A stretch of 64,000 nt of DNA. It comes from an uncultured Bifidobacteriaceae bacterium (lineage in GTDB: Bacteria; Actinomycetota; Acidimicrobiia; IMCC26256; PALSA-555). The notes below the pieces were generated by a model. That model was not told the origin of the DNA and ran no database searches. It was given only the letters and a program-made list of their open reading frames with translations. The stretch spans positions 1,069-65,068 of the forward strand of contig CAZKTS010000288.1 in NCBI GenBank assembly GCA_964555735.1. The letters are read 5' to 3'. The translations under genes and the position numbers were made by a program. The first letter of the stretch is position 1. Every line of letters begins with the position of its first letter. This document shows, piece after piece, positions 1-64,000 of this stretch.

Positions 1-168
1 CAGCTGGCACTTGGGCTCGGCGCGGTTCGGACGTTCTCGGTCGGCGCGCTGGTGCGCGTGACGGGCGCGCCGCGCACGTTCGACATCTGGGCCAACGACT
101 TCACCGGGCTGGGCGGCATGGCGCCGGCGGCAACGACGCAGGTGTCTGTGCTGCAGGTGGGCGTGTGA
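1..168 (+). CDS. 3' end (55 codons) of a CDS starting upstream of the window; possibly terminase large subunit (position only)
   Basis: Frame 1 is open from nt 1 to TGA 166-168 with G/C-rich third positions. It lies just upstream of the portal gene. The function is a synteny guess. Confidence 0.4.
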   Translation, partial: QLALGLGAVRTFSVGALVRVTGAPRTFDIWANDFTGLGGMAPAATTQVSVLQVGV

Positions 169-446
169 TCGCGCGGTTGCTCGCGGGCGCGGTCGTGCAT
201 GAGGTGCGGACGCGCGCAGCCGCGCTCTGCGTCGTGCTGGCGGAGTGGTGCGCGCCGGAGCCGGAGGCGGCCGCGGCCGAGGAGGACGACGATGAGACGC
301 GCGGGTGGGCGGTGCCGATGCAGCGCCCGCTGACGGCGGAGTCGCGGGCGCTGATGCGACCGCCGCCGCGCGATGACGGGGCGCCGGAGGACGACATCAC
401 GCGAGCGGGCAGTCTTCGGGATAGGGTGAGGGCATGGCAGACGTAA
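165..446 (+). CDS. hypothetical acidic protein (93 aa)
   Basis: The GTG start overlaps the upstream stop (GTGTGA). GC3 is high. The end overlaps the portal start. Confidence 0.5.
   Translation: MIARLLAGAVVHEVRTRAAALCVVLAEWCAPEPEAAAAEEDDDETRGWAVPMQRPLTAESRALMRPPPRDDGAPEDDITRAGSLRDRVRAWQT
422..427 (+). promoter_or_regulatory. class-L box variant TAGGGT, 6 nt before portal ATG 434
   Basis: gggaTAGGGTgagggcATG. Confidence 0.35.
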
Positions 447-2506
447 CCGCGTTGTCGAGCTTCGGGCTCGACACGACCACGCTGGGCGCCGACTTCCCGA
501 CGCTCGGCTTCGATGAGAGCCCGCGCTATCGGCTGCTCGATCGCCGGCAGAGCTACTACTCGTGCACGCAGCACGACGCGAAGACGTACGACTTCGACGG
601 GCGCACGATCGTCAACCCGGGGAACGTGCTCGTCTCGCCGATGATCGCGGAGGCGTCGAACCAGGGGCTAGTGCCGCTGCGCGATCGGCGACCGTCGGCG
701 CCGTATCGTCTGCCGCGAGTGATCGCGGACACCTTCACAAACCTGATCTTCGGTCACCAGCGGTGGCCGACGTTCCGCAGCGAAGACCCCGATACGGAGG
801 AGTTCATCCGCGCGCTGGTCGACGCGCAGGCGCTGCGGACGGTGATGGTGCGGGCGCGCACGCTTGGCGGCTCGACGGGCACGGTCGGGTTGTCGTGGCG
901 CTACTGGAACGGGCGACCGCGGACGCGCGTGCACAACGCGAAGAACCTCTTTGTCCATACGTGGGCCGATCGCGAGATGCTGATCCCGGCGCACGTCAGC
1001 GAGATTTACCGCTTTACGCGGCTGGAATACGACCGCGACACGCGGCGCATGGTCGACCGCCCGTACTGGTATCGGCACGATTGGACGCCGGCGGCGGACG
1101 TCGCGTTCTTCGAGGTGCCGATCGACGACACGGTCAACCCGCAGTGGCAGATCGACCCCGCGCGCAGCTACGTGCACGGCGACGGCGAAGCGCACTTCGT
1201 CTGGATCCAGAACCTCCCGAGCGACGACATCTCGACGATCGACGGCGTGCCGGATTACGAGGGGCTCTATGACACGTTTGATGCGCTCGACGTCCTGTAC
1301 TCGGTGCTCGTGCATGGCACGACGCTGAACCTCGACCCGACGCTGCTGCTGAAGGTCGATCCCGATCTGCTGGAGCGATCGGGCGCGGTGCAGAAGGGCA
1401 GCCGCGCGGCGCTCAACGTGGGGCCCGCGGGCGACGCGCGGTACATGGAGCTGCAGGGCACGGCGGTCACGGCAGGGACGGCGCTCTTCATGAAGATGCG
1501 CGAGTCGGCGTTGGAGGTCGCGCAGTGCATCATTCCCGATCCGAATCAGGTCGGGGCGAGCGGGACGTCGAGCGTGGCGCTGAAGGTCGTCAATGCGCCG
1601 ATGCTGAGCAAGGCGGACGTGATCCGTGAGCAGTACGATCACGGGATGCGGCAGCTGCTGCAGCAGCAGCTGCGAGGCGCGAGGCGGTTGGAGATCGGCG
1701 AGGAGTCGGGGCTCTACCTCGAACTACCAACGCGCGTTGAGGTGCAGCTGCAGGAGGACGACGACGGGATCACGCGAGAGGTCGAGGTGCGCGTCGATCA
1801 GAAGCCCGGCGGGTCGGATGTGGTGGTGACCGAGTGGGGCGACTACTACACGCCGACGGCGACGGACCAGCAGCTGACCAGCGCGACGCTCACGCAGTTG
1901 ACGGCGTCGAAGCTACTCGCGCAGGAGGTGGGCGCCGACCTCGCGGCGCGCGTGATGCGCATCAACGCGCGCGGGAATTGGGCGCAGCTGGAGGTCGAGC
2001 GGCGCGCGGCGGCCGAGCGGCAGCAGTTCGAGCTGGAGACGGGCGGCGCGGTGGAAGAGCCCGACGCGATGCCGGACGGCGCGAGTGGGCGGGGCGTGGC
2101 GGAGCTGCTGAAGGCGACGCGCGGCGCGCTGCCGGCGGCGCTGACGGTCAACGAGCTGCGCGAGCTACTCGGCCTGCCGTCGCGTGGCGAGGACGGCGAC
2201 GTAACGCTGGGCGAAGCGGTCGAGCGGGTGAAGCGGCCGCAGCAGCCGATCGAGCAGGGCATGCCGGTCGACGACGGCGGCGGGTATGGCGCCGAGGACG
2301 ATCGAGCGCAGCCTGGCGATGAGCCCGGGCAGTCGGCGGCCGAGCAGCTGGCGGCGGACATGACGGCGGCGAGCGTGGAGCGGTGCGAGCATGGGTCGGT
2401 GAATCGGTGCCGGCTGTGCGGGATCGAGCGCGAGCGGGGCTTTGACTTGCTGCCCGATGGCCAGCCGGTGTGGCGCGTGGCGTGGCGCGCGATGCGCGAT
2501 GGCTGA
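434..2506 (+). CDS. portal protein (690 aa)
   Basis: Size, and position directly upstream of and coupled to a MuF-like gene (the SPP1 gp6/gp7 arrangement). The C-terminus is Cys-rich (CEHGSVNRCRLCG). Confidence 0.7.
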   Translation: MADVTALSSFGLDTTTLGADFPTLGFDESPRYRLLDRRQSYYSCTQHDAKTYDFDGRTIVNPGNVLVSPMIAEASNQGLVPLRDRRPSAPYRLPRVIADTFTNLIFGHQRWPTFRSEDPDTEEFIRALVDAQALRTVMVRARTLGGSTGTVGLSWRYWNGRPRTRVHNAKNLFVHTWADREMLIPAHVSEIYRFTRLEYDRDTRRMVDRPYWYRHDWTPAADVAFFEVPIDDTVNPQWQIDPARSYVHGDGEAHFVWIQNLPSDDISTIDGVPDYEGLYDTFDALDVLYSVLVHGTTLNLDPTLLLKVDPDLLERSGAVQKGSRAALNVGPAGDARYMELQGTAVTAGTALFMKMRESALEVAQCIIPDPNQVGASGTSSVALKVVNAPMLSKADVIREQYDHGMRQLLQQQLRGARRLEIGEESGLYLELPTRVEVQLQEDDDGITREVEVRVDQKPGGSDVVVTEWGDYYTPTATDQQLTSATLTQLTASKLLAQEVGADLAARVMRINARGNWAQLEVERRAAAERQQFELETGGAVEEPDAMPDGASGRGVAELLKATRGALPAALTVNELRELLGLPSRGEDGDVTLGEAVERVKRPQQPIEQGMPVDDGGGYGAEDDRAQPGDEPGQSAAEQLAADMTAASVERCEHGSVNRCRLCGIERERGFDLLPDGQPVWRVAWRAMRDG

Positions 2507-3551
2507 CTCGGTGGCGGCCGCGCTGCGGGTGAACCGGCAGCAGGCGCGGCAGATCGCGGAGGACGTCGGCGTCAAGGAGGTGCGCCGCATGCTGACGCGC
2601 GCGGCGGACGACTTGCGCAGGCGGCTCGATGCGACGGTTCGCACTGGGGCGGCGACGCCGACGACGATCGAGGCGATGCAGACGACGCTGGCGCAGGTCG
2701 AGGCGGTGACGCGCGGAATCGCGACGGGTGTGGGTGACATCACGCGAGGCGCGGCGCGCGAGGTGGCGCAGGTGGGCGCGTCGCAGGCGTACAAGTTCCT
2801 CCGCGTCTCACAGCGCCGCTTTGGTGGGCAGCCGCTGCCGGTGCGTGAGGCGGCGATGATCAATCGCGCCGTTCGCGGCGCGGATGCGAGCCTGCTGCGG
2901 CGCCTAGCGTTGACCGAGACGCAGCGCGCGCGGCAGGCCGAGCGCGTGACGCCGGAGCCCGCGAGCAAGCCGCCGGCGTTCAGCGTTGACCGTCCAACGA
3001 GCGTGTTGCAGCGATACACGGCCGAGACGATCGGGCACTTCGAGGAGGAGCTGCAGACTGGGCTGGTGACCAAGCAGCCATGGGGCGAGGTGCGCGAGCG
3101 GCTGGTGACCAAGTCGACCTTCCTGCAGAGTGCGCCGGCGCACTGGGCGGAGCGCATCGTGCGGACGGAGACGATGGGCGCCTACAACCGCGCTGGGTGG
3201 GAGGCGACGCGCGAAGCCGATGAGACGCTCGGCGACATGGTCAAGGTGCTGGTGGCGACGATCGACGGGCGCACGGGCTGGGACTCGCTGCAGGTGCACG
3301 GCCAGATCCGGCGCGTCGACGAAGCGTTCGAGTGGGCGGGTGGGCTGTACCAGCACCCGCCGAATCGCCCCAACGATCGGGAGATCGTTGTGCCGCATCG
3401 ACTCGCGTGGCCGCTGCTGCCGGAGTTCGCGCCGCGGTCTGACGCCGAGGTGGTGGCGGCGTGGATTCGAGATCGGCGGCGTGGATCTCCGCCGCCGCGC
3501 CCGCAGCGGTCGACGGTGCCGCTCGATGAATTTGGCGGAAAACGCCGGTGA
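2499..3551 (+). CDS. MuF / SPP1 gp7-like minor head (head morphogenesis) protein
   Basis: ATG 2499 overlaps the portal stop (ATGGCTGA). Motifs VRTETMGAYNRAGWEA ... GRTGWDSLQVHGQ ... HPPNRPNDREIVVP are typical of the Phage_Mu_F domain. Confidence 0.85.
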   Translation: MADSVAAALRVNRQQARQIAEDVGVKEVRRMLTRAADDLRRRLDATVRTGAATPTTIEAMQTTLAQVEAVTRGIATGVGDITRGAAREVAQVGASQAYKFLRVSQRRFGGQPLPVREAAMINRAVRGADASLLRRLALTETQRARQAERVTPEPASKPPAFSVDRPTSVLQRYTAETIGHFEEELQTGLVTKQPWGEVRERLVTKSTFLQSAPAHWAERIVRTETMGAYNRAGWEATREADETLGDMVKVLVATIDGRTGWDSLQVHGQIRRVDEAFEWAGGLYQHPPNRPNDREIVVPHRLAWPLLPEFAPRSDAEVVAAWIRDRRRGSPPPRPQRSTVPLDEFGGKRR

Positions 3552-3585
3552 TCCGTGCAGGATGGACGGGGCGTCGCGCGTGAGA

Positions 3586-3591
3586 TAGCGT
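3586..3591 (+). promoter_or_regulatory. class-L box variant TAGCGT, 7 nt before GTG 3599
   Basis: gagaTAGCGTgtagatcGTG. Confidence 0.4.
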
Positions 3592-3598
3592 GTAGATC

Positions 3599-3862
3599 GT
3601 GTTCAAGCTCCGCCCGACGAAGGACGCGCAACCGCAGCTCGAAAAGCTCGCAGTGCTGGCGCCGACCAAGATCGTCGCGGAGGGCCCCGAGAAGGGGATC
3701 GAGCTGAGTGCATCGCTGCGCGCGCACCGCGTGCCGGACCGTGCGATTCGCGCCGGCGACAAGCCGCGCGATGTGGCGGGGCCGGGCACTCCGGTCTATC
3801 CTGACGCGAACCCATGGCCCGCGCCGGTGGCGCGAGTGCCGTACAAGCTGAAGGGCGCGTGA
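3599..3862 (+). CDS. hypothetical protein (87 aa)
   Basis: The GTG start lies 7 nt after a TAGCGT box. High GC3. The stop overlaps the next ATG (TGATG). Confidence 0.5.
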   Translation: MFKLRPTKDAQPQLEKLAVLAPTKIVAEGPEKGIELSASLRAHRVPDRAIRAGDKPRDVAGPGTPVYPDANPWPAPVARVPYKLKGA

Positions 3863-4236
3863 TGGCGAACGACAACGGATCCACGCCGGGCGACGGGCAG
3901 TCGAGCCCGTTCGGCGACGGGCGCGGTGGCATCGGAGGCAACATGGCCGGCGGCAACGATTTCACGCAGAACCCCACGGGCGGCATCGGCAAGAGCGGCG
4001 GCAACGACTTCGTCGTCAACCCGACCGGCAACGGGCCGAAGGGCAACGCGCAACCGGCGGCGTCGCAGCCGGCGCAGCCGAAGGGCAACCTACCGGACCT
4101 CAACGCGCAGACGCAGGCGCGCACGCTGAGCCCGGTGGACGACGCGACCCCGAGCACTTCGAGCGGGCCGCGCGCGAACCTGCTCGGGGCTGGGACCATC
4201 GGCGACGGGCGCAAGCCCTACACGCTGCGGGGCTGA
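3862..4236 (+). CDS. Gly/Asn-rich head-module protein with internal GGNDF-x2-NPTG repeats
   Basis: Starts MANDNGSTPGDG. Carries two copies of GGNDF(T/V)(Q/V)NPTG. Coupled to the upstream ORF. Confidence 0.55.
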   Translation: MANDNGSTPGDGQSSPFGDGRGGIGGNMAGGNDFTQNPTGGIGKSGGNDFVVNPTGNGPKGNAQPAASQPAQPKGNLPDLNAQTQARTLSPVDDATPSTSSGPRANLLGAGTIGDGRKPYTLRG

Positions 4237-4239
4237 TCG

Positions 4240-4656
4240 ATGGGGCAGCTGACGATCGCGGGGACGCTGCTCGGTGGGCCGGTCCAAGTCGGGGCCGGCT
4301 TCCCGCAAGCGATCTACACGACGCAGCTGGCGCTCTCGCAGACGCCGCGGCCCTTCTCGAAGGGTTCGGGCGTCGTGCAGTCGACGGTCAACACGCCTTC
4401 GCCGAGCTACGAGCCGCTGCAGGGTGTGGGGCCGACCGACCGCGTGCGGTACGGCGACGTTCTCTATCTGCGGTGTGATGGTTCACTAGAGCTGCGCATC
4501 TCGCAGACCGATCCCTTGAACCCGCTCGGGCCGCCGCTCGTGCGGCTGCTCAACGTGCAGGGGCTTCAGATCATGGAGTTCCCGCCGTCGTCGCGACTCG
4601 TCTTGCTTGAGGCGCAGGGGTCGGCGACAGTAGAGTACGCAATCTTCGGATCCTGA
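4240..4656 (+). CDS. hypothetical head-module protein (138 aa)
   Basis: High-GC3 ORF in the operon between MuF and the scaffold. Confidence 0.55.
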   Translation: MGQLTIAGTLLGGPVQVGAGFPQAIYTTQLALSQTPRPFSKGSGVVQSTVNTPSPSYEPLQGVGPTDRVRYGDVLYLRCDGSLELRISQTDPLNPLGPPLVRLLNVQGLQIMEFPPSSRLVLLEAQGSATVEYAIFGS

Positions 4657-4670
4657 CAGGAGCACTGACC

Positions 4671-5348
4671 ATGGCTGAGACTCTCCGATCGACGTTCAAT
4701 CGCGGTTCTCTCTCGACGCTGGCCGACGCACTCCGGCTGATCAAGTTCGGCGACGTGCTCGATTCGCTCGCGGCGACGCTGCGGCGCTCGGGGACGGTCG
4801 CGAGCGCGGGCGTCGATGCGGGCGCGCTGGTCACTGCCGCGCAGCAGGCCGACGTGCCGGCGCTCGGGGTGCTGTCGGCGTACGCGCGATCGGGTGCTGG
4901 CGCCGCCGGGCCGCTCGCGCAGGCGGCCGCCTACCCGCCGGTCGCCGGCGAGGTCGGCGTGGCGCCCAACGGCGCGGTCGTCACGGCGGCCGCGGACGCC
5001 TGGACCTCGGTGGACGTGGTCTACCTGCCCGCGAAGGGCGACGTGGTCGAGGTGACGGTGAGCGTGGTGCCGGGCACCGGCGTCGCGGCGATCCCGCCGT
5101 CGGTCGCGGCCGCTGGGATGGTGATGCTGCTCGATGCGGAGTCGCTCGCGGGCGGCTTCACCGGCGCCGCGGAGGTGCTGGAGCCCGGCGCGGGCGCGCC
5201 GGCGGCCGGGCAGGCGCGGCTGAACCTCGCGCTGACGGGCGTGACGTTCGCGGCGGCCGATGCGGTGACGCAGGCGCGGCTGCGCGTCCTGGTGTGCAGC
5301 GCGCAGGAGCTGAGCGCGCAGCTCGCCGGGCAGTCGACTCTGATCTGA
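4671..5348 (+). CDS. hypothetical head-module protein (225 aa, Ala/Val-rich)
   Basis: An AGGAG RBS lies upstream of ATG 4671. High GC3. Confidence 0.55.
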   Translation: MAETLRSTFNRGSLSTLADALRLIKFGDVLDSLAATLRRSGTVASAGVDAGALVTAAQQADVPALGVLSAYARSGAGAAGPLAQAAAYPPVAGEVGVAPNGAVVTAAADAWTSVDVVYLPAKGDVVEVTVSVVPGTGVAAIPPSVAAAGMVMLLDAESLAGGFTGAAEVLEPGAGAPAAGQARLNLALTGVTFAAADAVTQARLRVLVCSAQELSAQLAGQSTLI

Positions 5349-5383
5349 TCGTGCCGGGGCGGCACGGAGAGGCGTGGGAGAAC

Positions 5384-6142
5384 ATGGCGGACCAGCAGAC
5401 GAACGTGGGTGAAGCCGCCGGCGGGGCGCCGGCGGCGAGTGGGACAGCGGCACCGGCAGCGCCGGCGGCACCGGCAGCGCCGGACGACGCGCAGGGGCGC
5501 GGGGTGCCGGCGGCCAAGATGGTGCTGACGCGGGACCAGCTGACGGAGCGGCTGCAGCGCGCTCGGCGCGCTGCGCTGACGGAGGCGCTCGGCACGGACG
5601 ACGTGGCGGCCGTCAAGGCGAGGCTAAAGCGCGCCGAGGAGCTGGAGAAGAAGGCCGAGGAGCAGCGCCTGGCGCAGCTGAGCGAGATCGATCGAGCGCG
5701 CGAGCTGGCCCGGGCGGCCGAGCGGCGCGAGCGCGAGGCGCGGTCGCAGCTCACGGTCGAGCGCGAGCGCCGGATCACGCAAGAGCAGGACGTCTATGTC
5801 GCGCGGCTTGCGGCGCGACACATCAACCAGCGCTATGTGCCCGAGGCGACGCTGGCGTTTGCGCGCGAGGTGCGGCGCATGCCGGAGAGCGACGCGGCGA
5901 AGCTCGACGAGTCGAGCATCCTGAAGTGGTTCTCGCGATACGCGGCGGACAAGCGCGAGATCGCGGCATCGCCGAAGGCGCGCGAGCAGCGCACGCCAGC
6001 CGGCGCTGCGGCTCCGCCTCCGCGAGCACCCGCCACGGCGGGCGCGCGGCCGCCCGTGCAGTCGTTCGCGCCGTCGGCGCCCAACGCCATGTCACCGCGT
6101 GAGGCGCGCGCGGCGGCGGCGAAGATGGGCTACAAGTGGTGA
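5384..6142 (+). CDS. putative scaffolding protein
   Basis: ATG 5384 is preceded by GGAGAGG. Charged coiled-coil core (KRAEELEKKAEEQRLAQLSEIDRARELARAAERREREAR). Lies directly upstream of the major capsid gene. Confidence 0.6.
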   Translation: MADQQTNVGEAAGGAPAASGTAAPAAPAAPAAPDDAQGRGVPAAKMVLTRDQLTERLQRARRAALTEALGTDDVAAVKARLKRAEELEKKAEEQRLAQLSEIDRARELARAAERREREARSQLTVERERRITQEQDVYVARLAARHINQRYVPEATLAFAREVRRMPESDAAKLDESSILKWFSRYAADKREIAASPKAREQRTPAGAAAPPPRAPATAGARPPVQSFAPSAPNAMSPREARAAAAKMGYKW

Positions 6143-6158
6143 TCATCCGGCGCCGCGC

Positions 6159-6187
6159 TTGACGTAGCGCGCGCCGGCGCAGAGAAT
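6159..6187 (+). promoter_or_regulatory. sigma70-like promoter TTGACG-N17-GAGAAT upstream of the major capsid gene
   Basis: -35 at 6159-6164, a 17-nt spacer, -10 at 6182-6187. The -35 sits in the loop of an imperfect GC hairpin (6147-6177). Confidence 0.4.
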
Positions 6188-6271
6188 CAGTCAACCTAGT
6201 CGCGATACGCACACGCCGGCGGTAACGGGCGGAATCTCACGCGACGCAGAACCTTCACCGGAGATTCCGTC

Positions 6272-7648
6272 ATGGCAATCGCAGTCGCAATCCCTCCCAC
6301 CGTCGCAGACCTGATCCAGAAGGGTCTGATCGAGCGCGCGTTCCACGACGCGCTGGTTCCAAACCTGCAGTACCGCGCTGAGGCGTTCGTCGAGGAGTGG
6401 CCCGAGCACGCCGGCGATCAGCTGGTGATGACCCGCTCGGGGGTGCTGCCGACCATCACGGAGCCGCTGACGCCGGGTGTCGACCCGATCCCGCAGGCGC
6501 CGCTCAACGAGCAGTGGATCGCGAACCTCGTGCGCTTCGCCGGCGCGGATGACGTGTCGACGCCGACCAGCGCGGTCGCGGCGCAGAACCTCTTCCTGCA
6601 GAAGATCGCGGTGCAGGGCGTGCAGTCGGGCATGTCCGTCAACCAGATCGCGCGCAACGCCTACTTCAAGTCGTACCTGAGCGGCCAGACGCTCACGACC
6701 GCGGGGGCGCTCGCGGGTGCGACCACGATCACGGTGGCGGCGATCAACGGCTTCACGACCTCGCTGACGCTGACGCTGAGCGCGCTGCCGCAAAACGTCT
6801 CGCCGGTGACCCCGCAGGCGGTCACGATCGCGGGCGTGGCGAACACGGTGATCGGCGCCTTCCCGGCGGATCCGTCCGATCCCTTCGGGCCCGGGACGCT
6901 GCTGCTCGGGACGCCGCTCGTGGCTCCGATCGCGGCGCGCGCGGTGGTGCTCGCGGACGATCGCCCGCTGGTGCTGCGCGCCGGTGGCGGTGACAGCGTG
7001 GATGCGATCGCGGCGGGCGACATCCTCACGCTGCAGGACCTGATCAACGCGGTGAACCTGCTGCGTCAAAACAGCGTGCAGCCGCACGAGGACGGCTTCT
7101 ATCACGTGCACATCATGCCCGTCGGCAACAGCCAGCTCTTCGCCGACCCGGCGGTGCAGCGGCTCAACACGAGCCTGCCGGAGTTCGCGATCTACAAGGA
7201 GGCGTTCATCGGCACGCTGGCCGGCTTCATGGCGTCGCTGAACACCGAGTCGCCGACCCGGTTCAACAGCGGCCCGCTCACGGCGACCGGCGTGAACGCG
7301 CGCTACGCGCGCGGCATCGGCGGTGAGGTCGTGAACGACGGCGGCATCAACGTCGGGCGCGTGCTCGTGACGGGCCGCGCGGGGCTCTACGAGAAGTGGC
7401 TCCCGGGCACCGCGTACGTGACCGAGGCGGGCATCACGGGCAAGCTCGGCGCGTTCGACGTGATCAACAACGGCGTGCGGCTCAACACCGAGCGGATCGA
7501 TCTGATCTTGCGCGCCCCGATCAACCGGCTGCAGGACCAGGTCGGCATCGCCTGGCAGATCACGACGTCCTTCTCGACGCCGTCCGACAAGAGCAACGGC
7601 GGGCCGCAGCGCTTCAAGCGCGGCGTCATCGTCGAGCACGCCGCGTAA
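6272..7648 (+). CDS. major capsid protein (458 aa)
   Basis: Follows the scaffold gene. It has its own sigma70-like promoter, a leader with GGAG, and a structured region or terminator downstream. The size is typical for a capsid protein. Confidence 0.7.
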   Translation: MAIAVAIPPTVADLIQKGLIERAFHDALVPNLQYRAEAFVEEWPEHAGDQLVMTRSGVLPTITEPLTPGVDPIPQAPLNEQWIANLVRFAGADDVSTPTSAVAAQNLFLQKIAVQGVQSGMSVNQIARNAYFKSYLSGQTLTTAGALAGATTITVAAINGFTTSLTLTLSALPQNVSPVTPQAVTIAGVANTVIGAFPADPSDPFGPGTLLLGTPLVAPIAARAVVLADDRPLVLRAGGGDSVDAIAAGDILTLQDLINAVNLLRQNSVQPHEDGFYHVHIMPVGNSQLFADPAVQRLNTSLPEFAIYKEAFIGTLAGFMASLNTESPTRFNSGPLTATGVNARYARGIGGEVVNDGGINVGRVLVTGRAGLYEKWLPGTAYVTEAGITGKLGAFDVINNGVRLNTERIDLILRAPINRLQDQVGIAWQITTSFSTPSDKSNGGPQRFKRGVIVEHAA

Positions 7649-7657
7649 TCGCGGCGT

Positions 7658-7756
7658 GGAGGCGGGCGGGTCGGAAGTGCCAGCCTTCGCTCCTTCGTGA
7701 GTGGGGCGCCTTCCGCCCGCCCCCTCGCTCTCGGGTGTCTCGCTTGCGAAGGAGCG
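7658..7756 (+). terminator. GC-rich nested stem-loops downstream of the major capsid gene (terminator/attenuator candidate); the outer arm pairs with the next gene's RBS
   Basis: GGCGGGCGG (7661-7669) pairs with CCGCCCGCC (7713-7721). CGCTCCTTCG (7688-7697) pairs with CGAAGGAGCG (7747-7756), which contains the AAGGAG RBS of the gene at 7766. There is no T-tract. Confidence 0.4.
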
Positions 7757-7765
7757 ATCTAATCA

Positions 7766-8515
7766 ATGCCGCTGAAGCGTGGAGCTAGTCGCGAAGCCGT
7801 GGCGTCGAATGTCGCTACGCTGGTGCGCGAGGGCTACCCGCAGAAGCAGGCGGTGGCGATCGCGCTATCTCAGTCGGGCAAGTACGAGGACGACCCGGAG
7901 GCGCAGCGCGACGCCGAGGCGCGCGCGTGGTGGAGCATGCCGCCGCTCTCGCAGTGGGCGAGCGCGCGCGAGCGGTTGCGCGTGGTGCCGGCCGAGCAGA
8001 AGACGGACTATTCGTGTGGGCCGGCGGCGCTGGTGGGCGCGCTGTCGGCGTTCGGCGTGACGGCGACCGAGGATGAGCTGGCGGCGGCGGCCGACACGTC
8101 GGCGGCGGCGGGGACGTCGGCGGCCGGACTGATCGCGGCGGCGGAGGGGTACGGGATCGACGGCCGGTGCGCGGTGGGGATGACGGTCGATGAGCTGGCG
8201 GGGCAGCTGCGCGCGGGGCGGATCGTGGTGGCGTGTGTGCAGGCGCCGCGTGCAGCGCCGGAGGCTCTCGACGCGCTAGGGGTGGACGTGTCGCACTGGG
8301 TGGTGCCGGTGGCGGTGCGAGACGGCCAGGTGGAGCTGATGGACCCGAGCGTGCCGGGGGCGCTGACTGCCATGTCGGTCGACGACTTCGAGGCGGGCTG
8401 GTACGGGTACGATGAGGGTGAGCAGTGGCACGGGTTCGGCGTGGTGCTCTCGGGGCCGACGCCGGCCAGGGCCGAGCTGGCGCTGCCGGTGGCCGTCTAC
8501 GGCCGACCCGGATAG
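7766..8515 (+). CDS. papain-like cysteine peptidase (C39-like) with a conserved N-terminal basic module
   Basis: Candidate Cys/His/Asp triad: TDYSCGPAALVGAL (Cys), DVSHWVVPVAV (His), LMDPS (Asp). The N-terminus reads EGYPQKQAVAIALSQSGK. AAGGAG RBS. Confidence 0.7.
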   Translation: MPLKRGASREAVASNVATLVREGYPQKQAVAIALSQSGKYEDDPEAQRDAEARAWWSMPPLSQWASARERLRVVPAEQKTDYSCGPAALVGALSAFGVTATEDELAAAADTSAAAGTSAAGLIAAAEGYGIDGRCAVGMTVDELAGQLRAGRIVVACVQAPRAAPEALDALGVDVSHWVVPVAVRDGQVELMDPSVPGALTAMSVDDFEAGWYGYDEGEQWHGFGVVLSGPTPARAELALPVAVYGRPG

Positions 8516-8518
8516 GAT
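8513..8518 (+). promoter_or_regulatory. class-L box variant TAGGAT, 7 nt before ATG 8526
   Basis: cggaTAGGATgggggtcATG. Confidence 0.35.
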
Positions 8519-8525
8519 GGGGGTC

Positions 8526-8825
8526 ATGAGGAAGCGGCGAGAGCTGGGCGATGATGAGATGACCCCGCCAACGGCGCCACAAGGCGCGCCTACGGGGGTC
8601 CCGGGGCTGGCCCCTATCGTGGCCCCGCCGGCTGCGGAAGACGCGCCCACGGGGCTCACAGCGGCGCTGCCGCCGATCGAGCGCCGGCGGGTCGAGTCGG
8701 ACGTGCTGGTGGCGGTGAACGGGACGCGGGTGCGGCTGCGGGCGGGCAAGGTGCTCGATTCGAGGTACTACGACCTCGCGGCGATCGAGTCGCAGCCCGG
8801 GGTGCGCCTGACGGCGCTGGAGTGA
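8526..8825 (+). CDS. hypothetical protein (99 aa)
   Basis: ATG 8526 lies 7 nt after a TAGGAT box; the alternative start is ATG 8517. Contains the 14-mer repeat, which encodes PQGAPTGVPG. Confidence 0.5.
   Translation: MRKRRELGDDEMTPPTAPQGAPTGVPGLAPIVAPPAAEDAPTGLTAALPPIERRRVESDVLVAVNGTRVRLRAGKVLDSRYYDLAAIESQPGVRLTALE
8584..8597 (+). repeat. 14-mer core GCGCGCCTACGGGG inside a CDS
   Basis: Exact copy of the core. It encodes ..GAPTG.. in the gene at 8526. Confidence 0.7.
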
Positions 8826-8829
8826 TCCG

Positions 8830-9237
8830 GTGCCGTACTTCACGCGCGAGGAGAAGGCCAGGATTCGGTATCACCTCGGCTACGTGAACGTCACCTCGCA
8901 AGCGACGTTCGCACTCGGGTTGCCGGCGGGGGTGGAGCCGATCTACCTGATCGAAGCGGCGATGGATCGGGTACTGCCGGAGGCGGTGGTCATCGTGCGT
9001 GACCTGATGAGCAAGTGCGACCTCGCCGAAGCGCAGATGGTCGAGAACCAGGAGCTGCTGGCGGTGACGCAGGTGGATGAGATCGGGATCCGGCAAGACG
9101 AGTTTCAGCGGCTGCAGGACCGCTATCTGTACTGGCGGAGCGCGATGGCCAACAATCTGGGCGTGCAGCCGAATCCGTGGGATCGGCGATTCGTGGGCGG
9201 GCATGGGCGATCGATCAACGTGTCGGTGACCGGGTGA
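8830..9237 (+). CDS. hypothetical head-tail joining region protein (135 aa)
   Basis: GTG start after GGAG. High GC3. Confidence 0.5.
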   Translation: MPYFTREEKARIRYHLGYVNVTSQATFALGLPAGVEPIYLIEAAMDRVLPEAVVIVRDLMSKCDLAEAQMVENQELLAVTQVDEIGIRQDEFQRLQDRYLYWRSAMANNLGVQPNPWDRRFVGGHGRSINVSVTG

Positions 9238-9243
9238 CGGGGC

Positions 9244-9253
9244 GTGATAGGCT
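9244..9253 (+). promoter_or_regulatory. class-L box GTGATAGGCT (extended -10-like), 7 nt before ATG 9261
   Basis: gcGTGATAGGCTcgggggcATG. No SD in the gap. Confidence 0.55.
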
Positions 9254-9260
9254 CGGGGGC

Positions 9261-9689
9261 ATGCGCAAGCTGATCGGCGTGCTGATGGTATCCGCGGCGG
9301 TCGCGCTCGCCGGGTGCGGGGCGGCGCTCGACGACGTGGTGCTGCGCGACGTGAAGGTGGCGGCCAACGGCGCGGCGCTGACGCTGGAGGCGACGCTGTC
9401 GGCGGCCGAGCTGCTCTATGAGGCTGAGCAGCGCGCGGCGGTGGACCGGGTGATCGCGGCGGGTGGCGACAAGGCGGCGGCGACTGCGGCGGTCGCTGCG
9501 GTGCGCGAGCGCTGGGCGCCGGTCAAGGTGCTCTTCTCCGATGCGGTGAAGGCGCATGGCGAGGTGGCGGCGCTGCTCGCGCAGGGCGCCTCGGTCGTGC
9601 GCGTGGTCGAGGCTGGGAACGAGTTCGCCGCGAAGCAGCGGCAGATCGTGGACGCGCTGCGCGCGGCTCGCGAGCGGATGGGGAAGTGA
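9261..9689 (+). CDS. lipoprotein (moron-like) inside the structural module
   Basis: The N-terminus MRKLIGVLMVSAAVALAGCG is a signal peptide plus lipobox (LAGC). It has its own GTGATAGGCT box 7 nt upstream. Confidence 0.7.
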   Translation: MRKLIGVLMVSAAVALAGCGAALDDVVLRDVKVAANGAALTLEATLSAAELLYEAEQRAAVDRVIAAGGDKAAATAAVAAVRERWAPVKVLFSDAVKAHGEVAALLAQGASVVRVVEAGNEFAAKQRQIVDALRAARERMGK

Positions 9690-9692
9690 GCC

Positions 9693-9911
9693 ATGGGTGA
9701 CCTTCACAAGCTGATCGAGTTCGTGCGGTTGCTGGTCGGTAAGCATCCCGAGCTGTACGGCCAGGTCCGCGACGTGCTGGTCGAGTTCGAGCGCGTGGGG
9801 CACGCGGACGAGATCCGGGATCTGATCAAGCAGGTTCGTCCCGCGCACTTCGACGAGATCGACGCGCGGGTGGATGCGGCAATCGAGCGCGAGTTCGCGC
9901 GGAAGGGCTGA
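9693..9911 (+). CDS. hypothetical protein (72 aa)
   Basis: High-GC3 ORF in the operon. Confidence 0.5.
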   Translation: MGDLHKLIEFVRLLVGKHPELYGQVRDVLVEFERVGHADEIRDLIKQVRPAHFDEIDARVDAAIEREFARKG

Positions 9912-9916
9912 ACGGC

Positions 9917-10213
9917 ATGGCGCAGATCGTCTTTCTCCGGCAGTACACGTCGACTCAGGCGGGCGGGCTGCCGCTCACGATGCGGCCCGGCGACGTCGTG
10001 AGCGATACGGACATCACGGCGGCCGAGTTCGCGACGCTGCGCACGGCGGCGCTGGCGGTGCTCGCGGCGGCGGACTACGACGTGCCGGCGATGCAGCCGG
10101 AGCTGCAGGCGGCGCAGCTGCAGGCGGTCGCGCAGCGACTCCGCGCGGTGCCGGACGACGCCGTGGCGGTCGACACGATGCAGCCGGGGCTGATTCGCGA
10201 GCTGCAGCCTTGA
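9917..10213 (+). CDS. hypothetical protein (98 aa)
   Basis: High-GC3 ORF in the operon. Confidence 0.5.
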   Translation: MAQIVFLRQYTSTQAGGLPLTMRPGDVVSDTDITAAEFATLRTAALAVLAAADYDVPAMQPELQAAQLQAVAQRLRAVPDDAVAVDTMQPGLIRELQP

Positions 10214-10217
10214 GCCG

Positions 10218-10769
10218 ATGCCGCGCGTTCGCCCGCTCCAACCGTTCCAGGCGAAGCGGTCGCTTGCGAACCGGCTGAGCCCGACGGTCGATCGGCTGCG
10301 GCAGCTCGCGACGAACCTCGGGCTGCGGTCGCGCCGGGTGTTCCTCGTGTGGACGACCTTCGATGGTGGCCAGCGCGGCGAGGGCGATGAGCAGCTGATC
10401 GCGAAGATCGAGCTGTTGCCTACGCCGAAGGTGAGTGAGCTGGTGGGGCAGCAGTTCCTCGGCTACGCGGGCGGCGTGTTGCCGACCGGGTCGTTGCGGA
10501 TCGAGAAGGTCAGCGCCGGCTTCACCGAGGCGCAGCTGATGGGGCGTGAGATCCCGGGCGTGCCGGGGCTGACCACGATCCCGCAGCCGTATGATTTCTT
10601 CTACGAGATGATCGAGGACGGGCGCGACCTGCTGCGACCGATCCCGATGCGGTATCGGATGTTCGGATCGCCCTATCGCAAGGAGGGCTCGGTCAGCTGG
10701 ACGCTGCTCTTGGAGCGCCAGCAGGAGGCGCCCAACGTCAACGAGCGGCTGCCGTTCGCGCCGACATGA
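10218..10769 (+). CDS. hypothetical head-tail joining protein (183 aa)
   Basis: Position only. Coupled (ATGA) to the next gene. Confidence 0.5.
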   Translation: MPRVRPLQPFQAKRSLANRLSPTVDRLRQLATNLGLRSRRVFLVWTTFDGGQRGEGDEQLIAKIELLPTPKVSELVGQQFLGYAGGVLPTGSLRIEKVSAGFTEAQLMGREIPGVPGLTTIPQPYDFFYEMIEDGRDLLRPIPMRYRMFGSPYRKEGSVSWTLLLERQQEAPNVNERLPFAPT

Positions 10770-11269
10770 CGCGCGTGATCGAGCTGAAGCAGGCGCCCGA
10801 CTTCTTCGGGCGGGTGCTCGCCGGCGAGATGAAGCAGGCGGCGCTGCGCGGGCTCTACTCGGCGGCAGTGCGGTCGGTGCAGCTGCTGCAGACGCAGGAG
10901 ATCCAGCGGGCATCACCCGCGCCGGTCGACCGCGACGTGTATCGCGCGGGGTGGCGCGCGGAGAAGCTGATCGACGGCGCGGCGGTGGTCAATTCGGTCC
11001 CGTGGGCCGCGATGATCGAATATGGCGTGCCCGGTCGGAACGTCACGATCGGCAGGCAAGCGGTGCTCGCGTTGGCGGAGTGGGCGAGGCGCCGACTAGG
11101 CGTGTCGAGCGACAAGGCGCTATCGACGGCGTGGGCGATTCTGATCGCTGGGAAGCGGCGAGGGCTTTTCCGGCGCGGCGAGGGGCTTCGGATCTTGGAG
11201 ACGTACGCGCGCGAGCGCATGCCGCAGACGATCCGTGAGGAGATCGCGCGGGCGCTCGATGCGATGTAG
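10766..11269 (+). CDS. HK97 gp10-like tail-completion/neck protein
   Basis: SPAPVDRDVYRAGWRA ... NSVPWAAMIEYG resembles the HK97-gp10 family pattern (aPvdtG.lr ... YA..vE.G). Confidence 0.55.
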   Translation: MTRVIELKQAPDFFGRVLAGEMKQAALRGLYSAAVRSVQLLQTQEIQRASPAPVDRDVYRAGWRAEKLIDGAAVVNSVPWAAMIEYGVPGRNVTIGRQAVLALAEWARRRLGVSSDKALSTAWAILIAGKRRGLFRRGEGLRILETYARERMPQTIREEIARALDAM

Positions 11270-11272
11270 GCT
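11267..11272 (+). promoter_or_regulatory. class-L box TAGGCT, 7 nt before ATG 11280
   Basis: gatgTAGGCTcgggtgaATG. Confidence 0.45.
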
Positions 11273-11279
11273 CGGGTGA

Positions 11280-12224
11280 ATGTCCAGCCCGAAGCCGCCG
11301 CCAGGGCCGCCGCCAGGGCTGTCGCCTGAGACGGTCGGCGATGTGATCGGGGCGCCGCCTCCGCTATCGGCGCTCGAACTACCCGCGCTCGATGCGCGCT
11401 GGCGCGGGATCGATGTGTTCTGCCGGTGGCTCGCGTCGCTGGTGTATCGGCGGTCGGCGGGGCCGAGTCGGCCGGCCGAGTCGTTCACGTTGGCCTATGG
11501 CCACGACGTCAAGCTGCCGTCGATCTTCGCGGAGATGCCGGACAACGTGACCGACCTGCCGATCCCGTGCATCGGCGCGCTGCCGGGGCGCGGGTCGTAC
11601 GTGACGCGGTCATCGCTGGGGGGCGTGGAGCCCGAGGTCGATCCGGCACAGACGGGCTCGCCGCAGGCGGCGGTGGTGGTGCCGTACGACTACACCGAGC
11701 AAGTGACGTTCGAGGTCTGGGGCTCGAAGCTGGCCGAGCGAATGGCGCTGATCGCGGCGATCGAGATCGCCATGTCGATCTACGAGGGCTCTTCCGATCT
11801 GCGGCTGGTGGTGCCGGACTACTACGGGCTAGTCGCGAGTTACACGCTGCGCGATGCAGAGCGGCTCGACGGGATCGAGTCGATGCGCGGGCGCCGGCTC
11901 GCACACTTTTATGTCGACATGGTCGTTCCGGTGGCGTTCGGGATCGACGTGCGCGAGTTGAACGTCTTTGTCGGTGGCGGCGCGACGGGTGGCGCGGCGA
12001 TCGCGGCGGCGACGACGATTGCGGCGCCGTGGCAACAGGGGCTGCCGGTGGGTGCGGCGGTGGACGGGATCGTGATCGACGGGTCGGTGCCGGGTGTGGC
12101 CGAGGTGGAGATGGAGACGCACGCGGCCGACGGGCGGCCGGTGTATTCGCTCGATCCGTATCTGTACCCGCAGCCGCCGAGCTACCCGCGGCCGGGGTCG
12201 TTTGGCCGCGGGCGGCGCCGATAA
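11280..12224 (+). CDS. hypothetical structural protein (314 aa)
   Basis: ATG lies 7 nt after a TAGGCT box. Immediately upstream of the sheath gene. Confidence 0.55.
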   Translation: MSSPKPPPGPPPGLSPETVGDVIGAPPPLSALELPALDARWRGIDVFCRWLASLVYRRSAGPSRPAESFTLAYGHDVKLPSIFAEMPDNVTDLPIPCIGALPGRGSYVTRSSLGGVEPEVDPAQTGSPQAAVVVPYDYTEQVTFEVWGSKLAERMALIAAIEIAMSIYEGSSDLRLVVPDYYGLVASYTLRDAERLDGIESMRGRRLAHFYVDMVVPVAFGIDVRELNVFVGGGATGGAAIAAATTIAAPWQQGLPVGAAVDGIVIDGSVPGVAEVEMETHAADGRPVYSLDPYLYPQPPSYPRPGSFGRGRRR

Positions 12225-12256
12225 TGCCGGGGATGGACGGCTCTACGGGCGGAGGA

Positions 12257-12262
12257 TAGGCT
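12257..12262 (+). promoter_or_regulatory. class-L box TAGGCT, 6 nt before sheath ATG 12269
   Basis: gaggaTAGGCTagcgccATG. Confidence 0.5.
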
Positions 12263-12268
12263 AGCGCC

Positions 12269-14764
12269 ATGTCCGTCTTCCTCCGCAGGTTCACGTTCGA
12301 TCCGGGGACTGAGGTGTTGCTGGAGATCGAGGCTGTCAACATCCTCGATCTGGAGCCGGTGTCGGCGGTGTCCGGCGTGGGCACTGGAACGGCGTGCGTC
12401 GTCGGTGAGTTCGAGGATGGCCCGTTCGCGACCGTGACCGAGGTGGCGAGCACTCCCGATCTGACGAACACGTTCGGCGGGTTCGGGTACAGCTACGCGG
12501 GGGTCGGCGGAAACAACCCGTGCGCGCGCAAGCGGTTCGCGGACGCGGCGGTGGTGCCGGAGTTCTGGAACGGCAACGGCCTGGTGGCGCTGAACGGCAA
12601 GCGGTTCTCGCGGCTGCTGGTGGCGCGCGTCGACACGAGCGTCGGCGAGGTGCAGTTCTCGCGACTCGCGTACCTACTCGGCGGCAAGCTGTTCTCGTAC
12701 GCGCTGACGTCGGGTGACACGGTGGTCGGCGATCGCGGCGCGGGCATCGGCGCCTTCACGGCGACGTTCACGGGGACGGTCGCGGCGCTGGTGAGCGGCG
12801 TGGGCGTCTACCCGACGCTCTTCGTCGGCGGCGAGACGATCACGATCGCCCGCGACAGCGAGCCGGCGGTGGTGGTGGTGTTCCAGGCGGCCGATCAGCT
12901 GCAGTCGCAGGTGATCAGCCGCATCAACGCGGCGCTCGGGTACGCGGCCGCGGTCGACTCAGGCGGCGGCGTGACGACGCTGTCCGGCCGCGTGGGCGGC
13001 ACGGGTGGGTCGATCGCGATCACGGCGGCCACGCCGGCGGTGCTCGCGGCTACGGGCTTCGTGGTCGGCGCTGCGAGCGGTGGCGGCAACGTGTCGAACA
13101 TCCTGCAGGTCACGCCGCAGGAGATCGACACGATCGTCAACGCGGCGAGCGCGGGCGCGGTGCGGGTGCGGCTGCTCGACAGTGGCCAGCTGCGCATGGA
13201 GAACGTGCAGACGCCGGTGACGGGCGTGCTGCGGATCACGGCTGGCGCGGCGCTGACGTCGTTGGGGTTCTCGGTGACGCAGGCGGCGGCGTACCAGGAC
13301 GCGCCGCAGGAGCTGGAGATCGTGTCCATCGACCCGGCGGTGGCGGTGGCCACCGGCTTCGCGATCGGCTCGGCGCCGGTGCTGTCGAGCGTGGCGGGTG
13401 TGTACCCGAGCGGCTTCGTGGGCGGCGAGCAGATGGTGGTGCAGGTGGCGGGGCAGCCGCCGCTGACGATCGAGTTCGACGCGGCGGATCAGACGCAGGC
13501 GCAGGTGCTGGCGCGCATCAACCTGGCGCTCGGGTACACGGCGGCGGTGGCTCAGACGGCGACGCGGTCGAGCTTGGCGGGCCCGGGCACGCTGTCGACG
13601 GTGGTGCCGGCGGGGACGCTGGTGCAGACGCCGGCGGGCGTGCAGTGGGTGTCGATGCAGACGCTGGCGGTCACGGCGGAGCTGCTCGACGCGCTCACGG
13701 TCAAGGTTCGGCCGGCCAACGACGTGGGAACGACCGTGGCGGCGGTGGCGGGCGCGGTGACGGTGCTCGGGCGCCCGGTGCAGACGGCGGCGTTCTCGAC
13801 GATCAACCCGCTGGCGCTGACGGCGGCGCTGACGGAGGCGCAGCTCGACGCGCGGTATCTGACCGCGCTCGATTCGACGCTGGCCAGCGCGACGGTGGCG
13901 GCGGAGATCAACCTGCTCTGGGCGGCGCGGCAGAGCAACGCGATCCGGGGGGCGCTGCGGCAGAACGTGGTCGATGCGTCGCAGGGCGGCCTGCTCGGCC
14001 GGTCGTGCGTGATCCGGCCGCCGCTCAGCACCACGACGCGCGCGCAGGCGAAGTCGAACGCGGCGCAGCCCGGGGTCGGGGCGTACCGGCTCGATCGGGT
14101 GTGGTACGCATTCCCGGGCGTGCAGTCGTTCATGCCGGCGATCGCGCAGCGCGGGCTGTCCGGCGGCGAGGGGTTCACCGCCGACGGTGTGATCGACGTC
14201 GGCGCGGACGGCTTCCTCGTGTCGGTGTGCTCGCAGCTGCCGCCCGAGGAGAACCCGGGGCAGCTGACGCCGTACGCGGCGGGGGCGATCGGGATCGAGC
14301 GCGGCAACCCCGACGTCCAGACCATGACGATCAACGACTACAAGGCGTTTCGCGCGTCGGGCATCGCGGCGCCGCGGCTCGACAGCGGCGTGATGATCTT
14401 CCAGTCGGGTGTGACGTCGGTGAACCCGCTCCTGCAGCCGAGCTTGCGCAACATCGCGCGCCGCCGCATGGCCGACTTCATCCAGGATTCGCTCGGCGTG
14501 CGGCTCAAGCGGTTCGGCAAGCAGCTCAACACGCGCTCGCGGCGGACGCAGATCGTCGGTGAGATCCGGGCCTTCATGCTGGAGCTGCAGAACTCGCAGC
14601 GCGTGGCCGGGTTCGCGGTCGACCTCAATTCTGGCAACACGCCGCAGACGCTGGCGCTCGGGATCTTCCGGATCCTGCTCAACGTGCGGACGTGGTCGAG
14701 CCTGGACGCGATCGTGCTGGCGACGCGCATCGGCGAAGCCGTCGAGATCGAAGCTGCGGCGTGA
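12269..14764 (+). CDS. contractile tail sheath protein (831 aa) with duplicated insertion domains
   Basis: Synteny is sheath-tube-chaperone(PRF)-tape measure. The C-terminal region (INDYKAFRASGIAAPRLDSGVMIFQSGVTSV ... RNIARRRMADFIQDSL ... GIFRILLNVRTWSSLDAIVL) looks like a sheath C-terminal domain. Confidence 0.75.
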   Translation: MSVFLRRFTFDPGTEVLLEIEAVNILDLEPVSAVSGVGTGTACVVGEFEDGPFATVTEVASTPDLTNTFGGFGYSYAGVGGNNPCARKRFADAAVVPEFWNGNGLVALNGKRFSRLLVARVDTSVGEVQFSRLAYLLGGKLFSYALTSGDTVVGDRGAGIGAFTATFTGTVAALVSGVGVYPTLFVGGETITIARDSEPAVVVVFQAADQLQSQVISRINAALGYAAAVDSGGGVTTLSGRVGGTGGSIAITAATPAVLAATGFVVGAASGGGNVSNILQVTPQEIDTIVNAASAGAVRVRLLDSGQLRMENVQTPVTGVLRITAGAALTSLGFSVTQAAAYQDAPQELEIVSIDPAVAVATGFAIGSAPVLSSVAGVYPSGFVGGEQMVVQVAGQPPLTIEFDAADQTQAQVLARINLALGYTAAVAQTATRSSLAGPGTLSTVVPAGTLVQTPAGVQWVSMQTLAVTAELLDALTVKVRPANDVGTTVAAVAGAVTVLGRPVQTAAFSTINPLALTAALTEAQLDARYLTALDSTLASATVAAEINLLWAARQSNAIRGALRQNVVDASQGGLLGRSCVIRPPLSTTTRAQAKSNAAQPGVGAYRLDRVWYAFPGVQSFMPAIAQRGLSGGEGFTADGVIDVGADGFLVSVCSQLPPEENPGQLTPYAAGAIGIERGNPDVQTMTINDYKAFRASGIAAPRLDSGVMIFQSGVTSVNPLLQPSLRNIARRRMADFIQDSLGVRLKRFGKQLNTRSRRTQIVGEIRAFMLELQNSQRVAGFAVDLNSGNTPQTLALGIFRILLNVRTWSSLDAIVLATRIGEAVEIEAAA

Positions 14765-14775
14765 AGGAGTGAAGC

Positions 14776-15228
14776 ATGGCATCCAATGATCTGAGGCTAC
14801 GCGGGCAAGAGGTCGAGCTGCGCATGTTCGCGGACAGCGTGCTGGAGGACTCCATCTCGCTCGTGTCGTCATTCGACGAAACCTTCAAGCTGGAGAAGAA
14901 GGAAGACGGGTTCCTCGGCGAAGTGACGAACCGCTACGACGACATCTTCAACGGCATCGACGGCAAGCTCGACGTGCAGGTCAACACTGCAGCCTGGATG
15001 CCGTTCCAGCAGGCGATCAAGGCGCGCGCGCAGCGCCGCACGCCGGCGGTGCGGTTCAACCTCGTGCGGACCGACTTCTACGCCAACGGCGAGACGGCGA
15101 TCGTGACCTACGCGGACGTCAAGTTCGGGCCGATGCCGACGTCGGTGGCCGGGCGCGGTGAGTTCGTGAAGGTGTCGATCGACTTCTCGTGCAGCGACCG
15201 CACCGAGCAGATCACGACCGCGCTCTAA
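14776..15228 (+). CDS. tail tube protein (150 aa)
   Basis: AAGGAG RBS. Size and position between the sheath and the chaperone. Confidence 0.65.
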   Translation: MASNDLRLRGQEVELRMFADSVLEDSISLVSSFDETFKLEKKEDGFLGEVTNRYDDIFNGIDGKLDVQVNTAAWMPFQQAIKARAQRRTPAVRFNLVRTDFYANGETAIVTYADVKFGPMPTSVAGRGEFVKVSIDFSCSDRTEQITTAL

Positions 15229-15270
15229 CGCGCGGTGTGGGGCGAGTAGACAAGAGAGCGAGGCGAGGCG

Positions 15271-15795
15271 ATGGGCGATTCACGCAAGGTGGTGGGCTAT
15301 GATGAGGCGGGCGCGGCGTTGATGGACGCCGAGCCGGTGGCGGCAGAAGCGCCGACGGCGAATTTGCCGGAGGCGTCAACGGACGAGTTGCCGACGTGGG
15401 CCGTGGTCCCGTCGGGGCTGAAGCCGCCGCGGGGGCGCAACGTGCTCTTCCTGCGGATCCCGGCCGACTTCACCGACACGCCGTACAAGGGCGAGCGGCA
15501 GTGCACGATCTGGACGCTGAGCGACGGCGACGAGAAGATGGCGCTGCGCCGGTGCCAGGGCGACCCGAACCGCGCCGCATCGGAGTACACGCGCCAGATG
15601 CTGCGCGCGGTCGATGGCGTGGTGTCGGCGTGGGACAAGCCGGCGGGGCCCGGGTCGGTCGACGAGTTCTGGCGCGAGATCGGGGCGAAGGGGCGCAACA
15701 TGCTGATGCGCGTCTACACGCAGCTCCACCTCCCGACGGACGCGGAGATGGCCAATTTTTTCGAGCACTGCGTCGCTGTCAGAACGGCGAGCTGA
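15271..15795 (+). CDS. tail assembly chaperone (short, G-like product)
   Basis: Lies directly upstream of the tape measure gene. Contains the slippery heptamer T_TTT_TTC near its 3' end. Confidence 0.7.
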   Translation: MGDSRKVVGYDEAGAALMDAEPVAAEAPTANLPEASTDELPTWAVVPSGLKPPRGRNVLFLRIPADFTDTPYKGERQCTIWTLSDGDEKMALRRCQGDPNRAASEYTRQMLRAVDGVVSAWDKPAGPGSVDEFWREIGAKGRNMLMRVYTQLHLPTDAEMANFFEHCVAVRTAS

Positions 15796-16121
15796 GAGAT
15801 CCCGACTTCGGCGGGCCGGAATTGCTCGATGAGGTGGTCGGCCTGCGGGCGCCGTCGGCGCTCGGCGACGCACTCTTTCCGGCGATGTTGAGCTTTGCGG
15901 CGGACGCCGGCGAGCTACAGCGGGCGCGCGTGCGGCGGCTGGTGTTCTTGGCCCGCTTCGGGCGGCAACCGCTGCTCGGGTGGGACGACGTCGAATCGAG
16001 CGAGATCCGGCTCTACGTGGACGTCCTGGTAGAGCTGCTACGGGAGGAGTCGGAGTCGGCGCAGGCGCAGGCGAAGCGGATGCAGGCGCAGGCGCGGCAA
16101 TCGGACGACGACTCGGCGTGA
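15271..16121 (+). CDS. tail assembly chaperone, -1 frameshift fusion product (GT-like)
   Basis: The -1 frame is open from the slippery site (15756-15762) to TGA 16119-16121 with high GC3. It reads ...ANFF|RALRRCQNGELRDPDFGG... and ends 13 nt before the tape measure start. Confidence 0.65.
15756..15762 (+). other. -1 programmed ribosomal frameshift slippery heptamer T_TTT_TTC
   Basis: aaT TTT TTC in the zero frame fits the X_XXY_YYZ pattern. A T6 run is conspicuous in ~70% GC DNA. Its position matches the conserved G/GT frameshift of tailed phages. Confidence 0.7.
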
Positions 16122-16127
16122 TACGCT
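16118..16127 (+). promoter_or_regulatory. class-L box GTGATACGCT, 7 nt before tape-measure GTG 16135
   Basis: gcGTGATACGCTctgaggcGTG. Its TGA is also the stop codon of the frameshift product. Confidence 0.5.
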
Positions 16128-16134
16128 CTGAGGC

Positions 16135-18156
16135 GTGGCGAAGACCGAGACTGAGGTCAAAGCAAAGCTCACGCTGACGGATGGGGCGTCGGCCACGCTG
16201 GCGAAGCTCAAGGGCGGGTTCCAGGGGCTGAACGCGGTGGTCGACAACACCGCGCGGGGGGTGTTCGATTTCGGCAAGCAGGTCGCGGCAGTGGCGATCG
16301 GCGTGAACCTCGGCAGCATCCTCGGCTCGATCCGAGACATCGGGACGTCCGCGTTCGCGGCTGCGAGCGCGGGGCAGCTGCAGATGCGCGAGCTGGGCAA
16401 GGCGATGGCGGGGCTCGCGTCGGCGAAGGGCGCCGGGATGGGTGACTTCGTGCGCGCGGCCGAGTCGGTCTATGACCGGCTCTCGGCGGTGGCGCGACAG
16501 GGGATGGTGGCGCGCGATGAGCTGGTGTCGGCGTTCTCTGAGACGGCCAAGAGCACGACGTTGACCAGCTCGGCGCTCACGAAGCTGATCGCTGACGTGG
16601 CGGGCGCGAGTCGCGCGTTGCCGGCGCCGATTGCGCAGGTGGTGCAGGGCTTCGAGCAGTTCCGAAAGAACGTGATCAGTTCGGACAACCCGCTGGTCAC
16701 GATGATCAAGCAAGCCAACCTGATGCGCGGGCACACCGAGCAGATCACGCTGCGCCTGCAGGCGATGGGGCGGCATCGCGCGCTGACGTTGGCGGGGCAG
16801 GCGTTGCGCGTGATGCAAGAGCGGGCGAAGGCGCTGCCGCCGACGCTGGACGACATGACGCAGCAGCTGGACGACATGCGCACGGACGTCCTGCGCACGG
16901 CCGGGACGCCGATGTTGCAGGCGTTGATGCCGGCGTTCTCGCGGTTGCAGAAGCTGATCGCGGCGCACCGCGAGGAGATCGTGAGGTACGCGCGCGCGGT
17001 GGGGCAGCACGTAGGCCAGTGGATCGTGGCTGCGGCGCAGAAGATCGCCGAGGGCTTCCGCTACATCGACACGCACTCGGCGGAGATCAAGCAGTCGATC
17101 ATGACGGCGTTCTCATACGCGAAGAGCGTGTGGGAGTTCATCATGCGTCACAAGCTCGCGATCGGCGGCGCGATGGTGGCGAGCCGTGTGGCGCCGGCGG
17201 CCGCGTCGGCCGGGTCGGCGGTTGCTGGTGCCGCGGGCGGTCTGATCTCGCTGGCGCGCACGGGGATCCCGGCGCTCGGGATTGCAGCGAGCAGTGCGGC
17301 GACGGGCGTGGCGGGCGCGACGCTGGCGCTAGGGTCGTTCGTGGCGGCGGTGGGATCGGTCGCTGCGGCGGTGATGCAGTACACGCAGCTCCTTGAGGAG
17401 ACGTCTGGAACTGGGCTCACGGGGGCGCTGGGTGGTGGGTCTGAGGACGCGGCGAACGCGGAGGCGCGCAAGAAGGCGATCGAGGCATACGCGAGCAGCT
17501 TTCAGCCGGCGGACGACGCGACCAGGCGCGCGTTCGAGGCGTGGGGCGCGACGGTCAAGGCGAACGCGGAGCACCTCGGCATGACTGCCGAGAGCGCGCG
17601 GGCGTTCGTAGCCTCGGCGGCGGCGAGCCATGACGCGCTGGTGAAGGCGACGGACGGCATGCGGCGCGCGGCGGAGCAGGCGCGTGCGATTCCCGACGCG
17701 ACGGCGGCGACGGTCGGTGCAGTTGCGGCGCAGGAGCTGGAGGTCGCGAAGGCGTTCGCGGCGAGCTACAACGCCGCAGCGAAGTCGGGCAACACCGCGG
17801 CGCTGAATGCGTCGGTGTCGATTCTCGCGGGCTCGAAGGGGCTGCAGGCTGCGATTCTGAAGGCGGGGTCGTTGGCGGGGTTGTCGCTGGATCAGCTGGC
17901 CGATCAGCTCGGGCTGAAGTTGGGCGAGTTCGGCGACAAGTTGCGTGAGCAGGCTGGGATCGATGCTGAGAAGAACGCGCAGGGCGAGAAGGGCGCGGTG
18001 CCGCTGAACGTGTTCAACGGCGGCCAGACGTTCAACATCAAGCAGGACTTCCGCGATCAAGACCCGGACCGGATCGCGGTGGTGTTCGAGCGCGACATCG
18101 CGCGCGCCGCGCAGAACCGCCTGCAGGCGCGCAGCGCGCTCCCGTTCGGCGGATGA
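16135..18156 (+). CDS. tail tape measure protein (673 aa)
   Basis: Ala-rich, predicted helical, long ORF right after the frameshifting chaperone. The GTG start lies 7 nt after a GTGATACGCT box. Confidence 0.8.
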   Translation: MAKTETEVKAKLTLTDGASATLAKLKGGFQGLNAVVDNTARGVFDFGKQVAAVAIGVNLGSILGSIRDIGTSAFAAASAGQLQMRELGKAMAGLASAKGAGMGDFVRAAESVYDRLSAVARQGMVARDELVSAFSETAKSTTLTSSALTKLIADVAGASRALPAPIAQVVQGFEQFRKNVISSDNPLVTMIKQANLMRGHTEQITLRLQAMGRHRALTLAGQALRVMQERAKALPPTLDDMTQQLDDMRTDVLRTAGTPMLQALMPAFSRLQKLIAAHREEIVRYARAVGQHVGQWIVAAAQKIAEGFRYIDTHSAEIKQSIMTAFSYAKSVWEFIMRHKLAIGGAMVASRVAPAAASAGSAVAGAAGGLISLARTGIPALGIAASSAATGVAGATLALGSFVAAVGSVAAAVMQYTQLLEETSGTGLTGALGGGSEDAANAEARKKAIEAYASSFQPADDATRRAFEAWGATVKANAEHLGMTAESARAFVASAAASHDALVKATDGMRRAAEQARAIPDATAATVGAVAAQELEVAKAFAASYNAAAKSGNTAALNASVSILAGSKGLQAAILKAGSLAGLSLDQLADQLGLKLGEFGDKLREQAGIDAEKNAQGEKGAVPLNVFNGGQTFNIKQDFRDQDPDRIAVVFERDIARAAQNRLQARSALPFGG

Positions 18157-18362
18157 CCATCGCCGATGCGCCCGAGCTGCTGTGGTCGCTACGGTACGAC
18201 GCCGATCACGATGTGATGATGGTGGCCTATCACCACGACCCGACGGCGCCCGAGCACTGCCCATGGTGCGCCGGGGGGCGGTGCGTGCAGGAGGTGCGGT
18301 GGTGGCCGCGCCATGGGGCGGTGTGGCTGTGGATCCACGGCGCGGCCGGCGCCCTGAGCTAA
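18153..18362 (+). CDS. hypothetical small protein (69 aa; CPWC...C motif)
   Basis: ATGA overlap with the tape measure stop. Confidence 0.45.
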   Translation: MTIADAPELLWSLRYDADHDVMMVAYHHDPTAPEHCPWCAGGRCVQEVRWWPRHGAVWLWIHGAAGALS

Positions 18363-18480
18363 GGCGCCTAATCGCCGCCCTACGGCGCCCGGAGCCGCCA
18401 GGGCACCCTAGCCCCCATCCGGGGCCGCCGGACGCGCCCACGGGGCGATTAGGCGCCCTGGCGGGTTGCGCGGCGGTGGT
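18362..18480 (+). repeat. composite intergenic repeat, copy A
   Basis: Contains GGCGCCTAATCGCC (18363-18376) and its exact inverse GGCGATTAGGCGCC (18444-18457), the 17-mer GGGCACCCTAGCCCCCA (18401-18417) and a CCCTACGGCGCC variant of the core. Confidence 0.75.
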
Positions 18481-18489
18481 CGGCGCAGA

Positions 18490-18495
18490 TAGGCT
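18490..18495 (+). promoter_or_regulatory. class-L box TAGGCT with a 21-nt leader and AGGAGA RBS before ATG 18517
   Basis: cagaTAGGCTaggggtcAGGAGActgagccgATG. Confidence 0.45.
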
Positions 18496-18516
18496 AGGGG
18501 TCAGGAGACTGAGCCG

Positions 18517-18909
18517 ATGCGAAAGATTCTGATCGCGATGCCCGAAGAGCTTCCGCCCGAGCTGGCGACCGACCCGGACGTGCTGGTGGTCAGCCCGGAG
18601 ATGATCCCGCCCGAGGTGATGGCGATGCTCGACGAGGCGACCAACGGCGCGCTGAGCGGATCGGGGGCGCTGGAGGCGTGGGCGGGCGAGGAGGAGCGCG
18701 AGCACGGCATGGCCGGGCTCGACGACGACGGCGCCGAGGAGTCGGCGCAGCGCGGCGGCAAGGGCGACGACGAGGACGAGGAGAAGTCGGCCGAGGGCGA
18801 CGACGAGGACGAGGAGAGCGAGAAGAAATCGGCCGAGGGCCGTCGCTCGGCGCGGCAGGCGGTTCGCCGCTCGCCGCTGCAGATCTGGGCGCGGCGCTCG
18901 CTTGGCTGA
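18517..18909 (+). CDS. highly acidic protein (130 aa)
   Basis: AGGAGA RBS at 18503-18508. Contains D/E runs (GDDEDEEKSAEGDDEDEESEKK). Confidence 0.6.
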   Translation: MRKILIAMPEELPPELATDPDVLVVSPEMIPPEVMAMLDEATNGALSGSGALEAWAGEEEREHGMAGLDDDGAEESAQRGGKGDDEDEEKSAEGDDEDEESEKKSAEGRRSARQAVRRSPLQIWARRSLG

Positions 18910-18936
18910 CGCGCGCGCCCGTGAACCGGGGGGCGC

Positions 18937-20271
18937 GTGTCGAGTGAAGTCTCCATCCGCGAGCTGACCGGCGCGCGTCGCGAGCTACGGCTGCGCGGCG
19001 CCGGTCTGCCGTTGAGGGGCCAGGCCGACTGGGGCAGCCATCAGCGGGTGGTGACGACGTGGCCGGCGGGCAACGGGGCGCGAGCGACGCAGCACGTCCT
19101 TGGGCCGATCGAGGCGCCAACCAAGCTGACCGGCGAGTGGAACACGACGCGGCTGCTATCGCAGCCGTGCGGGTTCGTGGACGGTGACGGGCCGGAGCGC
19201 AAAGTGGTCATCGCGCACGACCTCGCGCTCTTGCTCGAAGACATCGTGCGCAGCGGGTCGCTGTTGCGCGTGACGTGGATCACGCAGCTGAACGACGTAT
19301 CCGGGCCGCGTGAGGTGCTGCGCGAGGGGCGCGCGCTCGACTTCTCGATCCAGCCGGACACGATCGACGACATCGTCTGGTCCGTCTCGTTCGAGTGGGT
19401 GAGCCGCGGCGACCGGCAGCAGCGCGCGGTGAGCTTCGAGACGAACGAAGCGGAGTCGGCGCTCTTCGACATCAACCAGGCGGCCTTCTCGGTCGCGGAT
19501 GCGTTGGAGGGCGCGAAGCTGGCCACGGCGAACCGCCTGATCCCGAAGGGGGCGCAGCCGCTGACGATCGGGCAGTTCGAGCAGCTCGCCAACGCACCCT
19601 CGACGGTGTTTCGCAGCTTCGCGCAGGCCGCGAATCTGATCGGCAACCGCGCCAAGCGCATCGGCGATCTGGTGCAGTCGGTGAGGACGGCGCCTTACGA
19701 GGTGTTGACCCAAGCGCTCGACGTGGCGCGCAACGCGCAGGCGGTCGCGAATCAGTTTGTGGACGCGATGACGTCGACTCCGCCCGAGGAGATGACGTTC
19801 AACACGAGCCTGAGCAGCGTGACGCGCGCGGCGAGCTACTTCGGCGACGGGACGAAGCAGGCGCAATACATGGCGCGGCAGTCGACGGCGGCGCAGCAGC
19901 GGCTGCGCGCGCAGCAGCAGGCGGCGCTTGCTGGTGGTGAGCAAGGCAAGGCGTCTTCGCCGCTGCAGACTGGCCCGGGCAAGGGCGACTTGCAGTTCTA
20001 TCTGACGCGGCCTGGTGACACGCTGATCGGGCTCGCGCTGAAGTTCTACGGCACCGAAGCCGGGGCGATCGACATCGCGACGGCGAACGCGCTGCGCTTG
20101 ACGACGGCGGTGGTACCGCCGCGGATGACGCTGCTGATCCCGCCGCTGTCGACCACTAGCGCGGCGCAGACGGCGCCGAGCAATCTGCCGTTCAGCGTGG
20201 CGCCGGCGACGAACCCGGCGATCGATGGACAGGTGTCGCCGGTGGTGCAGCAGCCGGGGCTCTTCCCGTGA
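18937..20271 (+). CDS. tail/baseplate protein with C-terminal LysM domain (Mu gp43 / P2 gpX-like position)
   Basis: The C-terminus YLTRPGDTLIGLALKFYGTEAGAIDIATANALRL..MTLLIPP matches the LysM consensus. Sits between the tape measure and the hub. Confidence 0.65.
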   Translation: MSSEVSIRELTGARRELRLRGAGLPLRGQADWGSHQRVVTTWPAGNGARATQHVLGPIEAPTKLTGEWNTTRLLSQPCGFVDGDGPERKVVIAHDLALLLEDIVRSGSLLRVTWITQLNDVSGPREVLREGRALDFSIQPDTIDDIVWSVSFEWVSRGDRQQRAVSFETNEAESALFDINQAAFSVADALEGAKLATANRLIPKGAQPLTIGQFEQLANAPSTVFRSFAQAANLIGNRAKRIGDLVQSVRTAPYEVLTQALDVARNAQAVANQFVDAMTSTPPEEMTFNTSLSSVTRAASYFGDGTKQAQYMARQSTAAQQRLRAQQQAALAGGEQGKASSPLQTGPGKGDLQFYLTRPGDTLIGLALKFYGTEAGAIDIATANALRLTTAVVPPRMTLLIPPLSTTSAAQTAPSNLPFSVAPATNPAIDGQVSPVVQQPGLFP

Positions 20272-22034
20272 TCGACGAATACCCCGAGCAGGGGTACTAC
20301 CCTGGCGCGCTCGTACGACTTGCGATCCGGTTCGACGACCCGAAGCGCAAGCGGTTCAATCGCCAGTTTCCGCGCTATCCGGCCACGGCGCTCAAGCGCA
20401 AGATCCCGCGCGTGCTCGACATCGTGCAGGACGGCGCCGATCTGGTGCTCGTACCGCGCGGCTCGAAGGACTTGGCGGTGTCGCCGCAACGGCAGGCGGT
20501 GAGCGATGACCAGCTGACACAGGTGATCGACGGCGTGATCCCGCTGAATGCGACGCTGTCGCTGAACGGCCTGCGGACGGCGAGCACGCTGTCGCTTGAG
20601 ATCCCGTATGCCGATCTGCCGGTAGAGCCGCGCATGGTGCGCGGCGTCGGCGTGGAGTTCTACCTCGGGACGCTGACGGCCGAGGAGTTCCGGCGCGGCA
20701 TCAGTGGCGGCCTGCGCGCGGGTACGAACGGGCAATTTGTGCCGCTCAATTCGATCCCATATGACTACGTCGACGGCTTCGGCCGGAAGCGGACAAATCT
20801 ACGCTTCGAGGGCTGGGTCGATGCGTGGGAGGCGTCGTGGAGCAGCGACGGGCAGCCCACGGTCAAGCTGGAGTGTCGCGACAACACGACGCTCTTGATC
20901 GATACGGAAGCGCCGCAGCAGCTGACGATCGATCCCAAGCTGCCGGTCACCCGCGCGTTTGCGGACTACCTTGCGGCGTTCCCGCAGTTCTTCGGGCTGC
21001 GCGTGCGCTACTACCCCGACGGGGCCGAGGTGCCGATCTATCGCAAGGCGCTGCAAAAGAGCGCGTTTAACCCGCGCCTGGGGCCGATGGCGACCGGCGA
21101 GAAGATGAGCATCTGGGACTACTTCACCGATGTTGCCGGAGCGATCGGCCACACGGTGCGATTCGACGGGCGCGCGATCATCGTGCAGCGACCTCGCACG
21201 TACTACGGCGGGCAGTACCCGCCGCGCCCCGACGATCCGTTCCAGGGGCGGCTCTTGCCAAGCGGCCGCGCGCTGCCGTTTCGGCTGTTCGTGTACGGGC
21301 GAAACATCCTCGACTATTCGGTCAAGCGAAACTTCACGACGGCGGGCCCGACGACGATCGAAGTGCGGTGCTACTCGAACACGAAGAAGCGAACGCTGGT
21401 CGTCCGCTACCCGCTGAAGAAGGACCGACTGGAGCGCGGCCTACCTGGGAGTTTGCTACCCGATGAGAAGCTCGTGGTGTTTCGCCTGAGCGGCATCGGC
21501 GATGACAAGACCTTGAAGATCGTCGCGCAGCAGATTTACGAGCAGCTGGGGCGCAACGAGCTGGAGGTCATGATTCATACGAAGAACCTCGGCTCGTTCG
21601 GCGGCAGCACCCTCGACCCCGACCTACTCGATTGCAAGCCTGGCGACACGGTGCAGCTGGAGATCAGCGACGATCCGACCACGGCCGAGGGCAACACGAC
21701 CAGCGCGATCGAGCGCGAGGGGACGGTGGCGACGCGCGCGGCGGCATTCGTGCGCGAGCTGGGCTACAGCGACGACTTCGCCCGGGCGTACGGGCGTGCG
21801 AAAGAGGCGGCGCGGCACCAGCAATCGTTTTACCGCGTGAAGCGCATGGAGTATCGGTGGTCGATGGATCAAGGGATCGATGTGGTCGTGACCGGGATCA
21901 ACTACCTGGAGGTCCGTGGCGATGAGCTGCCGGAGGGTGAGGTGCAGCTGAGCGCGGAGGATGTGCGGGCGCAGCAGGCGCAGCGCGCGAGAGAGTTCCC
22001 GATCGCGTCGCACGGGCGCCGGCTGGGTGGGTGA
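20268..22034 (+). CDS. baseplate hub protein (P2 gpD / Mu gp44-like)
   Basis: Synteny, plus a FEGWVDAWEASWSSDGQPTVKLECRDNTTLL-type motif common in gpD-like hub proteins. Confidence 0.55.
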   Translation: MIDEYPEQGYYPGALVRLAIRFDDPKRKRFNRQFPRYPATALKRKIPRVLDIVQDGADLVLVPRGSKDLAVSPQRQAVSDDQLTQVIDGVIPLNATLSLNGLRTASTLSLEIPYADLPVEPRMVRGVGVEFYLGTLTAEEFRRGISGGLRAGTNGQFVPLNSIPYDYVDGFGRKRTNLRFEGWVDAWEASWSSDGQPTVKLECRDNTTLLIDTEAPQQLTIDPKLPVTRAFADYLAAFPQFFGLRVRYYPDGAEVPIYRKALQKSAFNPRLGPMATGEKMSIWDYFTDVAGAIGHTVRFDGRAIIVQRPRTYYGGQYPPRPDDPFQGRLLPSGRALPFRLFVYGRNILDYSVKRNFTTAGPTTIEVRCYSNTKKRTLVVRYPLKKDRLERGLPGSLLPDEKLVVFRLSGIGDDKTLKIVAQQIYEQLGRNELEVMIHTKNLGSFGGSTLDPDLLDCKPGDTVQLEISDDPTTAEGNTTSAIEREGTVATRAAAFVRELGYSDDFARAYGRAKEAARHQQSFYRVKRMEYRWSMDQGIDVVVTGINYLEVRGDELPEGEVQLSAEDVRAQQAQRAREFPIASHGRRLGG

Positions 22035-23095
22035 TGGCTGGGCGCAGCACTGACCAGAGCACGATGGCGCAGGCGTTCGCCGGGCCCGGGATGGACACTC
22101 GGATCTGGGCGTCGTGGGCGACGGTGGACGCGCCCGATGAGACGGGCGAGCAGGCGGTGGTCTTCGACCAGGAGGACGGCCAAATCTATGTGGCGTGCAC
22201 GCTGCAGCCGTCGATGATCCCGGTCAATGCGCGGGTGGGGATGCTGTTCGCGGGTGCAGGTGAGGCGGCGTGGTTTCCGCTGCTCGCGGGCGACGAAGTG
22301 TTCGTGATCTTGCCCGAGGGCGACCCGCGCGCGGGTGCGCTGATCGTGAGCCGCGCAAACAACGCCTACGATCCGTTTCCGTTCGACTCGGTCGCGGGCG
22401 TGGATCCGACGATGAATAGCCTGGCGGTGCTGCGCACGCGCCCGGCGGTCACGATCGAGAGTGGCGCGACGGTGATGCTGCGCAGCGCGGCGGCCGGCGC
22501 GTTCTTTCGGCTGGACGCGAAGGGTGGCATCACATCGCGCGATGGGTCGACGGGTGTGCTGCAGCAGAGCGCGGATCTGTGGGGCTATCAGTCGGGGCCT
22601 GGCGATGCGTTCCACCAGTTCGATCTGAATGCGCAGCGGTACAGCTGGCAGATCGGCTCGGCCAACGCGACCTTCTGCGGCGATGGCGCCGACGTCGCGA
22701 CGCAGGGCCGCTCGATCGTGAAGCTGCCGGGGCCGTGCACGCTGGCGATGGGCGGGCTCGATCAAAACAACGCGGTGGAGCACGCGGCGAGCACGGAGTC
22801 GGTGGTCAATCTGCTGGTGCAGGTGCTGGCGCTAGTGGGCGCCAACATCGCGGTGGCCAACCCGGGGCCGCTGACGGGCGCGGCGCTGGCACCGCTGCTC
22901 AACGCGCTGACCACGCCGACGGTGCAGGCGGCGATCGTGGCGGCGATTCAGGCGGCGGCGGTGCAACCGCAGGCGTCGAGCATCGCGGCGGCGCTGTTCG
23001 CGGCGCTGGCGACGCCGACGGCGAAGCCCGCGGGCGTGCCGGGGTTCGGGCAGCTGCAGCCGGGGCTAGGTTCGCAGGGGCTGGTGATCGGGTAG
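22031..23095 (+). CDS. baseplate central spike (gpV/gp45, VgrG-like OB-fold)
   Basis: AGAGEAAWFPLLAGDEVFVILPEGDPRAGALIV matches the gpV/gp5 OB-fold signature (GDEV.V.f..GD...p.i.g). Confidence 0.7.
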   Translation: MMAGRSTDQSTMAQAFAGPGMDTRIWASWATVDAPDETGEQAVVFDQEDGQIYVACTLQPSMIPVNARVGMLFAGAGEAAWFPLLAGDEVFVILPEGDPRAGALIVSRANNAYDPFPFDSVAGVDPTMNSLAVLRTRPAVTIESGATVMLRSAAAGAFFRLDAKGGITSRDGSTGVLQQSADLWGYQSGPGDAFHQFDLNAQRYSWQIGSANATFCGDGADVATQGRSIVKLPGPCTLAMGGLDQNNAVEHAASTESVVNLLVQVLALVGANIAVANPGPLTGAALAPLLNALTTPTVQAAIVAAIQAAAVQPQASSIAAALFAALATPTAKPAGVPGFGQLQPGLGSQGLVIG

Positions 23096-23098
23096 GCT
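23093..23098 (+). promoter_or_regulatory. class-L box TAGGCT abutting ATG 23099 and 6 nt before ATG 23105 (amidase)
   Basis: cgggTAGGCTATGgcgATGgccATG. Confidence 0.45.
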
Positions 23099-24439
23099 AT
23101 GGCGATGGCCATGGCGAGTGCGCGAGAGTTGGCGGCGGCGTGTCAGGCGGTGCCGTGCACGGCGGTTCCTGTGCGGCTCGCGGACGGGCGCGTGGTGGAG
23201 TTCTGGGCGATGAACGACGCGGCCAAGGTCGCGGGCGTGCGGGCGATGGTATCGGCCAACCTCGCGCAGCAGGCGGCCGACCTGTGCGGGATGATGTTGC
23301 CGACGGCGCGCATGGTCGATCTGATCGTGGACGCGGCCACGATGCTGGTGGACCCGATGCCGATGCCGATCAGCGCGACGCCGGAGGCGGCGGTCACTCA
23401 TTCGCGCCGAGTGGATACGGCGGTCGGCGCGGCGCGCGGGCTCCTGAGCAACGTGGGCAAGTGGTGGGTGATCGATAACAAGCTGTCGATCGCGCACGGC
23501 CGGGCGATGAACTACGGGTGGCACGTCCGCGCGAACCCTTGGCGCGGGATCGCGACTCACCCGGCGGTCAGCGGGTCATGGCGTGTGATCCAGCCGGCGG
23601 CGACGGCGCACAACGGCCTGCACTACGACTACTCGCAGACGCTGCGGCTGGTGCGGCGCGAGTGCACGCTGGACGGAGAGCCGGCGGACCTCGCGCAGCT
23701 GCTGGCGGATCCGACCTGCGCGGCGGCGCTCACGACGTGCGGCCCGATGGTGATCACGCGCCAGCCGGGGGTGGAGCCTCCCGGGGTGGTGGTGCTGCCC
23801 GAGGTGGTGATCACGGCGAGCCCGCCGAAGCCGGTGGCGCCGAAGCCGATGGTGGCGGCGGTGGCGGCCGCGCGGGCGGCGATGGGCGACTTCGAGGACA
23901 TCCGCTTCGTGCCGACGCGGCAGCGCACGGCGGCGCAGCGCCGGCCGGACCAGATCCGGTGGATCGTGCTGCACACGGCCGAGACGGGCGAGGTGCCCAA
24001 CGCGGCGGAGAACCTCGCGGCGTGGGTGGCGGGGCCGCAGGCGCCGCAAGCGAGCTGGCACTTTGCGGTCGACTGCGACTCGATCGTGCAGAGCGTGCGG
24101 CTGTGTGATGTGGCGTGGCACGCGCCGGGCGCGAACCGAGATGGCATCGGGATCGAGCAGGCGGGGCGCGCAGCGCAGGGCGGCGTGCAGTGGGAGGACG
24201 ACTACTCGACGCGGATGCTGGAGCGCACGGCGCAGCTGGTGGCGCGGCTGTGCCGGCTGACGGGGATCCCGGTGGTGCGGCTCGGGCCTAGCGATCTGGT
24301 GCGTGCGGGGACGCGCGGGGTGTGCGGGCATCACGACGTGACGCTGGCGTTCATGAAGTCGACGCACACCGATCCGGGCGCGGCGTATCCGTGGGATCGA
24401 GTGCTCGGGCGGGTGCGTGATCTGCTGGCGGGTGGGTGA
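23099..24439 (+). CDS. N-acetylmuramoyl-L-alanine amidase (Amidase_2/AmpD-PGRP type) with a ~250-aa N-terminal domain of unknown function
   Basis: The C-terminal domain reads IRWIVLHTAETG ... WHFAVD ... AWHAPGANRDGIGIEQAG ... VCGHHDV..KSTHTDPG. The start could be ATG 23099, 23105 or 23111. Confidence 0.85.
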   Translation: MAMAMASARELAAACQAVPCTAVPVRLADGRVVEFWAMNDAAKVAGVRAMVSANLAQQAADLCGMMLPTARMVDLIVDAATMLVDPMPMPISATPEAAVTHSRRVDTAVGAARGLLSNVGKWWVIDNKLSIAHGRAMNYGWHVRANPWRGIATHPAVSGSWRVIQPAATAHNGLHYDYSQTLRLVRRECTLDGEPADLAQLLADPTCAAALTTCGPMVITRQPGVEPPGVVVLPEVVITASPPKPVAPKPMVAAVAAARAAMGDFEDIRFVPTRQRTAAQRRPDQIRWIVLHTAETGEVPNAAENLAAWVAGPQAPQASWHFAVDCDSIVQSVRLCDVAWHAPGANRDGIGIEQAGRAAQGGVQWEDDYSTRMLERTAQLVARLCRLTGIPVVRLGPSDLVRAGTRGVCGHHDVTLAFMKSTHTDPGAAYPWDRVLGRVRDLLAGG

Positions 24440-24744
24440 TGGCCGGAGTACCGCCGCCGCCCGATCTGCCACCGCCCGCGCCTGGCAGCTCGCCACTAGT
24501 CAGCGCGGAGGCGTCGTTCCCGCCATCGCCGAGCGCCGCGGACATCTGCGGCTTCAAGATCCCGCCGATCTTCGTGTTCAACATCTCGATCAACATTCCG
24601 TTTCCGTCGTTCGCGCTGCCGAACTTCCAATTTGCGCTGTCGCTGAAGTGCGACTTGAACGACCCGATCGGCGCCGAGGTGAGTTTCGGGGGCGGGCGGT
24701 CGCCGACGGGTGACACGATGGACCCGATCGAGCAGGACTTCTAA
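24436..24744 (+). CDS. hypothetical Pro-rich / beta-rich small baseplate-module protein (102 aa)
   Basis: Coupled (GTGATG) to the amidase gene. Locally lower GC. Confidence 0.45.
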   Translation: MMAGVPPPPDLPPPAPGSSPLVSAEASFPPSPSAADICGFKIPPIFVFNISINIPFPSFALPNFQFALSLKCDLNDPIGAEVSFGGGRSPTGDTMDPIEQDF

Positions 24745-24868
24745 GCGCCTCGCTGCCGCGCCTTTGGGCCCCGGGCACCCTAGCCCCCACGGGGCGCCCA
24801 AAAGCGCGCCTACGGGGCGCCCACGCGGGCTCCCGGGGTGCTCCGGGGCCGTGGGGTCACTGGGGCCC
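24745..24868 (+). repeat. composite intergenic repeat, copy B
   Basis: Contains the identical 17-mer GGGCACCCTAGCCCCCA (24773-24789), AAAGCGCGCCTACGGGG (24801-24817), and ACGGGGCGCCCA twice (24789-24800 and 24812-24823). Confidence 0.75.
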
Positions 24869-24878
24869 GTGATAGGCT
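24869..24878 (+). promoter_or_regulatory. class-L box GTGATAGGCT, 7 nt before GTG 24886
   Basis: ccGTGATAGGCTcctcggcGTG. Confidence 0.55.
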
Positions 24879-24885
24879 CCTCGGC

Positions 24886-25677
24886 GTGGCCGTCTCCATC
24901 CTGATCAACCAGCCTGGTAGTGGGGCGCCGCCGGGCGTGGCCGGCCAGGCGCGCGAAGACCTCACGACTGGATTCCCGGTGCAGCTGACGGCGATGGGCG
25001 GGCCGTTTGCGGCCTACCAGTGGTCGATCGTCGACAAGCCGGTGGACATCGTGGCCGGGGTGCAGAGTGCGGCGGTGCTGAGCGCCCCGGCGGCGGCGGT
25101 GACGTTGTATCTGCCGGCGGATCTGGAGGGCACGTCGCTGGTGCAGGTGGTGGTCGATTCGGGGTCGGGGCTCGGGGCGCTACCGGACGACATCGCACGG
25201 ATCACGTTCTACTGCGGGCCCGGGCTCAATGCGTTGAACCCGGATCCGACGCGGCTGCCACGCCGTCGGATGGCATTCCGCGAGCAGACCGAGCACAACG
25301 TACCGGACGCGATTTTCCCGCTCGGGAACCCGCGCGGGTGGGCCGAGGAGTGGGAGCGGTGGTTCGCGGTGATCCAGGCGGCGGGCGCGACGTCATCGCA
25401 GGCGATGGGGCGCGTCGTGCTGCCGGCGGGTGGCCCGGCGTCGCTGCTGTCGAGCTATCAAGTGGCGGGCGTCAATCGCGTCGCGGTGGGGACCGTCGAC
25501 GTGACGTTCCCGGTGCCGCTGCCGAGCGCGAGTTACGCGGTGCTGCACGCGGCTCGCGGGGTGGACGGGCAGCTGTACGTCGACACGGAGACCGTGAACG
25601 GCTTTCGCATCTATCGGGCCGACTCGGCGGGCACGCTGATCGACGCCGACTTTTCGTTCTCTGTGGTGCTGGCGTGA
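24886..25677 (+). CDS. hypothetical baseplate-module protein (263 aa)
   Basis: The GTG start lies 7 nt after a GTGATAGGCT box. High GC3. Confidence 0.5.
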   Translation: MAVSILINQPGSGAPPGVAGQAREDLTTGFPVQLTAMGGPFAAYQWSIVDKPVDIVAGVQSAAVLSAPAAAVTLYLPADLEGTSLVQVVVDSGSGLGALPDDIARITFYCGPGLNALNPDPTRLPRRRMAFREQTEHNVPDAIFPLGNPRGWAEEWERWFAVIQAAGATSSQAMGRVVLPAGGPASLLSSYQVAGVNRVAVGTVDVTFPVPLPSASYAVLHAARGVDGQLYVDTETVNGFRIYRADSAGTLIDADFSFSVVLA

Positions 25678-26582
25678 GTGGGTGGGGCTCGGGCTACTGG
25701 GGCGCCGGGCCATGGGGCGCGGGTGGCATCGACGCGCTGCGCATGCTCGGCGCTGAGGCGGTGCGCGAGAACGTGGTCCGCGTGACGTTCAACGCTGCGC
25801 CGCTGTTCGATCGGCTGCTCGGGCCCAACGATGCTAGCGACCCGAAGCGGTTTCAGATCGTGGCGGACGTCTTGACGATCGGGCGCGACGGCGAGCCCGC
25901 GCGGCCGGTGTTGCCGGTGCTGGTTGAGGTGGCGCCGATCGAGCTGTCGTTCGGCGCGGTGCTCGATGTGACGACGGACCGGCCGCTCTCACCCTGGCCG
26001 ACGTACTACCGGATTTCGGCGACGCAGCTCGTGGTGGCGGCGACGGGCGGGCTACTCGACCCGGCGGCGAGCAGCCGCGAGTTCCAAGGGCTGTATCGGG
26101 AGCTGCGCGTGCCGACGACGGCGATCGCGACGCCGAGTCAGGACGTGGCGAGCCCGGCGGCCGGGTTCGACGTCGTGCCGGGGCTGCCGGCGCTGACGCC
26201 GAGTGATGAGGAGCTGCAGCTCGGGACGTACGTGCCGGGCGATGATGGCGACTACGCAACCGACTCGGGGATCGCACAGCTGCGCAAGCGGATCTTCCGG
26301 CGGTTTGTGACGGCGCCTGGTGCGTTCGCGCACTTGCCGGGATACGGGCTCGGGGTCCGGTCGTACGGCAAGCGGCTGGGGACGGCGGCGGTGCGTCAGC
26401 AGCTGGTCGCCACGGCGATGGCGCAGCTGCGCGAAGAGCCGGACGTGGTCGCGGTGAAGGTGCGCGCTGAGACGGACGCGCGAAACCCGAGCATCACGCG
26501 GTTCTTTGTCGACGTGAAAGCGGCGGCCGCGCCCGACTGGGTGACGTTCGACTACTCGTTTGGAGGGACTGGAAATGGCTGA
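25674..26582 (+). CDS. baseplate wedge protein with C-terminal gp25/GPW-like domain
   Basis: GTGA overlap. The C-terminus RKRIFRRFVTAPGAFAHLPGYGLGVRSY ... LREEPDVVAVKVRAE ... ITRFFVDV resembles GPW/gp25. Lies directly upstream of the J-like gene. Confidence 0.55.
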   Translation: MSGWGSGYWGAGPWGAGGIDALRMLGAEAVRENVVRVTFNAAPLFDRLLGPNDASDPKRFQIVADVLTIGRDGEPARPVLPVLVEVAPIELSFGAVLDVTTDRPLSPWPTYYRISATQLVVAATGGLLDPAASSREFQGLYRELRVPTTAIATPSQDVASPAAGFDVVPGLPALTPSDEELQLGTYVPGDDGDYATDSGIAQLRKRIFRRFVTAPGAFAHLPGYGLGVRSYGKRLGTAAVRQQLVATAMAQLREEPDVVAVKVRAETDARNPSITRFFVDVKAAAAPDWVTFDYSFGGTGNG

Positions 26583-27699
26583 CTTCCCGACGCGGCTGGA
26601 CTTGTACGCGATCGGCCGCGACTACGTCACGCAGCGGGCGCGCAAGATCGATCCGGTCCAGGTCGACATCTCCGGCAGCGACATCAATCTCTATGTGGGG
26701 ATCGCGAGCTACGTGGGCAGCGCGGTGGTGCTCGCGCTCGTGCAATCGATCAATTCGCTGCTCTTGAACGGCGCCTACCGCGAAGACCTCGATCGGTACG
26801 CGCTCGATCGCTACTCGAACCAGGTGCCGCGCAAGGGCGCCGCGGCAGCGCGCGGCTTCGTGACGATCGCACGGCCGACGGCGGCGGCCGGTGCTGGATC
26901 GATCCCGCTCGGGACGCGGCTGCTGACGCTCTCGGGCGTGGAGTACACTACGGTCGCGGACGTCAGCATGGGGGGCGCACAGCTCACGCTGACGAATGTG
27001 CCGGTCCGCGCCGCGCAGGCGGGCAAGTCGAGCCAGACGGGCGCAAACACGATCCGACTCTTCGGCGACCTCGGCGCGCTGTGGGACCAGACGCTGACGG
27101 TGACCAACCCCGAGCGCACGGCGAACGGCGAGGACGCCGAGGAGGACGACGTCTACCGCGAGCGGATCCGTGCCTACTGGGGCGCGGCGCAGCGCGGGAC
27201 GCTCGCGGCGATCGAGTTCGGCGCGCGCAAGGTGCCTGGCATCACGAGCGCGCTGGCCGAGGAGGTGATCGATCCGACCGATCCCAACAAGCCCGCGCGC
27301 GTGGTGAATCTCTACATCGCCGACTCATCCGGCGTGGCGTCGGCGGCGATCGCGGCGGAGGTGCTGGCCGAGCTGCGCGAGTGGCGCGCTGGGGGGATCG
27401 CGGTGATCGTCAACACCAGCGTTCCGGTGATCGTCGACGTGCAGCTGCATCTGACGTTCGCGGCCGCGGTCGACACGACGTCCTTGACGGGGACGATTCG
27501 CGCGGCCGTCGCGGACTACATCAACAACCTGGGCGTGGGGCAGACGCTCTATCGCGCGGCGATTTACTCGGTGCTGCAGCGCTACACGCAGAACGGGCTG
27601 ATCGTAAACACGGCCAGCGTGGTGAGCCCGGCGGGCGACGTCGTGCCGGAGATCGGGCAGGCGTTGCGCACGCGATATGAAAACGTGGTGGTGGTCTGA
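26575..27699 (+). CDS. baseplate J-like protein (P2 gpJ / Mu gp47)
   Basis: SGSDINLYVGIASYVGSAVV ... REDLDRYALDRY..VPRKGAAAARGFVTI is a Baseplate_J-type pattern. ATGGCTGA overlap. Confidence 0.75.
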   Translation: MADFPTRLDLYAIGRDYVTQRARKIDPVQVDISGSDINLYVGIASYVGSAVVLALVQSINSLLLNGAYREDLDRYALDRYSNQVPRKGAAAARGFVTIARPTAAAGAGSIPLGTRLLTLSGVEYTTVADVSMGGAQLTLTNVPVRAAQAGKSSQTGANTIRLFGDLGALWDQTLTVTNPERTANGEDAEEDDVYRERIRAYWGAAQRGTLAAIEFGARKVPGITSALAEEVIDPTDPNKPARVVNLYIADSSGVASAAIAAEVLAELREWRAGGIAVIVNTSVPVIVDVQLHLTFAAAVDTTSLTGTIRAAVADYINNLGVGQTLYRAAIYSVLQRYTQNGLIVNTASVVSPAGDVVPEIGQALRTRYENVVVV

Positions 27700-29552
27700 T
27701 GCCGGCGCGCGGCGCGTTGACGCGCGACGAGCTGTTCCAGGTGTTGCGGTCGGTCGTCGACCCTGAGTACATCGAGCCCTTCCTGCTGCGCGGGTACGAT
27801 TCGGGGCTCGAATCGCTGGAGATGCTCTGCGAGGTGCTCGCGCGTGTATCGCAGTCGATCGACCGCTCGACGCAGCGGCTCTACATCGAGCCATGGAGCG
27901 GACAATCGGATGGGCCGGCGGTGGGCGCGGCGCTGGCTCGGATCACGCTGCGGCTGCAGCGATCGGCGCGCTTGAATTTCCCGCTCACGATCACGGCGGG
28001 CGAAGTGATCTTCGAGGAGATCGCAACGGAGGCGGGGGCGACGGGTGGCGTGCCGGTCGCGACGGGGCGCCGGTACACGATCGAGCACGACGTGACGTTC
28101 TTGCCCGGCGAGCCGGGGCCGATCGACGTGCCGGCGATCGCGCTGCGCCCGGGGTACACCGCGGGGCGCGTGCTGCCGGGGACGGTGACGGGCATCCTGC
28201 AGCCTGGGGCGGGGCTCTCGAATGCGGGCGCGAGCGTGGTGCAATCGCCGCCGGCGTCGCTGCTCGTGCTGGCGCCGCAGCCGGACGTCATCGCGCCGCA
28301 GCAAGTCGGGCAGATCGTGGAGCTGGTCGGCGGCGCGAGCGCGGGGCAGCAGCGGCGCGTGAGTGCATACGAGCGGGCGACGCTGGGCGCCGGCGGTAGC
28401 GTGCAGCTGGCGCCGGAGGTGGTCGTGCGCGCGGTGGCGACGGCGCCGGTCGGGACGTTCGAGCCGGGCGAGACGGTGCGCCAGGTCGACACGGCGCTAC
28501 CGGCGCCGGGGGTCATCGCCTCGGGCGTCGTTCTGGCCGCCACGTCACCCGCAGCCGGGCCGCCGTGGTGGCTGGTGGTGCTGCAGCAGACCGGCGCCTT
28601 CCAGCCGACGGCGGGCACGGTGGGGCCGCTGACGGGCGTGCTGTCCGGCGCCACGTTCGCGCTCGAAGACATCTCGCAGGGGCCGACCCTGGCGAGTGAG
28701 GTGCGGTCGGCGGTGTGGCGCGTGCTGACGTGGGGTGATGACCTCGGGCTGACGGTCACGAACGTCGGCGAGGGGTTGCCAGGCGAGCTGGCGACGCTCG
28801 ATGAGCTGGGGGCGGAGCGCGGCGTGTACCGGGCGCCGGGCGAGACTGACGAGAGCTACCGCGAGCGGGTCTATCACCCGGCGGACGTGGTCAGCCCGGA
28901 TGCACTGCTGCGCACGGCGAACCGCATCCTGGCGCCGATCGGCCTGCAGGCGTGCTTGCGCGAGGTGGGGCAAGCGAAGTTCCGCGGGCTGTTCGCCGAC
29001 GGCGACCCGCTGAGCACCGATCGAGCGGTGGCGTTCGCGTATGACATGGACGGCGTCCGATTCACGGGGCCGCAGGTGGGATTCTTCATCGAGGGCGAGG
29101 TGGTCACGCAGCAAGCGGGGCCGGGTGCGCCGATCGCTCGCGGGCGCGCGAGCGTGGTCCCGGCGGGCGTGCTGGTGGGCGTCTCGCGAGTTGAAGGGCA
29201 GTTCGTGCCTGGCTTCAACGCAGTCGGGTCGGTGAGTGGCGCGCTGGTGGTGGTGGCCAGCGCGGTGGGCGGGCCGAGCCCGCTCGACCGCTGGCGGGTG
29301 GTGCTCGATTACGAGCGATTCCGCGCGTACTTCGAGATCGGTGTGCCGCGGGTGCAGCTCGGCGACTTCGGCGTGCCGTTCGATCAGCACCCGCACAACG
29401 CATTCGACGCGGCGCCCTATCTGGCCGGGTTCGACGGGTTCCCGGTGACGGGCGCGGTGTTGATGCGGTCGATCTGGCAGGCGATCGACCGCGCGCGCGC
29501 GGGCGGTGTCGGGTTCGACCTGTACGTGGAGACGACGGGCTGTCTCGGGTGA
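27699..29552 (+). CDS. baseplate/fibre-adaptor protein (617 aa), function by position only
   Basis: Coupled to the J-like gene and precedes the fibre genes. Confidence 0.4.
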   Translation: MPARGALTRDELFQVLRSVVDPEYIEPFLLRGYDSGLESLEMLCEVLARVSQSIDRSTQRLYIEPWSGQSDGPAVGAALARITLRLQRSARLNFPLTITAGEVIFEEIATEAGATGGVPVATGRRYTIEHDVTFLPGEPGPIDVPAIALRPGYTAGRVLPGTVTGILQPGAGLSNAGASVVQSPPASLLVLAPQPDVIAPQQVGQIVELVGGASAGQQRRVSAYERATLGAGGSVQLAPEVVVRAVATAPVGTFEPGETVRQVDTALPAPGVIASGVVLAATSPAAGPPWWLVVLQQTGAFQPTAGTVGPLTGVLSGATFALEDISQGPTLASEVRSAVWRVLTWGDDLGLTVTNVGEGLPGELATLDELGAERGVYRAPGETDESYRERVYHPADVVSPDALLRTANRILAPIGLQACLREVGQAKFRGLFADGDPLSTDRAVAFAYDMDGVRFTGPQVGFFIEGEVVTQQAGPGAPIARGRASVVPAGVLVGVSRVEGQFVPGFNAVGSVSGALVVVASAVGGPSPLDRWRVVLDYERFRAYFEIGVPRVQLGDFGVPFDQHPHNAFDAAPYLAGFDGFPVTGAVLMRSIWQAIDRARAGGVGFDLYVETTGCLG

Positions 29553-29558
29553 TAGGCT
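29549..29558 (+). promoter_or_regulatory. class-L box GTGATAGGCT, 6 nt before ATG 29565 (fibre A)
   Basis: ggGTGATAGGCTcggccgATG. Its TGA is the stop codon of the upstream gene. Confidence 0.55.
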
Positions 29559-29564
29559 CGGCCG

Positions 29565-30470
29565 ATGGCACGGTTTGGGCTGCTGAATACGGTCACGGTG
29601 ACGCCGGGCGTGACGCTGGCGCCCGGTGCGGTGGTTGATGACCCCAAGCTGGTGCAGGCGGCGAGCGCGGCGGGTGGCGTGCTCGTGTCGGTCGACACGC
29701 CTACGGGCGCTGACGCGGTCGAGGTCGCGCGGCGATTCGCCGATCGCGGCGATAGCCTCGGCGGCAGCATGGCCGGGATCGGGCGCCTGGCGGTGGCCGG
29801 CGGTGGCGGTGGTGGTGGCATCTTCAGCCTGGCGCGTGTCGACTGCTCGGTGAACGCGGCCTACGTCGAGGCGCCGTACAGCGCGAGCCCGGTGCTGCAC
29901 ACTCGCGCGGGCGGCAACGCGGTCGGCGGCTACAACGGCACCGGGGTCGGCAACAAGTGCATCCTCGGATTTGCGGCGGGCGTGGGCACGGCGATCGGCG
30001 CATGGACGGGGCTGCGGTGGACGTGGCTGGACTTGGCGCCGGCGACGCCGGGTATCGGGTGCTACTCGAACCAGATCGTCAATCTGGGCGGTGGGACGAT
30101 CAAGGTGTTCGTGGTCGACCCGGGCGCCAACCCGGCGCTGAATAACGGCGTGACGGTGATCAACGGCGATGGGAGTCGAACCACGACGTTCGATCCGGCC
30201 GTGCACTTCGTGACGGTGGTGAATGACGTGGTGGGCGTGGTGCCGGCGGTGGACCTCGGCGGCAGCTGGACGGCGCGCAGCTACCGCGTGAGCGACATCC
30301 TGGCGGTCTACCCGGGGGCGGTGTTCGCGAACGTGGCCAGCGGAGACGGTGGGATGCCGGCGACGCCGGTGGCGACTCCGCCCGTGCTGATCGTGACCGG
30401 CGACAGCACAAATAACCGGGTGCGCGCGTTCCGCCTGTCGGCGGTCGAGTTCAACGGCGCGGCGGTGTGA
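29565..30470 (+). CDS. tail fibre/spike A (301 aa): shared N-terminal module + poly-Gly linker + distinct C-terminal domain
   Basis: About 85 N-terminal residues are paralogous to the protein at 33631, followed by a GGGGGGG linker. ATG lies 6 nt after GTGATAGGCT. Confidence 0.55.
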   Translation: MARFGLLNTVTVTPGVTLAPGAVVDDPKLVQAASAAGGVLVSVDTPTGADAVEVARRFADRGDSLGGSMAGIGRLAVAGGGGGGGIFSLARVDCSVNAAYVEAPYSASPVLHTRAGGNAVGGYNGTGVGNKCILGFAAGVGTAIGAWTGLRWTWLDLAPATPGIGCYSNQIVNLGGGTIKVFVVDPGANPALNNGVTVINGDGSRTTTFDPAVHFVTVVNDVVGVVPAVDLGGSWTARSYRVSDILAVYPGAVFANVASGDGGMPATPVATPPVLIVTGDSTNNRVRAFRLSAVEFNGAAV

Positions 30471-30477
30471 TCGGCGT

Positions 30478-30487
30478 GTGATAGGCT
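30478..30487 (+). promoter_or_regulatory. class-L box GTGATAGGCT, 7 nt before ATG 30495
   Basis: gtGTGATAGGCTcggtcgcATG. Confidence 0.55.
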
Positions 30488-30494
30488 CGGTCGC

Positions 30495-32120
30495 ATGTCA
30501 TCCGGTGGCAAGCGGCTGGTCCTGAATTTCGAGGAGCGCATCATCTCGCCCGATGCGAATCGGGCGCAGGCGTTCCAGTCGGCGCAGATCGCGGAAAGTG
30601 CGCGGCAGCTGTTCTCGCCATCAGAGAACGTCGACGTCTTCTCAGCGCAGCCGACGCCGGCGACGGTGACGGCTCCGGCTGGTGGTGCGGTGCTCAACGG
30701 GCTGATGGTCGTAGCACCGCTCGGGTCGCTGGAGCTGGCGGTGACCTCGGGCATGGCGCTCCTGATCGATCCCGACGGGCAGCCGGGCTCGACGGTGTTG
30801 ACGCCGGCCAACCCGGACGACTCGATCGGCAAGCTGTGCTACGACGCCGTCGGCGTGCTCGCGGGCAGCGGCGTGCTCGTGTTCATCCCGAATGGCTCGG
30901 GGCTCGTGCGCGTCGACGTGGTCGAGATCCAGCGCGACCCGGGGGCGGTGCTGGAGATCGACAATCGCGACATCTTCAACCCCGGGACCGGGCTCTTCAC
31001 GCCGGCGACGGTCGACAAGGTCGCGGCGGACGGGGTCGTGTACCGGATCCGTGCGGGTGTGCCCGGCGGTGGCGTGCCGGCGTCGGTGCTCGGGTGGATG
31101 CCGATCGCGGTGGTCAGCGTGCCAAGCGGTGCGGCCAATTTCGACGCCTGCACGCTGTACGACGTGCGACCGCTCGTGAGTGACCGAGGGCCCGGGTCGG
31201 GCGCGCTGCTTGGTGGGCCGCTGACGTCGCGGACGCGCGTGGGCGACTTCTACGTCGATCCGACGACTACGCCGGGCGCGCTGATCATGAGCGGCTGGGT
31301 CGATGGGCTCGCGCAAGGTGCGCGCGCGGGCGGCGTCTTCGGCGGGTTCAACCTGCGCGATGTGGCGAACCAAGAGCCTGGGTTCGCAGTCGTGGCGAGT
31401 ACGCTGGTCGCGGTGTGGCTGCTGTTTCCCGGCGGCCTGCCGCGGTGGGTGCGGTACTCGACGGTCGCCTCGCCGCCGTTCGGCGGCCGCGTGCCCAACG
31501 GGCCGCGCGGGATCATGGTGCTCTCTTCGACGCTGCCGCTCTCCACGGCGCCGCTGCCGAGCGCGCCGGTCAACCCGCCGCCTGCGAGTGGGCTGGTCGG
31601 GTCGCTGACATCGGAGGCGCTGCTGGTCGGCGTGCTCGCCAATTCGTCGACGCCGGGGGTCGCCGGGTGCGTGGCGAAGTGCGTGGACGGGCGCACGACG
31701 TTCGGGCAGGCGCCGGGCGTGGGGATCCCGGTGCTGCTGCCGGTAGTCACGCCGGCGGCGTTCTCGGCGGCAGTGGCGCTGCAGTACGGGCTGACGGTGC
31801 CAGCGGGGGTCCGCGCGGTGCTGCTGAACGCGACGTGCGACATGACTGGAGTACCCGCGACGCCGTTCAACTACCAGCCGAGCATGGGCAGTCAGCGCTT
31901 CCCAGTCGGGAACGAGATTTTCGTCGGCGAGGCGAACACTATCGCGGCGCAGACCGACGGCGCCGGCGTCGTACAGCTCGGCCAGACGCGGTGGGTCGAT
32001 CTGATGGTCGACCGCTCGAACATCCAGCCCGTGCTTCAGGTCGCCAACGTAAACTGGCTGCAGGCGGCCGGCGTCATCAAGAGCGCCGATGCCGCGGCGG
32101 TGCTCGGGTGGGAAGTGTGA
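30495..32120 (+). CDS. tail fibre-module structural protein (541 aa)
   Basis: Position only. ATG lies 7 nt after GTGATAGGCT. Confidence 0.45.
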   Translation: MSSGGKRLVLNFEERIISPDANRAQAFQSAQIAESARQLFSPSENVDVFSAQPTPATVTAPAGGAVLNGLMVVAPLGSLELAVTSGMALLIDPDGQPGSTVLTPANPDDSIGKLCYDAVGVLAGSGVLVFIPNGSGLVRVDVVEIQRDPGAVLEIDNRDIFNPGTGLFTPATVDKVAADGVVYRIRAGVPGGGVPASVLGWMPIAVVSVPSGAANFDACTLYDVRPLVSDRGPGSGALLGGPLTSRTRVGDFYVDPTTTPGALIMSGWVDGLAQGARAGGVFGGFNLRDVANQEPGFAVVASTLVAVWLLFPGGLPRWVRYSTVASPPFGGRVPNGPRGIMVLSSTLPLSTAPLPSAPVNPPPASGLVGSLTSEALLVGVLANSSTPGVAGCVAKCVDGRTTFGQAPGVGIPVLLPVVTPAAFSAAVALQYGLTVPAGVRAVLLNATCDMTGVPATPFNYQPSMGSQRFPVGNEIFVGEANTIAAQTDGAGVVQLGQTRWVDLMVDRSNIQPVLQVANVNWLQAAGVIKSADAAAVLGWEV

Positions 32121-32503
32121 CCACGCCGAGCGATGCGCTGCTCGCGGCGCGCGATCTGTCGCGCATCGCGCTTGCATCGGCCACGACCTTGCAAGACCCG
32201 GTGTCTCGCACCCTGGACGACTTGGCGCGCCGCGCAGGCACGACCCGCGCGCTGGTGGCGACCGCGTGCGGCGTCGACCCTCTGCTGTTCGAGCGCGTCG
32301 ATCAGGGGCGGCAGCCGATGCCGCTATCGGTGGTGGTGTCGATCGCGTCGTTGCTGCGGATCCCGATGTGGATGGCGCGCGCGGCGTGCCGGTCGTGGAC
32401 CGACCAGATCGACGCGCGGCTGCGCAACCCGAAGCCGCCGCGCCCCATTCTCGGGGATTCGTTGCCGGCGGTGTCCATCGTGGCGACGGTGCCGCAGCCT
32501 TGA
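32117..32503 (+). CDS. XRE-family helix-turn-helix protein (128 aa)
   Basis: GTGA overlap. RTLDDLARRAGTTRALVATACGVDPLLFERVDQGRQPMPLSVVVSIASLLRIP fits the Cro/C1-type HTH pattern. Confidence 0.6.
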   Translation: MTTPSDALLAARDLSRIALASATTLQDPVSRTLDDLARRAGTTRALVATACGVDPLLFERVDQGRQPMPLSVVVSIASLLRIPMWMARAACRSWTDQIDARLRNPKPPRPILGDSLPAVSIVATVPQP

Positions 32504-32513
32504 CGGGACCACG

Positions 32514-32840
32514 ATGGAGGCGCGCGCTGTAGAGCTGCTCGGGTCGCTGGGGTTGCCAGGGCTGGTCATCGGCGGCCTGTGGCTGTACGCGCGGCAGCTG
32601 CACCTCCGCAACGAGCAGATCATGGATCTGCGGCTGCGTGAGGCGCAGGACTATGCCTCGGTGCTGCGGGCTATCGACGAGACGCGCGTGCGTGAGGAGC
32701 GCGAGCGTGGAGATCGGATCTTGGCGGTGCAGCGCGAGGTGCACGCCACGATCAAGCAGCTGACGATGTTGGTGGAGCGCGAAGAGCGCCGCGACGATCG
32801 CCTAGACCGCCGCGGGTCATGGAGACAGGACGATGAATAA
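32514..32840 (+). CDS. N-terminal TM + charged coiled-coil protein (holin/BhlA-like or i-spanin-like architecture)
   Basis: LLGSLGLPGLVIGGLWLYA is a TM segment, followed by REAQDY...REERERGDRILAVQREVHATIKQL. Confidence 0.5.
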   Translation: MEARAVELLGSLGLPGLVIGGLWLYARQLHLRNEQIMDLRLREAQDYASVLRAIDETRVREERERGDRILAVQREVHATIKQLTMLVEREERRDDRLDRRGSWRQDDE

Positions 32841-33030
32841 CCAACGCACGATCGCGGACGTGGCGCGTGAGATGGAGATCGAAGAGGAGTCGGCGCGGCT
32901 CGAAGCGCGCGCGCGTGCACTGGTGGCGCGTGCCGCGGCGCTCCTCGACGGGCAGGCGCGGCGTCAATCCGGCCAGCATCGGCTCGATCTACCGCCGGAA
33001 ATGATGGCGCTTCGCAAGCCATCGGCCTGA
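32833..33030 (+). CDS. hypothetical small helical protein (65 aa)
   Basis: Overlaps the upstream stop. High GC3. Confidence 0.4.
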   Translation: MNNQRTIADVAREMEIEEESARLEARARALVARAAALLDGQARRQSGQHRLDLPPEMMALRKPSA

Positions 33031-33040
33031 GTGATAGCGT
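33031..33040 (+). promoter_or_regulatory. class-L box GTGATAGCGT, 8 nt before ATG 33049
   Basis: gaGTGATAGCGTttcgggccATG. Confidence 0.5.
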
Positions 33041-33048
33041 TTCGGGCC

Positions 33049-33282
33049 ATGGCAAGTGTGTTCATGGCTCTCGCGCAGTCGCGCAAGGCGTGGGTGGTGC
33101 TGGCCGCGGTGGTCGGCGTGATCGTGATGAATGTCACGGGGCGCGTGCCGGGCGAACGCGCGCTGGACTTCATCAAGTGGATCGTGATGACGTGGCTCGG
33201 CGCGCAGGCGGCCGAGGACGCCGCGGGCAAGCTGCTCGTTCCACCCAAGAGTGGCGGCGATGAGACTGGCGGTGTCGAGTGA
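33049..33282 (+). CDS. two-TM small membrane protein (class II holin-like)
   Basis: ATG 33049 lies 8 nt after GTGATAGCGT. Hydrophobic segments AWVVLAAVVGVIVMNV and FIKWIVMTWLGAQAA, with a charged C-terminus. Confidence 0.5.
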   Translation: MASVFMALAQSRKAWVVLAAVVGVIVMNVTGRVPGERALDFIKWIVMTWLGAQAAEDAAGKLLVPPKSGGDETGGVE

Positions 33283-33626
33283 GCCGCGCGATTCACATCG
33301 TGACGGCGGGCGGCGCGGTTCTGCCGGTCGACACGTCGCCAGTGTCGGTCGAGCCGCCGCGTGAGCGCGTGTTCCCGTTCGTGCGGTCGCCGACGGGTGC
33401 CGATGCGCTCTGGCTGGGTGCGATCGGCGGGTCGTGCACCGTGGAGCTGTGGGCCAAGGACGGCGCGGACTGGTTCGCGGCGACTGCGGTGCCGGTGGTC
33501 GTGCCGGCGAACCGGCTCGCGCTCGGGTTCGCCGGGCTGATCGTGCCGCAGGAGCTGCTGTACTTCGTCCAGATCACGGCGAACGCGGGAGCCACGCAGC
33601 TCCGCGTCGGAACGATCTACAGGTGA
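33279..33626 (+). CDS. hypothetical protein (115 aa)
   Basis: GTGA overlap. High GC3. Confidence 0.5.
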   Translation: MSRAIHIVTAGGAVLPVDTSPVSVEPPRERVFPFVRSPTGADALWLGAIGGSCTVELWAKDGADWFAATAVPVVVPANRLALGFAGLIVPQELLYFVQITANAGATQLRVGTIYR

Positions 33627-33630
33627 CCCC

Positions 33631-36351
33631 ATGTTGCTCGCGCTGCTGAATCAGGTTTCGATTTCGGGCACGACGCTCACGCCTGGCAGCGTGATCGATG
33701 ACGTCGCCGACCCGCAGCTTGCGGGGGCGGTGCTCGAAGCGGGCGGCATCCTGGTCAACCTGGGGACGCTCCAAGGGGCTCGCGCGGCGGACCTCGCGCA
33801 GCGCTTCGCGCGGCGTGGCGACACGACCGGCGCGGCGATCGCGGGCATCGGCGCGATGCTCGGCGCAGGAGGAGGCGGTGGCGGCGGTGGCGCGTGCGCG
33901 TCGACGTACTCGGTCCCGAGCGATGACTACCCGACGATCGAGGCGGCGCTGGCTGCGGCCAACGGCGCGGCCGGGCCTGCGCAGCCGATCACGGTGATGG
34001 TGTGCCCGGGGACGTACGTGGTGACGTCGACGCTCGACATCACGAACCCCTACGTGGACGTCACGGCTGAGAGCGAGGTCAGCGCGTTCGTGCTCGCGGC
34101 GCCGGGCGTCTCGCCGCTACTGCGCGTGAGTGCGCCGCCCGCGCTCGATGCGGTGCGCGTGCGCGGGCTCGTGCTGATGCGCTCGGATGCGGGCGTGATG
34201 CTCGACCTGACATCGCAGCAGAGCGTCTTCGTGGCCGACTGCGTGTTTCTGCGCACGGCGGCGTCTCCGGGCATCGTCTGCGTGCAGCAGTCGGCGTCGA
34301 CGTTCACGGTCCTGGAGCGGTGCTTCGTGGGGATCGATAGCGGCGGCCTGCCGTCGGGCTCGGCGTTCGTGGTGACGGATGGCCAGCTGACGCTGTCGGA
34401 CTGTCAGATCCAGGACGCGCTCGGATCGAGCGTGACGGGGCCCGGGTCGGCCGTGACGCTGAGCCGGTGCCTGATGCAGTCGGCGGCGACGGCGCAGGCG
34501 CTGCTGGTCACGGGCGGCGCGCGCTTGGACGCGAAGAGCCTGCAGCTGTTCGCGCCGAGTGCGGCGGCCGGCGTGGTGCTGAACGGCGCAGCGACGGGCG
34601 ACCTGGAGAGCTGCTCGATCAACGGCGACGCGCCCGCCGCTGCTGGTGTGCGCGCGCTGGGCTCGGCGTCCGTGCGCGTGCGCCTGAGCCAGATCCGGGC
34701 TGACGTCGGTGTCTACGGGGGCGGCGCGGTCGTGGAGCTGGAGTCGGTGCAGTACGCGACGACGACGGCGCTGCCTGGCGTGATGCTGACGGCCTCGGCG
34801 GGCGTGGCGCGTGCGCTGAATTGTGTCTGCTACCCGCCGCACATCCCGCTGGTGCAGTCAGCGGGTGTACCGTGCGCGATGCTCTGGGGCGAGCTGGCGA
34901 TGCAGAATGCGCTGATCGCGACGCCGCTGGATGTGCGCTGGGTCACGAGCGCGACGGCGGAGCTGGAGGTGCAGCACCTCAACGGGTCGTGGGCGAGCTT
35001 CGCGATCCGGTCGCCATACACGCCGACAAGCCCGAGCGACCCCAACGGGGCCGTGGGTGCGATCAATTGGGGCGACTCGACCACCCATCCGCCGCTGCTG
35101 AGCGTGCGATCGAGCACTGGCTGGGCCAGCGTGCCGATGGGCGGGGTAGCTGACCTCGCGAGCGTGACGGCGCTACCGGGGGCGTTGCGCCCTGGCGCCT
35201 CGGTGTGGTGCGCGGAGGTGCGCGCGTCATTCGTGCTGACTGACTTTGCGGCACCGCTCGCGGTCAACGGGGTCACGGTGCTGGCGACGGCGCTGGGCGG
35301 CAATACGCGCTGGGAGCGCGTGCAGGGTGGGCCGCAGTCGGATCTGGCGCTGTACGGCGACGGGCGAGACGGTGTCGCCACGATCAGCGCGCCGGTCACG
35401 CTGACGCGCGACATGTTCTACGCCGATCTGACCCTGACCCCGGGTGCCGCCATCACGACGGCGGGATTCGCGATCTACGTGGCCGGGGTGCTGGACCTCA
35501 GCACCGCCCCAGCCGGGGCGATCGCGCGCAGTGGCGCCAACGGCGCCAACGGCGCCACGGTGGGCACCGGAGGCGGCGCAGGCGCGGCTTTGGCCGCGGT
35601 GGCCACGGGGGGCTCTGGCGCGGGCACCGCGGGCGGTGCGGGCGGCGTAGCGGCCGGCGTGCAGGCTACGGCGCCGACGGCGCAGAACCCGGGCAACGGC
35701 GGCGTCGGCGGGCTCGGCGCGGCCGGCGGCTCGGGCTCGGGTGGCGCCGGCGGCGCGGCCCGCGCTGGCGCGGCGGTCACTGCGTACCCGCGGGGCGTGC
35801 TGACCACGCAGCTCACGCGAGGCGCGGCGATCATTCAGGGCGGCGCCGGCGGTGCCGGCGGTGGTGGCGGCGGCGGCGATGCGACCTCGGGCGGCGGCGG
35901 TGGCGGTGGTGCGAGCGGCGGCGGCGTGGTGCTGGTGTGCGCGCGCACGATCCAGAGAGGCGGCGGCACGGCGGCGGGTGCGATCCGGGCGCTGGGTGGC
36001 ACCGCAGGCAACGGCGGCTCGGCGACGGCGGGCAATCGCGGCGGCGGCGGTGGTGGTGGTGGTGGCGGCGGTGGGTGGGTGATGGTGATCTATGATCAGC
36101 TCATCGGTGCGGCCGCGCCGAATGCGGTGGCGTGCAACGGCGGCAACGGCGGCACGGGCGGCAACGGCTTCGGCACTGGTATCGGCGGCACGGGCGGCAC
36201 GGGCGGCGCCGGTGGGCGCGTGACGCTCATGTCGCCGCTGGTGGGCACGATCGCCGATTCGGTCGGTGGTGCTGGGTCGGCCGGCAGCGCGGGCGCTGGT
36301 ACGGTGGGCGGCGCGGGTGGTGGCGGTGCAGCCTTCGCGGTGACGCTATGA
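33631..36351 (+). CDS. tail spike/fibre B (906 aa): shared N-terminal module, beta-helix-like middle, extreme glycine-rich C-terminal region
   Basis: The N-terminus is paralogous to 29565. Residues ~100-400 show ~25-30 aa periodic V/L/C repeats like a parallel beta-helix. The last ~270 aa carry poly-Gly runs (G7, G7, G12) separated by short segments. Confidence 0.7.
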   Translation: MLLALLNQVSISGTTLTPGSVIDDVADPQLAGAVLEAGGILVNLGTLQGARAADLAQRFARRGDTTGAAIAGIGAMLGAGGGGGGGGACASTYSVPSDDYPTIEAALAAANGAAGPAQPITVMVCPGTYVVTSTLDITNPYVDVTAESEVSAFVLAAPGVSPLLRVSAPPALDAVRVRGLVLMRSDAGVMLDLTSQQSVFVADCVFLRTAASPGIVCVQQSASTFTVLERCFVGIDSGGLPSGSAFVVTDGQLTLSDCQIQDALGSSVTGPGSAVTLSRCLMQSAATAQALLVTGGARLDAKSLQLFAPSAAAGVVLNGAATGDLESCSINGDAPAAAGVRALGSASVRVRLSQIRADVGVYGGGAVVELESVQYATTTALPGVMLTASAGVARALNCVCYPPHIPLVQSAGVPCAMLWGELAMQNALIATPLDVRWVTSATAELEVQHLNGSWASFAIRSPYTPTSPSDPNGAVGAINWGDSTTHPPLLSVRSSTGWASVPMGGVADLASVTALPGALRPGASVWCAEVRASFVLTDFAAPLAVNGVTVLATALGGNTRWERVQGGPQSDLALYGDGRDGVATISAPVTLTRDMFYADLTLTPGAAITTAGFAIYVAGVLDLSTAPAGAIARSGANGANGATVGTGGGAGAALAAVATGGSGAGTAGGAGGVAAGVQATAPTAQNPGNGGVGGLGAAGGSGSGGAGGAARAGAAVTAYPRGVLTTQLTRGAAIIQGGAGGAGGGGGGGDATSGGGGGGGASGGGVVLVCARTIQRGGGTAAGAIRALGGTAGNGGSATAGNRGGGGGGGGGGGGWVMVIYDQLIGAAAPNAVACNGGNGGTGGNGFGTGIGGTGGTGGAGGRVTLMSPLVGTIADSVGGAGSAGSAGAGTVGGAGGGGAAFAVTL

Positions 36352-36521
36352 GCGGCGACGTGAGCGTGAGCTACGTCTACGTCCCGGCCCTGCCGAGTGA
36401 TCTGCCGCCGCTGCGCGTGGCCGAGGGGAAGATCGTAGTCGATACGGCGATCGCGTTGACGCCGGCGGAGCTGATCGTGCTCGACGCGCACTTCGCGGCG
36501 CGCGGATACCGGAGGGAGTGA
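36348..36521 (+). CDS. small protein (57 aa), paralog 1 of a tandem pair
   Basis: ATGA overlap with the fibre stop. The C-terminus reads ...IALTPAELIVLDAHFAARGYRRE. Confidence 0.5.
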   Translation: MSGDVSVSYVYVPALPSDLPPLRVAEGKIVVDTAIALTPAELIVLDAHFAARGYRRE

Positions 36522-36522
36522 G

Positions 36523-36693
36523 ATGTGGTCCTACGGCTACACGTTCAAGGTGCCTGAGATGCTCGGGCTGCCGCCCGAGCTGCAGCCGACGCAGGGCAAC
36601 GAGGTCGTCTTCACGTCGAGCGTCGAGCTGACGCCTGAGCAGAAGTCGGCGCTCGATGCGTTCATGATCGGCAAGGGTTACGATCCCGAGTGA
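36523..36693 (+). CDS. small protein (56 aa, not in the ORF track), paralog 2 of a tandem pair
   Basis: My own translation gives MWSYGYTFKVPEMLGLPPELQPTQGNEVVFTSSVELTPEQKSALDAFMIGKGYDPE. It shares the V.LTP.E...LDA....GY..E tail with 36348. Confidence 0.5.
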   Translation: MWSYGYTFKVPEMLGLPPELQPTQGNEVVFTSSVELTPEQKSALDAFMIGKGYDPE

Positions 36694-36709
36694 CGCCGGT
36701 GTGTGCGGT

Positions 36710-36719
36710 GCGCTATTCG
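36710..36719 (+). promoter_or_regulatory. class-E box GCGCTATTCG, 7 nt before ATG 36727
   Basis: gtGCGCTATTCGtgagtgcATG. Confidence 0.45.
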
Positions 36720-36726
36720 TGAGTGC

Positions 36727-36987
36727 ATGCGCGTCTCTCTGGTCGATGTGCTGGAGGCGGTGCGAGCGGAGTTCGCGCGCGGTCATCACCCGCGGGCGCT
36801 CGTGCGGCTGGGTGATGGGTGGATCGAGTGCTGGACGCTGACGGTGGCGCCTGAGCGGGCCGCCGGCCTGCGGCGTCACCTCGGGTCGCGCTGCCGGTGG
36901 CCGGCGGCGGGGATGCCCGAGGTGCCCGGGTACACGCCGATCGCGCTGATCCACGGCGATCTGCTGATTCTCGCCCGCCAACCTTGA
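36727..36987 (+). CDS. hypothetical protein (86 aa)
   Basis: ATG 36727 lies 7 nt after a GCGCTATTCG box. Confidence 0.45.
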   Translation: MRVSLVDVLEAVRAEFARGHHPRALVRLGDGWIECWTLTVAPERAAGLRRHLGSRCRWPAAGMPEVPGYTPIALIHGDLLILARQP

Positions 36988-37012
36988 CAGCCCTATGCAC
37001 CGGGCATATACC
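36984..37012 (+). promoter_or_regulatory. canonical sigma70-type promoter TTGACA-N17-TATACC upstream of the UvrD-like helicase operon
   Basis: Perfect -35 TTGACA at 36984-36989, a 17-nt spacer, TATACC at 37007-37012, ~38 nt before ATG 37050. Confidence 0.6.
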
Positions 37013-37049
37013 TGGGGCGCGGCTGAGATGGCGGCCGCGGAGGCACCCC

Positions 37050-38561
37050 ATGATCAACACGTTCCTGGCTCACAGTGATTCGGCGGATGAGGCGGCACCG
37101 GCGTCGGCGCCGGTGAAGGCGGCGCGCGAGTGGTCGCCATACCAGGCGGCTGTGTTCGCGGACGTCGAGAGCGGCGAGGGCAACACGATCGTCTCGGCGC
37201 GCGCCGGAAGCGGCAAGACGTCGACGATCGTGGAGGCGCTGCGCTACTTGCCGCCCGGCAGCAAGGCGCTGCTGGTCGCCTTCAACAAGAATATCGCGCA
37301 GGAGCTGTCCACGCGCGCGCCCAAGGGTGTCGACGTGATGACGCTGCACAGCTACGGGCTGCGCGCCGTCAAGGCGCGCAACCGCGCCGCGGAGATCGAC
37401 AGCGACAAGTCGCGCAACATCGCACGCGAGCTGTACGGCGATGATGCGAAGTTCTTCGGGGCGGCCTTGCCCAAGGCGGTCGGGCTCGCGAAGAACTTGC
37501 TCCTCTCGACGGCGGAGGAGATCGACGCGGTGCTCGACGGGTACGGGGTCGACATTCCGGGGCCGGCGACGGCGGCGGCGCGGGCGAAGTTCGTGGCCGC
37601 GGTGGTCGCGGTGGTCGAGGCGAGCAAGCGCGACCTCGACACGATCGACTTCGACGACATGATCTGGCTGCCGGTGGTCCTGCGCTTGCCGACGCCGCGA
37701 TACGCGCGGGTCTTTGTGGACGAAACGCAAGACCTCAACCCCTGCCAGATCGAGCTGGTGCTCGGGTCGGTGGCGACCGGCGGCCGCGTGACGGCGGTGG
37801 GCGATGACCGGCAGGCGATCTACGGCTTCCGCGGCGCCGACCGCAACGCGATGGAGCGCGTCCGCGCCGCACTCGGCGCGAAGGTGCTGCCGCTGTCCAT
37901 CACGTATCGCTGCGCGACGGCGATCGTGAAGGTGGCGCAGGCGATCGTGCCCGACCTGGAGGCGGCGCCGGGTGCGGCGGAGGGTAGCGTGGCAGAGCTG
38001 CCGTGGGCGCAGGCGTCGCAGCGGCTGGAGGCGGGCGACATGGTGATCTCGCGCACGAACGCGCCGCTGGTGCGGGAGCTGCTGCGCGCGGTGCGCGCGG
38101 GGCGCCGGGCGACGATGCTCGGGCGCGACTTCGGCCAGGCGTTGACCGGGCTGATTCGCAAGAGCAAGGCGGCGACGATCGCGCAGCTCGACGCCTACAT
38201 CGACCAGTGGGAGGCGCGCGAGGTGGCGCGGCTGGACGCGAAGGGGCGCGACACGGGCGCGGTGCGCGATCGCGCCGACACGCTGCGCGCGCTGGCCGAG
38301 GGGGCGACCTCGCCCGAGCAGGTGATCTCGACGATCGAGAGGTACTTCGCCGAGAACGCGGCGAAGGACGCGGTCGTGTTCTCCTCGACTCACAAGGCGA
38401 AGGGCTTGGAGGCGCACCGGGTGGTGCTCTTCGCCGACACGTACCGGCCGGGTCGCTCGGTCGAGGAGGATAACCTCTGGTATGTCGCGGTGACGCGCGC
38501 CAAGGTGGAGCTGGTGCTGGCGTACGGCGCCGGGCAGGACGACGAGCAGGGGGCGGCGTGA
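37050..38561 (+). CDS. UvrD/PcrA/Rep-family SF1 helicase (503 aa)
   Basis: Motifs ARAGSGKTST (I), VFVDETQDLNP (II), VGDDRQAIYGFRGA (III), ITYRC (IV), STHKAKGLEAHRVVLF (V), YVAVTRAKVELVL (VI). A canonical promoter lies upstream. Confidence 0.9.
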   Translation: MINTFLAHSDSADEAAPASAPVKAAREWSPYQAAVFADVESGEGNTIVSARAGSGKTSTIVEALRYLPPGSKALLVAFNKNIAQELSTRAPKGVDVMTLHSYGLRAVKARNRAAEIDSDKSRNIARELYGDDAKFFGAALPKAVGLAKNLLLSTAEEIDAVLDGYGVDIPGPATAAARAKFVAAVVAVVEASKRDLDTIDFDDMIWLPVVLRLPTPRYARVFVDETQDLNPCQIELVLGSVATGGRVTAVGDDRQAIYGFRGADRNAMERVRAALGAKVLPLSITYRCATAIVKVAQAIVPDLEAAPGAAEGSVAELPWAQASQRLEAGDMVISRTNAPLVRELLRAVRAGRRATMLGRDFGQALTGLIRKSKAATIAQLDAYIDQWEAREVARLDAKGRDTGAVRDRADTLRALAEGATSPEQVISTIERYFAENAAKDAVVFSSTHKAKGLEAHRVVLFADTYRPGRSVEEDNLWYVAVTRAKVELVLAYGAGQDDEQGAA

Positions 38562-39154
38562 TGCCGCCCCGGGTCCGCACTCGCAAGGGGTCGCATCCGG
38601 TCGGGGAGATGATCTGGTCGTACGGGTCGAATCTCTACACGCCGCAGGCGCTGAGCCGGTGCCCGAGCGCGGTGCGGGTGGGTCCGGCGGCGCTGCACGA
38701 CCACGCGATCGAGTTCGTCGGGTACTCGGCGGGCTGGGGCGGCGGGGTCGCGACGGTGATCCCGGCGCACGGGTCGCAGGTCGACGGCGAGCTGATGATC
38801 GTGCGGGAGAGCGATCTGGCGCGGCTCGATGCGTACGAGGGGGCGCCGGACGTCTACCAGCGGATCAAGGTGGAGGTGGTGGCGACCGCGACCGACGGCG
38901 CGCCGTACCGCGTGCCGTGCTGGACGTATCGGCACACTCGCGGGGTGAGTGCGCGGCGCGACCCGAGCGCGGCCTACATCGCGCGCATCGCGGCGGGATA
39001 CGGGCGACTCGGCTTCGATCTGACGCCGGTGATCGCGGCGATGGGCCGCGCGAATGCTGCGCGGTGGACACAGACTCAGCTGACGTGGGAGCGAGAGCAT
39101 GCGACAAATCGAGATCCGAATCCTGGCCCTGGACCCGGCCGCCGTAGTCGGTGA
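38558..39154 (+). CDS. gamma-glutamylcyclotransferase (GGCT/AIG2-like fold) with ~65-aa C-terminal extension
   Basis: WSYGSNL...RCPSA ... WGGGVATVIP ... VDGELM ... LARLDAYEG ... YQRIKVEV ... PCWTY is collinear with the human GGCT pattern (YGSNL, PSA, WHGGIATI, LDEQEG catalytic Glu). Start is GTG 38558, ATG 38561 or ATG 38609. Confidence 0.85.
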   Translation: MMPPRVRTRKGSHPVGEMIWSYGSNLYTPQALSRCPSAVRVGPAALHDHAIEFVGYSAGWGGGVATVIPAHGSQVDGELMIVRESDLARLDAYEGAPDVYQRIKVEVVATATDGAPYRVPCWTYRHTRGVSARRDPSAAYIARIAAGYGRLGFDLTPVIAAMGRANAARWTQTQLTWEREHATNRDPNPGPGPGRRSR

Positions 39155-39398
39155 GGTGCGCGAGCTGGCGCTAGTGCGCGGCTGGCAGTGGGGCGGCGCG
39201 CGAGACAATCCGATCGGCGCGACGGCGGGCACGGTGGCGCCGGAGACGGCCGACCAGATCCGTGCGCTGCGGGCGCAGGGGCTCTCGATCGGGGCCATCG
39301 TGGCGACGCTGAATGAGCAGGGCGTGACGGGCCCGCGCGGCGGGCGGTGGTGGCCGCGGACGGTACACCTCGCGCTGCGGCGGCTGGGGCTCTCGTGA
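39099..39398 (+). CDS. small DNA-binding protein resembling the 'Recombinase' wHTH domain of serine recombinases (no catalytic domain)
   Basis: IRALRAQGLSIGAIVATLNEQGVTGPRGGRWWPRTVHLALRR matches the i..l...G.s...Ia..Ln..g..t.rGg.W....V..il pattern. The alternative start is GTG 39156. Confidence 0.55.
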   Translation: MRQIEIRILALDPAAVVGEVRELALVRGWQWGGARDNPIGATAGTVAPETADQIRALRAQGLSIGAIVATLNEQGVTGPRGGRWWPRTVHLALRRLGLS

Positions 39399-40393
39399 CT
39401 CGCGTGGTGACGGGCGGCCCGGAGCTGCGCGCGGCGCTGCAATCGACCACGGCGGAGGCGCTGGCGCTCGAATCTGAGCCGATCGCTGAGGTGCAGCGGT
39501 GCGTGGCCGACGTCATGCGCCTGCTGGCCGACGTGCCAATCGCGCCCGAGGTGCCATCGGCGGCGGTCGTGCAAGCGGTCATCGACTGGCTGTGGGAGCG
39601 GCGGGTGGTCGTGCGCGCGCCGACGGGCGCGACGCTGGCGGCGGCGGCGATCGTGGCCGAGTCGCGGGACATCCAGCTGCGATGGCACTGGGGCGTCCGG
39701 TGGGTGGCGGCGGCGTATCCGACGGTCGACCTCGCCACGCCGCAGTTCGTCGCGGCGCTGCTGTGCTCGGGGCACGACCCCGAGCAGGAGCTGCGAGCGC
39801 CGTGGCCGGCGTTCCTGCTGCGCATACCGCCCGGGACGGGCCTGCCGGCTGAGCTGATCATGGTGGCGCGCGTGACCGACCCGGACGAAGGGCTGGCGAT
39901 CGTGGCGCTCGGCCGGAGCTATTCGTGGTGGCAGCGCGTGACGGTGGCGCAGCTGTGCGCGCCGGACTTCGCGCTCGACCAGCCCGACACGGCGACGGAG
40001 GTGCCGATGGATGCGGCCGACGTGCGGGTGCAGACCGCGCTGCGTGCGCTGGTGCGCAGCGTGCTCGCGTGGGTGGCCGACCCGGAGCGGGTGCAGGCGG
40101 CGCGTGTGGGGCCATCGAGCCCGAAGGCTGAGCGGGCGCGCGCGGCTGCGCGTCGTGGTCTTCCGCTCGATCGGTACGTGCTGACGGCTCCGATCCGAAT
40201 CGATGCGCGCCCGGTGGTAGCGGCGTACCTCGCCGGCGAGAGGGCGCGGCCTGGTGTGCGGTCGCTCGTGCGCGGGTTCTGGCGGCGGCAGGCGTGCGGT
40301 GCTGGGCGCGTGGATCGGGTGTGGCGGTGGATCGAGCCGCACTGGCGCGGCGGCGAAGACCTCCCGATCGCGGTGCGGGTGCATCGGCCGTGA
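39395..40393 (+). CDS. hypothetical protein (332 aa)
   Basis: GTGA overlap. High GC3. No motif recognised. Confidence 0.55.
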   Translation: MTRVVTGGPELRAALQSTTAEALALESEPIAEVQRCVADVMRLLADVPIAPEVPSAAVVQAVIDWLWERRVVVRAPTGATLAAAAIVAESRDIQLRWHWGVRWVAAAYPTVDLATPQFVAALLCSGHDPEQELRAPWPAFLLRIPPGTGLPAELIMVARVTDPDEGLAIVALGRSYSWWQRVTVAQLCAPDFALDQPDTATEVPMDAADVRVQTALRALVRSVLAWVADPERVQAARVGPSSPKAERARAAARRGLPLDRYVLTAPIRIDARPVVAAYLAGERARPGVRSLVRGFWRRQACGAGRVDRVWRWIEPHWRGGEDLPIAVRVHRP

Positions 40394-40566
40394 GGCGGGC
40401 GCGGCACCCGACGATCGAGCCGATGACGGTCCAGATCCGTACCCGGGCCGAGGTCGGCGACAACGACCGCACGGTCGAGCTGCTCACACGCCTGGCGAGG
40501 AGCCGAGGGTGGGAGCTGACCGTCACGCGGCGGCACCCGCGCCGGGCGCCCCGCCAGCCCGCCTAA
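40390..40566 (+). CDS. hypothetical small protein (58 aa)
   Basis: GTGA overlap (alternative start ATG 40423). High GC3. Last ORF before the non-coding region. Confidence 0.35.
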   Translation: MRRARHPTIEPMTVQIRTRAEVGDNDRTVELLTRLARSRGWELTVTRRHPRRAPRQPA

Positions 40567-40790
40567 TCGCCGCGCTGGCGCGCCTTCGAGTGGTCGCCCA
40601 CCCCTGACCCGCCCGCCCGGGCAAAGCGCGCCTACGGGGCTCCTACGGGCCCCGGGCGCCAATGGGCCTAATCGCCTCGCTGGCGCGTCGGGCGAGGCTG
40701 GGGCACCTAGCACCCGTCCGGCGCCCAAAAGCGCGCCTACGGGGCGCCTGTGCGGCCCGGCGGGCGGTCTTGGCCCTGGGGCGAGGGGAA
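40558..40790 (+). repeat. composite intergenic repeat, copy C (double)
   Basis: Contains CCTAATCGCC.CGCTGGCGCG twice (~40563 and ~40667), AAAGCGCGCCTACGGGG twice (40623-40639 and 40728-40744) and GGGCACCTAGCACCCG (40701-40716). Confidence 0.75.
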
Positions 40791-40793
40791 GTG

Positions 40794-40864
40794 CCGCCCG
40801 CGTACCCGTCGGTCGTGCGGTCGAGGGGATGGGCGCTCCGACATCGGGCCGGGTACGCGGGCGG
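40794..40864. repeat. 14-bp perfect inverted repeat (CCGCCCGCGTACCC / GGGTACGCGGGCGG), 43-nt spacer
   Basis: Arms at 40794-40807 and 40851-40864. Confidence 0.75.
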
Positions 40865-40947
40865 CGAGGTGCAGCCTACCACGGGCGGCCGCGCTCGATC
40901 GGGGTCGGGGCTTGGCCGGTCCTTGCCGGTCTTCGACAAGCCTCGGC

Positions 40948-40969
40948 GAGCGCATGTCCGCATGCGCTC
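40948..40969. repeat. 9-bp stem / 4-nt loop hairpin GAGCGCATG-tccg-CATGCGCTC
   Basis: Perfect palindrome arms. Confidence 0.75.
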
Positions 40970-41070
40970 GCGCGCGCCGCCCGGCGGGCGGCGCAATCGC
41001 GTCACGGCCGGCGCGGATCGGCCTACGGCCGATAAGCCTCTTCGATGATTCCCTGAGGAGAATCTCTGAC

Positions 41071-41128
41071 GCGCACGGGCGCGCTTGCGCGCACGTACGC
41101 ATGTACCCGCGTGGGCGCGCCCGTGCGC
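41071..41128. repeat. 14-bp perfect inverted repeat (GCGCACGGGCGCGC / GCGCGCCCGTGCGC), 30-nt spacer
   Basis: Arms at 41071-41084 and 41115-41128, followed by (CGCACA)n-like repeats. Confidence 0.75.
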
Positions 41129-41154
41129 ACACGCACACGCACGCGCGGGCGCGC

Positions 41155-41183
41155 GAGGCGGCGGCACCGGCGGCGCTCGGGGC
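41155..41183 (+). repeat. 29-bp perfect direct repeat, copy 1
   Basis: GAGGCGGCGGCACCGGCGGCGCTCGGGGC. Confidence 0.8.
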
Positions 41184-41190
41184 GGCCGCG

Positions 41191-41210
41191 GTGTCTACCC
41201 GAGTAGACAC
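41191..41210. repeat. 8-bp stem / 4-nt loop palindrome GTGTCTAC-ccga-GTAGACAC
   Basis: Perfect arms. Unusually A/T-containing for this DNA. Confidence 0.75.
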
Positions 41211-41344
41211 CGATCGGCGGGGCTGGGGGGAACTGGTGCAACGTGGCGGGATCGCGAGGCGAATCGGCATCGCCGCTCGACGCGCATGCACTAGCCTCGC
41301 GGTGTATGCGGTATGTGAGTGAGCCGAACTAGCGGCCCGCGCTA

Positions 41345-41373
41345 GAGGCGGCGGCACCGGCGGCGCTCGGGGC
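41345..41373 (+). repeat. 29-bp perfect direct repeat, copy 2
   Basis: Identical 29-mer 190 bp downstream of copy 1, and 34 nt before the class-E box at 41407. Confidence 0.8.
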
Positions 41374-41406
41374 TGGGGCTGAATTAGCGGGGCCGGCCGC
41401 AGTGGC

Positions 41407-41416
41407 GCGCTATTCG
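41407..41416 (+). promoter_or_regulatory. class-E box GCGCTATTCG, 7 nt before ATG 41424 (SF2 helicase)
   Basis: ggcGCGCTATTCGgggtgggATG. Confidence 0.5.
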
Positions 41417-41423
41417 GGGTGGG

Positions 41424-42890
41424 ATGGCTGTGCGGGTGCGTGCGACGCTGGAGCTAGCCCTGGCTGACGTGCCGGCGGAGCTGGTGGACGCGCTGCGCGC
41501 GGAGTTCACGGTCGCGAACCCGGTTCGCGCGAAGCTGGAGGCGATGGGGCGGCGCAACCGTGCGATGGCGTGGCGCGCGGCGAAGACGCCGGCTGAGCTG
41601 CGGTTCTGGCGCGAGGCGGGGGGTGTGCTGCATCTACCGCGGGGCGCGGTGTCGCGAGTGCGGCGGGTGGCGGAGGCGCACGGGGTGCGGCTGACGTGGC
41701 GCGATGAGCGGGAGGCGGGCGGGGACTTCTACGCGCGTGCGATCGCGCATCGCCCGGCGAGTCGCGAGGCGGATGGTGGGGCGCTGCGGTGGTATCAGAC
41801 CGAGGCGATTGCGCGGGCGATGGATCGGCAGTGCGGGATCATTCGCGCGCCGACGGGGTCGGGCAAGACGACGATCGCGCTGGGGCTGGTGGCGGCGGTT
41901 CGGGTGCCTACGCTGGTCGTGGTGTGGTCGGGCGCGCTATTCGACCAGTGGGTGCAGCGACTGCGCGATGAGTTGGGGCTGCGCGCCGATGAGATTGGGC
42001 GATACGGTGCGGGGCATGATCAGGTGCGGCCGGTGACGGTGGCGATGCAACAGAAGCTCTGGCGCGGCATGTCGCGGGACTTCGTCGCGCGGTGGGGGAT
42101 GGTGGTGATCGATGAGGTGCAGCGCGCGCCGGCGCGCACGTTCGCCGAGGTGGTGGGCCAGATCCCGGCGAAGTACCGGATCGGGATCAGCGCAGACGAG
42201 ACGCGACCCGATGGGCTGGAGGCGGTGACGTACGACGTGTTCGGGCCGCTGGTGTACGAGGTGTCGCGCGATGACTTGATCGCGGACGGCAGCGTGCGCG
42301 ACGTGGAGATCCGGGTGGTGCCGACGGAGTTTCGCGCGGACTGGTATCGCGATCAGCTAGCGCGGCGGCAGATCCCAGACATCAAGCGGTTGCTCGATGA
42401 GATGGAGGCGGACGACGCGCGCAACGAGCTAGTGGCCGAGGTGATGCAGGGCGAGGTGCGCGAGGGCCGGCAGGTGGCGATGGTGGCGTCGCGGGTCGCG
42501 ATCTGTCGGCGGGTAGATGCGGCGTTGGCGGCGCGGCGGGTGGGGTCGGGCGTGGCGGTGGGCGAGGACGGCGCTGCGGCGGGCGAGGCGATCGCGCGGT
42601 TGAAGTCGGGCGAGCTGCGCGCGTTGTGCGCGAGCATCCAGCTATTCGGAACGGGCGTGGACGTGCCGGCGTTGTCGCGCGGCGTGCTGGCGACTCCGAT
42701 CGGGTCGAATCGCCAGCTGTTCGGCCAGGTGCGCGGGCGGCTGTCGCGACCTGGTGAGCCGGCGGTGCTCTATGTGCTGTGGGATCGACACGTCTACAGC
42801 GCGAACATGCTGCGGCGGCTGGAGGCGTGGAATCGGCGCGTGTTGGTGCGCGTCGGTGGTGGCTGGGTCGATGCGAGTGAGGTGGAGTAA
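41424..42890 (+). CDS. SF2 DEAD/DEAH-box (DExH) helicase, type III restriction Res-like/XPB-like
   Basis: WYQTEAI (Q), RAPTGSGKTT (I), VIDEVQRAP (II), SADETR (III), GTGVDVP (V), QVRGRLSR (VI). Confidence 0.85.
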   Translation: MAVRVRATLELALADVPAELVDALRAEFTVANPVRAKLEAMGRRNRAMAWRAAKTPAELRFWREAGGVLHLPRGAVSRVRRVAEAHGVRLTWRDEREAGGDFYARAIAHRPASREADGGALRWYQTEAIARAMDRQCGIIRAPTGSGKTTIALGLVAAVRVPTLVVVWSGALFDQWVQRLRDELGLRADEIGRYGAGHDQVRPVTVAMQQKLWRGMSRDFVARWGMVVIDEVQRAPARTFAEVVGQIPAKYRIGISADETRPDGLEAVTYDVFGPLVYEVSRDDLIADGSVRDVEIRVVPTEFRADWYRDQLARRQIPDIKRLLDEMEADDARNELVAEVMQGEVREGRQVAMVASRVAICRRVDAALAARRVGSGVAVGEDGAAAGEAIARLKSGELRALCASIQLFGTGVDVPALSRGVLATPIGSNRQLFGQVRGRLSRPGEPAVLYVLWDRHVYSANMLRRLEAWNRRVLVRVGGGWVDASEVE

Positions 42891-43138
42891 TGGCGAAGGT
42901 CCGTGTGGTGGTGACGCGAGGTGAAGAGGTTTACGCGCCGGTGAGTTATCACTCTTTCCGAGTGGGGCCGCTCTCGGTGACGTTCGAGTGCGAGTCGGAC
43001 ATGGTCGGTCCGATGGCGGAGGAGTGGACGGAGGCGCTTCGCCGGCTGAGCGACACGGTCTATGCCGATGAGCTGCGGCTGCATCTGGAGCGGGTGAAGA
43101 CTGCAGCGGCGGCGGCGCGTGCGAGCCAGCGCGCATGA
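42890..43138 (+). CDS. hypothetical protein (82 aa)
   Basis: TAATG overlap with the helicase stop. High GC3. Confidence 0.5.
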   Translation: MAKVRVVVTRGEEVYAPVSYHSFRVGPLSVTFECESDMVGPMAEEWTEALRRLSDTVYADELRLHLERVKTAAAAARASQRA

Positions 43139-43626
43139 GTCGGCGGCTGAGGTACGCCGAGCACGAGGCGGCGGCGGCCAAGCTGGCGGCGATGGTGACG
43201 GCGCGGCCGGCGGCCAAGCGGCGCGTGATCACACGGGCGCGCGCGGCGCAGGACTTGGAGCGCGCGATCGAGGCTCGCGACTATGCGAGCCTGCGGCCGA
43301 CGCATCTGGTCGCGTTGTGGGCGCGGTGCCATGGGCAGGTGTACGGGGTCGCGCCGGCGGAGCTGGACGCGGCCTCGTGGCGAGGCGCGGCGTTTGCGGC
43401 GGCGCGGCTGGTCAGGGGTGAGTTCGGCGGGTCGATGGAGGCGGCGGTGGAGTTCCTGCGGTGGACGTGGCGGCGGGAGCAGTGGCGCGAGGACAAGGCG
43501 CGCGAGGAGCGCAACGCGCGGGTGGGGCGCATCGGCTGGCGGCTGCAGTTCGTGGCGCGTCACTTGCTGACGGACTATCGGCTCGACCGGGCGCGGCGCC
43601 GGTTGCCGATCGGGGCGAAGCCGTGA
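43135..43626 (+). CDS. hypothetical protein (163 aa)
   Basis: ATGA overlap. High GC3. Confidence 0.55.
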   Translation: MSRRLRYAEHEAAAAKLAAMVTARPAAKRRVITRARAAQDLERAIEARDYASLRPTHLVALWARCHGQVYGVAPAELDAASWRGAAFAAARLVRGEFGGSMEAAVEFLRWTWRREQWREDKAREERNARVGRIGWRLQFVARHLLTDYRLDRARRRLPIGAKP

Positions 43627-43817
43627 GTCGCAAGGACCGAGTGATGTTGGCGGCGTGGGTGTCACCCGAGGTGCGCGAGGTCGCGCGGGTGGAAGCCGCG
43701 GCGGCGTGTATGGAGTTCTCGCGGTGGGTCGAGTGGGCGGTGAGGCGCGCATTCGCTGAGGAGGTTTCGCGGCAGGTGTTGCGGGATGACGCGGAGAAGG
43801 ACGCGGCGGGTCGATGA
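43623..43817 (+). CDS. ribbon-helix-helix (CopG/Arc-like) protein (64 aa)
   Basis: GTGA overlap. KDRVMLAAWVSPEVREVARVEAAAACMEFSRWVEWAVRRAF shows a beta-alpha-alpha pattern. Confidence 0.55.
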   Translation: MSRKDRVMLAAWVSPEVREVARVEAAAACMEFSRWVEWAVRRAFAEEVSRQVLRDDAEKDAAGR

Positions 43818-43848
43818 CGTGCAAGGAGTGCCACGGGTGCCGACTGGT
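43744..43848 (+). repeat. direct repeat copy 1 (~105 bp) flanking the DUF2829 gene
   Basis: 62 nt (43744-43805) are identical to 44177-44238. The next ~43 nt differ at about 6 positions. Confidence 0.85.
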
Positions 43849-43894
43849 GACGTGCAAGTTCTCACAGACAGAGGAGAGGGTTAATCATGGCTGA
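43814..43894 (+). pseudogene. truncated 5' copy (26 codons) of the zinc-ribbon gene at 44247
   Basis: MTCKECHGCRLV then diverges, compared with MMCKECHGCRLVGWSG at 44247. It lies in copy 1 of the ~105-bp direct repeat. Confidence 0.5.
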
Positions 43895-44162
43895 TTTCTC
43901 ATGGGCGTTGGCGGAGCTGAGGGCAGGGCGGCTGGTAGCTCGGGAGGGGTGGAACGGGAAGGGCCAGTGGCTCGCGCTCCCGAGGGCGTATCCGCGCGGC
44001 ATTCCGATCGACAAGAACACGGCTGAGGCGACGGGGATCCCCGAGGGGACGGTCTGCAGGTTCTTGCCGTACATCATCGTGCGGACGGTCGATGGGGCTT
44101 TCGTGCCGTGGCAGGCGTCGCAGACGGACGTGATGGCTGAGGACTGGGCGGCGCCCCCATGA
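43887..44162 (+). CDS. DUF2829-family protein (Tad2-like candidate anti-Thoeris nucleotide sponge)
   Basis: FSWALAELRAGRLVAREGWNGKGQWL ... LPYIIVRTVDGAFVPWQASQTDVMAEDW matches the DUF2829 hallmarks (A...lk.Gk.v.R.gW.gkg ... pW..SqtDllAeDW). GGAGAGG RBS. GC is lower than in the neighbours. Confidence 0.85.
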   Translation: MADFSWALAELRAGRLVAREGWNGKGQWLALPRAYPRGIPIDKNTAEATGIPEGTVCRFLPYIIVRTVDGAFVPWQASQTDVMAEDWAAPP

Positions 44163-44176
44163 GGCGCGTTCCGCCC

Positions 44177-44281
44177 GGCGCGCATTCGCTGAGGAGGTTT
44201 CGCGGCAGGTGTTGCGGGATGACGCGGAGAAGGACGCGCGCGGCCGATGATGTGTAAGGAGTGCCACGGGTGCCGACTGGT
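44177..44281 (+). repeat. direct repeat copy 2 (~105 bp) flanking the DUF2829 gene
   Basis: Duplicate of the RHH gene's 3' end plus the zinc-ribbon gene's 5' end. Confidence 0.85.
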
Positions 44282-44747
44282 CGGCTGGAGCGGGGCGGGG
44301 CCGCACTTCTGCCGCGCGTGCTCGCGAGAGGTGACGCTGCTCGAAGCGTTCGAGGTCATCACGGCGGCATGGCGTGAGCAGCGCTCTCGTGCCGAGCGAG
44401 CCGAGCACGCGAGGGATGAGGCGGCAGCGTGGCTGCTGACGATCGCGGAGATGACCAGCGACTACATGAAGGCGGTCGTGCTCGCGAAGCAGGCGCTGCG
44501 CGGGCGCTCGCCGAGTGCGCGGCTGCTTGCGCGGGTACAGGCCGGGGATGCTCTTTCTCACAGCCCGGAGGACGAGAGACTCGTGGCCGCCCGGGTAGCC
44601 GAGGTCATGGGTGGCGAGAAGCCAAGGCCGCTCAATAGTCGTGCGTGGGAGGAGCGAGCCGTGCGGGCCGAGGCTCGGTGTGCCGAGTATGAAGCTCGGC
44701 TGCAGCAGGTGCATGATGCGATTGAGCGACTCAGGGGTGACTCGTGA
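44247..44747 (+). CDS. zinc-ribbon + coiled-coil protein (166 aa)
   Basis: CKECHGC...FCRAC at the N-terminus, with a helical charged remainder. Confidence 0.55.
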   Translation: MMCKECHGCRLVGWSGAGPHFCRACSREVTLLEAFEVITAAWREQRSRAERAEHARDEAAAWLLTIAEMTSDYMKAVVLAKQALRGRSPSARLLARVQAGDALSHSPEDERLVAARVAEVMGGEKPRPLNSRAWEERAVRAEARCAEYEARLQQVHDAIERLRGDS

Positions 44748-45046
44748 GAGTGAAACCCACTGACCCAAGGTGGACCGTGAGCGGGATTGGCGTCTTGACG
44801 CCGCGTCAGGCGCTGGAGATTGGGCTTGCGCGCGACGAGCACAATTGCAGGACGTGGACCCGCGCGAGTGGCGTTGCTCAGCTGTCGCATATCGTGACGG
44901 ACTGTGCCGTGCGAGTCGTGCAGGTCCAGCGATTCCGCGCCTCTGGGTCCGCGACACGCGGCGATCGCGTGATGATGGGGCGGGCACTGCGCACTCTCAA
45001 TGTCGCGGTCGATCTGTGGACCGAGTCGACGGGGCGGACGCCATGA
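44744..45046 (+). CDS. hypothetical protein (100 aa)
   Basis: GTGA overlap. Somewhat lower GC3. Confidence 0.4.
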   Translation: MRVKPTDPRWTVSGIGVLTPRQALEIGLARDEHNCRTWTRASGVAQLSHIVTDCAVRVVQVQRFRASGSATRGDRVMMGRALRTLNVAVDLWTESTGRTP

Positions 45047-45279
45047 GCGTGACGCTGCGGACGTTGCGGGTAGAGCGCCCGGACTGGGCGTGGACGGCCG
45101 AGCGCGCGGGGATGGGGTGGCGATATGTTGGAGCACGCGGAGGGCGGCAGGTGGTGGTTTTCGCGTGTGCGCGGCTGATCGGCGAGGATGAGTTTGCGAC
45201 GGAGTGGCGTGTGGATGATGGAGCCATCTCGCGGTCTTATGTGTCGTGGTGGCTGGAGTGCGAGGCGCGGTCGGCATGA
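45043..45279 (+). CDS. hypothetical protein (78 aa)
   Basis: ATGA overlaps at both ends. Confidence 0.5.
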   Translation: MSVTLRTLRVERPDWAWTAERAGMGWRYVGARGGRQVVVFACARLIGEDEFATEWRVDDGAISRSYVSWWLECEARSA

Positions 45280-46748
45280 TGCGGCGGCGCGTGGGGTCTG
45301 GTGAGCGGGCGGCGCCTGCGGCGGTGCAGATCCCGCACGACGTCGTCAACGAGCAGGCGGTGCTGGTCGCGGCGTTGGCGGACGCCGATGTTCGGCGCAA
45401 GCTGACGCTGCAGATCAAGCCGGACGAGTTTGTGGTCCGCGAGCACGGTGTCTTGTGGATCGCGCTCGGCGAGGTGGCGAAGCGCCGGCTGGAGCCGGAC
45501 CTCGCGACGCTGCAGCAGCTGACGGGTGATGAGAAGTCGGCGCGGTATGCGATCGAGCTGGCGGGCGCGTTGGGTGCGCCGGCGAACCTTGACCATCATG
45601 TCACGGCGATGCGGTGGGATCGCGCGCGCGTTGAGGCGTCGACGGGGCCGCTGGCGCAGCTGATCGAGCTATTGCGCGACCCGCAGACGGAGCCGGCGCG
45701 GGTGCAATCGGTGGCTGGGCAGCTGGCGGAGGTGTTTCGGCGCGGTGCGGCGCATGAGCTACTGCGCGACCCGCAGGCGTTGTCGGCGGCGACACGGGCG
45801 GAGCGGGCGAGGCGCCGCGAGCGGGCGGTGTACCCGTACGGGATCGATGGGCTCGACTACACGGAGGACGGGGCGGTGCGAGTGATGCCCGGGTGTGCGC
45901 CGGGCAAGGTGACGGTGGTGACGGGCGTTCCGGGTTCGGGCAAGACCACGGTGGCGGCGCAGATGGCGCTAGGGCAGCTGCGTGCTGGGCGGACGGTGCT
46001 CTATGGCGCGTGGGAGATCGGGGCCGAGGCGGCGCTGGAGATGCTGGCGACGCTGTCGGTTGGGCAGTCGCGCTCGAAGGTTCTGGCGGCTGGGATCACG
46101 GCGGAGGAAGAGCGCGAGATCGAAGCCGAGGAGGAGCGGCTGCAGGCCGATCGCCGGCTGTATTTCGTGGGGCGCCCGAAGCGGGTGGTGGGGTCGCACA
46201 CGGCGCGCGGAGTGAGTGCGCACAACCTGCGAGCGTTGGAGGCGGTGCACGCGGCGATCGTGGAGACGGGTGCGGAGGTTTTCGTGGCCGACTTGTGGAA
46301 GCGCATGCTGACGGAGACGCGGCCCGAGGACGAAGAGGCGGCGTTCGAGGTGCAGCAGGACGTGTGTCAGCAGACGGGGTGCCACGGGCTGCTGCTGCAG
46401 CAACAGCGATTCAAGGACATCGAGTCGCGGCCCGACAAGCGGCCGACGCGCGAGGGGATCAAGGGATCGGGCACGTATGTCGAGGTCGCGGATGTGATCG
46501 TCGGCGTGCACCGCCCGGCGCTGTGGAAGAATATCGCGGACGACACGCTGGAGCTGATCTTGCTGAAGCAGCGATGGGGCGGGCGGGCGACGGCGATCGA
46601 GTTCGATTGGCACGGCGACACGGCGTCACTCGCGAACCCGCGCGAAGTACCGCTCGACGATGGCGTGCGAGGGCATGACGACGCGGACGACTTTCTGGCG
46701 CCGCGGGTGGGCAGCCCGAAGCGCGCGCGCAAGGGTGCGGGGCGGTAG
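45276..46748 (+). CDS. dnaB: DnaB-family replicative helicase
   Basis: The N-terminus PHDVVNEQAVLVAALAD is a DnaB_N-type pattern. Walker A is TGVPGSGKTT. RecA-like core (VFVADLW, LLLQQQRF, REGIKGSGTYVEVADVIVGVHRP). Confidence 0.85.
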   Translation: MMRRRVGSGERAAPAAVQIPHDVVNEQAVLVAALADADVRRKLTLQIKPDEFVVREHGVLWIALGEVAKRRLEPDLATLQQLTGDEKSARYAIELAGALGAPANLDHHVTAMRWDRARVEASTGPLAQLIELLRDPQTEPARVQSVAGQLAEVFRRGAAHELLRDPQALSAATRAERARRRERAVYPYGIDGLDYTEDGAVRVMPGCAPGKVTVVTGVPGSGKTTVAAQMALGQLRAGRTVLYGAWEIGAEAALEMLATLSVGQSRSKVLAAGITAEEEREIEAEEERLQADRRLYFVGRPKRVVGSHTARGVSAHNLRALEAVHAAIVETGAEVFVADLWKRMLTETRPEDEEAAFEVQQDVCQQTGCHGLLLQQQRFKDIESRPDKRPTREGIKGSGTYVEVADVIVGVHRPALWKNIADDTLELILLKQRWGGRATAIEFDWHGDTASLANPREVPLDDGVRGHDDADDFLAPRVGSPKRARKGAGR

Positions 46749-47674
46749 TGGTCGTCGATGTACCGCGGCTGTTGGAGGCGCTGGGCATCGCGCAGGGCAA
46801 GGCGCGCAACGCGCGCGAGGTGTGGTGCTTGTGTCCGGCGCACGTCGATCGGTCGCCGAGCTGGTCGATCGACCTGAAGGACGGCAAGCACTTCTGCTTT
46901 GCGTGCTCGTTCGGGGGCGGCCCGCTCGATCTGGTGATGCACGCGCGGAAGCTGACGCGCGGCGAGGCGGCGCAGTGGGTCCGCGATTCGGGCCTGGCGC
47001 TCGATTCGGCGACGCTGCCGGAGACGCGCGTGGTGTTGCGGGTGGGCTCGCTCGATCGGTTCGTGATGCCCGCCGAGGTGCAGATGGCCGAGCCGTGGCC
47101 GGCGGAGGCGCAGGCGTACGCTGAGCGGCGCGGCATCACCCGCGAGCAGATCGAGCGGTGGGGGATCGGGTACGCGGCGACGGGTCGCTTGGCCAAGCGG
47201 CTGGTGATCCCGATCGTCGATTGGCTGGGGCGGCTGTCGGGCTACACGGCGCGGACGTGGTCCACCTCGCCGGTGCGCTACTTGACCCCGAGCGAGGCTG
47301 AGCACCCGCGGCGGGAGGTGCTGTTCGGTGAGCGGCACTGGTTCGCGATCGGCGCGGAGGTCGTGGTGGTGACGGAGGGGGCGATCGATGCGTTGGCGGT
47401 CGAGCGCGCGTGTGAGGGGCGCTTCGCGGTGGCGGCGCTGAGCGGTGCGAGCAATTCGCGATCGAGGCTGGTGCAGGCGAAGCTGGCGCGATTTGGCTGC
47501 GTGGTGCTGGCGACCGATGTGGATTCGGCGGGAGACGCCGCGGCGGCCGGGTTGCGGGTGGCGCTCGCGCGGCACACTCACGTCGTCCGGCTGCGATACC
47601 CGGCGGGCGTTGACGCGGCTGGTATGGATCGGGCAGGCTTGGCAGAGTTGATCGTGGACGCGGTGAGCCGATGA
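46748..47674 (+). CDS. dnaG: DnaG-type DNA primase (CHC2 zinc finger + TOPRIM)
   Basis: CLCPAHVDRSPSWSIDLKDGKHFCFAC is a CHC2 finger. VVVTEGAIDALAV ... LATDVDSAGD is TOPRIM. Confidence 0.85.
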   Translation: MVVDVPRLLEALGIAQGKARNAREVWCLCPAHVDRSPSWSIDLKDGKHFCFACSFGGGPLDLVMHARKLTRGEAAQWVRDSGLALDSATLPETRVVLRVGSLDRFVMPAEVQMAEPWPAEAQAYAERRGITREQIERWGIGYAATGRLAKRLVIPIVDWLGRLSGYTARTWSTSPVRYLTPSEAEHPRREVLFGERHWFAIGAEVVVVTEGAIDALAVERACEGRFAVAALSGASNSRSRLVQAKLARFGCVVLATDVDSAGDAAAAGLRVALARHTHVVRLRYPAGVDAAGMDRAGLAELIVDAVSR

Positions 47675-47979
47675 ATCGCACGGGATCGAGATCGACGTGG
47701 CTGCGCAAGCTGCGAGCGCGCGGCGTGTCGATCGCGCCGTTCGTGCTGGCGGCGGTGTGGCGCGCGGATGGGCGGGTTGAGGCGGCGGCGGCGCTGCTCG
47801 GGATCACGTCGCGCAATCTCCGCCAGCACTTGTGGCGAGAGGCGCTGTGGGGCGAGGTGCATGCGGCGCGTGCGGCTGCGGCCGCGGCGCGGCGGGTGTA
47901 CTTGCCGGCGTCGATGGCGCAGGCGGCGCGTGAGGCGCTGCGCGCGCCGCTGGGAGCGCGGCGTGTATCGGACATGTGA
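47671..47979 (+). CDS. Fis-type HTH protein (102 aa)
   Basis: DGRVEAAAALLGITSRNLRQHL matches the gn...AA..LGisr.tL.rkl pattern. Confidence 0.55.
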   Translation: MNRTGSRSTWLRKLRARGVSIAPFVLAAVWRADGRVEAAAALLGITSRNLRQHLWREALWGEVHAARAAAAAARRVYLPASMAQAAREALRAPLGARRVSDM

Positions 47980-48178
47980 GCTGGGTCTAGAGGTGCGGCT
48001 GAAGCCGCAGCACGCGGCGCGGCGCATCCGTCGGGCGCTGGGCGTGTCGGCGAACCGGGCCGAGGCGGCGCGGCGCCTCGGCTGCGGCGTGCGGTCGCTG
48101 GTGCGGTGGATCGCGATACTCCGGGCGGAAGGGTTCGAGGTGGAGCATGGATCAGGCGACGTTGATGTTGGCGGTTGA
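47963..48178 (+). CDS. second Fis-type HTH protein (~71 aa)
   Basis: ANRAEAARRLGCGVRSLVRWI. GTG start at 47963 or 47993. Tandem to 47671. Confidence 0.45.
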   Translation: MYRTCELGLEVRLKPQHAARRIRRALGVSANRAEAARRLGCGVRSLVRWIAILRAEGFEVEHGSGDVDVGG

Positions 48179-48431
48179 GGCGATCTTCGATCAGCTGAAG
48201 GCGCTGCATCGCGCGGCGAAGCGGGGCGATGAGTCGGCCGAGTACGTGATGGGGCGCCACGATGATCTCGGGGCGGCGCTGCTCACGCTGATCAGCGCGA
48301 TGCCGGACGCGGGCGCGGCGGCGGTGCAGCGCGCACGGTTGCAGCGCGCGCTCGACTACGGGGCCGCGCAGTACCACGATCGCGTGGCAGCCGCGCGGAT
48401 CGAGCAGCCGCGACTGCGGCGGCGCGAATAG
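48147..48431 (+). CDS. hypothetical protein (94 aa)
   Basis: High-GC3 helical ORF. Confidence 0.5.
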   Translation: MDQATLMLAVEAIFDQLKALHRAAKRGDESAEYVMGRHDDLGAALLTLISAMPDAGAAAVQRARLQRALDYGAAQYHDRVAAARIEQPRLRRRE

Positions 48432-48452
48432 ACTTGAGGCGCGCCAAGGTTG

Positions 48453-48462
48453 GCGCTATTAG
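48453..48462 (+). promoter_or_regulatory. class-E box variant GCGCTATTAG with a 40-nt leader and AAGGAG before ATG 48503
   Basis: ttgGCGCTATTAGgtctgc...AAGGAGtcgagcATG. Confidence 0.4.
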
Positions 48463-48502
48463 GTCTGCACGCGCCACGAACCGGCGCGCAAAGGAGTCGA
48501 GC

Positions 48503-48934
48503 ATGGAAAACACGCGGACGCTGCTGAAGGCGGCGCACAAGGAGCTGGCGGGGCTGATGGGTGGGCGCGCGCGCATGGCGCGGCGCGAGCGGCTGCGGGT
48601 GGCGCTGGAGGCGGGCGTCATGGTGCGGACGCGCAAGGGTGCCGAGGTGGCGATCGCGCTGTCGCCGATCGACAGCGTGATCCACGCGATCGAGCTGATC
48701 AAGCTCGGCGAGGCGGTGCCGGCCGCGGCGGTGCAGCGGCTGCGGGCGGCCTTCGGCGCGGCGCCCGGGCGGCCGCAGGTGGCCGAGGCCGTGCGGCGGG
48801 CGATGGACGGCGCGGGCGTCGCGGCGGCCGCGCGGGATGCGTTCCTGCAGGCGATCGATCTGGACGTGGAGACGGCCGAGTCTCCGCTGGCGGCGGGGCT
48901 GGACGCGGCGCGGCGCCGGCGGGGGCGCGCGTGA
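48503..48934 (+). CDS. hypothetical protein (143 aa)
   Basis: AAGGAG RBS at 48491-48496. A GCGCTATTAG box lies 40 nt upstream. Confidence 0.5.
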   Translation: MENTRTLLKAAHKELAGLMGGRARMARRERLRVALEAGVMVRTRKGAEVAIALSPIDSVIHAIELIKLGEAVPAAAVQRLRAAFGAAPGRPQVAEAVRRAMDGAGVAAAARDAFLQAIDLDVETAESPLAAGLDAARRRRGRA

Positions 48935-49434
48935 CCTCGTCGGAGGTCGCGCGGGTGGCGCGGGCGATTCACCGGGCCTGGCGGTTGCCGGCCGCGGTGG
49001 AGGTCGAGGACATCGAGCAGGAGCTGCGCCTGCAGTACGTGCTCGGCGGCCGCGCGTACGACGCGAGCCGCGGAGTGCCGCGGGAGGCGTTCTGCTGGTG
49101 GTACGCACGGCGGCAGGCCGAGCGGTGGTGTCACACGCAGCGCTCGGCGCTGCGGCGCTCGGGGCGCGCCCCGAGCCGGCTGCCGGTCCTGCTGGACGAC
49201 GCGATCGATCCCGGGGTCGAGCCGTGCGCCGAGCGGGTGGCCGAGCTGGCCAGCGCGGTGAGGCGGGCGCGCCGCCTCTGCCGCTCGGCGGTGGACGCCA
49301 GGGCGCTGGAGGCGCTGGAGGCGTCAGCGCTCGACACGTCGGCGGCGGTGGAGTCGCTGGCGGGCGAGCTGACGCGCCGCCAGGCTCGCGCGGCCATGGG
49401 GCGCGTGACGCGCGCGCTGAGGGCGGCCGCGTGA
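48931..49434 (+). CDS. ECF-like sigma factor candidate (regions 2 and 4)
   Basis: EDIEQELRLQYVLGGRAYD....PREAFCWWYARRQAERW is region-2-like (eDl.Qe..l.......yd.....f..Wl..ia.n). The C-terminus ..AVESLAGELTRRQARAAMGRVTRALRAAA is region-4-like. GTGA overlap. Confidence 0.5.
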   Translation: MTSSEVARVARAIHRAWRLPAAVEVEDIEQELRLQYVLGGRAYDASRGVPREAFCWWYARRQAERWCHTQRSALRRSGRAPSRLPVLLDDAIDPGVEPCAERVAELASAVRRARRLCRSAVDARALEALEASALDTSAAVESLAGELTRRQARAAMGRVTRALRAAA

Positions 49435-50444
49435 AGCACCGGGTCGATCTGACCAAGGCACGCCAGGAGTGCGTGGTGGCGGCGCTGAAGCGCCACGGGC
49501 TGGCCCCTCCGGGGGCTGGCTCGTGGGCGCTCGCGCGGCAGGTGTCGACGCTGGTGGCCTACTATCGCGCGCACACACCGCGCGCGCGCATCGCGGACTG
49601 CGAGACGTGCGGGGGCGAGAGCGACAGCGGCGAAGCGGCGTGCCCGTACTGCGGCGACGCGGACGGCGAAGCGTCGGCCGAGGTGGAGGCGGTGGAGCCG
49701 GTGGCGCCGGTGGTGGGCGGCCTGCAGGTCGTACCCGCGGCCGGGTCGATGGTGGCGGCGGCGGAGCCGCCGAGCGGGTCGACGGAGCGTGACCTCGATC
49801 GGGCCGTGGCGAAGGTGCTCCGGCTGCGCCGCGACGCGGCGAGCAGCATCTGGGAGCTGGCGGTTGCGGTGCGGGAGGTGAGCGAGTCGTCGATCTGGAA
49901 GCTGCGGCGCGATGAGACGGGCGCGCCGAAGTGGACCAGCTGGGGGCGGTTCGCCGTGGAGGAGCTGGGCGTGTCGCCGGCCTACAGCTACCAGCTGATC
50001 GAGGTGGCCAAGACCTTCACGCGGGCGGAGGTCGACGAAGTCGGGATCAAGAAGCTGATCGTCTCGCTGCGCGTCTCTCACCACGACCGCGGCGACATCT
50101 TGGCGGCGGCTCGCGCGGGTGAGTCGGTGTCCGAGCTGGAGGCGCGCGTGGAGACGGTGCTCGATGGCGGCGAGGCGGGTGGTGACGATGGCGGCGCTGG
50201 CGGTGGCGGCGAGGCGGGTGCGACGCCGCGGCCGCGTCTCGCGCGTGGCGTCACGGCAGCCATGCTGATGCGACGGGTCACGATCCCGCTGTACCGCCCT
50301 GGGTCCATGGCGCGGGCTCGCCGGCTGGCCGACACGCCGCGCGGTGAGGAGCGGCTGGTCAACGGCGTCAAGCAGGTATTTGTGGTTGACGTCGACTCCG
50401 ACGGCGGGCTGGTGCTGATCGTGGAGCGGCTCCGCGAGACATGA
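49431..50444 (+). CDS. DNA-binding protein: zinc ribbon + ParB/KorB-like HTH region
   Basis: CETCGG...CPYCGD, followed by IWELAVAVREV...WTSWGRFAVEELGVSPAYSYQLIEVAKTF...ESVSELEARVE. Confidence 0.4.
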   Translation: MKHRVDLTKARQECVVAALKRHGLAPPGAGSWALARQVSTLVAYYRAHTPRARIADCETCGGESDSGEAACPYCGDADGEASAEVEAVEPVAPVVGGLQVVPAAGSMVAAAEPPSGSTERDLDRAVAKVLRLRRDAASSIWELAVAVREVSESSIWKLRRDETGAPKWTSWGRFAVEELGVSPAYSYQLIEVAKTFTRAEVDEVGIKKLIVSLRVSHHDRGDILAAARAGESVSELEARVETVLDGGEAGGDDGGAGGGGEAGATPRPRLARGVTAAMLMRRVTIPLYRPGSMARARRLADTPRGEERLVNGVKQVFVVDVDSDGGLVLIVERLRET

Positions 50445-52981
50445 TCGAGGCGCTCAACGCCTGGTCAGAGCATGACGGGCGGGTGTACTACGCCGCGCGC
50501 GATGCGGACGGCCGGGTACGAGTGCACGACGCGGGGCGGGTCGTGTACTCGTACCTCCGCGGTGACAGTGACCCTGAGCTGATTCGCGAGATCGAGCGGT
50601 CGCGGGTGCTGCGTGCGGTGGAGCGCGCAGGCGACTGGTGGCGCCTGCACTGGTCCGCGCCGTGGGCGCGCGATGCGGCGTGCGGGCCTGACGGGTGGTT
50701 CGCGTCGAAGCGAGTGCCGACGTTCGAGGCTGATCTGCCGGCGGTGCGGCAGTGGGCGATCGAGCGCGACGTGCAGGTGCAGCGGCCGCGCCTCTGCTAT
50801 TTCGACATCGAGACGGACGCGCGCGCTGGGATCGCCAACAAGGAGCGCATGCGCATCCTGTGCTGGACGGTGCAGAGCGCCGACGGTGAGCGCGTGCAGA
50901 GCGGCATGCTGGAGGCTGACACGGATGCGGCGGAGCGCGACTTGCTGCGCGCGTTGTGGCGCGAGTTCGATCGGTACGATCAGGTCGCGGCGTGGTACGG
51001 CGACGGCTTCGACTTCCCGGTGGTGTTTGCGCGCAGTAAGCGCGCGGGTATCTCGGTCGACGCGCGGCGGTGGCTGTGGCTGGACCACCTTGAGGTGTTC
51101 CGCCGGATGAATATCTCGTCGTCTGAGAGTGGCGAGGAGAAGCAGTCGCTGGCGCTGCAGGCGATTGCGATGGCGGTGCTCGGTGAGGGCAAGCTGCCGG
51201 GGTTCGGGTACGCCGAGATTTACCGCGCGTGGGCGGCGGGCGGCGATGACCGCGATCGGCTGCTCGCGTACAACGTGCGCGACGTCGACTTGATGCGGCG
51301 GGTTGAGGACCGGACGGGTTACATCGAACTGCTCTTCACGCTGTGCGCGACCACGGGCGTCTTCCCTGATACTCGCGGGATCCGGCCGATGCCGCAGGTC
51401 GAGACGTACGTGCAGCGGCTGGCCAACGCGCGCGGCGACCGCCTGCCGACGCAGTATCGGGGTGGGGATGAGAGCAAGTATCGCGGCGCGTATGTGATGG
51501 AGCCGCGGCGTACGGGGCTGATCCGTGACCGCGTGCACGTCTGCGACTTCGGCTCGATGTATCCGAGCATTGTGCAGACCTGGAATATCTCGCCGGAGAT
51601 GATCGTGGAGAAGCCGCCCGAGCCGGTGTTCCCCGCGTATCTGTCGCACCTTGCGGCTGAGTGGAAGCCGCCGCCGCGGCCGGCTGAGTACGCCGAGGCG
51701 CCGAAGACGCGCGTGTGGTTCCGCCAGGCGGAGCGCGGGCTGCTACCGCGCGCGCTCGATGCGCTGGGCGCGCTGCGTGCGCAGTGGCAGGCGCGCAAGG
51801 CGGAGCTGCCGCCTAACACGCCGGAGTGGCGTGACGCGGACGCGCGAGCGACCGCGTACAAGATCAACGCCAACAGTTTTCCGGGTGTGATCGGCGCGTC
51901 GGTGTCGCGGCTCTATTCGCGCGAGGCGGCCGAGAGCGTGAGCACAACGGGGGCGTGGCTGCTGGAGCAGGTCGACCGTGCGGCGCGCGAGCACGCCGGG
52001 CTCGATCCGTTCTACGGCGACACGGATTCCAGCATGGTCGCTGGCTGTAGTGATGAGACTTTCGCGGCGTTCGTCGCGTGGTGCAACGGCGATCTGCTGC
52101 CGCGGTTGGCGCGCGAGCAAGGTTGCGCGGGCGCGTGCACGCTGAAGCTGGCGTACGAAAAGGCGTTCGAGCGGATGCTCTTGCTGAGCGCGAAGCGGTA
52201 CATCGCGCGGCTGGCGCACTACAAGGGGCAGGCGCCGACGGCGGCGACGAAGCCGGAGATCAAGGGGATCGAATACAAGCGCGGCGACTCGCTGCGCCTC
52301 ACGCGGCAGATGCAGGCGATCGTGATCGACCTCATGATGGGCGGCGGGCTGGTGCGACCGCGCCAGGAGCGGTGCGAAGACGCTGAGGAGACGTATGTGG
52401 CGCTAGTCGAGGCGTGGCGCGACCTCGTGCTGACGGGCCCGCTGGAGCTGGCCGACGTGGTGCGGTCGCAGCGGCTGACGCAGCCGCTGAAGGCGTACGC
52501 GGGCAAGGTCAAGCTCGATGGGACCGAGAGCGGCGGCATGCCGCATGTCCGGGTGGCGCGGGTGCTGGCTGAGCGCGGTGAGGCGATCGGGGTCGGGGCG
52601 CGCGTGGAGTACGTGGTGGTCGATGGCTCGGTGAGCCCGGCGGAGGTGATCCCGGCGTCGGACTGGACCGGCGAGTGCGACCGCTTCGCGCTGTGGGAGT
52701 CGGCGGTCTGGCCGCCGACCCGGCGATTGCTGGAGTCGGCGTTTCCGGCGGGCCCGTGGGCGCGGTACGACCGGGTCCGGCCGAGCAAGCGCCGGCCGGC
52801 GGCGCACGCCGACAAGCTGCCGCTGTTCGAGGCGCCCACGCGCCGCGCCAAGGCGCCGGCGCGCCCGGCCGCCCCAATGCCCCAGGCGGCGCCCGAAAGC
52901 GCGCCTACGGGGCTCCCAGGCGGCCAGATCGGGCTCTTCGGGGCGGCGACCGCTGCTCGGCGCGGCAGGAGGCGCGGGTGA
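50441..52981 (+). CDS. family B DNA polymerase with 3'-5' exonuclease domain and C-terminal clamp-binding-like motif
   Basis: Exo I YFDIETD, Exo II LAYNVRDVDL, motif A CDFGSMYPSIV, motif B KINANSFPGV, motif C YGDTDS. The C-terminal QIGLF lies at nt 52925-52939. Confidence 0.95.
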   Translation: MIEALNAWSEHDGRVYYAARDADGRVRVHDAGRVVYSYLRGDSDPELIREIERSRVLRAVERAGDWWRLHWSAPWARDAACGPDGWFASKRVPTFEADLPAVRQWAIERDVQVQRPRLCYFDIETDARAGIANKERMRILCWTVQSADGERVQSGMLEADTDAAERDLLRALWREFDRYDQVAAWYGDGFDFPVVFARSKRAGISVDARRWLWLDHLEVFRRMNISSSESGEEKQSLALQAIAMAVLGEGKLPGFGYAEIYRAWAAGGDDRDRLLAYNVRDVDLMRRVEDRTGYIELLFTLCATTGVFPDTRGIRPMPQVETYVQRLANARGDRLPTQYRGGDESKYRGAYVMEPRRTGLIRDRVHVCDFGSMYPSIVQTWNISPEMIVEKPPEPVFPAYLSHLAAEWKPPPRPAEYAEAPKTRVWFRQAERGLLPRALDALGALRAQWQARKAELPPNTPEWRDADARATAYKINANSFPGVIGASVSRLYSREAAESVSTTGAWLLEQVDRAAREHAGLDPFYGDTDSSMVAGCSDETFAAFVAWCNGDLLPRLAREQGCAGACTLKLAYEKAFERMLLLSAKRYIARLAHYKGQAPTAATKPEIKGIEYKRGDSLRLTRQMQAIVIDLMMGGGLVRPRQERCEDAEETYVALVEAWRDLVLTGPLELADVVRSQRLTQPLKAYAGKVKLDGTESGGMPHVRVARVLAERGEAIGVGARVEYVVVDGSVSPAEVIPASDWTGECDRFALWESAVWPPTRRLLESAFPAGPWARYDRVRPSKRRPAAHADKLPLFEAPTRRAKAPARPAAPMPQAAPESAPTGLPGGQIGLFGAATAARRGRRRG
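52899..52912 (+). repeat. 14-mer core GCGCGCCTACGGGG inside the DNA polymerase 3' end
   Basis: Exact copy. The flanks (GAAAGCGCGCCTACGGGGCTCC) match the first core of copy C. It encodes PESAPTGLPG just before QIGLF. Confidence 0.7.
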
Positions 52982-53001
52982 GTGTCCGCGGCGCGCGGGT
53001 C

Positions 53002-53011
53002 GCGCTATTGG
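53002..53011 (+). promoter_or_regulatory. class-E box GCGCTATTGG, 7 nt before ATG 53019
   Basis: tcGCGCTATTGGgggtggcATG. Confidence 0.5.
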
Positions 53012-53018
53012 GGGTGGC

Positions 53019-53732
53019 ATGGTGAGGCGACGGCGTGCGGCCGAGGTGACCGGGTCACCCGCGGCGGGTGGTGGGGTGGACGTGGGGGCGCTCGATCCGT
53101 TGGCGGCGTACGTGGCGAGCTGGTCAGAGCCGCATCGACCGCCGGCGGGGCCCGGCGAGGCGGAGCTGGTCGCGCGAGCCGAGCCGAGCAGGCCAGAGCC
53201 GAGCAGGCCAGAGCCGCCCGCGGCCGAGGAGCGCGTCAGCCGGTTTCTGGCGGCGGGGCCGGTGCACGGGCGCGGGTACGATCGGATCGTGGAGCGCGTG
53301 TTCGATCTGCCGGATCCCGACGATGAGTATCGCGCGCTGGAGGCGGCGCTGGTGGTGGGCGACCGCGAGCACGATTCGCTGGCGGCGGCGCTCGACCGGG
53401 CCGAGGACAACGCGCGCCGAGCGCATCGGCTCTATGTCGCGGCGAAGCTCGACCGCGATCGGTATGAGGCGGACGCCGAGGTGGTGACGGCGGCGCTGCG
53501 CGAGCAGGCGACCGACGTGCTGCAACAGCAGAAGGCGGCGGGGCTCCGCTCGAAGGCGATCACGGACGCGGACGTGCTGGCGCAGTGCGCGGCGATGCAC
53601 CCGGATGAGTGGCGCGACATTGTCGACCGCCGCTCGCGGGCGCGGCTGACGGTCGAACATCTCGAACGGCTCGCCGACCTGTGGGTGAGCCGTTGCAGGT
53701 CGTTGACGGCGCTGCTGTCGGCGAGGCGTTGA
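53019..53732 (+). CDS. hypothetical coiled-coil protein (237 aa) with EPSRP tandem repeat
   Basis: ATG lies 7 nt after a GCGCTATTGG box. Helical C-terminal half. Confidence 0.55.
   Translation: MVRRRRAAEVTGSPAAGGGVDVGALDPLAAYVASWSEPHRPPAGPGEAELVARAEPSRPEPSRPEPPAAEERVSRFLAAGPVHGRGYDRIVERVFDLPDPDDEYRALEAALVVGDREHDSLAAALDRAEDNARRAHRLYVAAKLDRDRYEADAEVVTAALREQATDVLQQQKAAGLRSKAITDADVLAQCAAMHPDEWRDIVDRRSRARLTVEHLERLADLWVSRCRSLTALLSARR
53181..53216 (+). repeat. 15-bp tandem repeat (GAGCCGAGCAGGCCA x2.4) encoding EPSRP-EPSRP-EP
   Basis: Units at 53181-53195 and 53196-53210, with a partial third unit. Confidence 0.8.
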
Positions 53733-53760
53733 GTAACCAGTACGGACATGGAGGATTGAT

Positions 53761-55026
53761 ATGCCGCAGCTGTCGTTGGATGAGTTCGTCAGCCACAAGT
53801 CGAACGAGCGAGGCGCGAGTGCTTCGCGCAAGTCGCTGATCTGGAAGAAGCGCGCGCCGATTCCGCCGGCGAAGCTGCCGGGGCTCACGGCGTGGCTGCA
53901 CACGCAGGCCAGCATCGAGGCGGTCTGGCGGCACCCGTGGGCGCGCCTGGTGGAGCGCGAGCGCGACGGAGAGCAGACGCGCGAGGTGTGGAGCGACGAG
54001 TTCGTCTGCCACGAGTCGGAGGCGGTGCTGCGCCGGCAGTACCGGCGCGGCGATGATGGCAAGCGGGTCGCGCCGCCGGAGGTGTGCCCGCTGTGCCGCG
54101 TGATCGACTACGTGCACGGGCAGGTCACGGACGGGGCGCTCGACTGGACCGATCCGGTGTTCGTGTTCGACGCGGACGAACCGCGCGTGTTCACCGCGGG
54201 CGGGATCTGCAACATGTTCGGGCGCGACCTCACGGCCGAACAGAAGCGCGAGCTGCGCGCGGCGAAGATCAACCTGCGCGAAGCGTTCAAGCAGAACGTG
54301 ATCGCCAAGTGCAGCTACATCTTCACCGTGGTCGATCACGATCGGCCGGAGGACGGCGTGCAGGTGTGCGTCGAGCCGACGTCGCTCGGCGACTCGGTCA
54401 AGGGCGTGATCCGTATGCAGATGGAGGGCGCTGAGGATGAGCGGCAGGGCAACCCGCTGATCAACCCGTACGCGATCCGGTGGGAGTACGACGAGAACGA
54501 GCCCGAGTTCGGCAAGAAGTATCGGGCCTTCGCGTACCCGCGAGCGCGGCTGACGGATGAGGTCCGCGCGCTGATCGTCGACTCGCCGGCGCCGTCGCTG
54601 GCGGCGTGGACCACGCCGGGCGATGTGGACCGGCTCCGGCTGTCGATGGAGGCGGCCGCGAAGATCGATCTGCCGTTCGATCGGCTGTTCGGCGGCGGCA
54701 AGCGCGCGGTGTCGGCGCAGGTGCCGCGCGAGCGTGCCGCGCAGAAGGCGCCTGTGAAGGCGCGCGTGCTCGATGAGGTCGCGGAGAGCCCGCCGAAGCC
54801 GGCGGGTCGGCGGCGGGCGCAGGCGCCGACTCTGATCCCGTGCGAGGCGTGCGGCAAGCCGATGGACGAGCGGGCGACCAAGTGCCCGCACTGCGGCGAG
54901 GAGTACGCATTCGACGACGAACCGGCGGCCAAGCCTGCGGCTGCCGCGCCGGCGAAGGCGGTGAAGGCGCCGGTGCTGCTGGATGATCTGGCCGCCGACG
55001 ATGACGACTCGCTGCCGTGGGGCTGA
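53761..55026 (+). CDS. putative ssDNA-binding protein (zinc-containing, acidic C-terminal tip)
   Basis: GGAGGA RBS. Sits between the polymerase and the RecA-like gene. Has a C-H...CPLC cluster, a C-terminal zinc ribbon CEACG..CPHCG, and the tail DDLAADDDDSLPWG, which resembles an SSB/gp32/gp2.5 acidic tip. Confidence 0.4.
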   Translation: MPQLSLDEFVSHKSNERGASASRKSLIWKKRAPIPPAKLPGLTAWLHTQASIEAVWRHPWARLVERERDGEQTREVWSDEFVCHESEAVLRRQYRRGDDGKRVAPPEVCPLCRVIDYVHGQVTDGALDWTDPVFVFDADEPRVFTAGGICNMFGRDLTAEQKRELRAAKINLREAFKQNVIAKCSYIFTVVDHDRPEDGVQVCVEPTSLGDSVKGVIRMQMEGAEDERQGNPLINPYAIRWEYDENEPEFGKKYRAFAYPRARLTDEVRALIVDSPAPSLAAWTTPGDVDRLRLSMEAAAKIDLPFDRLFGGGKRAVSAQVPRERAAQKAPVKARVLDEVAESPPKPAGRRRAQAPTLIPCEACGKPMDERATKCPHCGEEYAFDDEPAAKPAAAAPAKAVKAPVLLDDLAADDDDSLPWG

Positions 55027-55028
55027 GC

Positions 55029-56216
55029 ATGGCGGCGAAGCGCAAGGTGGAGGCGGCGCCCGCGGGGGCGCCGCCTAGCCCTGGTGACACGCGCGATCGA
55101 CTGGCGGCGATGGCGTCGGTCGCGGCGAAGTTCTCGGCGTTCAAGCCGGCGGCGCAGGTGCTAACGCGCGTGCGTGCGGTGCCGACCGACTTCATCCAGC
55201 TCGACTACGCGACGCGTTGCGGCGGCTGGCCGATCGAGCGGTTCTGCACGTTGCACGGACCGAGCAACGAAGGCAAGACGCTCACGAGTCACGGGCTCGG
55301 GCTCTCGTTTCTGAGCCGCGGGCATTACTACGCATTCGTCGACGCCGAGTTCACCACGCCGGCGGACTGGCTGCGCCGCATGATGGGCGCGGTTGCTGAC
55401 CATCCGGGGTTCGTCGCACTGCGGCCTGATTCGTTCGAGTCGACGGTCGATGAGGTGCGCAAGTTCTGTCTCGCGATCAAGGCGGCGCGCGAGAAGGGCG
55501 ACCTACAGACGGACACTAGCGCGCTGATCGTGGTCGACAGCGTGCGGAAGCTGGTTCCGCGCGAGCTGATCAAGCGAGTCGAGAAGGACGGGACCAAGCA
55601 CGGCGTCGACGGGTACAGCGGGCGCGCGGCGCAGTTTCGCGCGGCGCTCATGTCGCAGTGGCTGGATGAACTGGTGCCGCTGCTCTATCACTCGGGGACG
55701 TCGATGATCGCGATCGCGCGCGAGGCGGACGATCCCGACGCGAGCGCGATGGAGCGCAAGTTCGGCAGCGACTGGAAGGTGCAGGGCGCCAAGGCGCTCG
55801 TGTACGACGCGAGCCTGGTGGCGCGCATCACTCGCGGCTGGCTGCGCGAGAAGGACGAGACGGGCGAAGCGGGCGAGGAGGGCGAGCGGAGCGACGTGAT
55901 CGGCGAGCGGCACCGCGTGCGGCTGTGGAAGACCAAGGTGGGCACGAAAGAGGGCGCGGCCACAGACGCATTCATTCACACGTCGAACGGCGCTACGGCG
56001 CCGGAGGGGTTCGACTTCGCGATGGATTCGCTGCGGCTGGCGGAGAAGCTGGAGGTAGTCGAGAAGGCGGGCGCGTGGATCTCATGGGGGCGCCACAAGT
56101 GGCAGGGGCGGCGCAAGGCGTTGCAGGCGCTGCGCGAGAAGCCGGCGCTGCGCCTGGAGCTGAACGAAGCGCTGCGCGAGCGGTTCACGGCCGAGCCCGA
56201 CAAGGTGGAGCCGTGA
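55029..56216 (+). CDS. RecA-family recombinase (UvsX/Sak4-like)
   Basis: GGWPIERFCTLHGPSNEGKT (Walker A), YAFVDAEF, SALIVVDSVRKLVP (Walker B region). Confidence 0.75.
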   Translation: MAAKRKVEAAPAGAPPSPGDTRDRLAAMASVAAKFSAFKPAAQVLTRVRAVPTDFIQLDYATRCGGWPIERFCTLHGPSNEGKTLTSHGLGLSFLSRGHYYAFVDAEFTTPADWLRRMMGAVADHPGFVALRPDSFESTVDEVRKFCLAIKAAREKGDLQTDTSALIVVDSVRKLVPRELIKRVEKDGTKHGVDGYSGRAAQFRAALMSQWLDELVPLLYHSGTSMIAIAREADDPDASAMERKFGSDWKVQGAKALVYDASLVARITRGWLREKDETGEAGEEGERSDVIGERHRVRLWKTKVGTKEGAATDAFIHTSNGATAPEGFDFAMDSLRLAEKLEVVEKAGAWISWGRHKWQGRRKALQALREKPALRLELNEALRERFTAEPDKVEP

Positions 56217-57247
56217 TCATATCGAGCGACTGGCACCTCGACGCGGTGACGTGCGGGGTCGAGCGGTTCGCGGAGATCGCGGCGCAGGTTGACGGGTTAG
56301 CGCGGCGCGCGATCGAGGCGGGCGAGCCGTTCGCGTTCTTGGGCGACCTGTGTGATCCCGACTCGGCGAGCGCGAGCCGGTGTATCGCGTACGCGGTTGG
56401 CGTCGCGTCGCGGCTCAAGGCGGCCGGGGTGCCGAGTGTATGGGTCGCGGGGAATCACGACGTGGTCGAGGATGGGCGCGGGCACTCGGTGCTGGAGGCG
56501 CTGGCGTCGCTCGGCGACCCGCTGGTGATGGTAGCCGAGAAGCCGGAGCAGTTCGTGATCGAGGGGCTAGCGGTGCGCGCGCTGCCGTACACGGCGCGGG
56601 TGGGCGCTTACGACGCGGCGGCGGTGGTGCGCGCGCTCGACGTCGTCGAGCGGCCGCTGGAGCCGTTGGCGGTGCTCGGGCACTTGATGGTCCCGGGCGC
56701 GCTGATGCGCGAGGAGTCGCACGAGATGGCGCGCGGGCGTGAGCAGACGTGGACGGGCGCCGAGTGCGGCGATGCGTGGCCGCGATTCAACGGGCACTAT
56801 CACTGCCAGCAGCAGTGCGGCCCGATCTGGATCCCGGGCTCCCTCGCGACGTTGTCATTCGGCGAGGCGCCTGGAGTACCGCGCGCGCTGCGGTTGAGTG
56901 GTGGCGCGGTGACGTCGCTGGCGTTGCCGGTGCCGCCGGTCGAGATGGTGACGGTCGCGACGGCGGAGGAGTTCGACGCGGTGCATGAGCGATTGCGCCG
57001 CGTAATCGGGCGGGCGTTCGTCCGGGTGCGCGGGGATGAGGCGCTGCTGGAGCGTGTGAGGTCGGCGCCGACGTGTGCGGGCGCGAAGCTCGATCGGGTG
57101 GCGCGCGCGGCGCGCAAGCCCGAGGCGCAGCGCGCGGCGCAGCGCATGACGCCGCGGATGGCGGTCGAGCAGGAGCTGCAGCGGCGGGTCGACCGGGGCG
57201 AGGTCGAGCCGGTGGTTGCTGGGCTACTCGACCGCGGGGGGCTCTGA
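56213..57247 (+). CDS. sbcD: SbcD/Mre11-type metallophosphoesterase nuclease
   Basis: SSDWHLD, FLGDLCD and VAGNHD calcineurin-like motifs. GTGA overlap. Followed by the SbcC-like ATPase. Confidence 0.85.
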   Translation: MIISSDWHLDAVTCGVERFAEIAAQVDGLARRAIEAGEPFAFLGDLCDPDSASASRCIAYAVGVASRLKAAGVPSVWVAGNHDVVEDGRGHSVLEALASLGDPLVMVAEKPEQFVIEGLAVRALPYTARVGAYDAAAVVRALDVVERPLEPLAVLGHLMVPGALMREESHEMARGREQTWTGAECGDAWPRFNGHYHCQQQCGPIWIPGSLATLSFGEAPGVPRALRLSGGAVTSLALPVPPVEMVTVATAEEFDAVHERLRRVIGRAFVRVRGDEALLERVRSAPTCAGAKLDRVARAARKPEAQRAAQRMTPRMAVEQELQRRVDRGEVEPVVAGLLDRGGL

Positions 57248-59109
57248 TGCGCGTCGCGCGGCTGGAGCTGCAGAACTGGGCCCGGTTCGCCGGGCGGGTG
57301 GTGGTCGAGTGCCCGCCCGGCGTGACGGCGGTGGTGGCGCGGTACGTCGACGATCGAGCGCGCTCGAACTGGGGCGGCAAGAGCGTGCTGCTGGAGGCGA
57401 TTCGGTTCGCGCTGTTCGGGGTGCACCGCTGGCGGCGGGACGACGAGTGGATCACGGCGGGCGCTGGCAGTGGGTCGGTCGGGCTGGAGCTGACGGGCGG
57501 CATGGGCATTCGTCGCGCCAGGAGCCGCGGGTCGGCGACTTCGATCGCGGTGGTGAGTGAGGGTGCAGAACGGTCCGGCGCGCGCGCGGCGGCTGCCCTG
57601 CAGGCCGCGCTCGGGCTCGATGGCGACTATTTCTCGACGTGCTGGATTGGGCAGAAGCAGGCGGCGCGGCTGGTGGTCGCGCGGCCGGCTGAGCGGTTCG
57701 CGCTGGTGGCGCAGTGGGCGGGGATCGAGGCGCTGCGCAAGTGCGAGGAGTCGGCGCGGGACATGGGGCGCGCGGTGGCGGCCGAGGTGGCGGGGCTGTC
57801 CGCGCAGCTGCAGGCGCAGCGCGCGCTGGTGGTCGAGTGCGACTGGAGCGCCGAGCTGGCGTATGCGCGAGCCGCGGCACGGGTGGCGCGCGAGAAGCTG
57901 CACGCTTACGAGCTGCACACTGAGGCGGCGAAGCCGCGCAAGGCGATGGCGCGCGCGGCGGCTGACATGCAGGCCGAGCTGGCTGGGCTGAAGCGCGAGT
58001 ACGATCAGATCGGGGTGGTGGCGGAGCCGGATTCGCGGGCGTGGGAGGCGGCGACCCTCGGGCTGCGCGAGGTGGACGCGCAGCTGGCGCGGCTGGCGGC
58101 GATTCGATCGGGCGGGTTTGATGGGGCGTGTCCGGTGGTGCCGGGGCTGGAGTGCCCGGCGCGTAAGGTGGTGGACGCGGCGGCGCGGGATCGGACGGAG
58201 GCGCGGGCGGAGCTGGGCGCGCGGCAGGCGATGCTGCGCGAAGCGGAGCGCGTGGAGGGGCTGGCGGTGAGCACGGCGCGGCGTGCGGTGGCGCGGCGTG
58301 CGGCGCTGGTGCAGGCGCGGGATGCGATCGTGCCGCGGCTGCGTGCGATGCTGGCCGAGATGCCCGCGCCGCCGGTCGAGGAGTACGTCACGGGCGCCGG
58401 CGGCGAGTTGGCGGCCGCGGCTGAGCGGGCGACGCGCGAGGAGGCGCGGCTGCGTGCGGCGCGCGAGGCGTCCGATCGGGCGGCGGCGAGGGCGGCCGAG
58501 CTGGAGGCTGAGCTGGTCGCGGTGAAGGCGCGGCTGGCGGCGGTGCAAGGCGCGGCGCAGGTGGTGGGGCGGCAGGGCGCGCAGCGGGTGCTGGCGCAGC
58601 GCGCGCTGGAGGCGATCGAGCACGGGGCGAACGTGCTGCTGGGCGAGTCGGGGATCGATCTGTCGGTGTCGCTGAGCTGGTCGCGCGATGCGAGTGACCA
58701 GCTGGCGCCGGTGTGCGCGTGCGGATATCAGTACAGCGGGCAGCGCGAGAAGCGGTGTCCTGAGTGCCGCGAGCCTCGCGGCCCGAAGCAGATCGACGCG
58801 CTCGACGTCGAGCTGAGCGACCGCAGCGGTGCGGCAGAGGACTTGGCGGGCATCGCGCTGCAGCTTGGGGCGGCGGCATGGCTGCGGGAGGAGCACGCGA
58901 TCCCGTGGTCGGTGGCGGTGATCGATGAGCCGTTCGGCGCGCTCGATGAGCGCAATCGGCGGCAGTTCTCTGCGCACCTCGCGAGCATGCTGGCGAGCCG
59001 CTATGGCATCGAGCAGGCGTTCGTGATCGCGCATTCGTCCGACGTAGTCGACGCGCTGCCGAACCGGATTCAGATCGTGGCGGATGCGACGAGGTCGTGG
59101 GTGGAGTAG
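57247..59109 (+). CDS. sbcC: SbcC/Rad50-type SMC-like ATPase
   Basis: N-terminal P-loop region NWGGKSVLLEAIRFALFG. Long coiled coils with a central Cys hook-like CPVVPGLECP. C-terminal VIDEPFGALD. Also an extra CPEC zinc element. Confidence 0.85.
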   Translation: MRVARLELQNWARFAGRVVVECPPGVTAVVARYVDDRARSNWGGKSVLLEAIRFALFGVHRWRRDDEWITAGAGSGSVGLELTGGMGIRRARSRGSATSIAVVSEGAERSGARAAAALQAALGLDGDYFSTCWIGQKQAARLVVARPAERFALVAQWAGIEALRKCEESARDMGRAVAAEVAGLSAQLQAQRALVVECDWSAELAYARAAARVAREKLHAYELHTEAAKPRKAMARAAADMQAELAGLKREYDQIGVVAEPDSRAWEAATLGLREVDAQLARLAAIRSGGFDGACPVVPGLECPARKVVDAAARDRTEARAELGARQAMLREAERVEGLAVSTARRAVARRAALVQARDAIVPRLRAMLAEMPAPPVEEYVTGAGGELAAAAERATREEARLRAAREASDRAAARAAELEAELVAVKARLAAVQGAAQVVGRQGAQRVLAQRALEAIEHGANVLLGESGIDLSVSLSWSRDASDQLAPVCACGYQYSGQREKRCPECREPRGPKQIDALDVELSDRSGAAEDLAGIALQLGAAAWLREEHAIPWSVAVIDEPFGALDERNRRQFSAHLASMLASRYGIEQAFVIAHSSDVVDALPNRIQIVADATRSWVE

Positions 59110-59591
59110 TGGTCGACTCGCGCGAGAAGGGGGCGCGAGCGGAGCGCGAGGTGGCGGCGCTGCTGGTGGGGTGGTGGTGCCGGCGGGAGCCCGGGACGCG
59201 GTTCGTGCGCTCGCCTGGGTCTGGCGGGTGGGCGACGGCGGACGTACGCGCCGAGTTCCGCGCGAGCGGGGATCTGATGACGACGGCGGCGGAGTTTCCG
59301 TGGTCGGTCGAGGTGAAGCGCCGCGAGCGGTTCGTGCTGTCGCGGGTGGCGGAGGGGCGGCAGAGCCCGGTGTGGCGGTGGTGGTGGCAGGCGTGCGGCG
59401 CCGCGCATGAGGCGTGCGTGCGGCCGATGCTGTGGCTGCGCGCGTCGCGTGCGCCGTGGGTGGTCGTGCTGAGCGATTCGGAGCCGATCGATCGCGCGCT
59501 GGGTGGGCGGTATCGTCGCGTCCAGTGGCAGCGCGTGGTCATGGTGGACGCGGAGGCGTTGCTGCAGAGTGACCCGGGGCACTGGATTTGA
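59097..59591 (+). CDS. PD-(D/E)xK nuclease, Hjc/Holliday-junction-resolvase-like
   Basis: KGARAEREVAALL...GSGG...GDLM...WSVEVKRRE fits the KG...ER ... D ... E.K pattern. Confidence 0.5.
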   Translation: MGGVVVDSREKGARAEREVAALLVGWWCRREPGTRFVRSPGSGGWATADVRAEFRASGDLMTTAAEFPWSVEVKRRERFVLSRVAEGRQSPVWRWWWQACGAAHEACVRPMLWLRASRAPWVVVLSDSEPIDRALGGRYRRVQWQRVVMVDAEALLQSDPGHWI

Positions 59592-60052
59592 CGGAGATTG
59601 ACGCGGAGTGCACACTGCCGGGCGTGGCGACGTCTACGCCGACCCTCGCGGATGCTCGCGCGGCCTACGCGGCCGCGCAGGTCGAGCTGCGCACGGTGGC
59701 CGCGGATGGCGCGGTGGGGCCTGAGTTCGAGGCGGCCGCGCGGCGGGTGATGGCGGCGGCGACGGCGGTAGCGCAGGCGCAGCACCGCGAGGCGCGGAGC
59801 ACGGCGCAGGTGGGCACTTGGCGGCCGCCGAATGCGGCGCACGTTCTCGGGACGTGGGAGCCGCGGCTCTTCGATCCCGAGACGGGCTTGCCCGAGCCGC
59901 AGCGGGTGATGTGCATCTGCGAGTGGCCAGACTGCGGCGGGGTGTGGACGACGGAGTGCTCTAGCGGGCTGGTGCGTGAGCACGTCCAGCGTTTCGCGCT
60001 GGTGCACTTGCACCGCGACGTCTTCGCGCCGCCCGTCCGCGCTACTCGGTAG
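59588..60052 (+). CDS. hypothetical protein (154 aa)
   Basis: TTG start overlapping the upstream stop. High GC3. Confidence 0.4.
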   Translation: MTEIDAECTLPGVATSTPTLADARAAYAAAQVELRTVAADGAVGPEFEAAARRVMAAATAVAQAQHREARSTAQVGTWRPPNAAHVLGTWEPRLFDPETGLPEPQRVMCICEWPDCGGVWTTECSSGLVREHVQRFALVHLHRDVFAPPVRATR

Positions 60053-60054
60053 GT

Positions 60055-60237
60055 ATGGGCTACCTGAATGCGGAAGATCGGGTGCGTTTGCTCGATGCGT
60101 TGAACCGGGTGGAGCTGTGGGCCCGGCTGCGGACGGTCGTGGTGGGCGATGAGCGGCTCGCGCGATGGGTCGCGCGGGGGCTGGCCGAAGCCGAGGTCGA
60201 TCTGCTGCACCTAGCGCGAGAGGTGGCCCGTGAGTAG
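60055..60237 (+). CDS. hypothetical protein (60 aa)
   Basis: ATG lies 2 nt after the upstream stop. Confidence 0.4.
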   Translation: MGYLNAEDRVRLLDALNRVELWARLRTVVVGDERLARWVARGLAEAEVDLLHLAREVARE

Positions 60238-60248
60238 ACTCGGGCGGG

Positions 60249-60803
60249 ATGCCGACTGCGTCGCCGAATCGACTTGCCGCGCGGACGACGGATCCGGCGA
60301 ACCGCAGGGCCGCCTATTCGGTCGACGACCGGCGGCGGCAGCTTGCGGGGATCGAGCGGCTGCTGATCGCGGGCGTGTCGGTGTCGCGAGTCGAGCATGC
60401 GATGCGCGAGGAGTTCGGCATGCCGCCGAGCGCGACGAAGCGCGCGATCGATGCGGTGCGCCGGCGGTGGACCGAGGAGGAGCGCGAGAACCGTGCGCAC
60501 TTCAAGGCGATGGCGCAGCGCCGGATCTATGGGCACATAGCCGAGGCGCGCAAGGCGGCGAATTTCGCGAGCGTGGCGCAGCTGGAGCGGCTGCTTGCGG
60601 AGATCCAGGGGACACGCGAGCCGGAGGCGCTGCAGATCAGCGTCGACGCGACGGTCAGCGAGGCGGCGTTGTCTGTGATCTCCGGGCTTACGCGCGAGCG
60701 CATCGAGGCGCTGGTGGCCGAGCAGCGGCGCCTGCGGCAGCTGGCGCCGGCGCCGCCGGTGGCGGCGATGCCGGTAGTCGAGACGTCGGGGGTGGAGCGG
60801 TGA
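60249..60803 (+). CDS. hypothetical helical protein (184 aa)
   Basis: High-GC3 ORF. No confident motif. Confidence 0.5.
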   Translation: MPTASPNRLAARTTDPANRRAAYSVDDRRRQLAGIERLLIAGVSVSRVEHAMREEFGMPPSATKRAIDAVRRRWTEEERENRAHFKAMAQRRIYGHIAEARKAANFASVAQLERLLAEIQGTREPEALQISVDATVSEAALSVISGLTRERIEALVAEQRRLRQLAPAPPVAAMPVVETSGVER

Positions 60804-61045
60804 AGCCCGCGCGGGTCGTGGACCTGGAGGCGCGGCGGCAGGCGCTGGTCGAGCGCGAGCGCGGGTCGCAGATCGAGCGCACGGAGGCGGTGCTGCGGCG
60901 GGTGATCGCGCTGATCGAGACGGCGGGGCTGTCGCCGATCGAGCGGGTGGCGGTGTGTGATGCGGCGGTGCAGATCGTGGGCGAGGGGTGCACGCGGGCG
61001 CAGCTGATCGCGTCGTCGGTGCTGGCCGAGGAGATTTTCGGGTGA
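60800..61045 (+). CDS. hypothetical protein (81 aa)
   Basis: GTGA overlap. Confidence 0.45.
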   Translation: MKPARVVDLEARRQALVERERGSQIERTEAVLRRVIALIETAGLSPIERVAVCDAAVQIVGEGCTRAQLIASSVLAEEIFG

Positions 61046-61626
61046 GTGACGCGGCGGTGCTTGCGGCGGCGCTGTTGGCGCTGCCGGTCGCGTGGTATCC
61101 GCCGGGGCGCGAGCCGGAGACGGAGGCGCAGCGCGTCGCGCGGTACGGTGTGATCGCGGATGCGATCGACCATGCGAGCCGGCGGGCGACGACGTGTGAG
61201 GGTGCCGGGTGCGCGCCGCTGTGGCCGTGGCCGCGGGATGAGCTGGTGGCGGTGCTGGCGGCTCAGGGCTGGTGGGAGACGCGCTATGCGCACCACGTCC
61301 ACGCTGGGCGGTGCCGGCGGCACGAGTGCGACACGCGCAACGGGCGCGCGCGGGCGGTGAGCCCGTGGCAGATCCAGATGACGGCGCTCGTACCGCGCGC
61401 GGAGTGGTCGACGCTCACGGGAACGGGGTTCGAGCCGACCGAGCGCGCGGCCTACGCGGCGGCGAAGGTGCTGGCGTCGTCTCGCGCGCGATGCGCGAAG
61501 TCTGAGGCGTGGGCGGCGCCCACGATCGCGATGTACGCGACGGGGGCGCGATGCCGGTGGCGGGGCGCTCGGGTGCGAGCGGCGACGGTGGGGCGGCTGC
61601 TGGTGGCGCTGCGCGCTACTCGGTGA
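61042..61626 (+). CDS. secreted lytic-transglycosylase-like protein (SLT-like)
   Basis: N-terminal hydrophobic signal AAVLAAALLALPVAW. GWWETRY (candidate catalytic Glu) and GRARAVSPWQIQ (compare A.GlmQi). Confidence 0.4.
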   Translation: MSDAAVLAAALLALPVAWYPPGREPETEAQRVARYGVIADAIDHASRRATTCEGAGCAPLWPWPRDELVAVLAAQGWWETRYAHHVHAGRCRRHECDTRNGRARAVSPWQIQMTALVPRAEWSTLTGTGFEPTERAAYAAAKVLASSRARCAKSEAWAAPTIAMYATGARCRWRGARVRAATVGRLLVALRATR

Positions 61627-61654
61627 GGGCGCCGAGGCGCGACTGGAGGCGGAC

Positions 61655-61855
61655 GTGGACAACGAACCGATCGTGTTAGCGCTGAGTGCGACCGAGGTGG
61701 CGGAGGCGGTCTGGCGGTACGCGGCGGCGCGAGACAAGCTGTCGGCCGAGGTGCTCTCGGGGCGCGTGACGGCGGTGTCGTTCAGCGCTGGTGGTCGCAC
61801 GCTGACGGAGTATCCGGTGGTCGCGGTTGCGTTCTTGCCGGGGCGCGGCGCGTGA
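61655..61855 (+). CDS. hypothetical protein (66 aa)
   Basis: GTG start. High GC3. Confidence 0.4.
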   Translation: MDNEPIVLALSATEVAEAVWRYAAARDKLSAEVLSGRVTAVSFSAGGRTLTEYPVVAVAFLPGRGA

Positions 61856-62460
61856 GCGACGCGGCTGGACAGGCGTTCTTTCTGGTGGCGTTCATCGCGC
61901 TGCTGGTGGCGGTGGCTGTGATCGTCGTGCGGCGGCGCGGGTTGCCGGGTGAGCCGATCGGGGCGCCGGTGGAGCGCGAGGAGCCGCGGCCTGACCCGGA
62001 GATCGGGTCGGCGACGACGGCGATCGGGGTGGTGACTGCTGAGGCTGGGTGGTGCGTGGTGTGCGGCGTGGCTCGGGCGAGTGAGTGCTGGCCGGGGTTC
62101 GGCGAGTCGTCGATCGACGCGGCGTGGACGACGCTGGGGCACCGCCAGCTGCAGCAGAGCGGGGCGCTCTACACGGTGCGCGACGTGGGGCGCGAGTCGC
62201 TGTGTGCGACGCACAAGCGGGTCGCGGTGCGCACGCTGGAGGCGAAGCTCGGCGAGGTGGTGAGGCGGCGTGGCGAGTTCAACGCGCTGGTCGAGCGCGA
62301 GCTGGCCGAGTGCGAGACGACGCTACTCGCCACGATGCAGCTGGACCAGCGGCGCACGGTCGACGCGATGCGCGCGGTTGCGGCCGCGGTCGATCGCCCG
62401 GCGCCGCAGCTGTCGCGCGGGACGATGACGCTGATCACGACGCGCTCTGAGGAGGAGTAA
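61852..62460 (+). CDS. membrane-anchored protein (202 aa)
   Basis: N-terminal TM segment FFLVAFIALLVAVAVIVV. GTGA overlap. Confidence 0.5.
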   Translation: MSDAAGQAFFLVAFIALLVAVAVIVVRRRGLPGEPIGAPVEREEPRPDPEIGSATTAIGVVTAEAGWCVVCGVARASECWPGFGESSIDAAWTTLGHRQLQQSGALYTVRDVGRESLCATHKRVAVRTLEAKLGEVVRRRGEFNALVERELAECETTLLATMQLDQRRTVDAMRAVAAAVDRPAPQLSRGTMTLITTRSEEE

Positions 62461-62690
62461 TGCTGTGTGAGCACGGGCATGGGGTCGCGTGTGGCGCGTG
62501 CGCGGCGGCGCTGGAGGCGGCGGTGGGCGCGAAGCGCGCGCTCGCCGCGATGCGGCGGGCCGCGTTCTGGCTGGAGGAGCTGGAGCGCCACGACACGCTG
62601 TCGATGGACGCCGCGGGCGACCGCGCGAGGCTGGCGAGCTACCTAGCGATCGCGGTCGTTCGGGCGCGTGCTCGGGAGATGGGGCGGTGA
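62460..62690 (+). CDS. hypothetical protein (76 aa)
   Basis: TAATG overlap. CEHGHGVACGAC N-terminus. Confidence 0.45.
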   Translation: MLCEHGHGVACGACAAALEAAVGAKRALAAMRRAAFWLEELERHDTLSMDAAGDRARLASYLAIAVVRARAREMGR

Positions 62691-62860
62691 AGGAGAGGCG
62701 GCATGTGTGCTCTGAGTGCGGCAAGCTGGCACCGGCAGCGCAGCTGGTGCCCAAGCGGGACGCGGGGAACCGGCGGCACTGGTTTCATCCTGCGTGCTGG
62801 GCGCAGCTCTGCGCGTGGATGAGCGGCGGGCTTCGCCCAGTGCGCGAATCGCTGCGGTGA
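62687..62860 (+). CDS. small Cys/His protein (57 aa)
   Basis: GTGA overlap. HVCSECG...HPAC. Confidence 0.4.
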   Translation: MKERRHVCSECGKLAPAAQLVPKRDAGNRRHWFHPACWAQLCAWMSGGLRPVRESLR

Positions 62861-63276
62861 TGGGAGCGCCGCGCGTGGTGCGCTCGGTGGAGATCGCGAG
62901 AGCGGTCAAGGCTGAGCCGCGCGAGCCGCGGCACTTGCCGCTGACGCGGGGCGAGTGCGAGCAGAGTGCGCGGCCGTGTCCCTACGTGAGCTGTCGACAG
63001 CACTTGTTTGCGGACGTCACGATCGGCGGGGCGATTCGCCCGAATTTCGACGTCGACATCTTGGAGCTGGAGCGGCTGCCCGAGACGTGCGCGCTCGACG
63101 TCGCGGCGAGGGGCGCGCACGGGTTGGACGCGATCGCGGCGGTGATGAATCTGACCAGCGAGCGGGTGCGGCAGATCGAGCTGAGCGGGCTCGGCCAGGT
63201 GCGGCGGGTCGCGCTCGCGCTCGATCTGGCATTCGAGGTGGGGCCGCCGTCGTACTGGGACGCGGGCGACGGATGA
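62860..63276 (+). CDS. sigma-70 region-4-like HTH DNA-binding protein
   Basis: CPYVSCRQHLF ... ETCALDVAARGAHGLDAIAAVMNLTSERVRQIELSGLGQVRR matches the common phage 'sigma factor-like HTH' pattern (sCaLDva..g..tleeig..lg.TrERvRQIE..al.KlR). Confidence 0.8.
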   Translation: MGAPRVVRSVEIARAVKAEPREPRHLPLTRGECEQSARPCPYVSCRQHLFADVTIGGAIRPNFDVDILELERLPETCALDVAARGAHGLDAIAAVMNLTSERVRQIELSGLGQVRRVALALDLAFEVGPPSYWDAGDG

Positions 63277-63377
63277 CCGGCGCGCGGGTAGTGGCGGTCG
63301 CCCTGGGGCGCCTGGGCGGGCTCAAGGGCGGCAAGGCTCGGGCTGCGAGCCCGCTGGTCGCGATAGTGGCGGTTTGA
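63273..63377 (+). CDS. short KGG-motif peptide (34 aa), possibly truncated
   Basis: ATGA overlap. GRLGGLKGGKARAAS resembles the start of small GG.KGGkARA..LS..eR..IA..AA..RW proteins, but the usual C-terminal half is missing. Confidence 0.3.
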   Translation: MTGARVVAVALGRLGGLKGGKARAASPLVAIVAV

Positions 63378-63381
63378 AGGA

Positions 63382-63597
63382 CTACATCGACAATGTCCCG
63401 TTAAAAACCAGCGCGTTAGACCTGGGCGCGAACTTCGTGGAGTTTCGCTCCAACGGGAGCGGCTTCAGAATCGGCATCTTCGGCGTTGGCTCCACCGACT
63501 TGCGCGCCGCGGCCTGGGCCGCGCTCAGCAATTCCGCCGTCAGGCGCGCTTGCCGCTGCAGTGCCTCTTGAACCTCCCGCGTCGTTGACGGTCGCAT
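63382..63597 (-). CDS. hypothetical protein (71 aa); the only plausible minus-strand gene
   Basis: ATG 63597 is preceded by a perfect AAGGAG 6 nt upstream (on the minus strand). GC is lower than its surroundings. It competes with a + strand ORF (63374..63571) that shares the same wobble positions. Confidence 0.4.
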   Translation of the reverse strand: MRPSTTREVQEALQRQARLTAELLSAAQAAARKSVEPTPKMPILKPLPLERNSTKFAPRSNALVFNGTLSM

Positions 63598-63612
63598 GAG
63601 CTACTCCTTGCC

Positions 63613-63627
63613 GGGTCAAACTGACCC
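63613..63627. promoter_or_regulatory. palindrome GGGTCA-aac-TGACCC in the divergent intergenic region (operator candidate)
   Basis: 6-bp perfect arms with a 3-nt spacer, lying between the minus-strand ATG 63597 and the class-E box at 63641. Confidence 0.4.
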
Positions 63628-63640
63628 ACTACCGGCGCGC

Positions 63641-63650
63641 GCGCTATTGG
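63641..63650 (+). promoter_or_regulatory. class-E box GCGCTATTGG, 6 nt before ATG 63657
   Basis: gcGCGCTATTGGgtaggcATG. Confidence 0.5.
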
Positions 63651-63656
63651 GTAGGC

Positions 63657-64000
63657 ATGGACACAGGCCGACGGCATCGGGTGCGCTGGCAGCCGGAGGG
63701 CGCGGCGGTCGAGCTGAGGGGGCCGGGAATCCGATCGGTCATCGGCGAGGCGATGGCGCGCCGCGGGATTGCGCGGCGATATGCCGCGCTGCGGGAGCGG
63801 TGGCCAGGGTTGAAGCCGCGGGTTTACGTGGCATTCGCGCCGGTCGATCTGCGGGTGGTCTGCGGCGTGCCTGGGGGTGAGATGCCCGTGCAGTCGCTGG
63901 TGGTGGCCGGGTGCGAACCGAGCTGGGTGGACGGCGAGATCCGGGCCGAGGACCATGCGCGGCTGGTGGATGCGCTGGAGGTGGTGATCGCTAGGATGTT
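63657..64000 (+). CDS. hypothetical protein, 5' part (runs off the window)
   Basis: My own translation gives MDTGRRHRVRWQPEGAAVELRGPGIRSVIGEAMARRGIARRYAALRERWPGL..., open to nt 64000 with high GC3. ATG lies 6 nt after a GCGCTATTGG box. Confidence 0.55.
   Translation, partial: MDTGRRHRVRWQPEGAAVELRGPGIRSVIGEAMARRGIARRYAALRERWPGLKPRVYVAFAPVDLRVVCGVPGGEMPVQSLVVAGCEPSWVDGEIRAEDHARLVDALEVVIARM

Follow-up and report, generated by a model that had tools for sequence, protein, structure and literature searches.

A very divergent sigma-70-family protein encoded between the primase and DNA polymerase genes of an uncultured phage lineage

Organization of the locus

The window (the whole 64,000-nucleotide stretch of DNA analysed here) contains a phage replication module in which a small sigma-like gene lies between the DnaB/DnaG primase and PolB genes, the setting that the initial annotation had proposed for it. 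The open reading frame begins with a GTG codon, the earliest start possible in its frame, and ends with a TGA codon at 49432-49434. The start codon overlaps the stop of the preceding gene (GTGA) and the stop codon overlaps the GTG start of the following gene, and these overlaps on both sides leave the gene without an intergenic region. The sequence is 71% GC, with 0.78, 0.61 and 0.95 at the three codon positions, and the GC3 frame signal enters the frame of the ORF at about 48925 and leaves it at about 49400. This codon-position composition and the switch in GC3 frame show that the ORF is coding, and it is a real gene rather than a chance ORF of high-GC sequence. The identical protein is called on seven contigs in public assemblies, and both segments that were quoted when the gene was first described, EDIEQELRLQYVLGGRAYD... 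and ...FCWWYARRQAERW, are present in the translation. Two small ORFs upstream, noted earlier as Fis-type HTH genes, do match HTH_8 (E=0.015 and 0.012), both under the 22-bit cutoff. Coordinates are given in Table 1.

Table 1. Features of the sigma-like gene, its neighbours and a representative promoter box
Feature	Position	Strand	Evidence
Sigma-like gene, 167 aa	48931..49434	+	ORF listing, sequence, GC3 0.95, 218 homologous cluster representatives
Sigma2 domain, aa 3-71	48937..49143	+	Pfam, FliA and RpoE alignments, invariant residues, AF2, SigE match
Conserved end of sigma2 and start of linker, Q70-R-x-A-x-R-R-x-x-x-A-P-S-R-x-P85	49138..49185	+	Consensus QRxAxRRxxxAPSRxP in alignments A1, A2 and A5
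C-terminal four-helix domain (predicted), aa 100-167	49228..49431	+	AF2, domain-only searches
Two small preceding ORFs with Fis-type HTH segments	47671-47979 and 3' part of the 47768-48178 frame	+	HTH_8, GC3 frame plot
Downstream partner gene, 337 aa, translationally coupled	49431..50444	+	Synteny, alignment A7
GATAGGNT box, candidate late promoter, one of eight	12255..12262	+	Over-representation, flanks, start-codon distances

A large family with sigma region 2

Relatives of the protein are not readily found. A word-index homology search returned only the protein itself when the query was a single sequence, and three proteins when it was the family alignment; an exhaustive HMMER search was therefore needed, and it recovered 218 cluster representatives at E<=1e-3, the clusters being defined at 50% identity. 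The family members are 150-340 residues long, mostly 170-220, and two of them, at 40-43% identity, are labelled 'specialized sigma24 family protein' by IMG.

The contrast between the single protein and its family is marked. Alone, the query has no NCBIfam match at E<=10 and none in PHROGs; its match to Pfam Sigma70_r2 (residues 6-71 on model positions 9-69 of 71) has an E-value of 0.014 and a score of 15.6 bits, under the cutoff of 24, and its best match in the PDB is region 2 of FliA (E=0.055). Sigma70_r2 is matched at E<=0.01 by 136 of the 148 homologues scanned (55 of 58 in a first set, and 81 of 90 in a second, with a best value of 1e-10). PHROGs 351 and 1740, both described as 'RNA polymerase sigma factor', are matched by 18 and 8 of 59 homologues respectively, and nine of ten homologues match the sigma70-ECF model TIGR02937 at 8e-11 to 1e-4, just below its cutoff (the best score being 41.8 bits against a curated 42.9); none of the homologues scanned reaches the curated cutoff of TIGR02937 or of any ECF subgroup. 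When the family profile is compared with the PDB it matches FliA at 8.5e-8 and the ECF sigma 9isn_F at 1.3e-4, the latter across both domains, and hhalign against Escherichia coli RpoE (using a sequence checked at 99-100% identity) gives E=1.1e-4 for sigma2 and E=2.9e-5 for a near-global colinear alignment. The region-2-like segment reported initially is thus beyond chance, but at the level of the family rather than of the single protein.

Residues 3-71 are a sigma2 domain, an assignment that follows from transitive homology through the homologue profiles, from profile-profile matches to FliA, RpoE and ECF sigmas, and from AlphaFold (AF2) prediction with Foldseek comparison. The domain has three predicted helices (H3-16, H25-42 and H51-70) and lacks the first N-terminal helix found in most homologues. 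The second helix carries the region 2.1/2.2 motif E26-D27-I-E-Q30-E31, in which D27, Q30 and E31 align with DVVQE of RpoE and DLMQA of FliA; among 59 sequences D27 and Q30 never vary and E31 is kept in at least 90%, and in a set of 91 all three are almost without variation. The beta' clamp helices are the contact site of the D-x-x-Q-E motif in region 2.2 of sigma70. The third helix (F54-C-W-W-Y...W66..Q70-R71) resembles regions 2.3/2.4, and W66, Q70 and R71 are located where those regions read the -10 element. Across the homologue alignments P20, D27, Q30 and R71 are invariant, and E31, W66 and Q70 are invariant or almost so. The stretch from Q70 to P85 is the most conserved part of the family after the D-x-x-Q-E helix. 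Hhalign places the domain on RpoE residues 41-90, and the N-terminal domain of SigE fits the sigma2 model with an rmsd of 2.4 Å over 60 columns.

The AF2 model of the full protein has a pLDDT of 92.7; in it a flexible linker of 28 residues connects two helical domains, with neither region 1.1 nor sigma3. Residues 86-99 of the linker are variable in the family, and pLDDT falls to 61-73 for residues 81-100. All 50 best Foldseek matches in the PDB are sigma factors, and those in BFVD are headed by sigma factors from phages, close to the protein in length and matched with a probability of 1.00, so that structure prediction, which had been suggested as a check, yields a confident model whose nearest fold neighbours are sigma factors, some of them from phages. 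The best full-length neighbours are uncultured-phage and cyanophage sigmas in BFVD, such as those of Synechococcus phage S-CBWM1 and a 'Sigma70-ECF' protein of an uncultured Caudovirales (143-204 residues, 160-178 aligned columns); identity to these is just 15-18%, and their TM-scores of 0.3-0.4 are low because the orientation of the domains differs.

All single-sequence matches being sub-threshold, the protein might be thought an unrelated helical phage protein whose likeness to region 2 arises by chance in an Ala/Arg-rich, high-GC product. We consider this extremely improbable, as the evidence from the family agrees across Pfam, NCBIfam, PHROGs, the PDB and two structure libraries, and the functional sigma2 motif is where the invariant residues fall. 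The protein is a member of the sigma-70 family, real but very divergent, and since it belongs to a family of sigma factors the phage probably diverts the RNA polymerase of its host to phage promoters.

Conserved context and a partner gene

The gene order primase, sigma, zinc-ribbon partner and PolB is conserved in at least five independent phage contigs, and is seen in the window, at loci L005, L007, L013 and L014, and in a JGI contig of 85 kb. The position next to PolB is constant across phages whose GC content ranges from 52 to 72%. Wherever there is enough flanking sequence to judge (the window's own contigs, the JGI 85-kb contig, L007, L010, L013 and L014) the context is the same phage replication module, and no homologue examined is in a bacterial context.

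The partner gene is always located between the sigma gene and PolB in the contigs compared. In its product an invariant zinc ribbon (ADCxxCGGxSD...CPYCG) is combined with a central helical domain, which is conserved, and with a beta-rich C-terminal domain, and alignment A7 contains 46 invariant columns. Profile searches with the partner give only weak matches, to zinc-ribbon families, and find neither a solved structural relative nor an anti-sigma family; the CxxC...CxxC ribbon also differs from the HxxxCxxC ZAS motif, and there is no recognisable anti-sigma gene.

In the phage database there is no DNA match for the replication module and no match for the sheath. A tblastn search with the sigma-like protein gives a single weak match, to Stappia phage SI01 (E=0.5), and PolB matches haloviruses at no more than 25%. 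Searches for related loci with PolB and the sheath turned up roughly 80 related contigs. Judged from these comparisons the phage has no cultured relative, and the family appears to be carried by an uncultured lineage of myoviruses of about 55-100 kb. Searches for a host among GTDB genomes, using an exact 45-mer and PolB, returned nothing, and neither an Rfam nor a tRNA scan of the window gave a match.

These contexts bear on a further explanation, in which the gene would be an auxiliary sigma of host origin that reprograms host regulons, such as those for stress or development, much as Bacillus phages do with their sporulation-like sigmas. There are documented phage sigmas that have host genes as targets (PMC9429907), and the best family matches here are to ECF-type models. 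We nonetheless regard this as very unlikely, given that every homologue context that can be judged is the same phage replication module, that the position beside PolB is fixed across phages of such different GC content, and that no homologue scores above the curated cutoff of a cellular sigma family; a recent capture from a cell would call for a higher identity to some cellular sigma than is seen.

An atypical C-terminal domain

The C-terminal domain is predicted to contain four helices (H100-116, H120-131, H136-143 and H149-166) with lengths like those of sigma4, and it is modelled with confidence, with a pLDDT that exceeds 90 within the full-length model and reaches 94.4 for the domain modelled by itself. 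A more complicated picture emerges from the profile searches. Pfam models r4, r4_2 and Sigma70_ECF have no match in any of the 148 homologues or in 40 isolated C-terminal domains, whereas RpoE orthologues, included as a positive control, carry all four Pfam domains. A domain-only profile compared with the PDB and Pfam matches UBA-like motifs (about 1e-3) and PhyR (E=0.13) and no sigma4; the domain-only AF2 model has no sigma4 among its Foldseek matches in the PDB; and hhalign of the C-terminal domain alone against RpoE is null. A homologue search with RpoE, made for a sigma4 profile, retrieved only orthologues of at least 86% identity, and its sensitivity was hardly better. The TIGR02937 alignments of homologues extend to about position 130-143 of the 165 in the model, and the alignments with 9isn_F, TIGR02937 and RpoE run colinearly, at low confidence, into region 4.1 and the first HTH helix. 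Many homologues have an insertion of 10-12 residues at the place where the canonical HTH turn is expected.

The domain would, on the predicted model, be either a very divergent sigma4 or else a different helical domain. The C-terminal HTH of region 4 that was originally assigned draws on the low-confidence colinear alignments with ECF sigmas and RpoE, against which stand the lack of any r4 match and of any sigma4 fold match. The original proposal of a phage-encoded ECF-like sigma accordingly holds for the sigma2 domain, in both family profiles and structure, but not for a demonstrable sigma4 HTH. In size, in having two helical domains with a linker, and in the sigma2 motifs D-x-x-Q-E, D-P-x-R-G and W...R the family resembles ECF sigmas (E. 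coli RpoE and TIGR02937, with Pfam Sigma70_r2 and Sigma70_r4_2). It differs from them not only in giving no match to the region 4 models but also in its conserved linker RRxxxAPSRxP, the frequent insertion at the HTH turn, the lack of a recognisable anti-sigma gene and its exclusively phage context.

Candidate promoters

Eight copies of the box GATAGGNT are present, at 420, 8511, 9246, 12255, 18488, 24871, 29551 and 30480, where 1.37 are expected; none of 100 shuffles reaches eight. The structural half contains all eight, each on the + strand, and in seven cases a start codon follows 6-7 nt later. The late box described earlier is thus real, and has no conserved -35 element. Four of the eight copies read TGATAGGCT, fitting the extended -10 form TGnTAnnnT. 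Extended -10 elements are read by primary sigmas without a -35 element, and the TG is contacted by region 3.0, which a two-domain sigma lacks. Because half of the boxes fit a form readable by the host primary sigma, a phage sigma is not needed to explain boxes without a -35; no observation made here ties the sigma-like protein to either class of box, and its link to these boxes is a tentative inference.

Other promoter searches were negative. An exhaustive search for bipartite motifs (a 5-mer and a 4-mer separated by 13-19 nt) in about 8 kb of intergenic DNA found nothing recurrent or ECF-like, and no promoter with an AAC-type -35 and a CGT-type -10 was found there. Codon effects dominate the over-represented 8-mers of 13 related structural loci, which have no shared box, and the exact boxes GATAGGCT and GCGCCTACGGGG are not kept in related replication-module loci. 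A sigma54 (-24/-12) reading of GGCACCCTAGCCCCC was rejected on inspection, the GC element at -12 being absent. Further boxes, GCGCTATTSGGGGTGG, are located at 41407 and 53002, and a repeated-element core, AAAGCGCGCCTACGGGGC, at 24801 and 52896.

The lack of a cognate bipartite promoter, together with a C-terminal domain in which no sigma4 is detected, would fit a sigma2 protein that bound the beta' clamp helices without promoter specificity, either as a decoy or inhibitor that displaces host sigmas and so ends host transcription or as an adaptor that recruits another phage protein, for instance the zinc-ribbon partner, to the polymerase. The part of the protein that is securely recognisable is the core-binding D-x-x-Q-E/sigma2 alone, and the adjacent partner is strictly co-conserved. 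Yet the helix equivalent to regions 2.3/2.4 (W66, Q70, R71) and the D-P-x-R-G loop, parts that face DNA in ECF sigma2 domains, match the core-binding motif in conservation, which counts against a pure decoy because it needs no such parts, and the closest neighbours in both sequence and structure are genuine sigmas. A decoy or adaptor is in our judgement quite unlikely.

Discussion

We favour, with a probability of about 0.65, the interpretation that the gene encodes a small, very divergent two-domain (group 4 / ECF-like) sigma-70 factor that directs initiation at phage promoters. Because the gene is translationally coupled within the DnaB-primase-PolB string, it would be expressed together with the replication genes. 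Using sigma2, the protein would then compete with the sigmas of the host for core RNA polymerase and, once bound, steer initiation to phage promoters recognised mainly by a -10-like element, the best candidates being promoters of structural (late) genes. The roles that sigma3.2 and sigma4 have at the RNA-exit channel and beta flap would fall to the conserved linker and the atypical C-terminal domain, and the zinc-ribbon partner may assist by analogy with phiEco32 gp36 and gp79.

A precedent is gp36 of phage phiEco32, distantly homologous to sigma factors, in which a sigma2-like N-terminal domain is combined with a compact sigma4-like C-terminal domain; it reads a short motif centred at -11.5 in middle and late promoters, for which it requires the phage protein gp79 (PMC12276001). 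The protein described here would share with gp36 the sigma2-like N-terminal domain and a compact, atypical C-terminal domain, and where gp36 depends on gp79 to stabilise its C-terminal domain, a conserved partner gene translationally coupled to the sigma gene may play a comparable part. The two systems also differ, in that phiEco32 is a podovirus, whereas here the phage is a high-GC myovirus with a 337-residue zinc-ribbon partner. A second comparison is with T4 gp55 (acting with gp33 and the gp45 clamp), likewise a small phage sigma whose secure homology is restricted to region 2. Late promoters of T4 consist of a single 8-bp -10 box without a -35, and in the window the 8-bp GATAGGNT, also without a conserved -35, marks late genes, an analogy of promoter architecture only. 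Gp55 differs from the present protein, for which a well-folded C-terminal domain is predicted, and no sliding-clamp gene was identified in the window.

These analogies suggest a more specific scenario, tentative and in our view unlikely, in which the sigma2 protein and its zinc-ribbon partner would together form a two-component phage initiation system. The C-terminal domain would then not be a DNA-reading sigma4, and the system would read the -35-less GATAGGNT boxes 6-7 nt before start codons to give leaderless late mRNAs; adjacency to PolB could reflect a coupling of late or origin transcription to replication.

Temporal control through a sigma factor of their own is a classic strategy of phages. 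Homologues of sigma are carried by about 13% of sequenced phages (PMC9429907), and since phage sigmas are so common, and pipelines already label some of these homologues 'sigma24', the gene joins a kind that is already known, the phage ECF-like sigma. What is new is the recognition of a protein that falls under every curated threshold as a true sigma2 protein, and of the large family (218 clusters) to which it belongs, with all judgeable contexts being phage and with a fixed place between primase and PolB. The lineage behind this family is a widespread one of wholly uncultured, high-GC myoviruses, and two features are now flagged within it, a C-terminal domain of atypical kind and a partner gene that looks obligatory. 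Should the factor prove to recognise the short late boxes, a compact orthogonal sigma/promoter pair would become available for high-GC hosts, as would a further natural case of promoter recognition centred on the -10 element.

A candidate sigma gene in a phage replication module

The window, which has a GC content of 71% and carries all of its convincing genes on the + strand, covers the greater part of a phage genome (the NCBI contig has 83 kb). At such GC every frame contains long ORFs, and the coding potential of the candidate sigma ORF was therefore checked. Translation from its GTG start, the earliest possible in the frame, through 167 codons to a TGA stop confirms the position, the length and both peptide segments quoted in the initial annotation. 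The GC at codon positions 1, 2 and 3 is 0.78, 0.61 and 0.95, the sliding GC3 signal moves into this frame at about 48925 and out of it at about 49400, and the identical protein is called on seven contigs in public assemblies. The ORF is a real gene. Its start codon and the stop codon of the preceding gene share a GTGA, its own stop overlaps the GTG of the following gene, and it is therefore part of a translationally coupled string.

Coordinates of features in the window
Feature	Position	Strand	Remarks
Tail sheath gene	12269-14764
UvrD-type helicase gene	36.9 kb
Non-coding region, 1 kb	40394-41423		between structural and replication modules
Tad2-like gene, 91 aa	43887-44162	+
Small ORFs in overlapping frames	47671-47979, 47768-48178	+	sub-threshold Fis-type HTH_8 each
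Candidate sigma gene, 167 aa	48931-49434	+
Partner gene, 337 aa	49431-50444	+	translationally coupled to sigma gene; always between sigma gene and PolB
L-box GATAGGNT	420, 8511, 9246, 12255, 18488, 24871, 29551, 30480	+	all in structural half
L-box variants	near 3582, 11262, 16119, 33032, 60231
Repeated element, about 95 nt	about 18366-18460, 24738-24832, 40560-40654, 40665-40759, 52833-52927	+	five copies
Box GCGCTATTSGGGGTGG	41407-41422, 53002-53017	+	abuts ATG of genes at 41424 and 53019
ORF-poor stretches	25678-26559, 32121-33030, 44163-45245		0.9-1.1 kb each; no ORF passing GC3 filter

The left half of the window encodes a Mu-F-like head protein, the tail sheath and other large structural genes, and the right half a ResIII/DEAD helicase, a Tad2-like anti-Thoeris gene, DnaB, DnaG primase, PolB, RecA, an SbcC-like ATPase and a PDDEXK nuclease. 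The Tad2-like (Thoeris anti-defence 2) match is a strong one in Pfam (E=2.6e-22). The three ORF-poor stretches may be atypical genes or non-coding elements.

The sigma gene lies within the replication module, as had been proposed, with DnaB and DnaG primase before it and PolB after. The two Fis-type HTH genes described upstream are present as small ORFs with HTH_8 matches, at sub-threshold scores (E about 0.01). The second ORF ends in the peptide ...SLVRWIAILRAEGFEV, which is conserved as YRTLKRWISQLRTAGFEV in L007, a related uncultured phage contig, and this frame is therefore probably a real small gene overlooked by gene callers.

The gene order is primase, small ORFs, sigma, a partner of 303-377 aa, PolB, two unknown genes, RecA, an Mre11-like gene (Metallophos) and the SbcC-like gene. 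This order is kept in five independent contigs of 22-93 kb, and the same arrangement is seen in an IMG/VR contig of 52% GC. An alignment of five partner sequences has 46 invariant columns, including a zinc ribbon (ADCxxCGGxSD...CPYCG), and the central and C-terminal domains are also conserved; the partner has no recognisable family and no solved relative.

No cultured relative of the phage was found by DNA or sheath matches, searches of GTDB genomes with an exact 45-mer and with PolB gave no match, and its PolB is only 25% identical to those of haloviruses. The tail sheath is 30-62% identical to those of at least 80 related uncultured viral contigs (IMG/VR, L016-L095) with GC contents of 44-72% and sizes up to about 100 kb. 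These matches include no cultured phage and therefore define a large uncharacterised myovirus lineage.

Identification of a sigma2 domain

By itself the protein is a borderline case. The single sequence matches Pfam Sigma70_r2 at E=0.014 (15.6 bits, cutoff 24) over positions 9-69 of the 71 in the model, has FliA region 2 as its best solved-structure match (E=0.055), and has no match in NCBIfam or PHROGs. A word-indexed search of 5.8 billion proteins retrieves only the protein itself. When 1.84 billion cluster representatives are searched exhaustively with HMMER, 218 relatives are recovered at E<=1e-3, 27 of them at E<=1e-10, and almost all have 150-230 aa. Sigma70_r2 is matched at E<=0.01 (best 1e-10) by 55 of 58 closer and 81 of 90 more distant homologues, and NCBIfam TIGR02937 (sigma70-ECF superfamily) by nine of ten (8e-11 to 1e-4; top score 41.8 bits, cutoff 42.9); 18/59 and 8/59 members match PHROG families that carry the annotation 'RNA polymerase sigma factor'. 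Among solved structures the family profile retrieves FliA (8.5e-8), the ECF sigma 9isn_F (1.3e-4) and then CnrH, SigW, RpoS and SigA. In hhalign, family residues 19-71 align with 41-90 of E. coli RpoE (E=1.1e-4), and a more global setting with 150 family members gives 173 columns (E=2.9e-5); the RpoE query is 99-100% identical to database RpoE. Two homologues (40 and 43% identity) carry the IMG name 'DNA-directed RNA polymerase specialized sigma24 family protein'. Residues 3-71 thus form, in our assessment, a sigma2 domain (probability about 0.93), and the region-2-like segment of the initial annotation is borne out by the Sigma70_r2 and FliA matches of the family. Chance resemblance, which might be read from the single-sequence scores, is highly improbable beside these matches.

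An AlphaFold2 model built with a 59-sequence alignment is confident (mean pLDDT 92.7) and has three N-terminal helices (3-16, 25-42, 51-70), a linker of lower confidence (about residues 72-99) and four C-terminal helices (100-116, 120-131, 136-143, 149-166). The pTM of 0.57 is in line with two domains that have no fixed orientation. In the PDB the 50 top-ranking Foldseek matches are without exception sigma factors, with probabilities up to 0.96-0.97 and E-values (0.06-1.5) that are weak because of domain orientation. The N-terminal domain of SigE superposes at 2.4 Å over 60 columns, and the best matches in a viral structure library are phage sigma factors of the same size (probability 1.00, 160-178 columns).

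In the same alignment P20, D27, Q30 and R71 are invariant and A10, W17, E31, W66, Q70 and R83 nearly so, and the set recurs in a 91-sequence alignment. In sigma70 the beta' clamp helices are bound through region 2.2 (D403/Q406/E407), a contact also summarised in PMC12276001. D27, Q30 and E31 are the D-x-x-Q-E of this region. The loop D-P-x-R-G and the helix with W66, Q70 and R71 are positioned like the -10-reading loop of ECF sigmas and regions 2.3/2.4. An unusually conserved segment (QRxAxRRxxxAPSRxP) directly follows sigma2 and is itself followed by a variable linker.

An atypical C-terminal domain

The 'ECF' label is weakest at the C-terminal domain. None of 148 homologues matches Sigma70_r4, r4_2 or Sigma70_ECF, all of which are present in RpoE orthologues. 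A Pfam scan of 40 isolated C-terminal domains gives no sigma-related match, and a profile of the domain retrieves short UBA-type motifs (aLvatGGDvdaAaekL, E about 1e-3), its sole sigma-like match being the PhyR sigma-like domain (E=0.13). Modelled alone (pLDDT 94.4) the domain retrieves no sigma4 in a structure search, its hhalign comparison with RpoE is null, and many homologues carry 10-12 extra residues exactly at the would-be HTH turn. The four helices are sigma4-like in length and order, the HMMER alignment of the family to 9isn_F continues through the linker, and alignments of homologues to TIGR02937, SigW, ShbA and planctomycete ECF models reach about position 130-143 of 165. These extended alignments put the family ER-x-AL-x-AL..G-D...AA..L on the sigma4 qRe-l-L..G-s..EiA..L, and permissive hhalign gives the same placement at low confidence. 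It is thus either a sigma4 that has diverged strongly, comparable to the compact CTD of phiEco32 gp36, or a helical module of another kind. A protein with the core-binding motif and such a domain might act as an RNA-polymerase-binding decoy or adaptor, which we regard as unlikely.

Promoter-like boxes and other repeated elements

The initial annotation proposed that a phage sigma might account for unusual promoter-like boxes, and one class of these could be verified. This late-region L-box occurs eight times against 1.37 expected, a count reached in 0 of 100 shuffles. Seven copies lie 6-7 nt before a start codon without a Shine-Dalgarno between, and the eighth is 21 nt upstream of a start with AGGAG between. 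This spacing suggests that the late mRNAs may be leaderless or near-leaderless, and the geometry would fit a -10 hexamer (TAGGCT, form TAnnnT) of such mRNAs. No -35 is conserved, in agreement with the initial annotation, and the exact conservation of the eight positions argues for a reader more specific than a housekeeping sigma. However, half of the copies have the sequence TGATAGGCT and with it the extended -10 form TGnTAnnnT, a form also present in the related boxes TGATACGCT (16119) and TGATAGCGT (33032). Extended -10 elements are read by primary sigmas via region 3.0, and a two-domain sigma is without region 3.0. In the relatives a normal Shine-Dalgarno stands before the sheath gene, with a GTG[AG][TG]A-type box 20-35 nt further upstream at 24% of 50 loci (3.7% of control windows) and TGnTAnnnT upstream at 16% (1.5% of control windows). 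A search for recurrent bipartite ECF-like motifs found none. The assignment of any box to this sigma is therefore one that we infer, and the L-box as target of the putative phage sigma is a tentative and rather doubtful proposal.

The element of about 95 nt (mean column identity 78%; partial copies at 8584 and 8641) contains the blocks CCTAATCGCC and (G)GCACCCTAGCCCCC and an invariant core, AAAGCGCGCCTACGGGGC. Its copies are located where gene blocks end, 80-120 nt ahead of the following gene. The element matches nothing in Rfam and could be a terminator, operator or promoter. One GCGCTATTSGGGGTGG box stands before the gene that opens the replication module (41424), the other before the gene that follows PolB (53019); in the related contigs L007 and L013 the place syntenic to the latter has CCATTGGGGGGG and TTATAGGCAGGGC-ATG, respectively. 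The non-coding region contains the 95-nt element twice, tracts of the CACGCACACGCACGC type and a direct repeat, AGGCGGCGGCACCGGCGGCGCTCGGGG, at 41157 and 41347, and may be an origin or a region of early control.

A probable phage sigma factor and a co-conserved gene

The analysis shows sigma2 homology, a conserved core-binding motif, two-domain architecture, an expression context in the replication string, and phage-restricted synteny. The likely course of events is that the protein would compete with the host sigma for the beta' clamp helices, and that the resulting holoenzyme would initiate at phage promoters, probably late ones, set mainly by a -10-like element. The RNA-exit/flap region would be filled by the linker and the C-terminal domain, possibly together with the partner. 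Among characterised proteins phiEco32 gp36 is the closest analogue: its NTD resembles sigma2 and its compact CTD sigma4, it recognises AATGTA centred at -11.5, and gp79 stabilises it (PMC12276001). An auxiliary sigma that reprograms the host is less likely still than a decoy, since the contexts are exclusively phage, with no bacterial context among the homologues examined, and similarity to cellular sigmas is low.

Phage sigma factors are common, with about 13% of phage genomes encoding one (PMC9429907), and pipelines already label some homologues. Of interest here are the rescue of a sub-threshold protein as a probable sigma and the large size of a family seen in phage contexts only, together with its fixed place next to PolB, its atypical C-terminal domain and its co-conserved partner.
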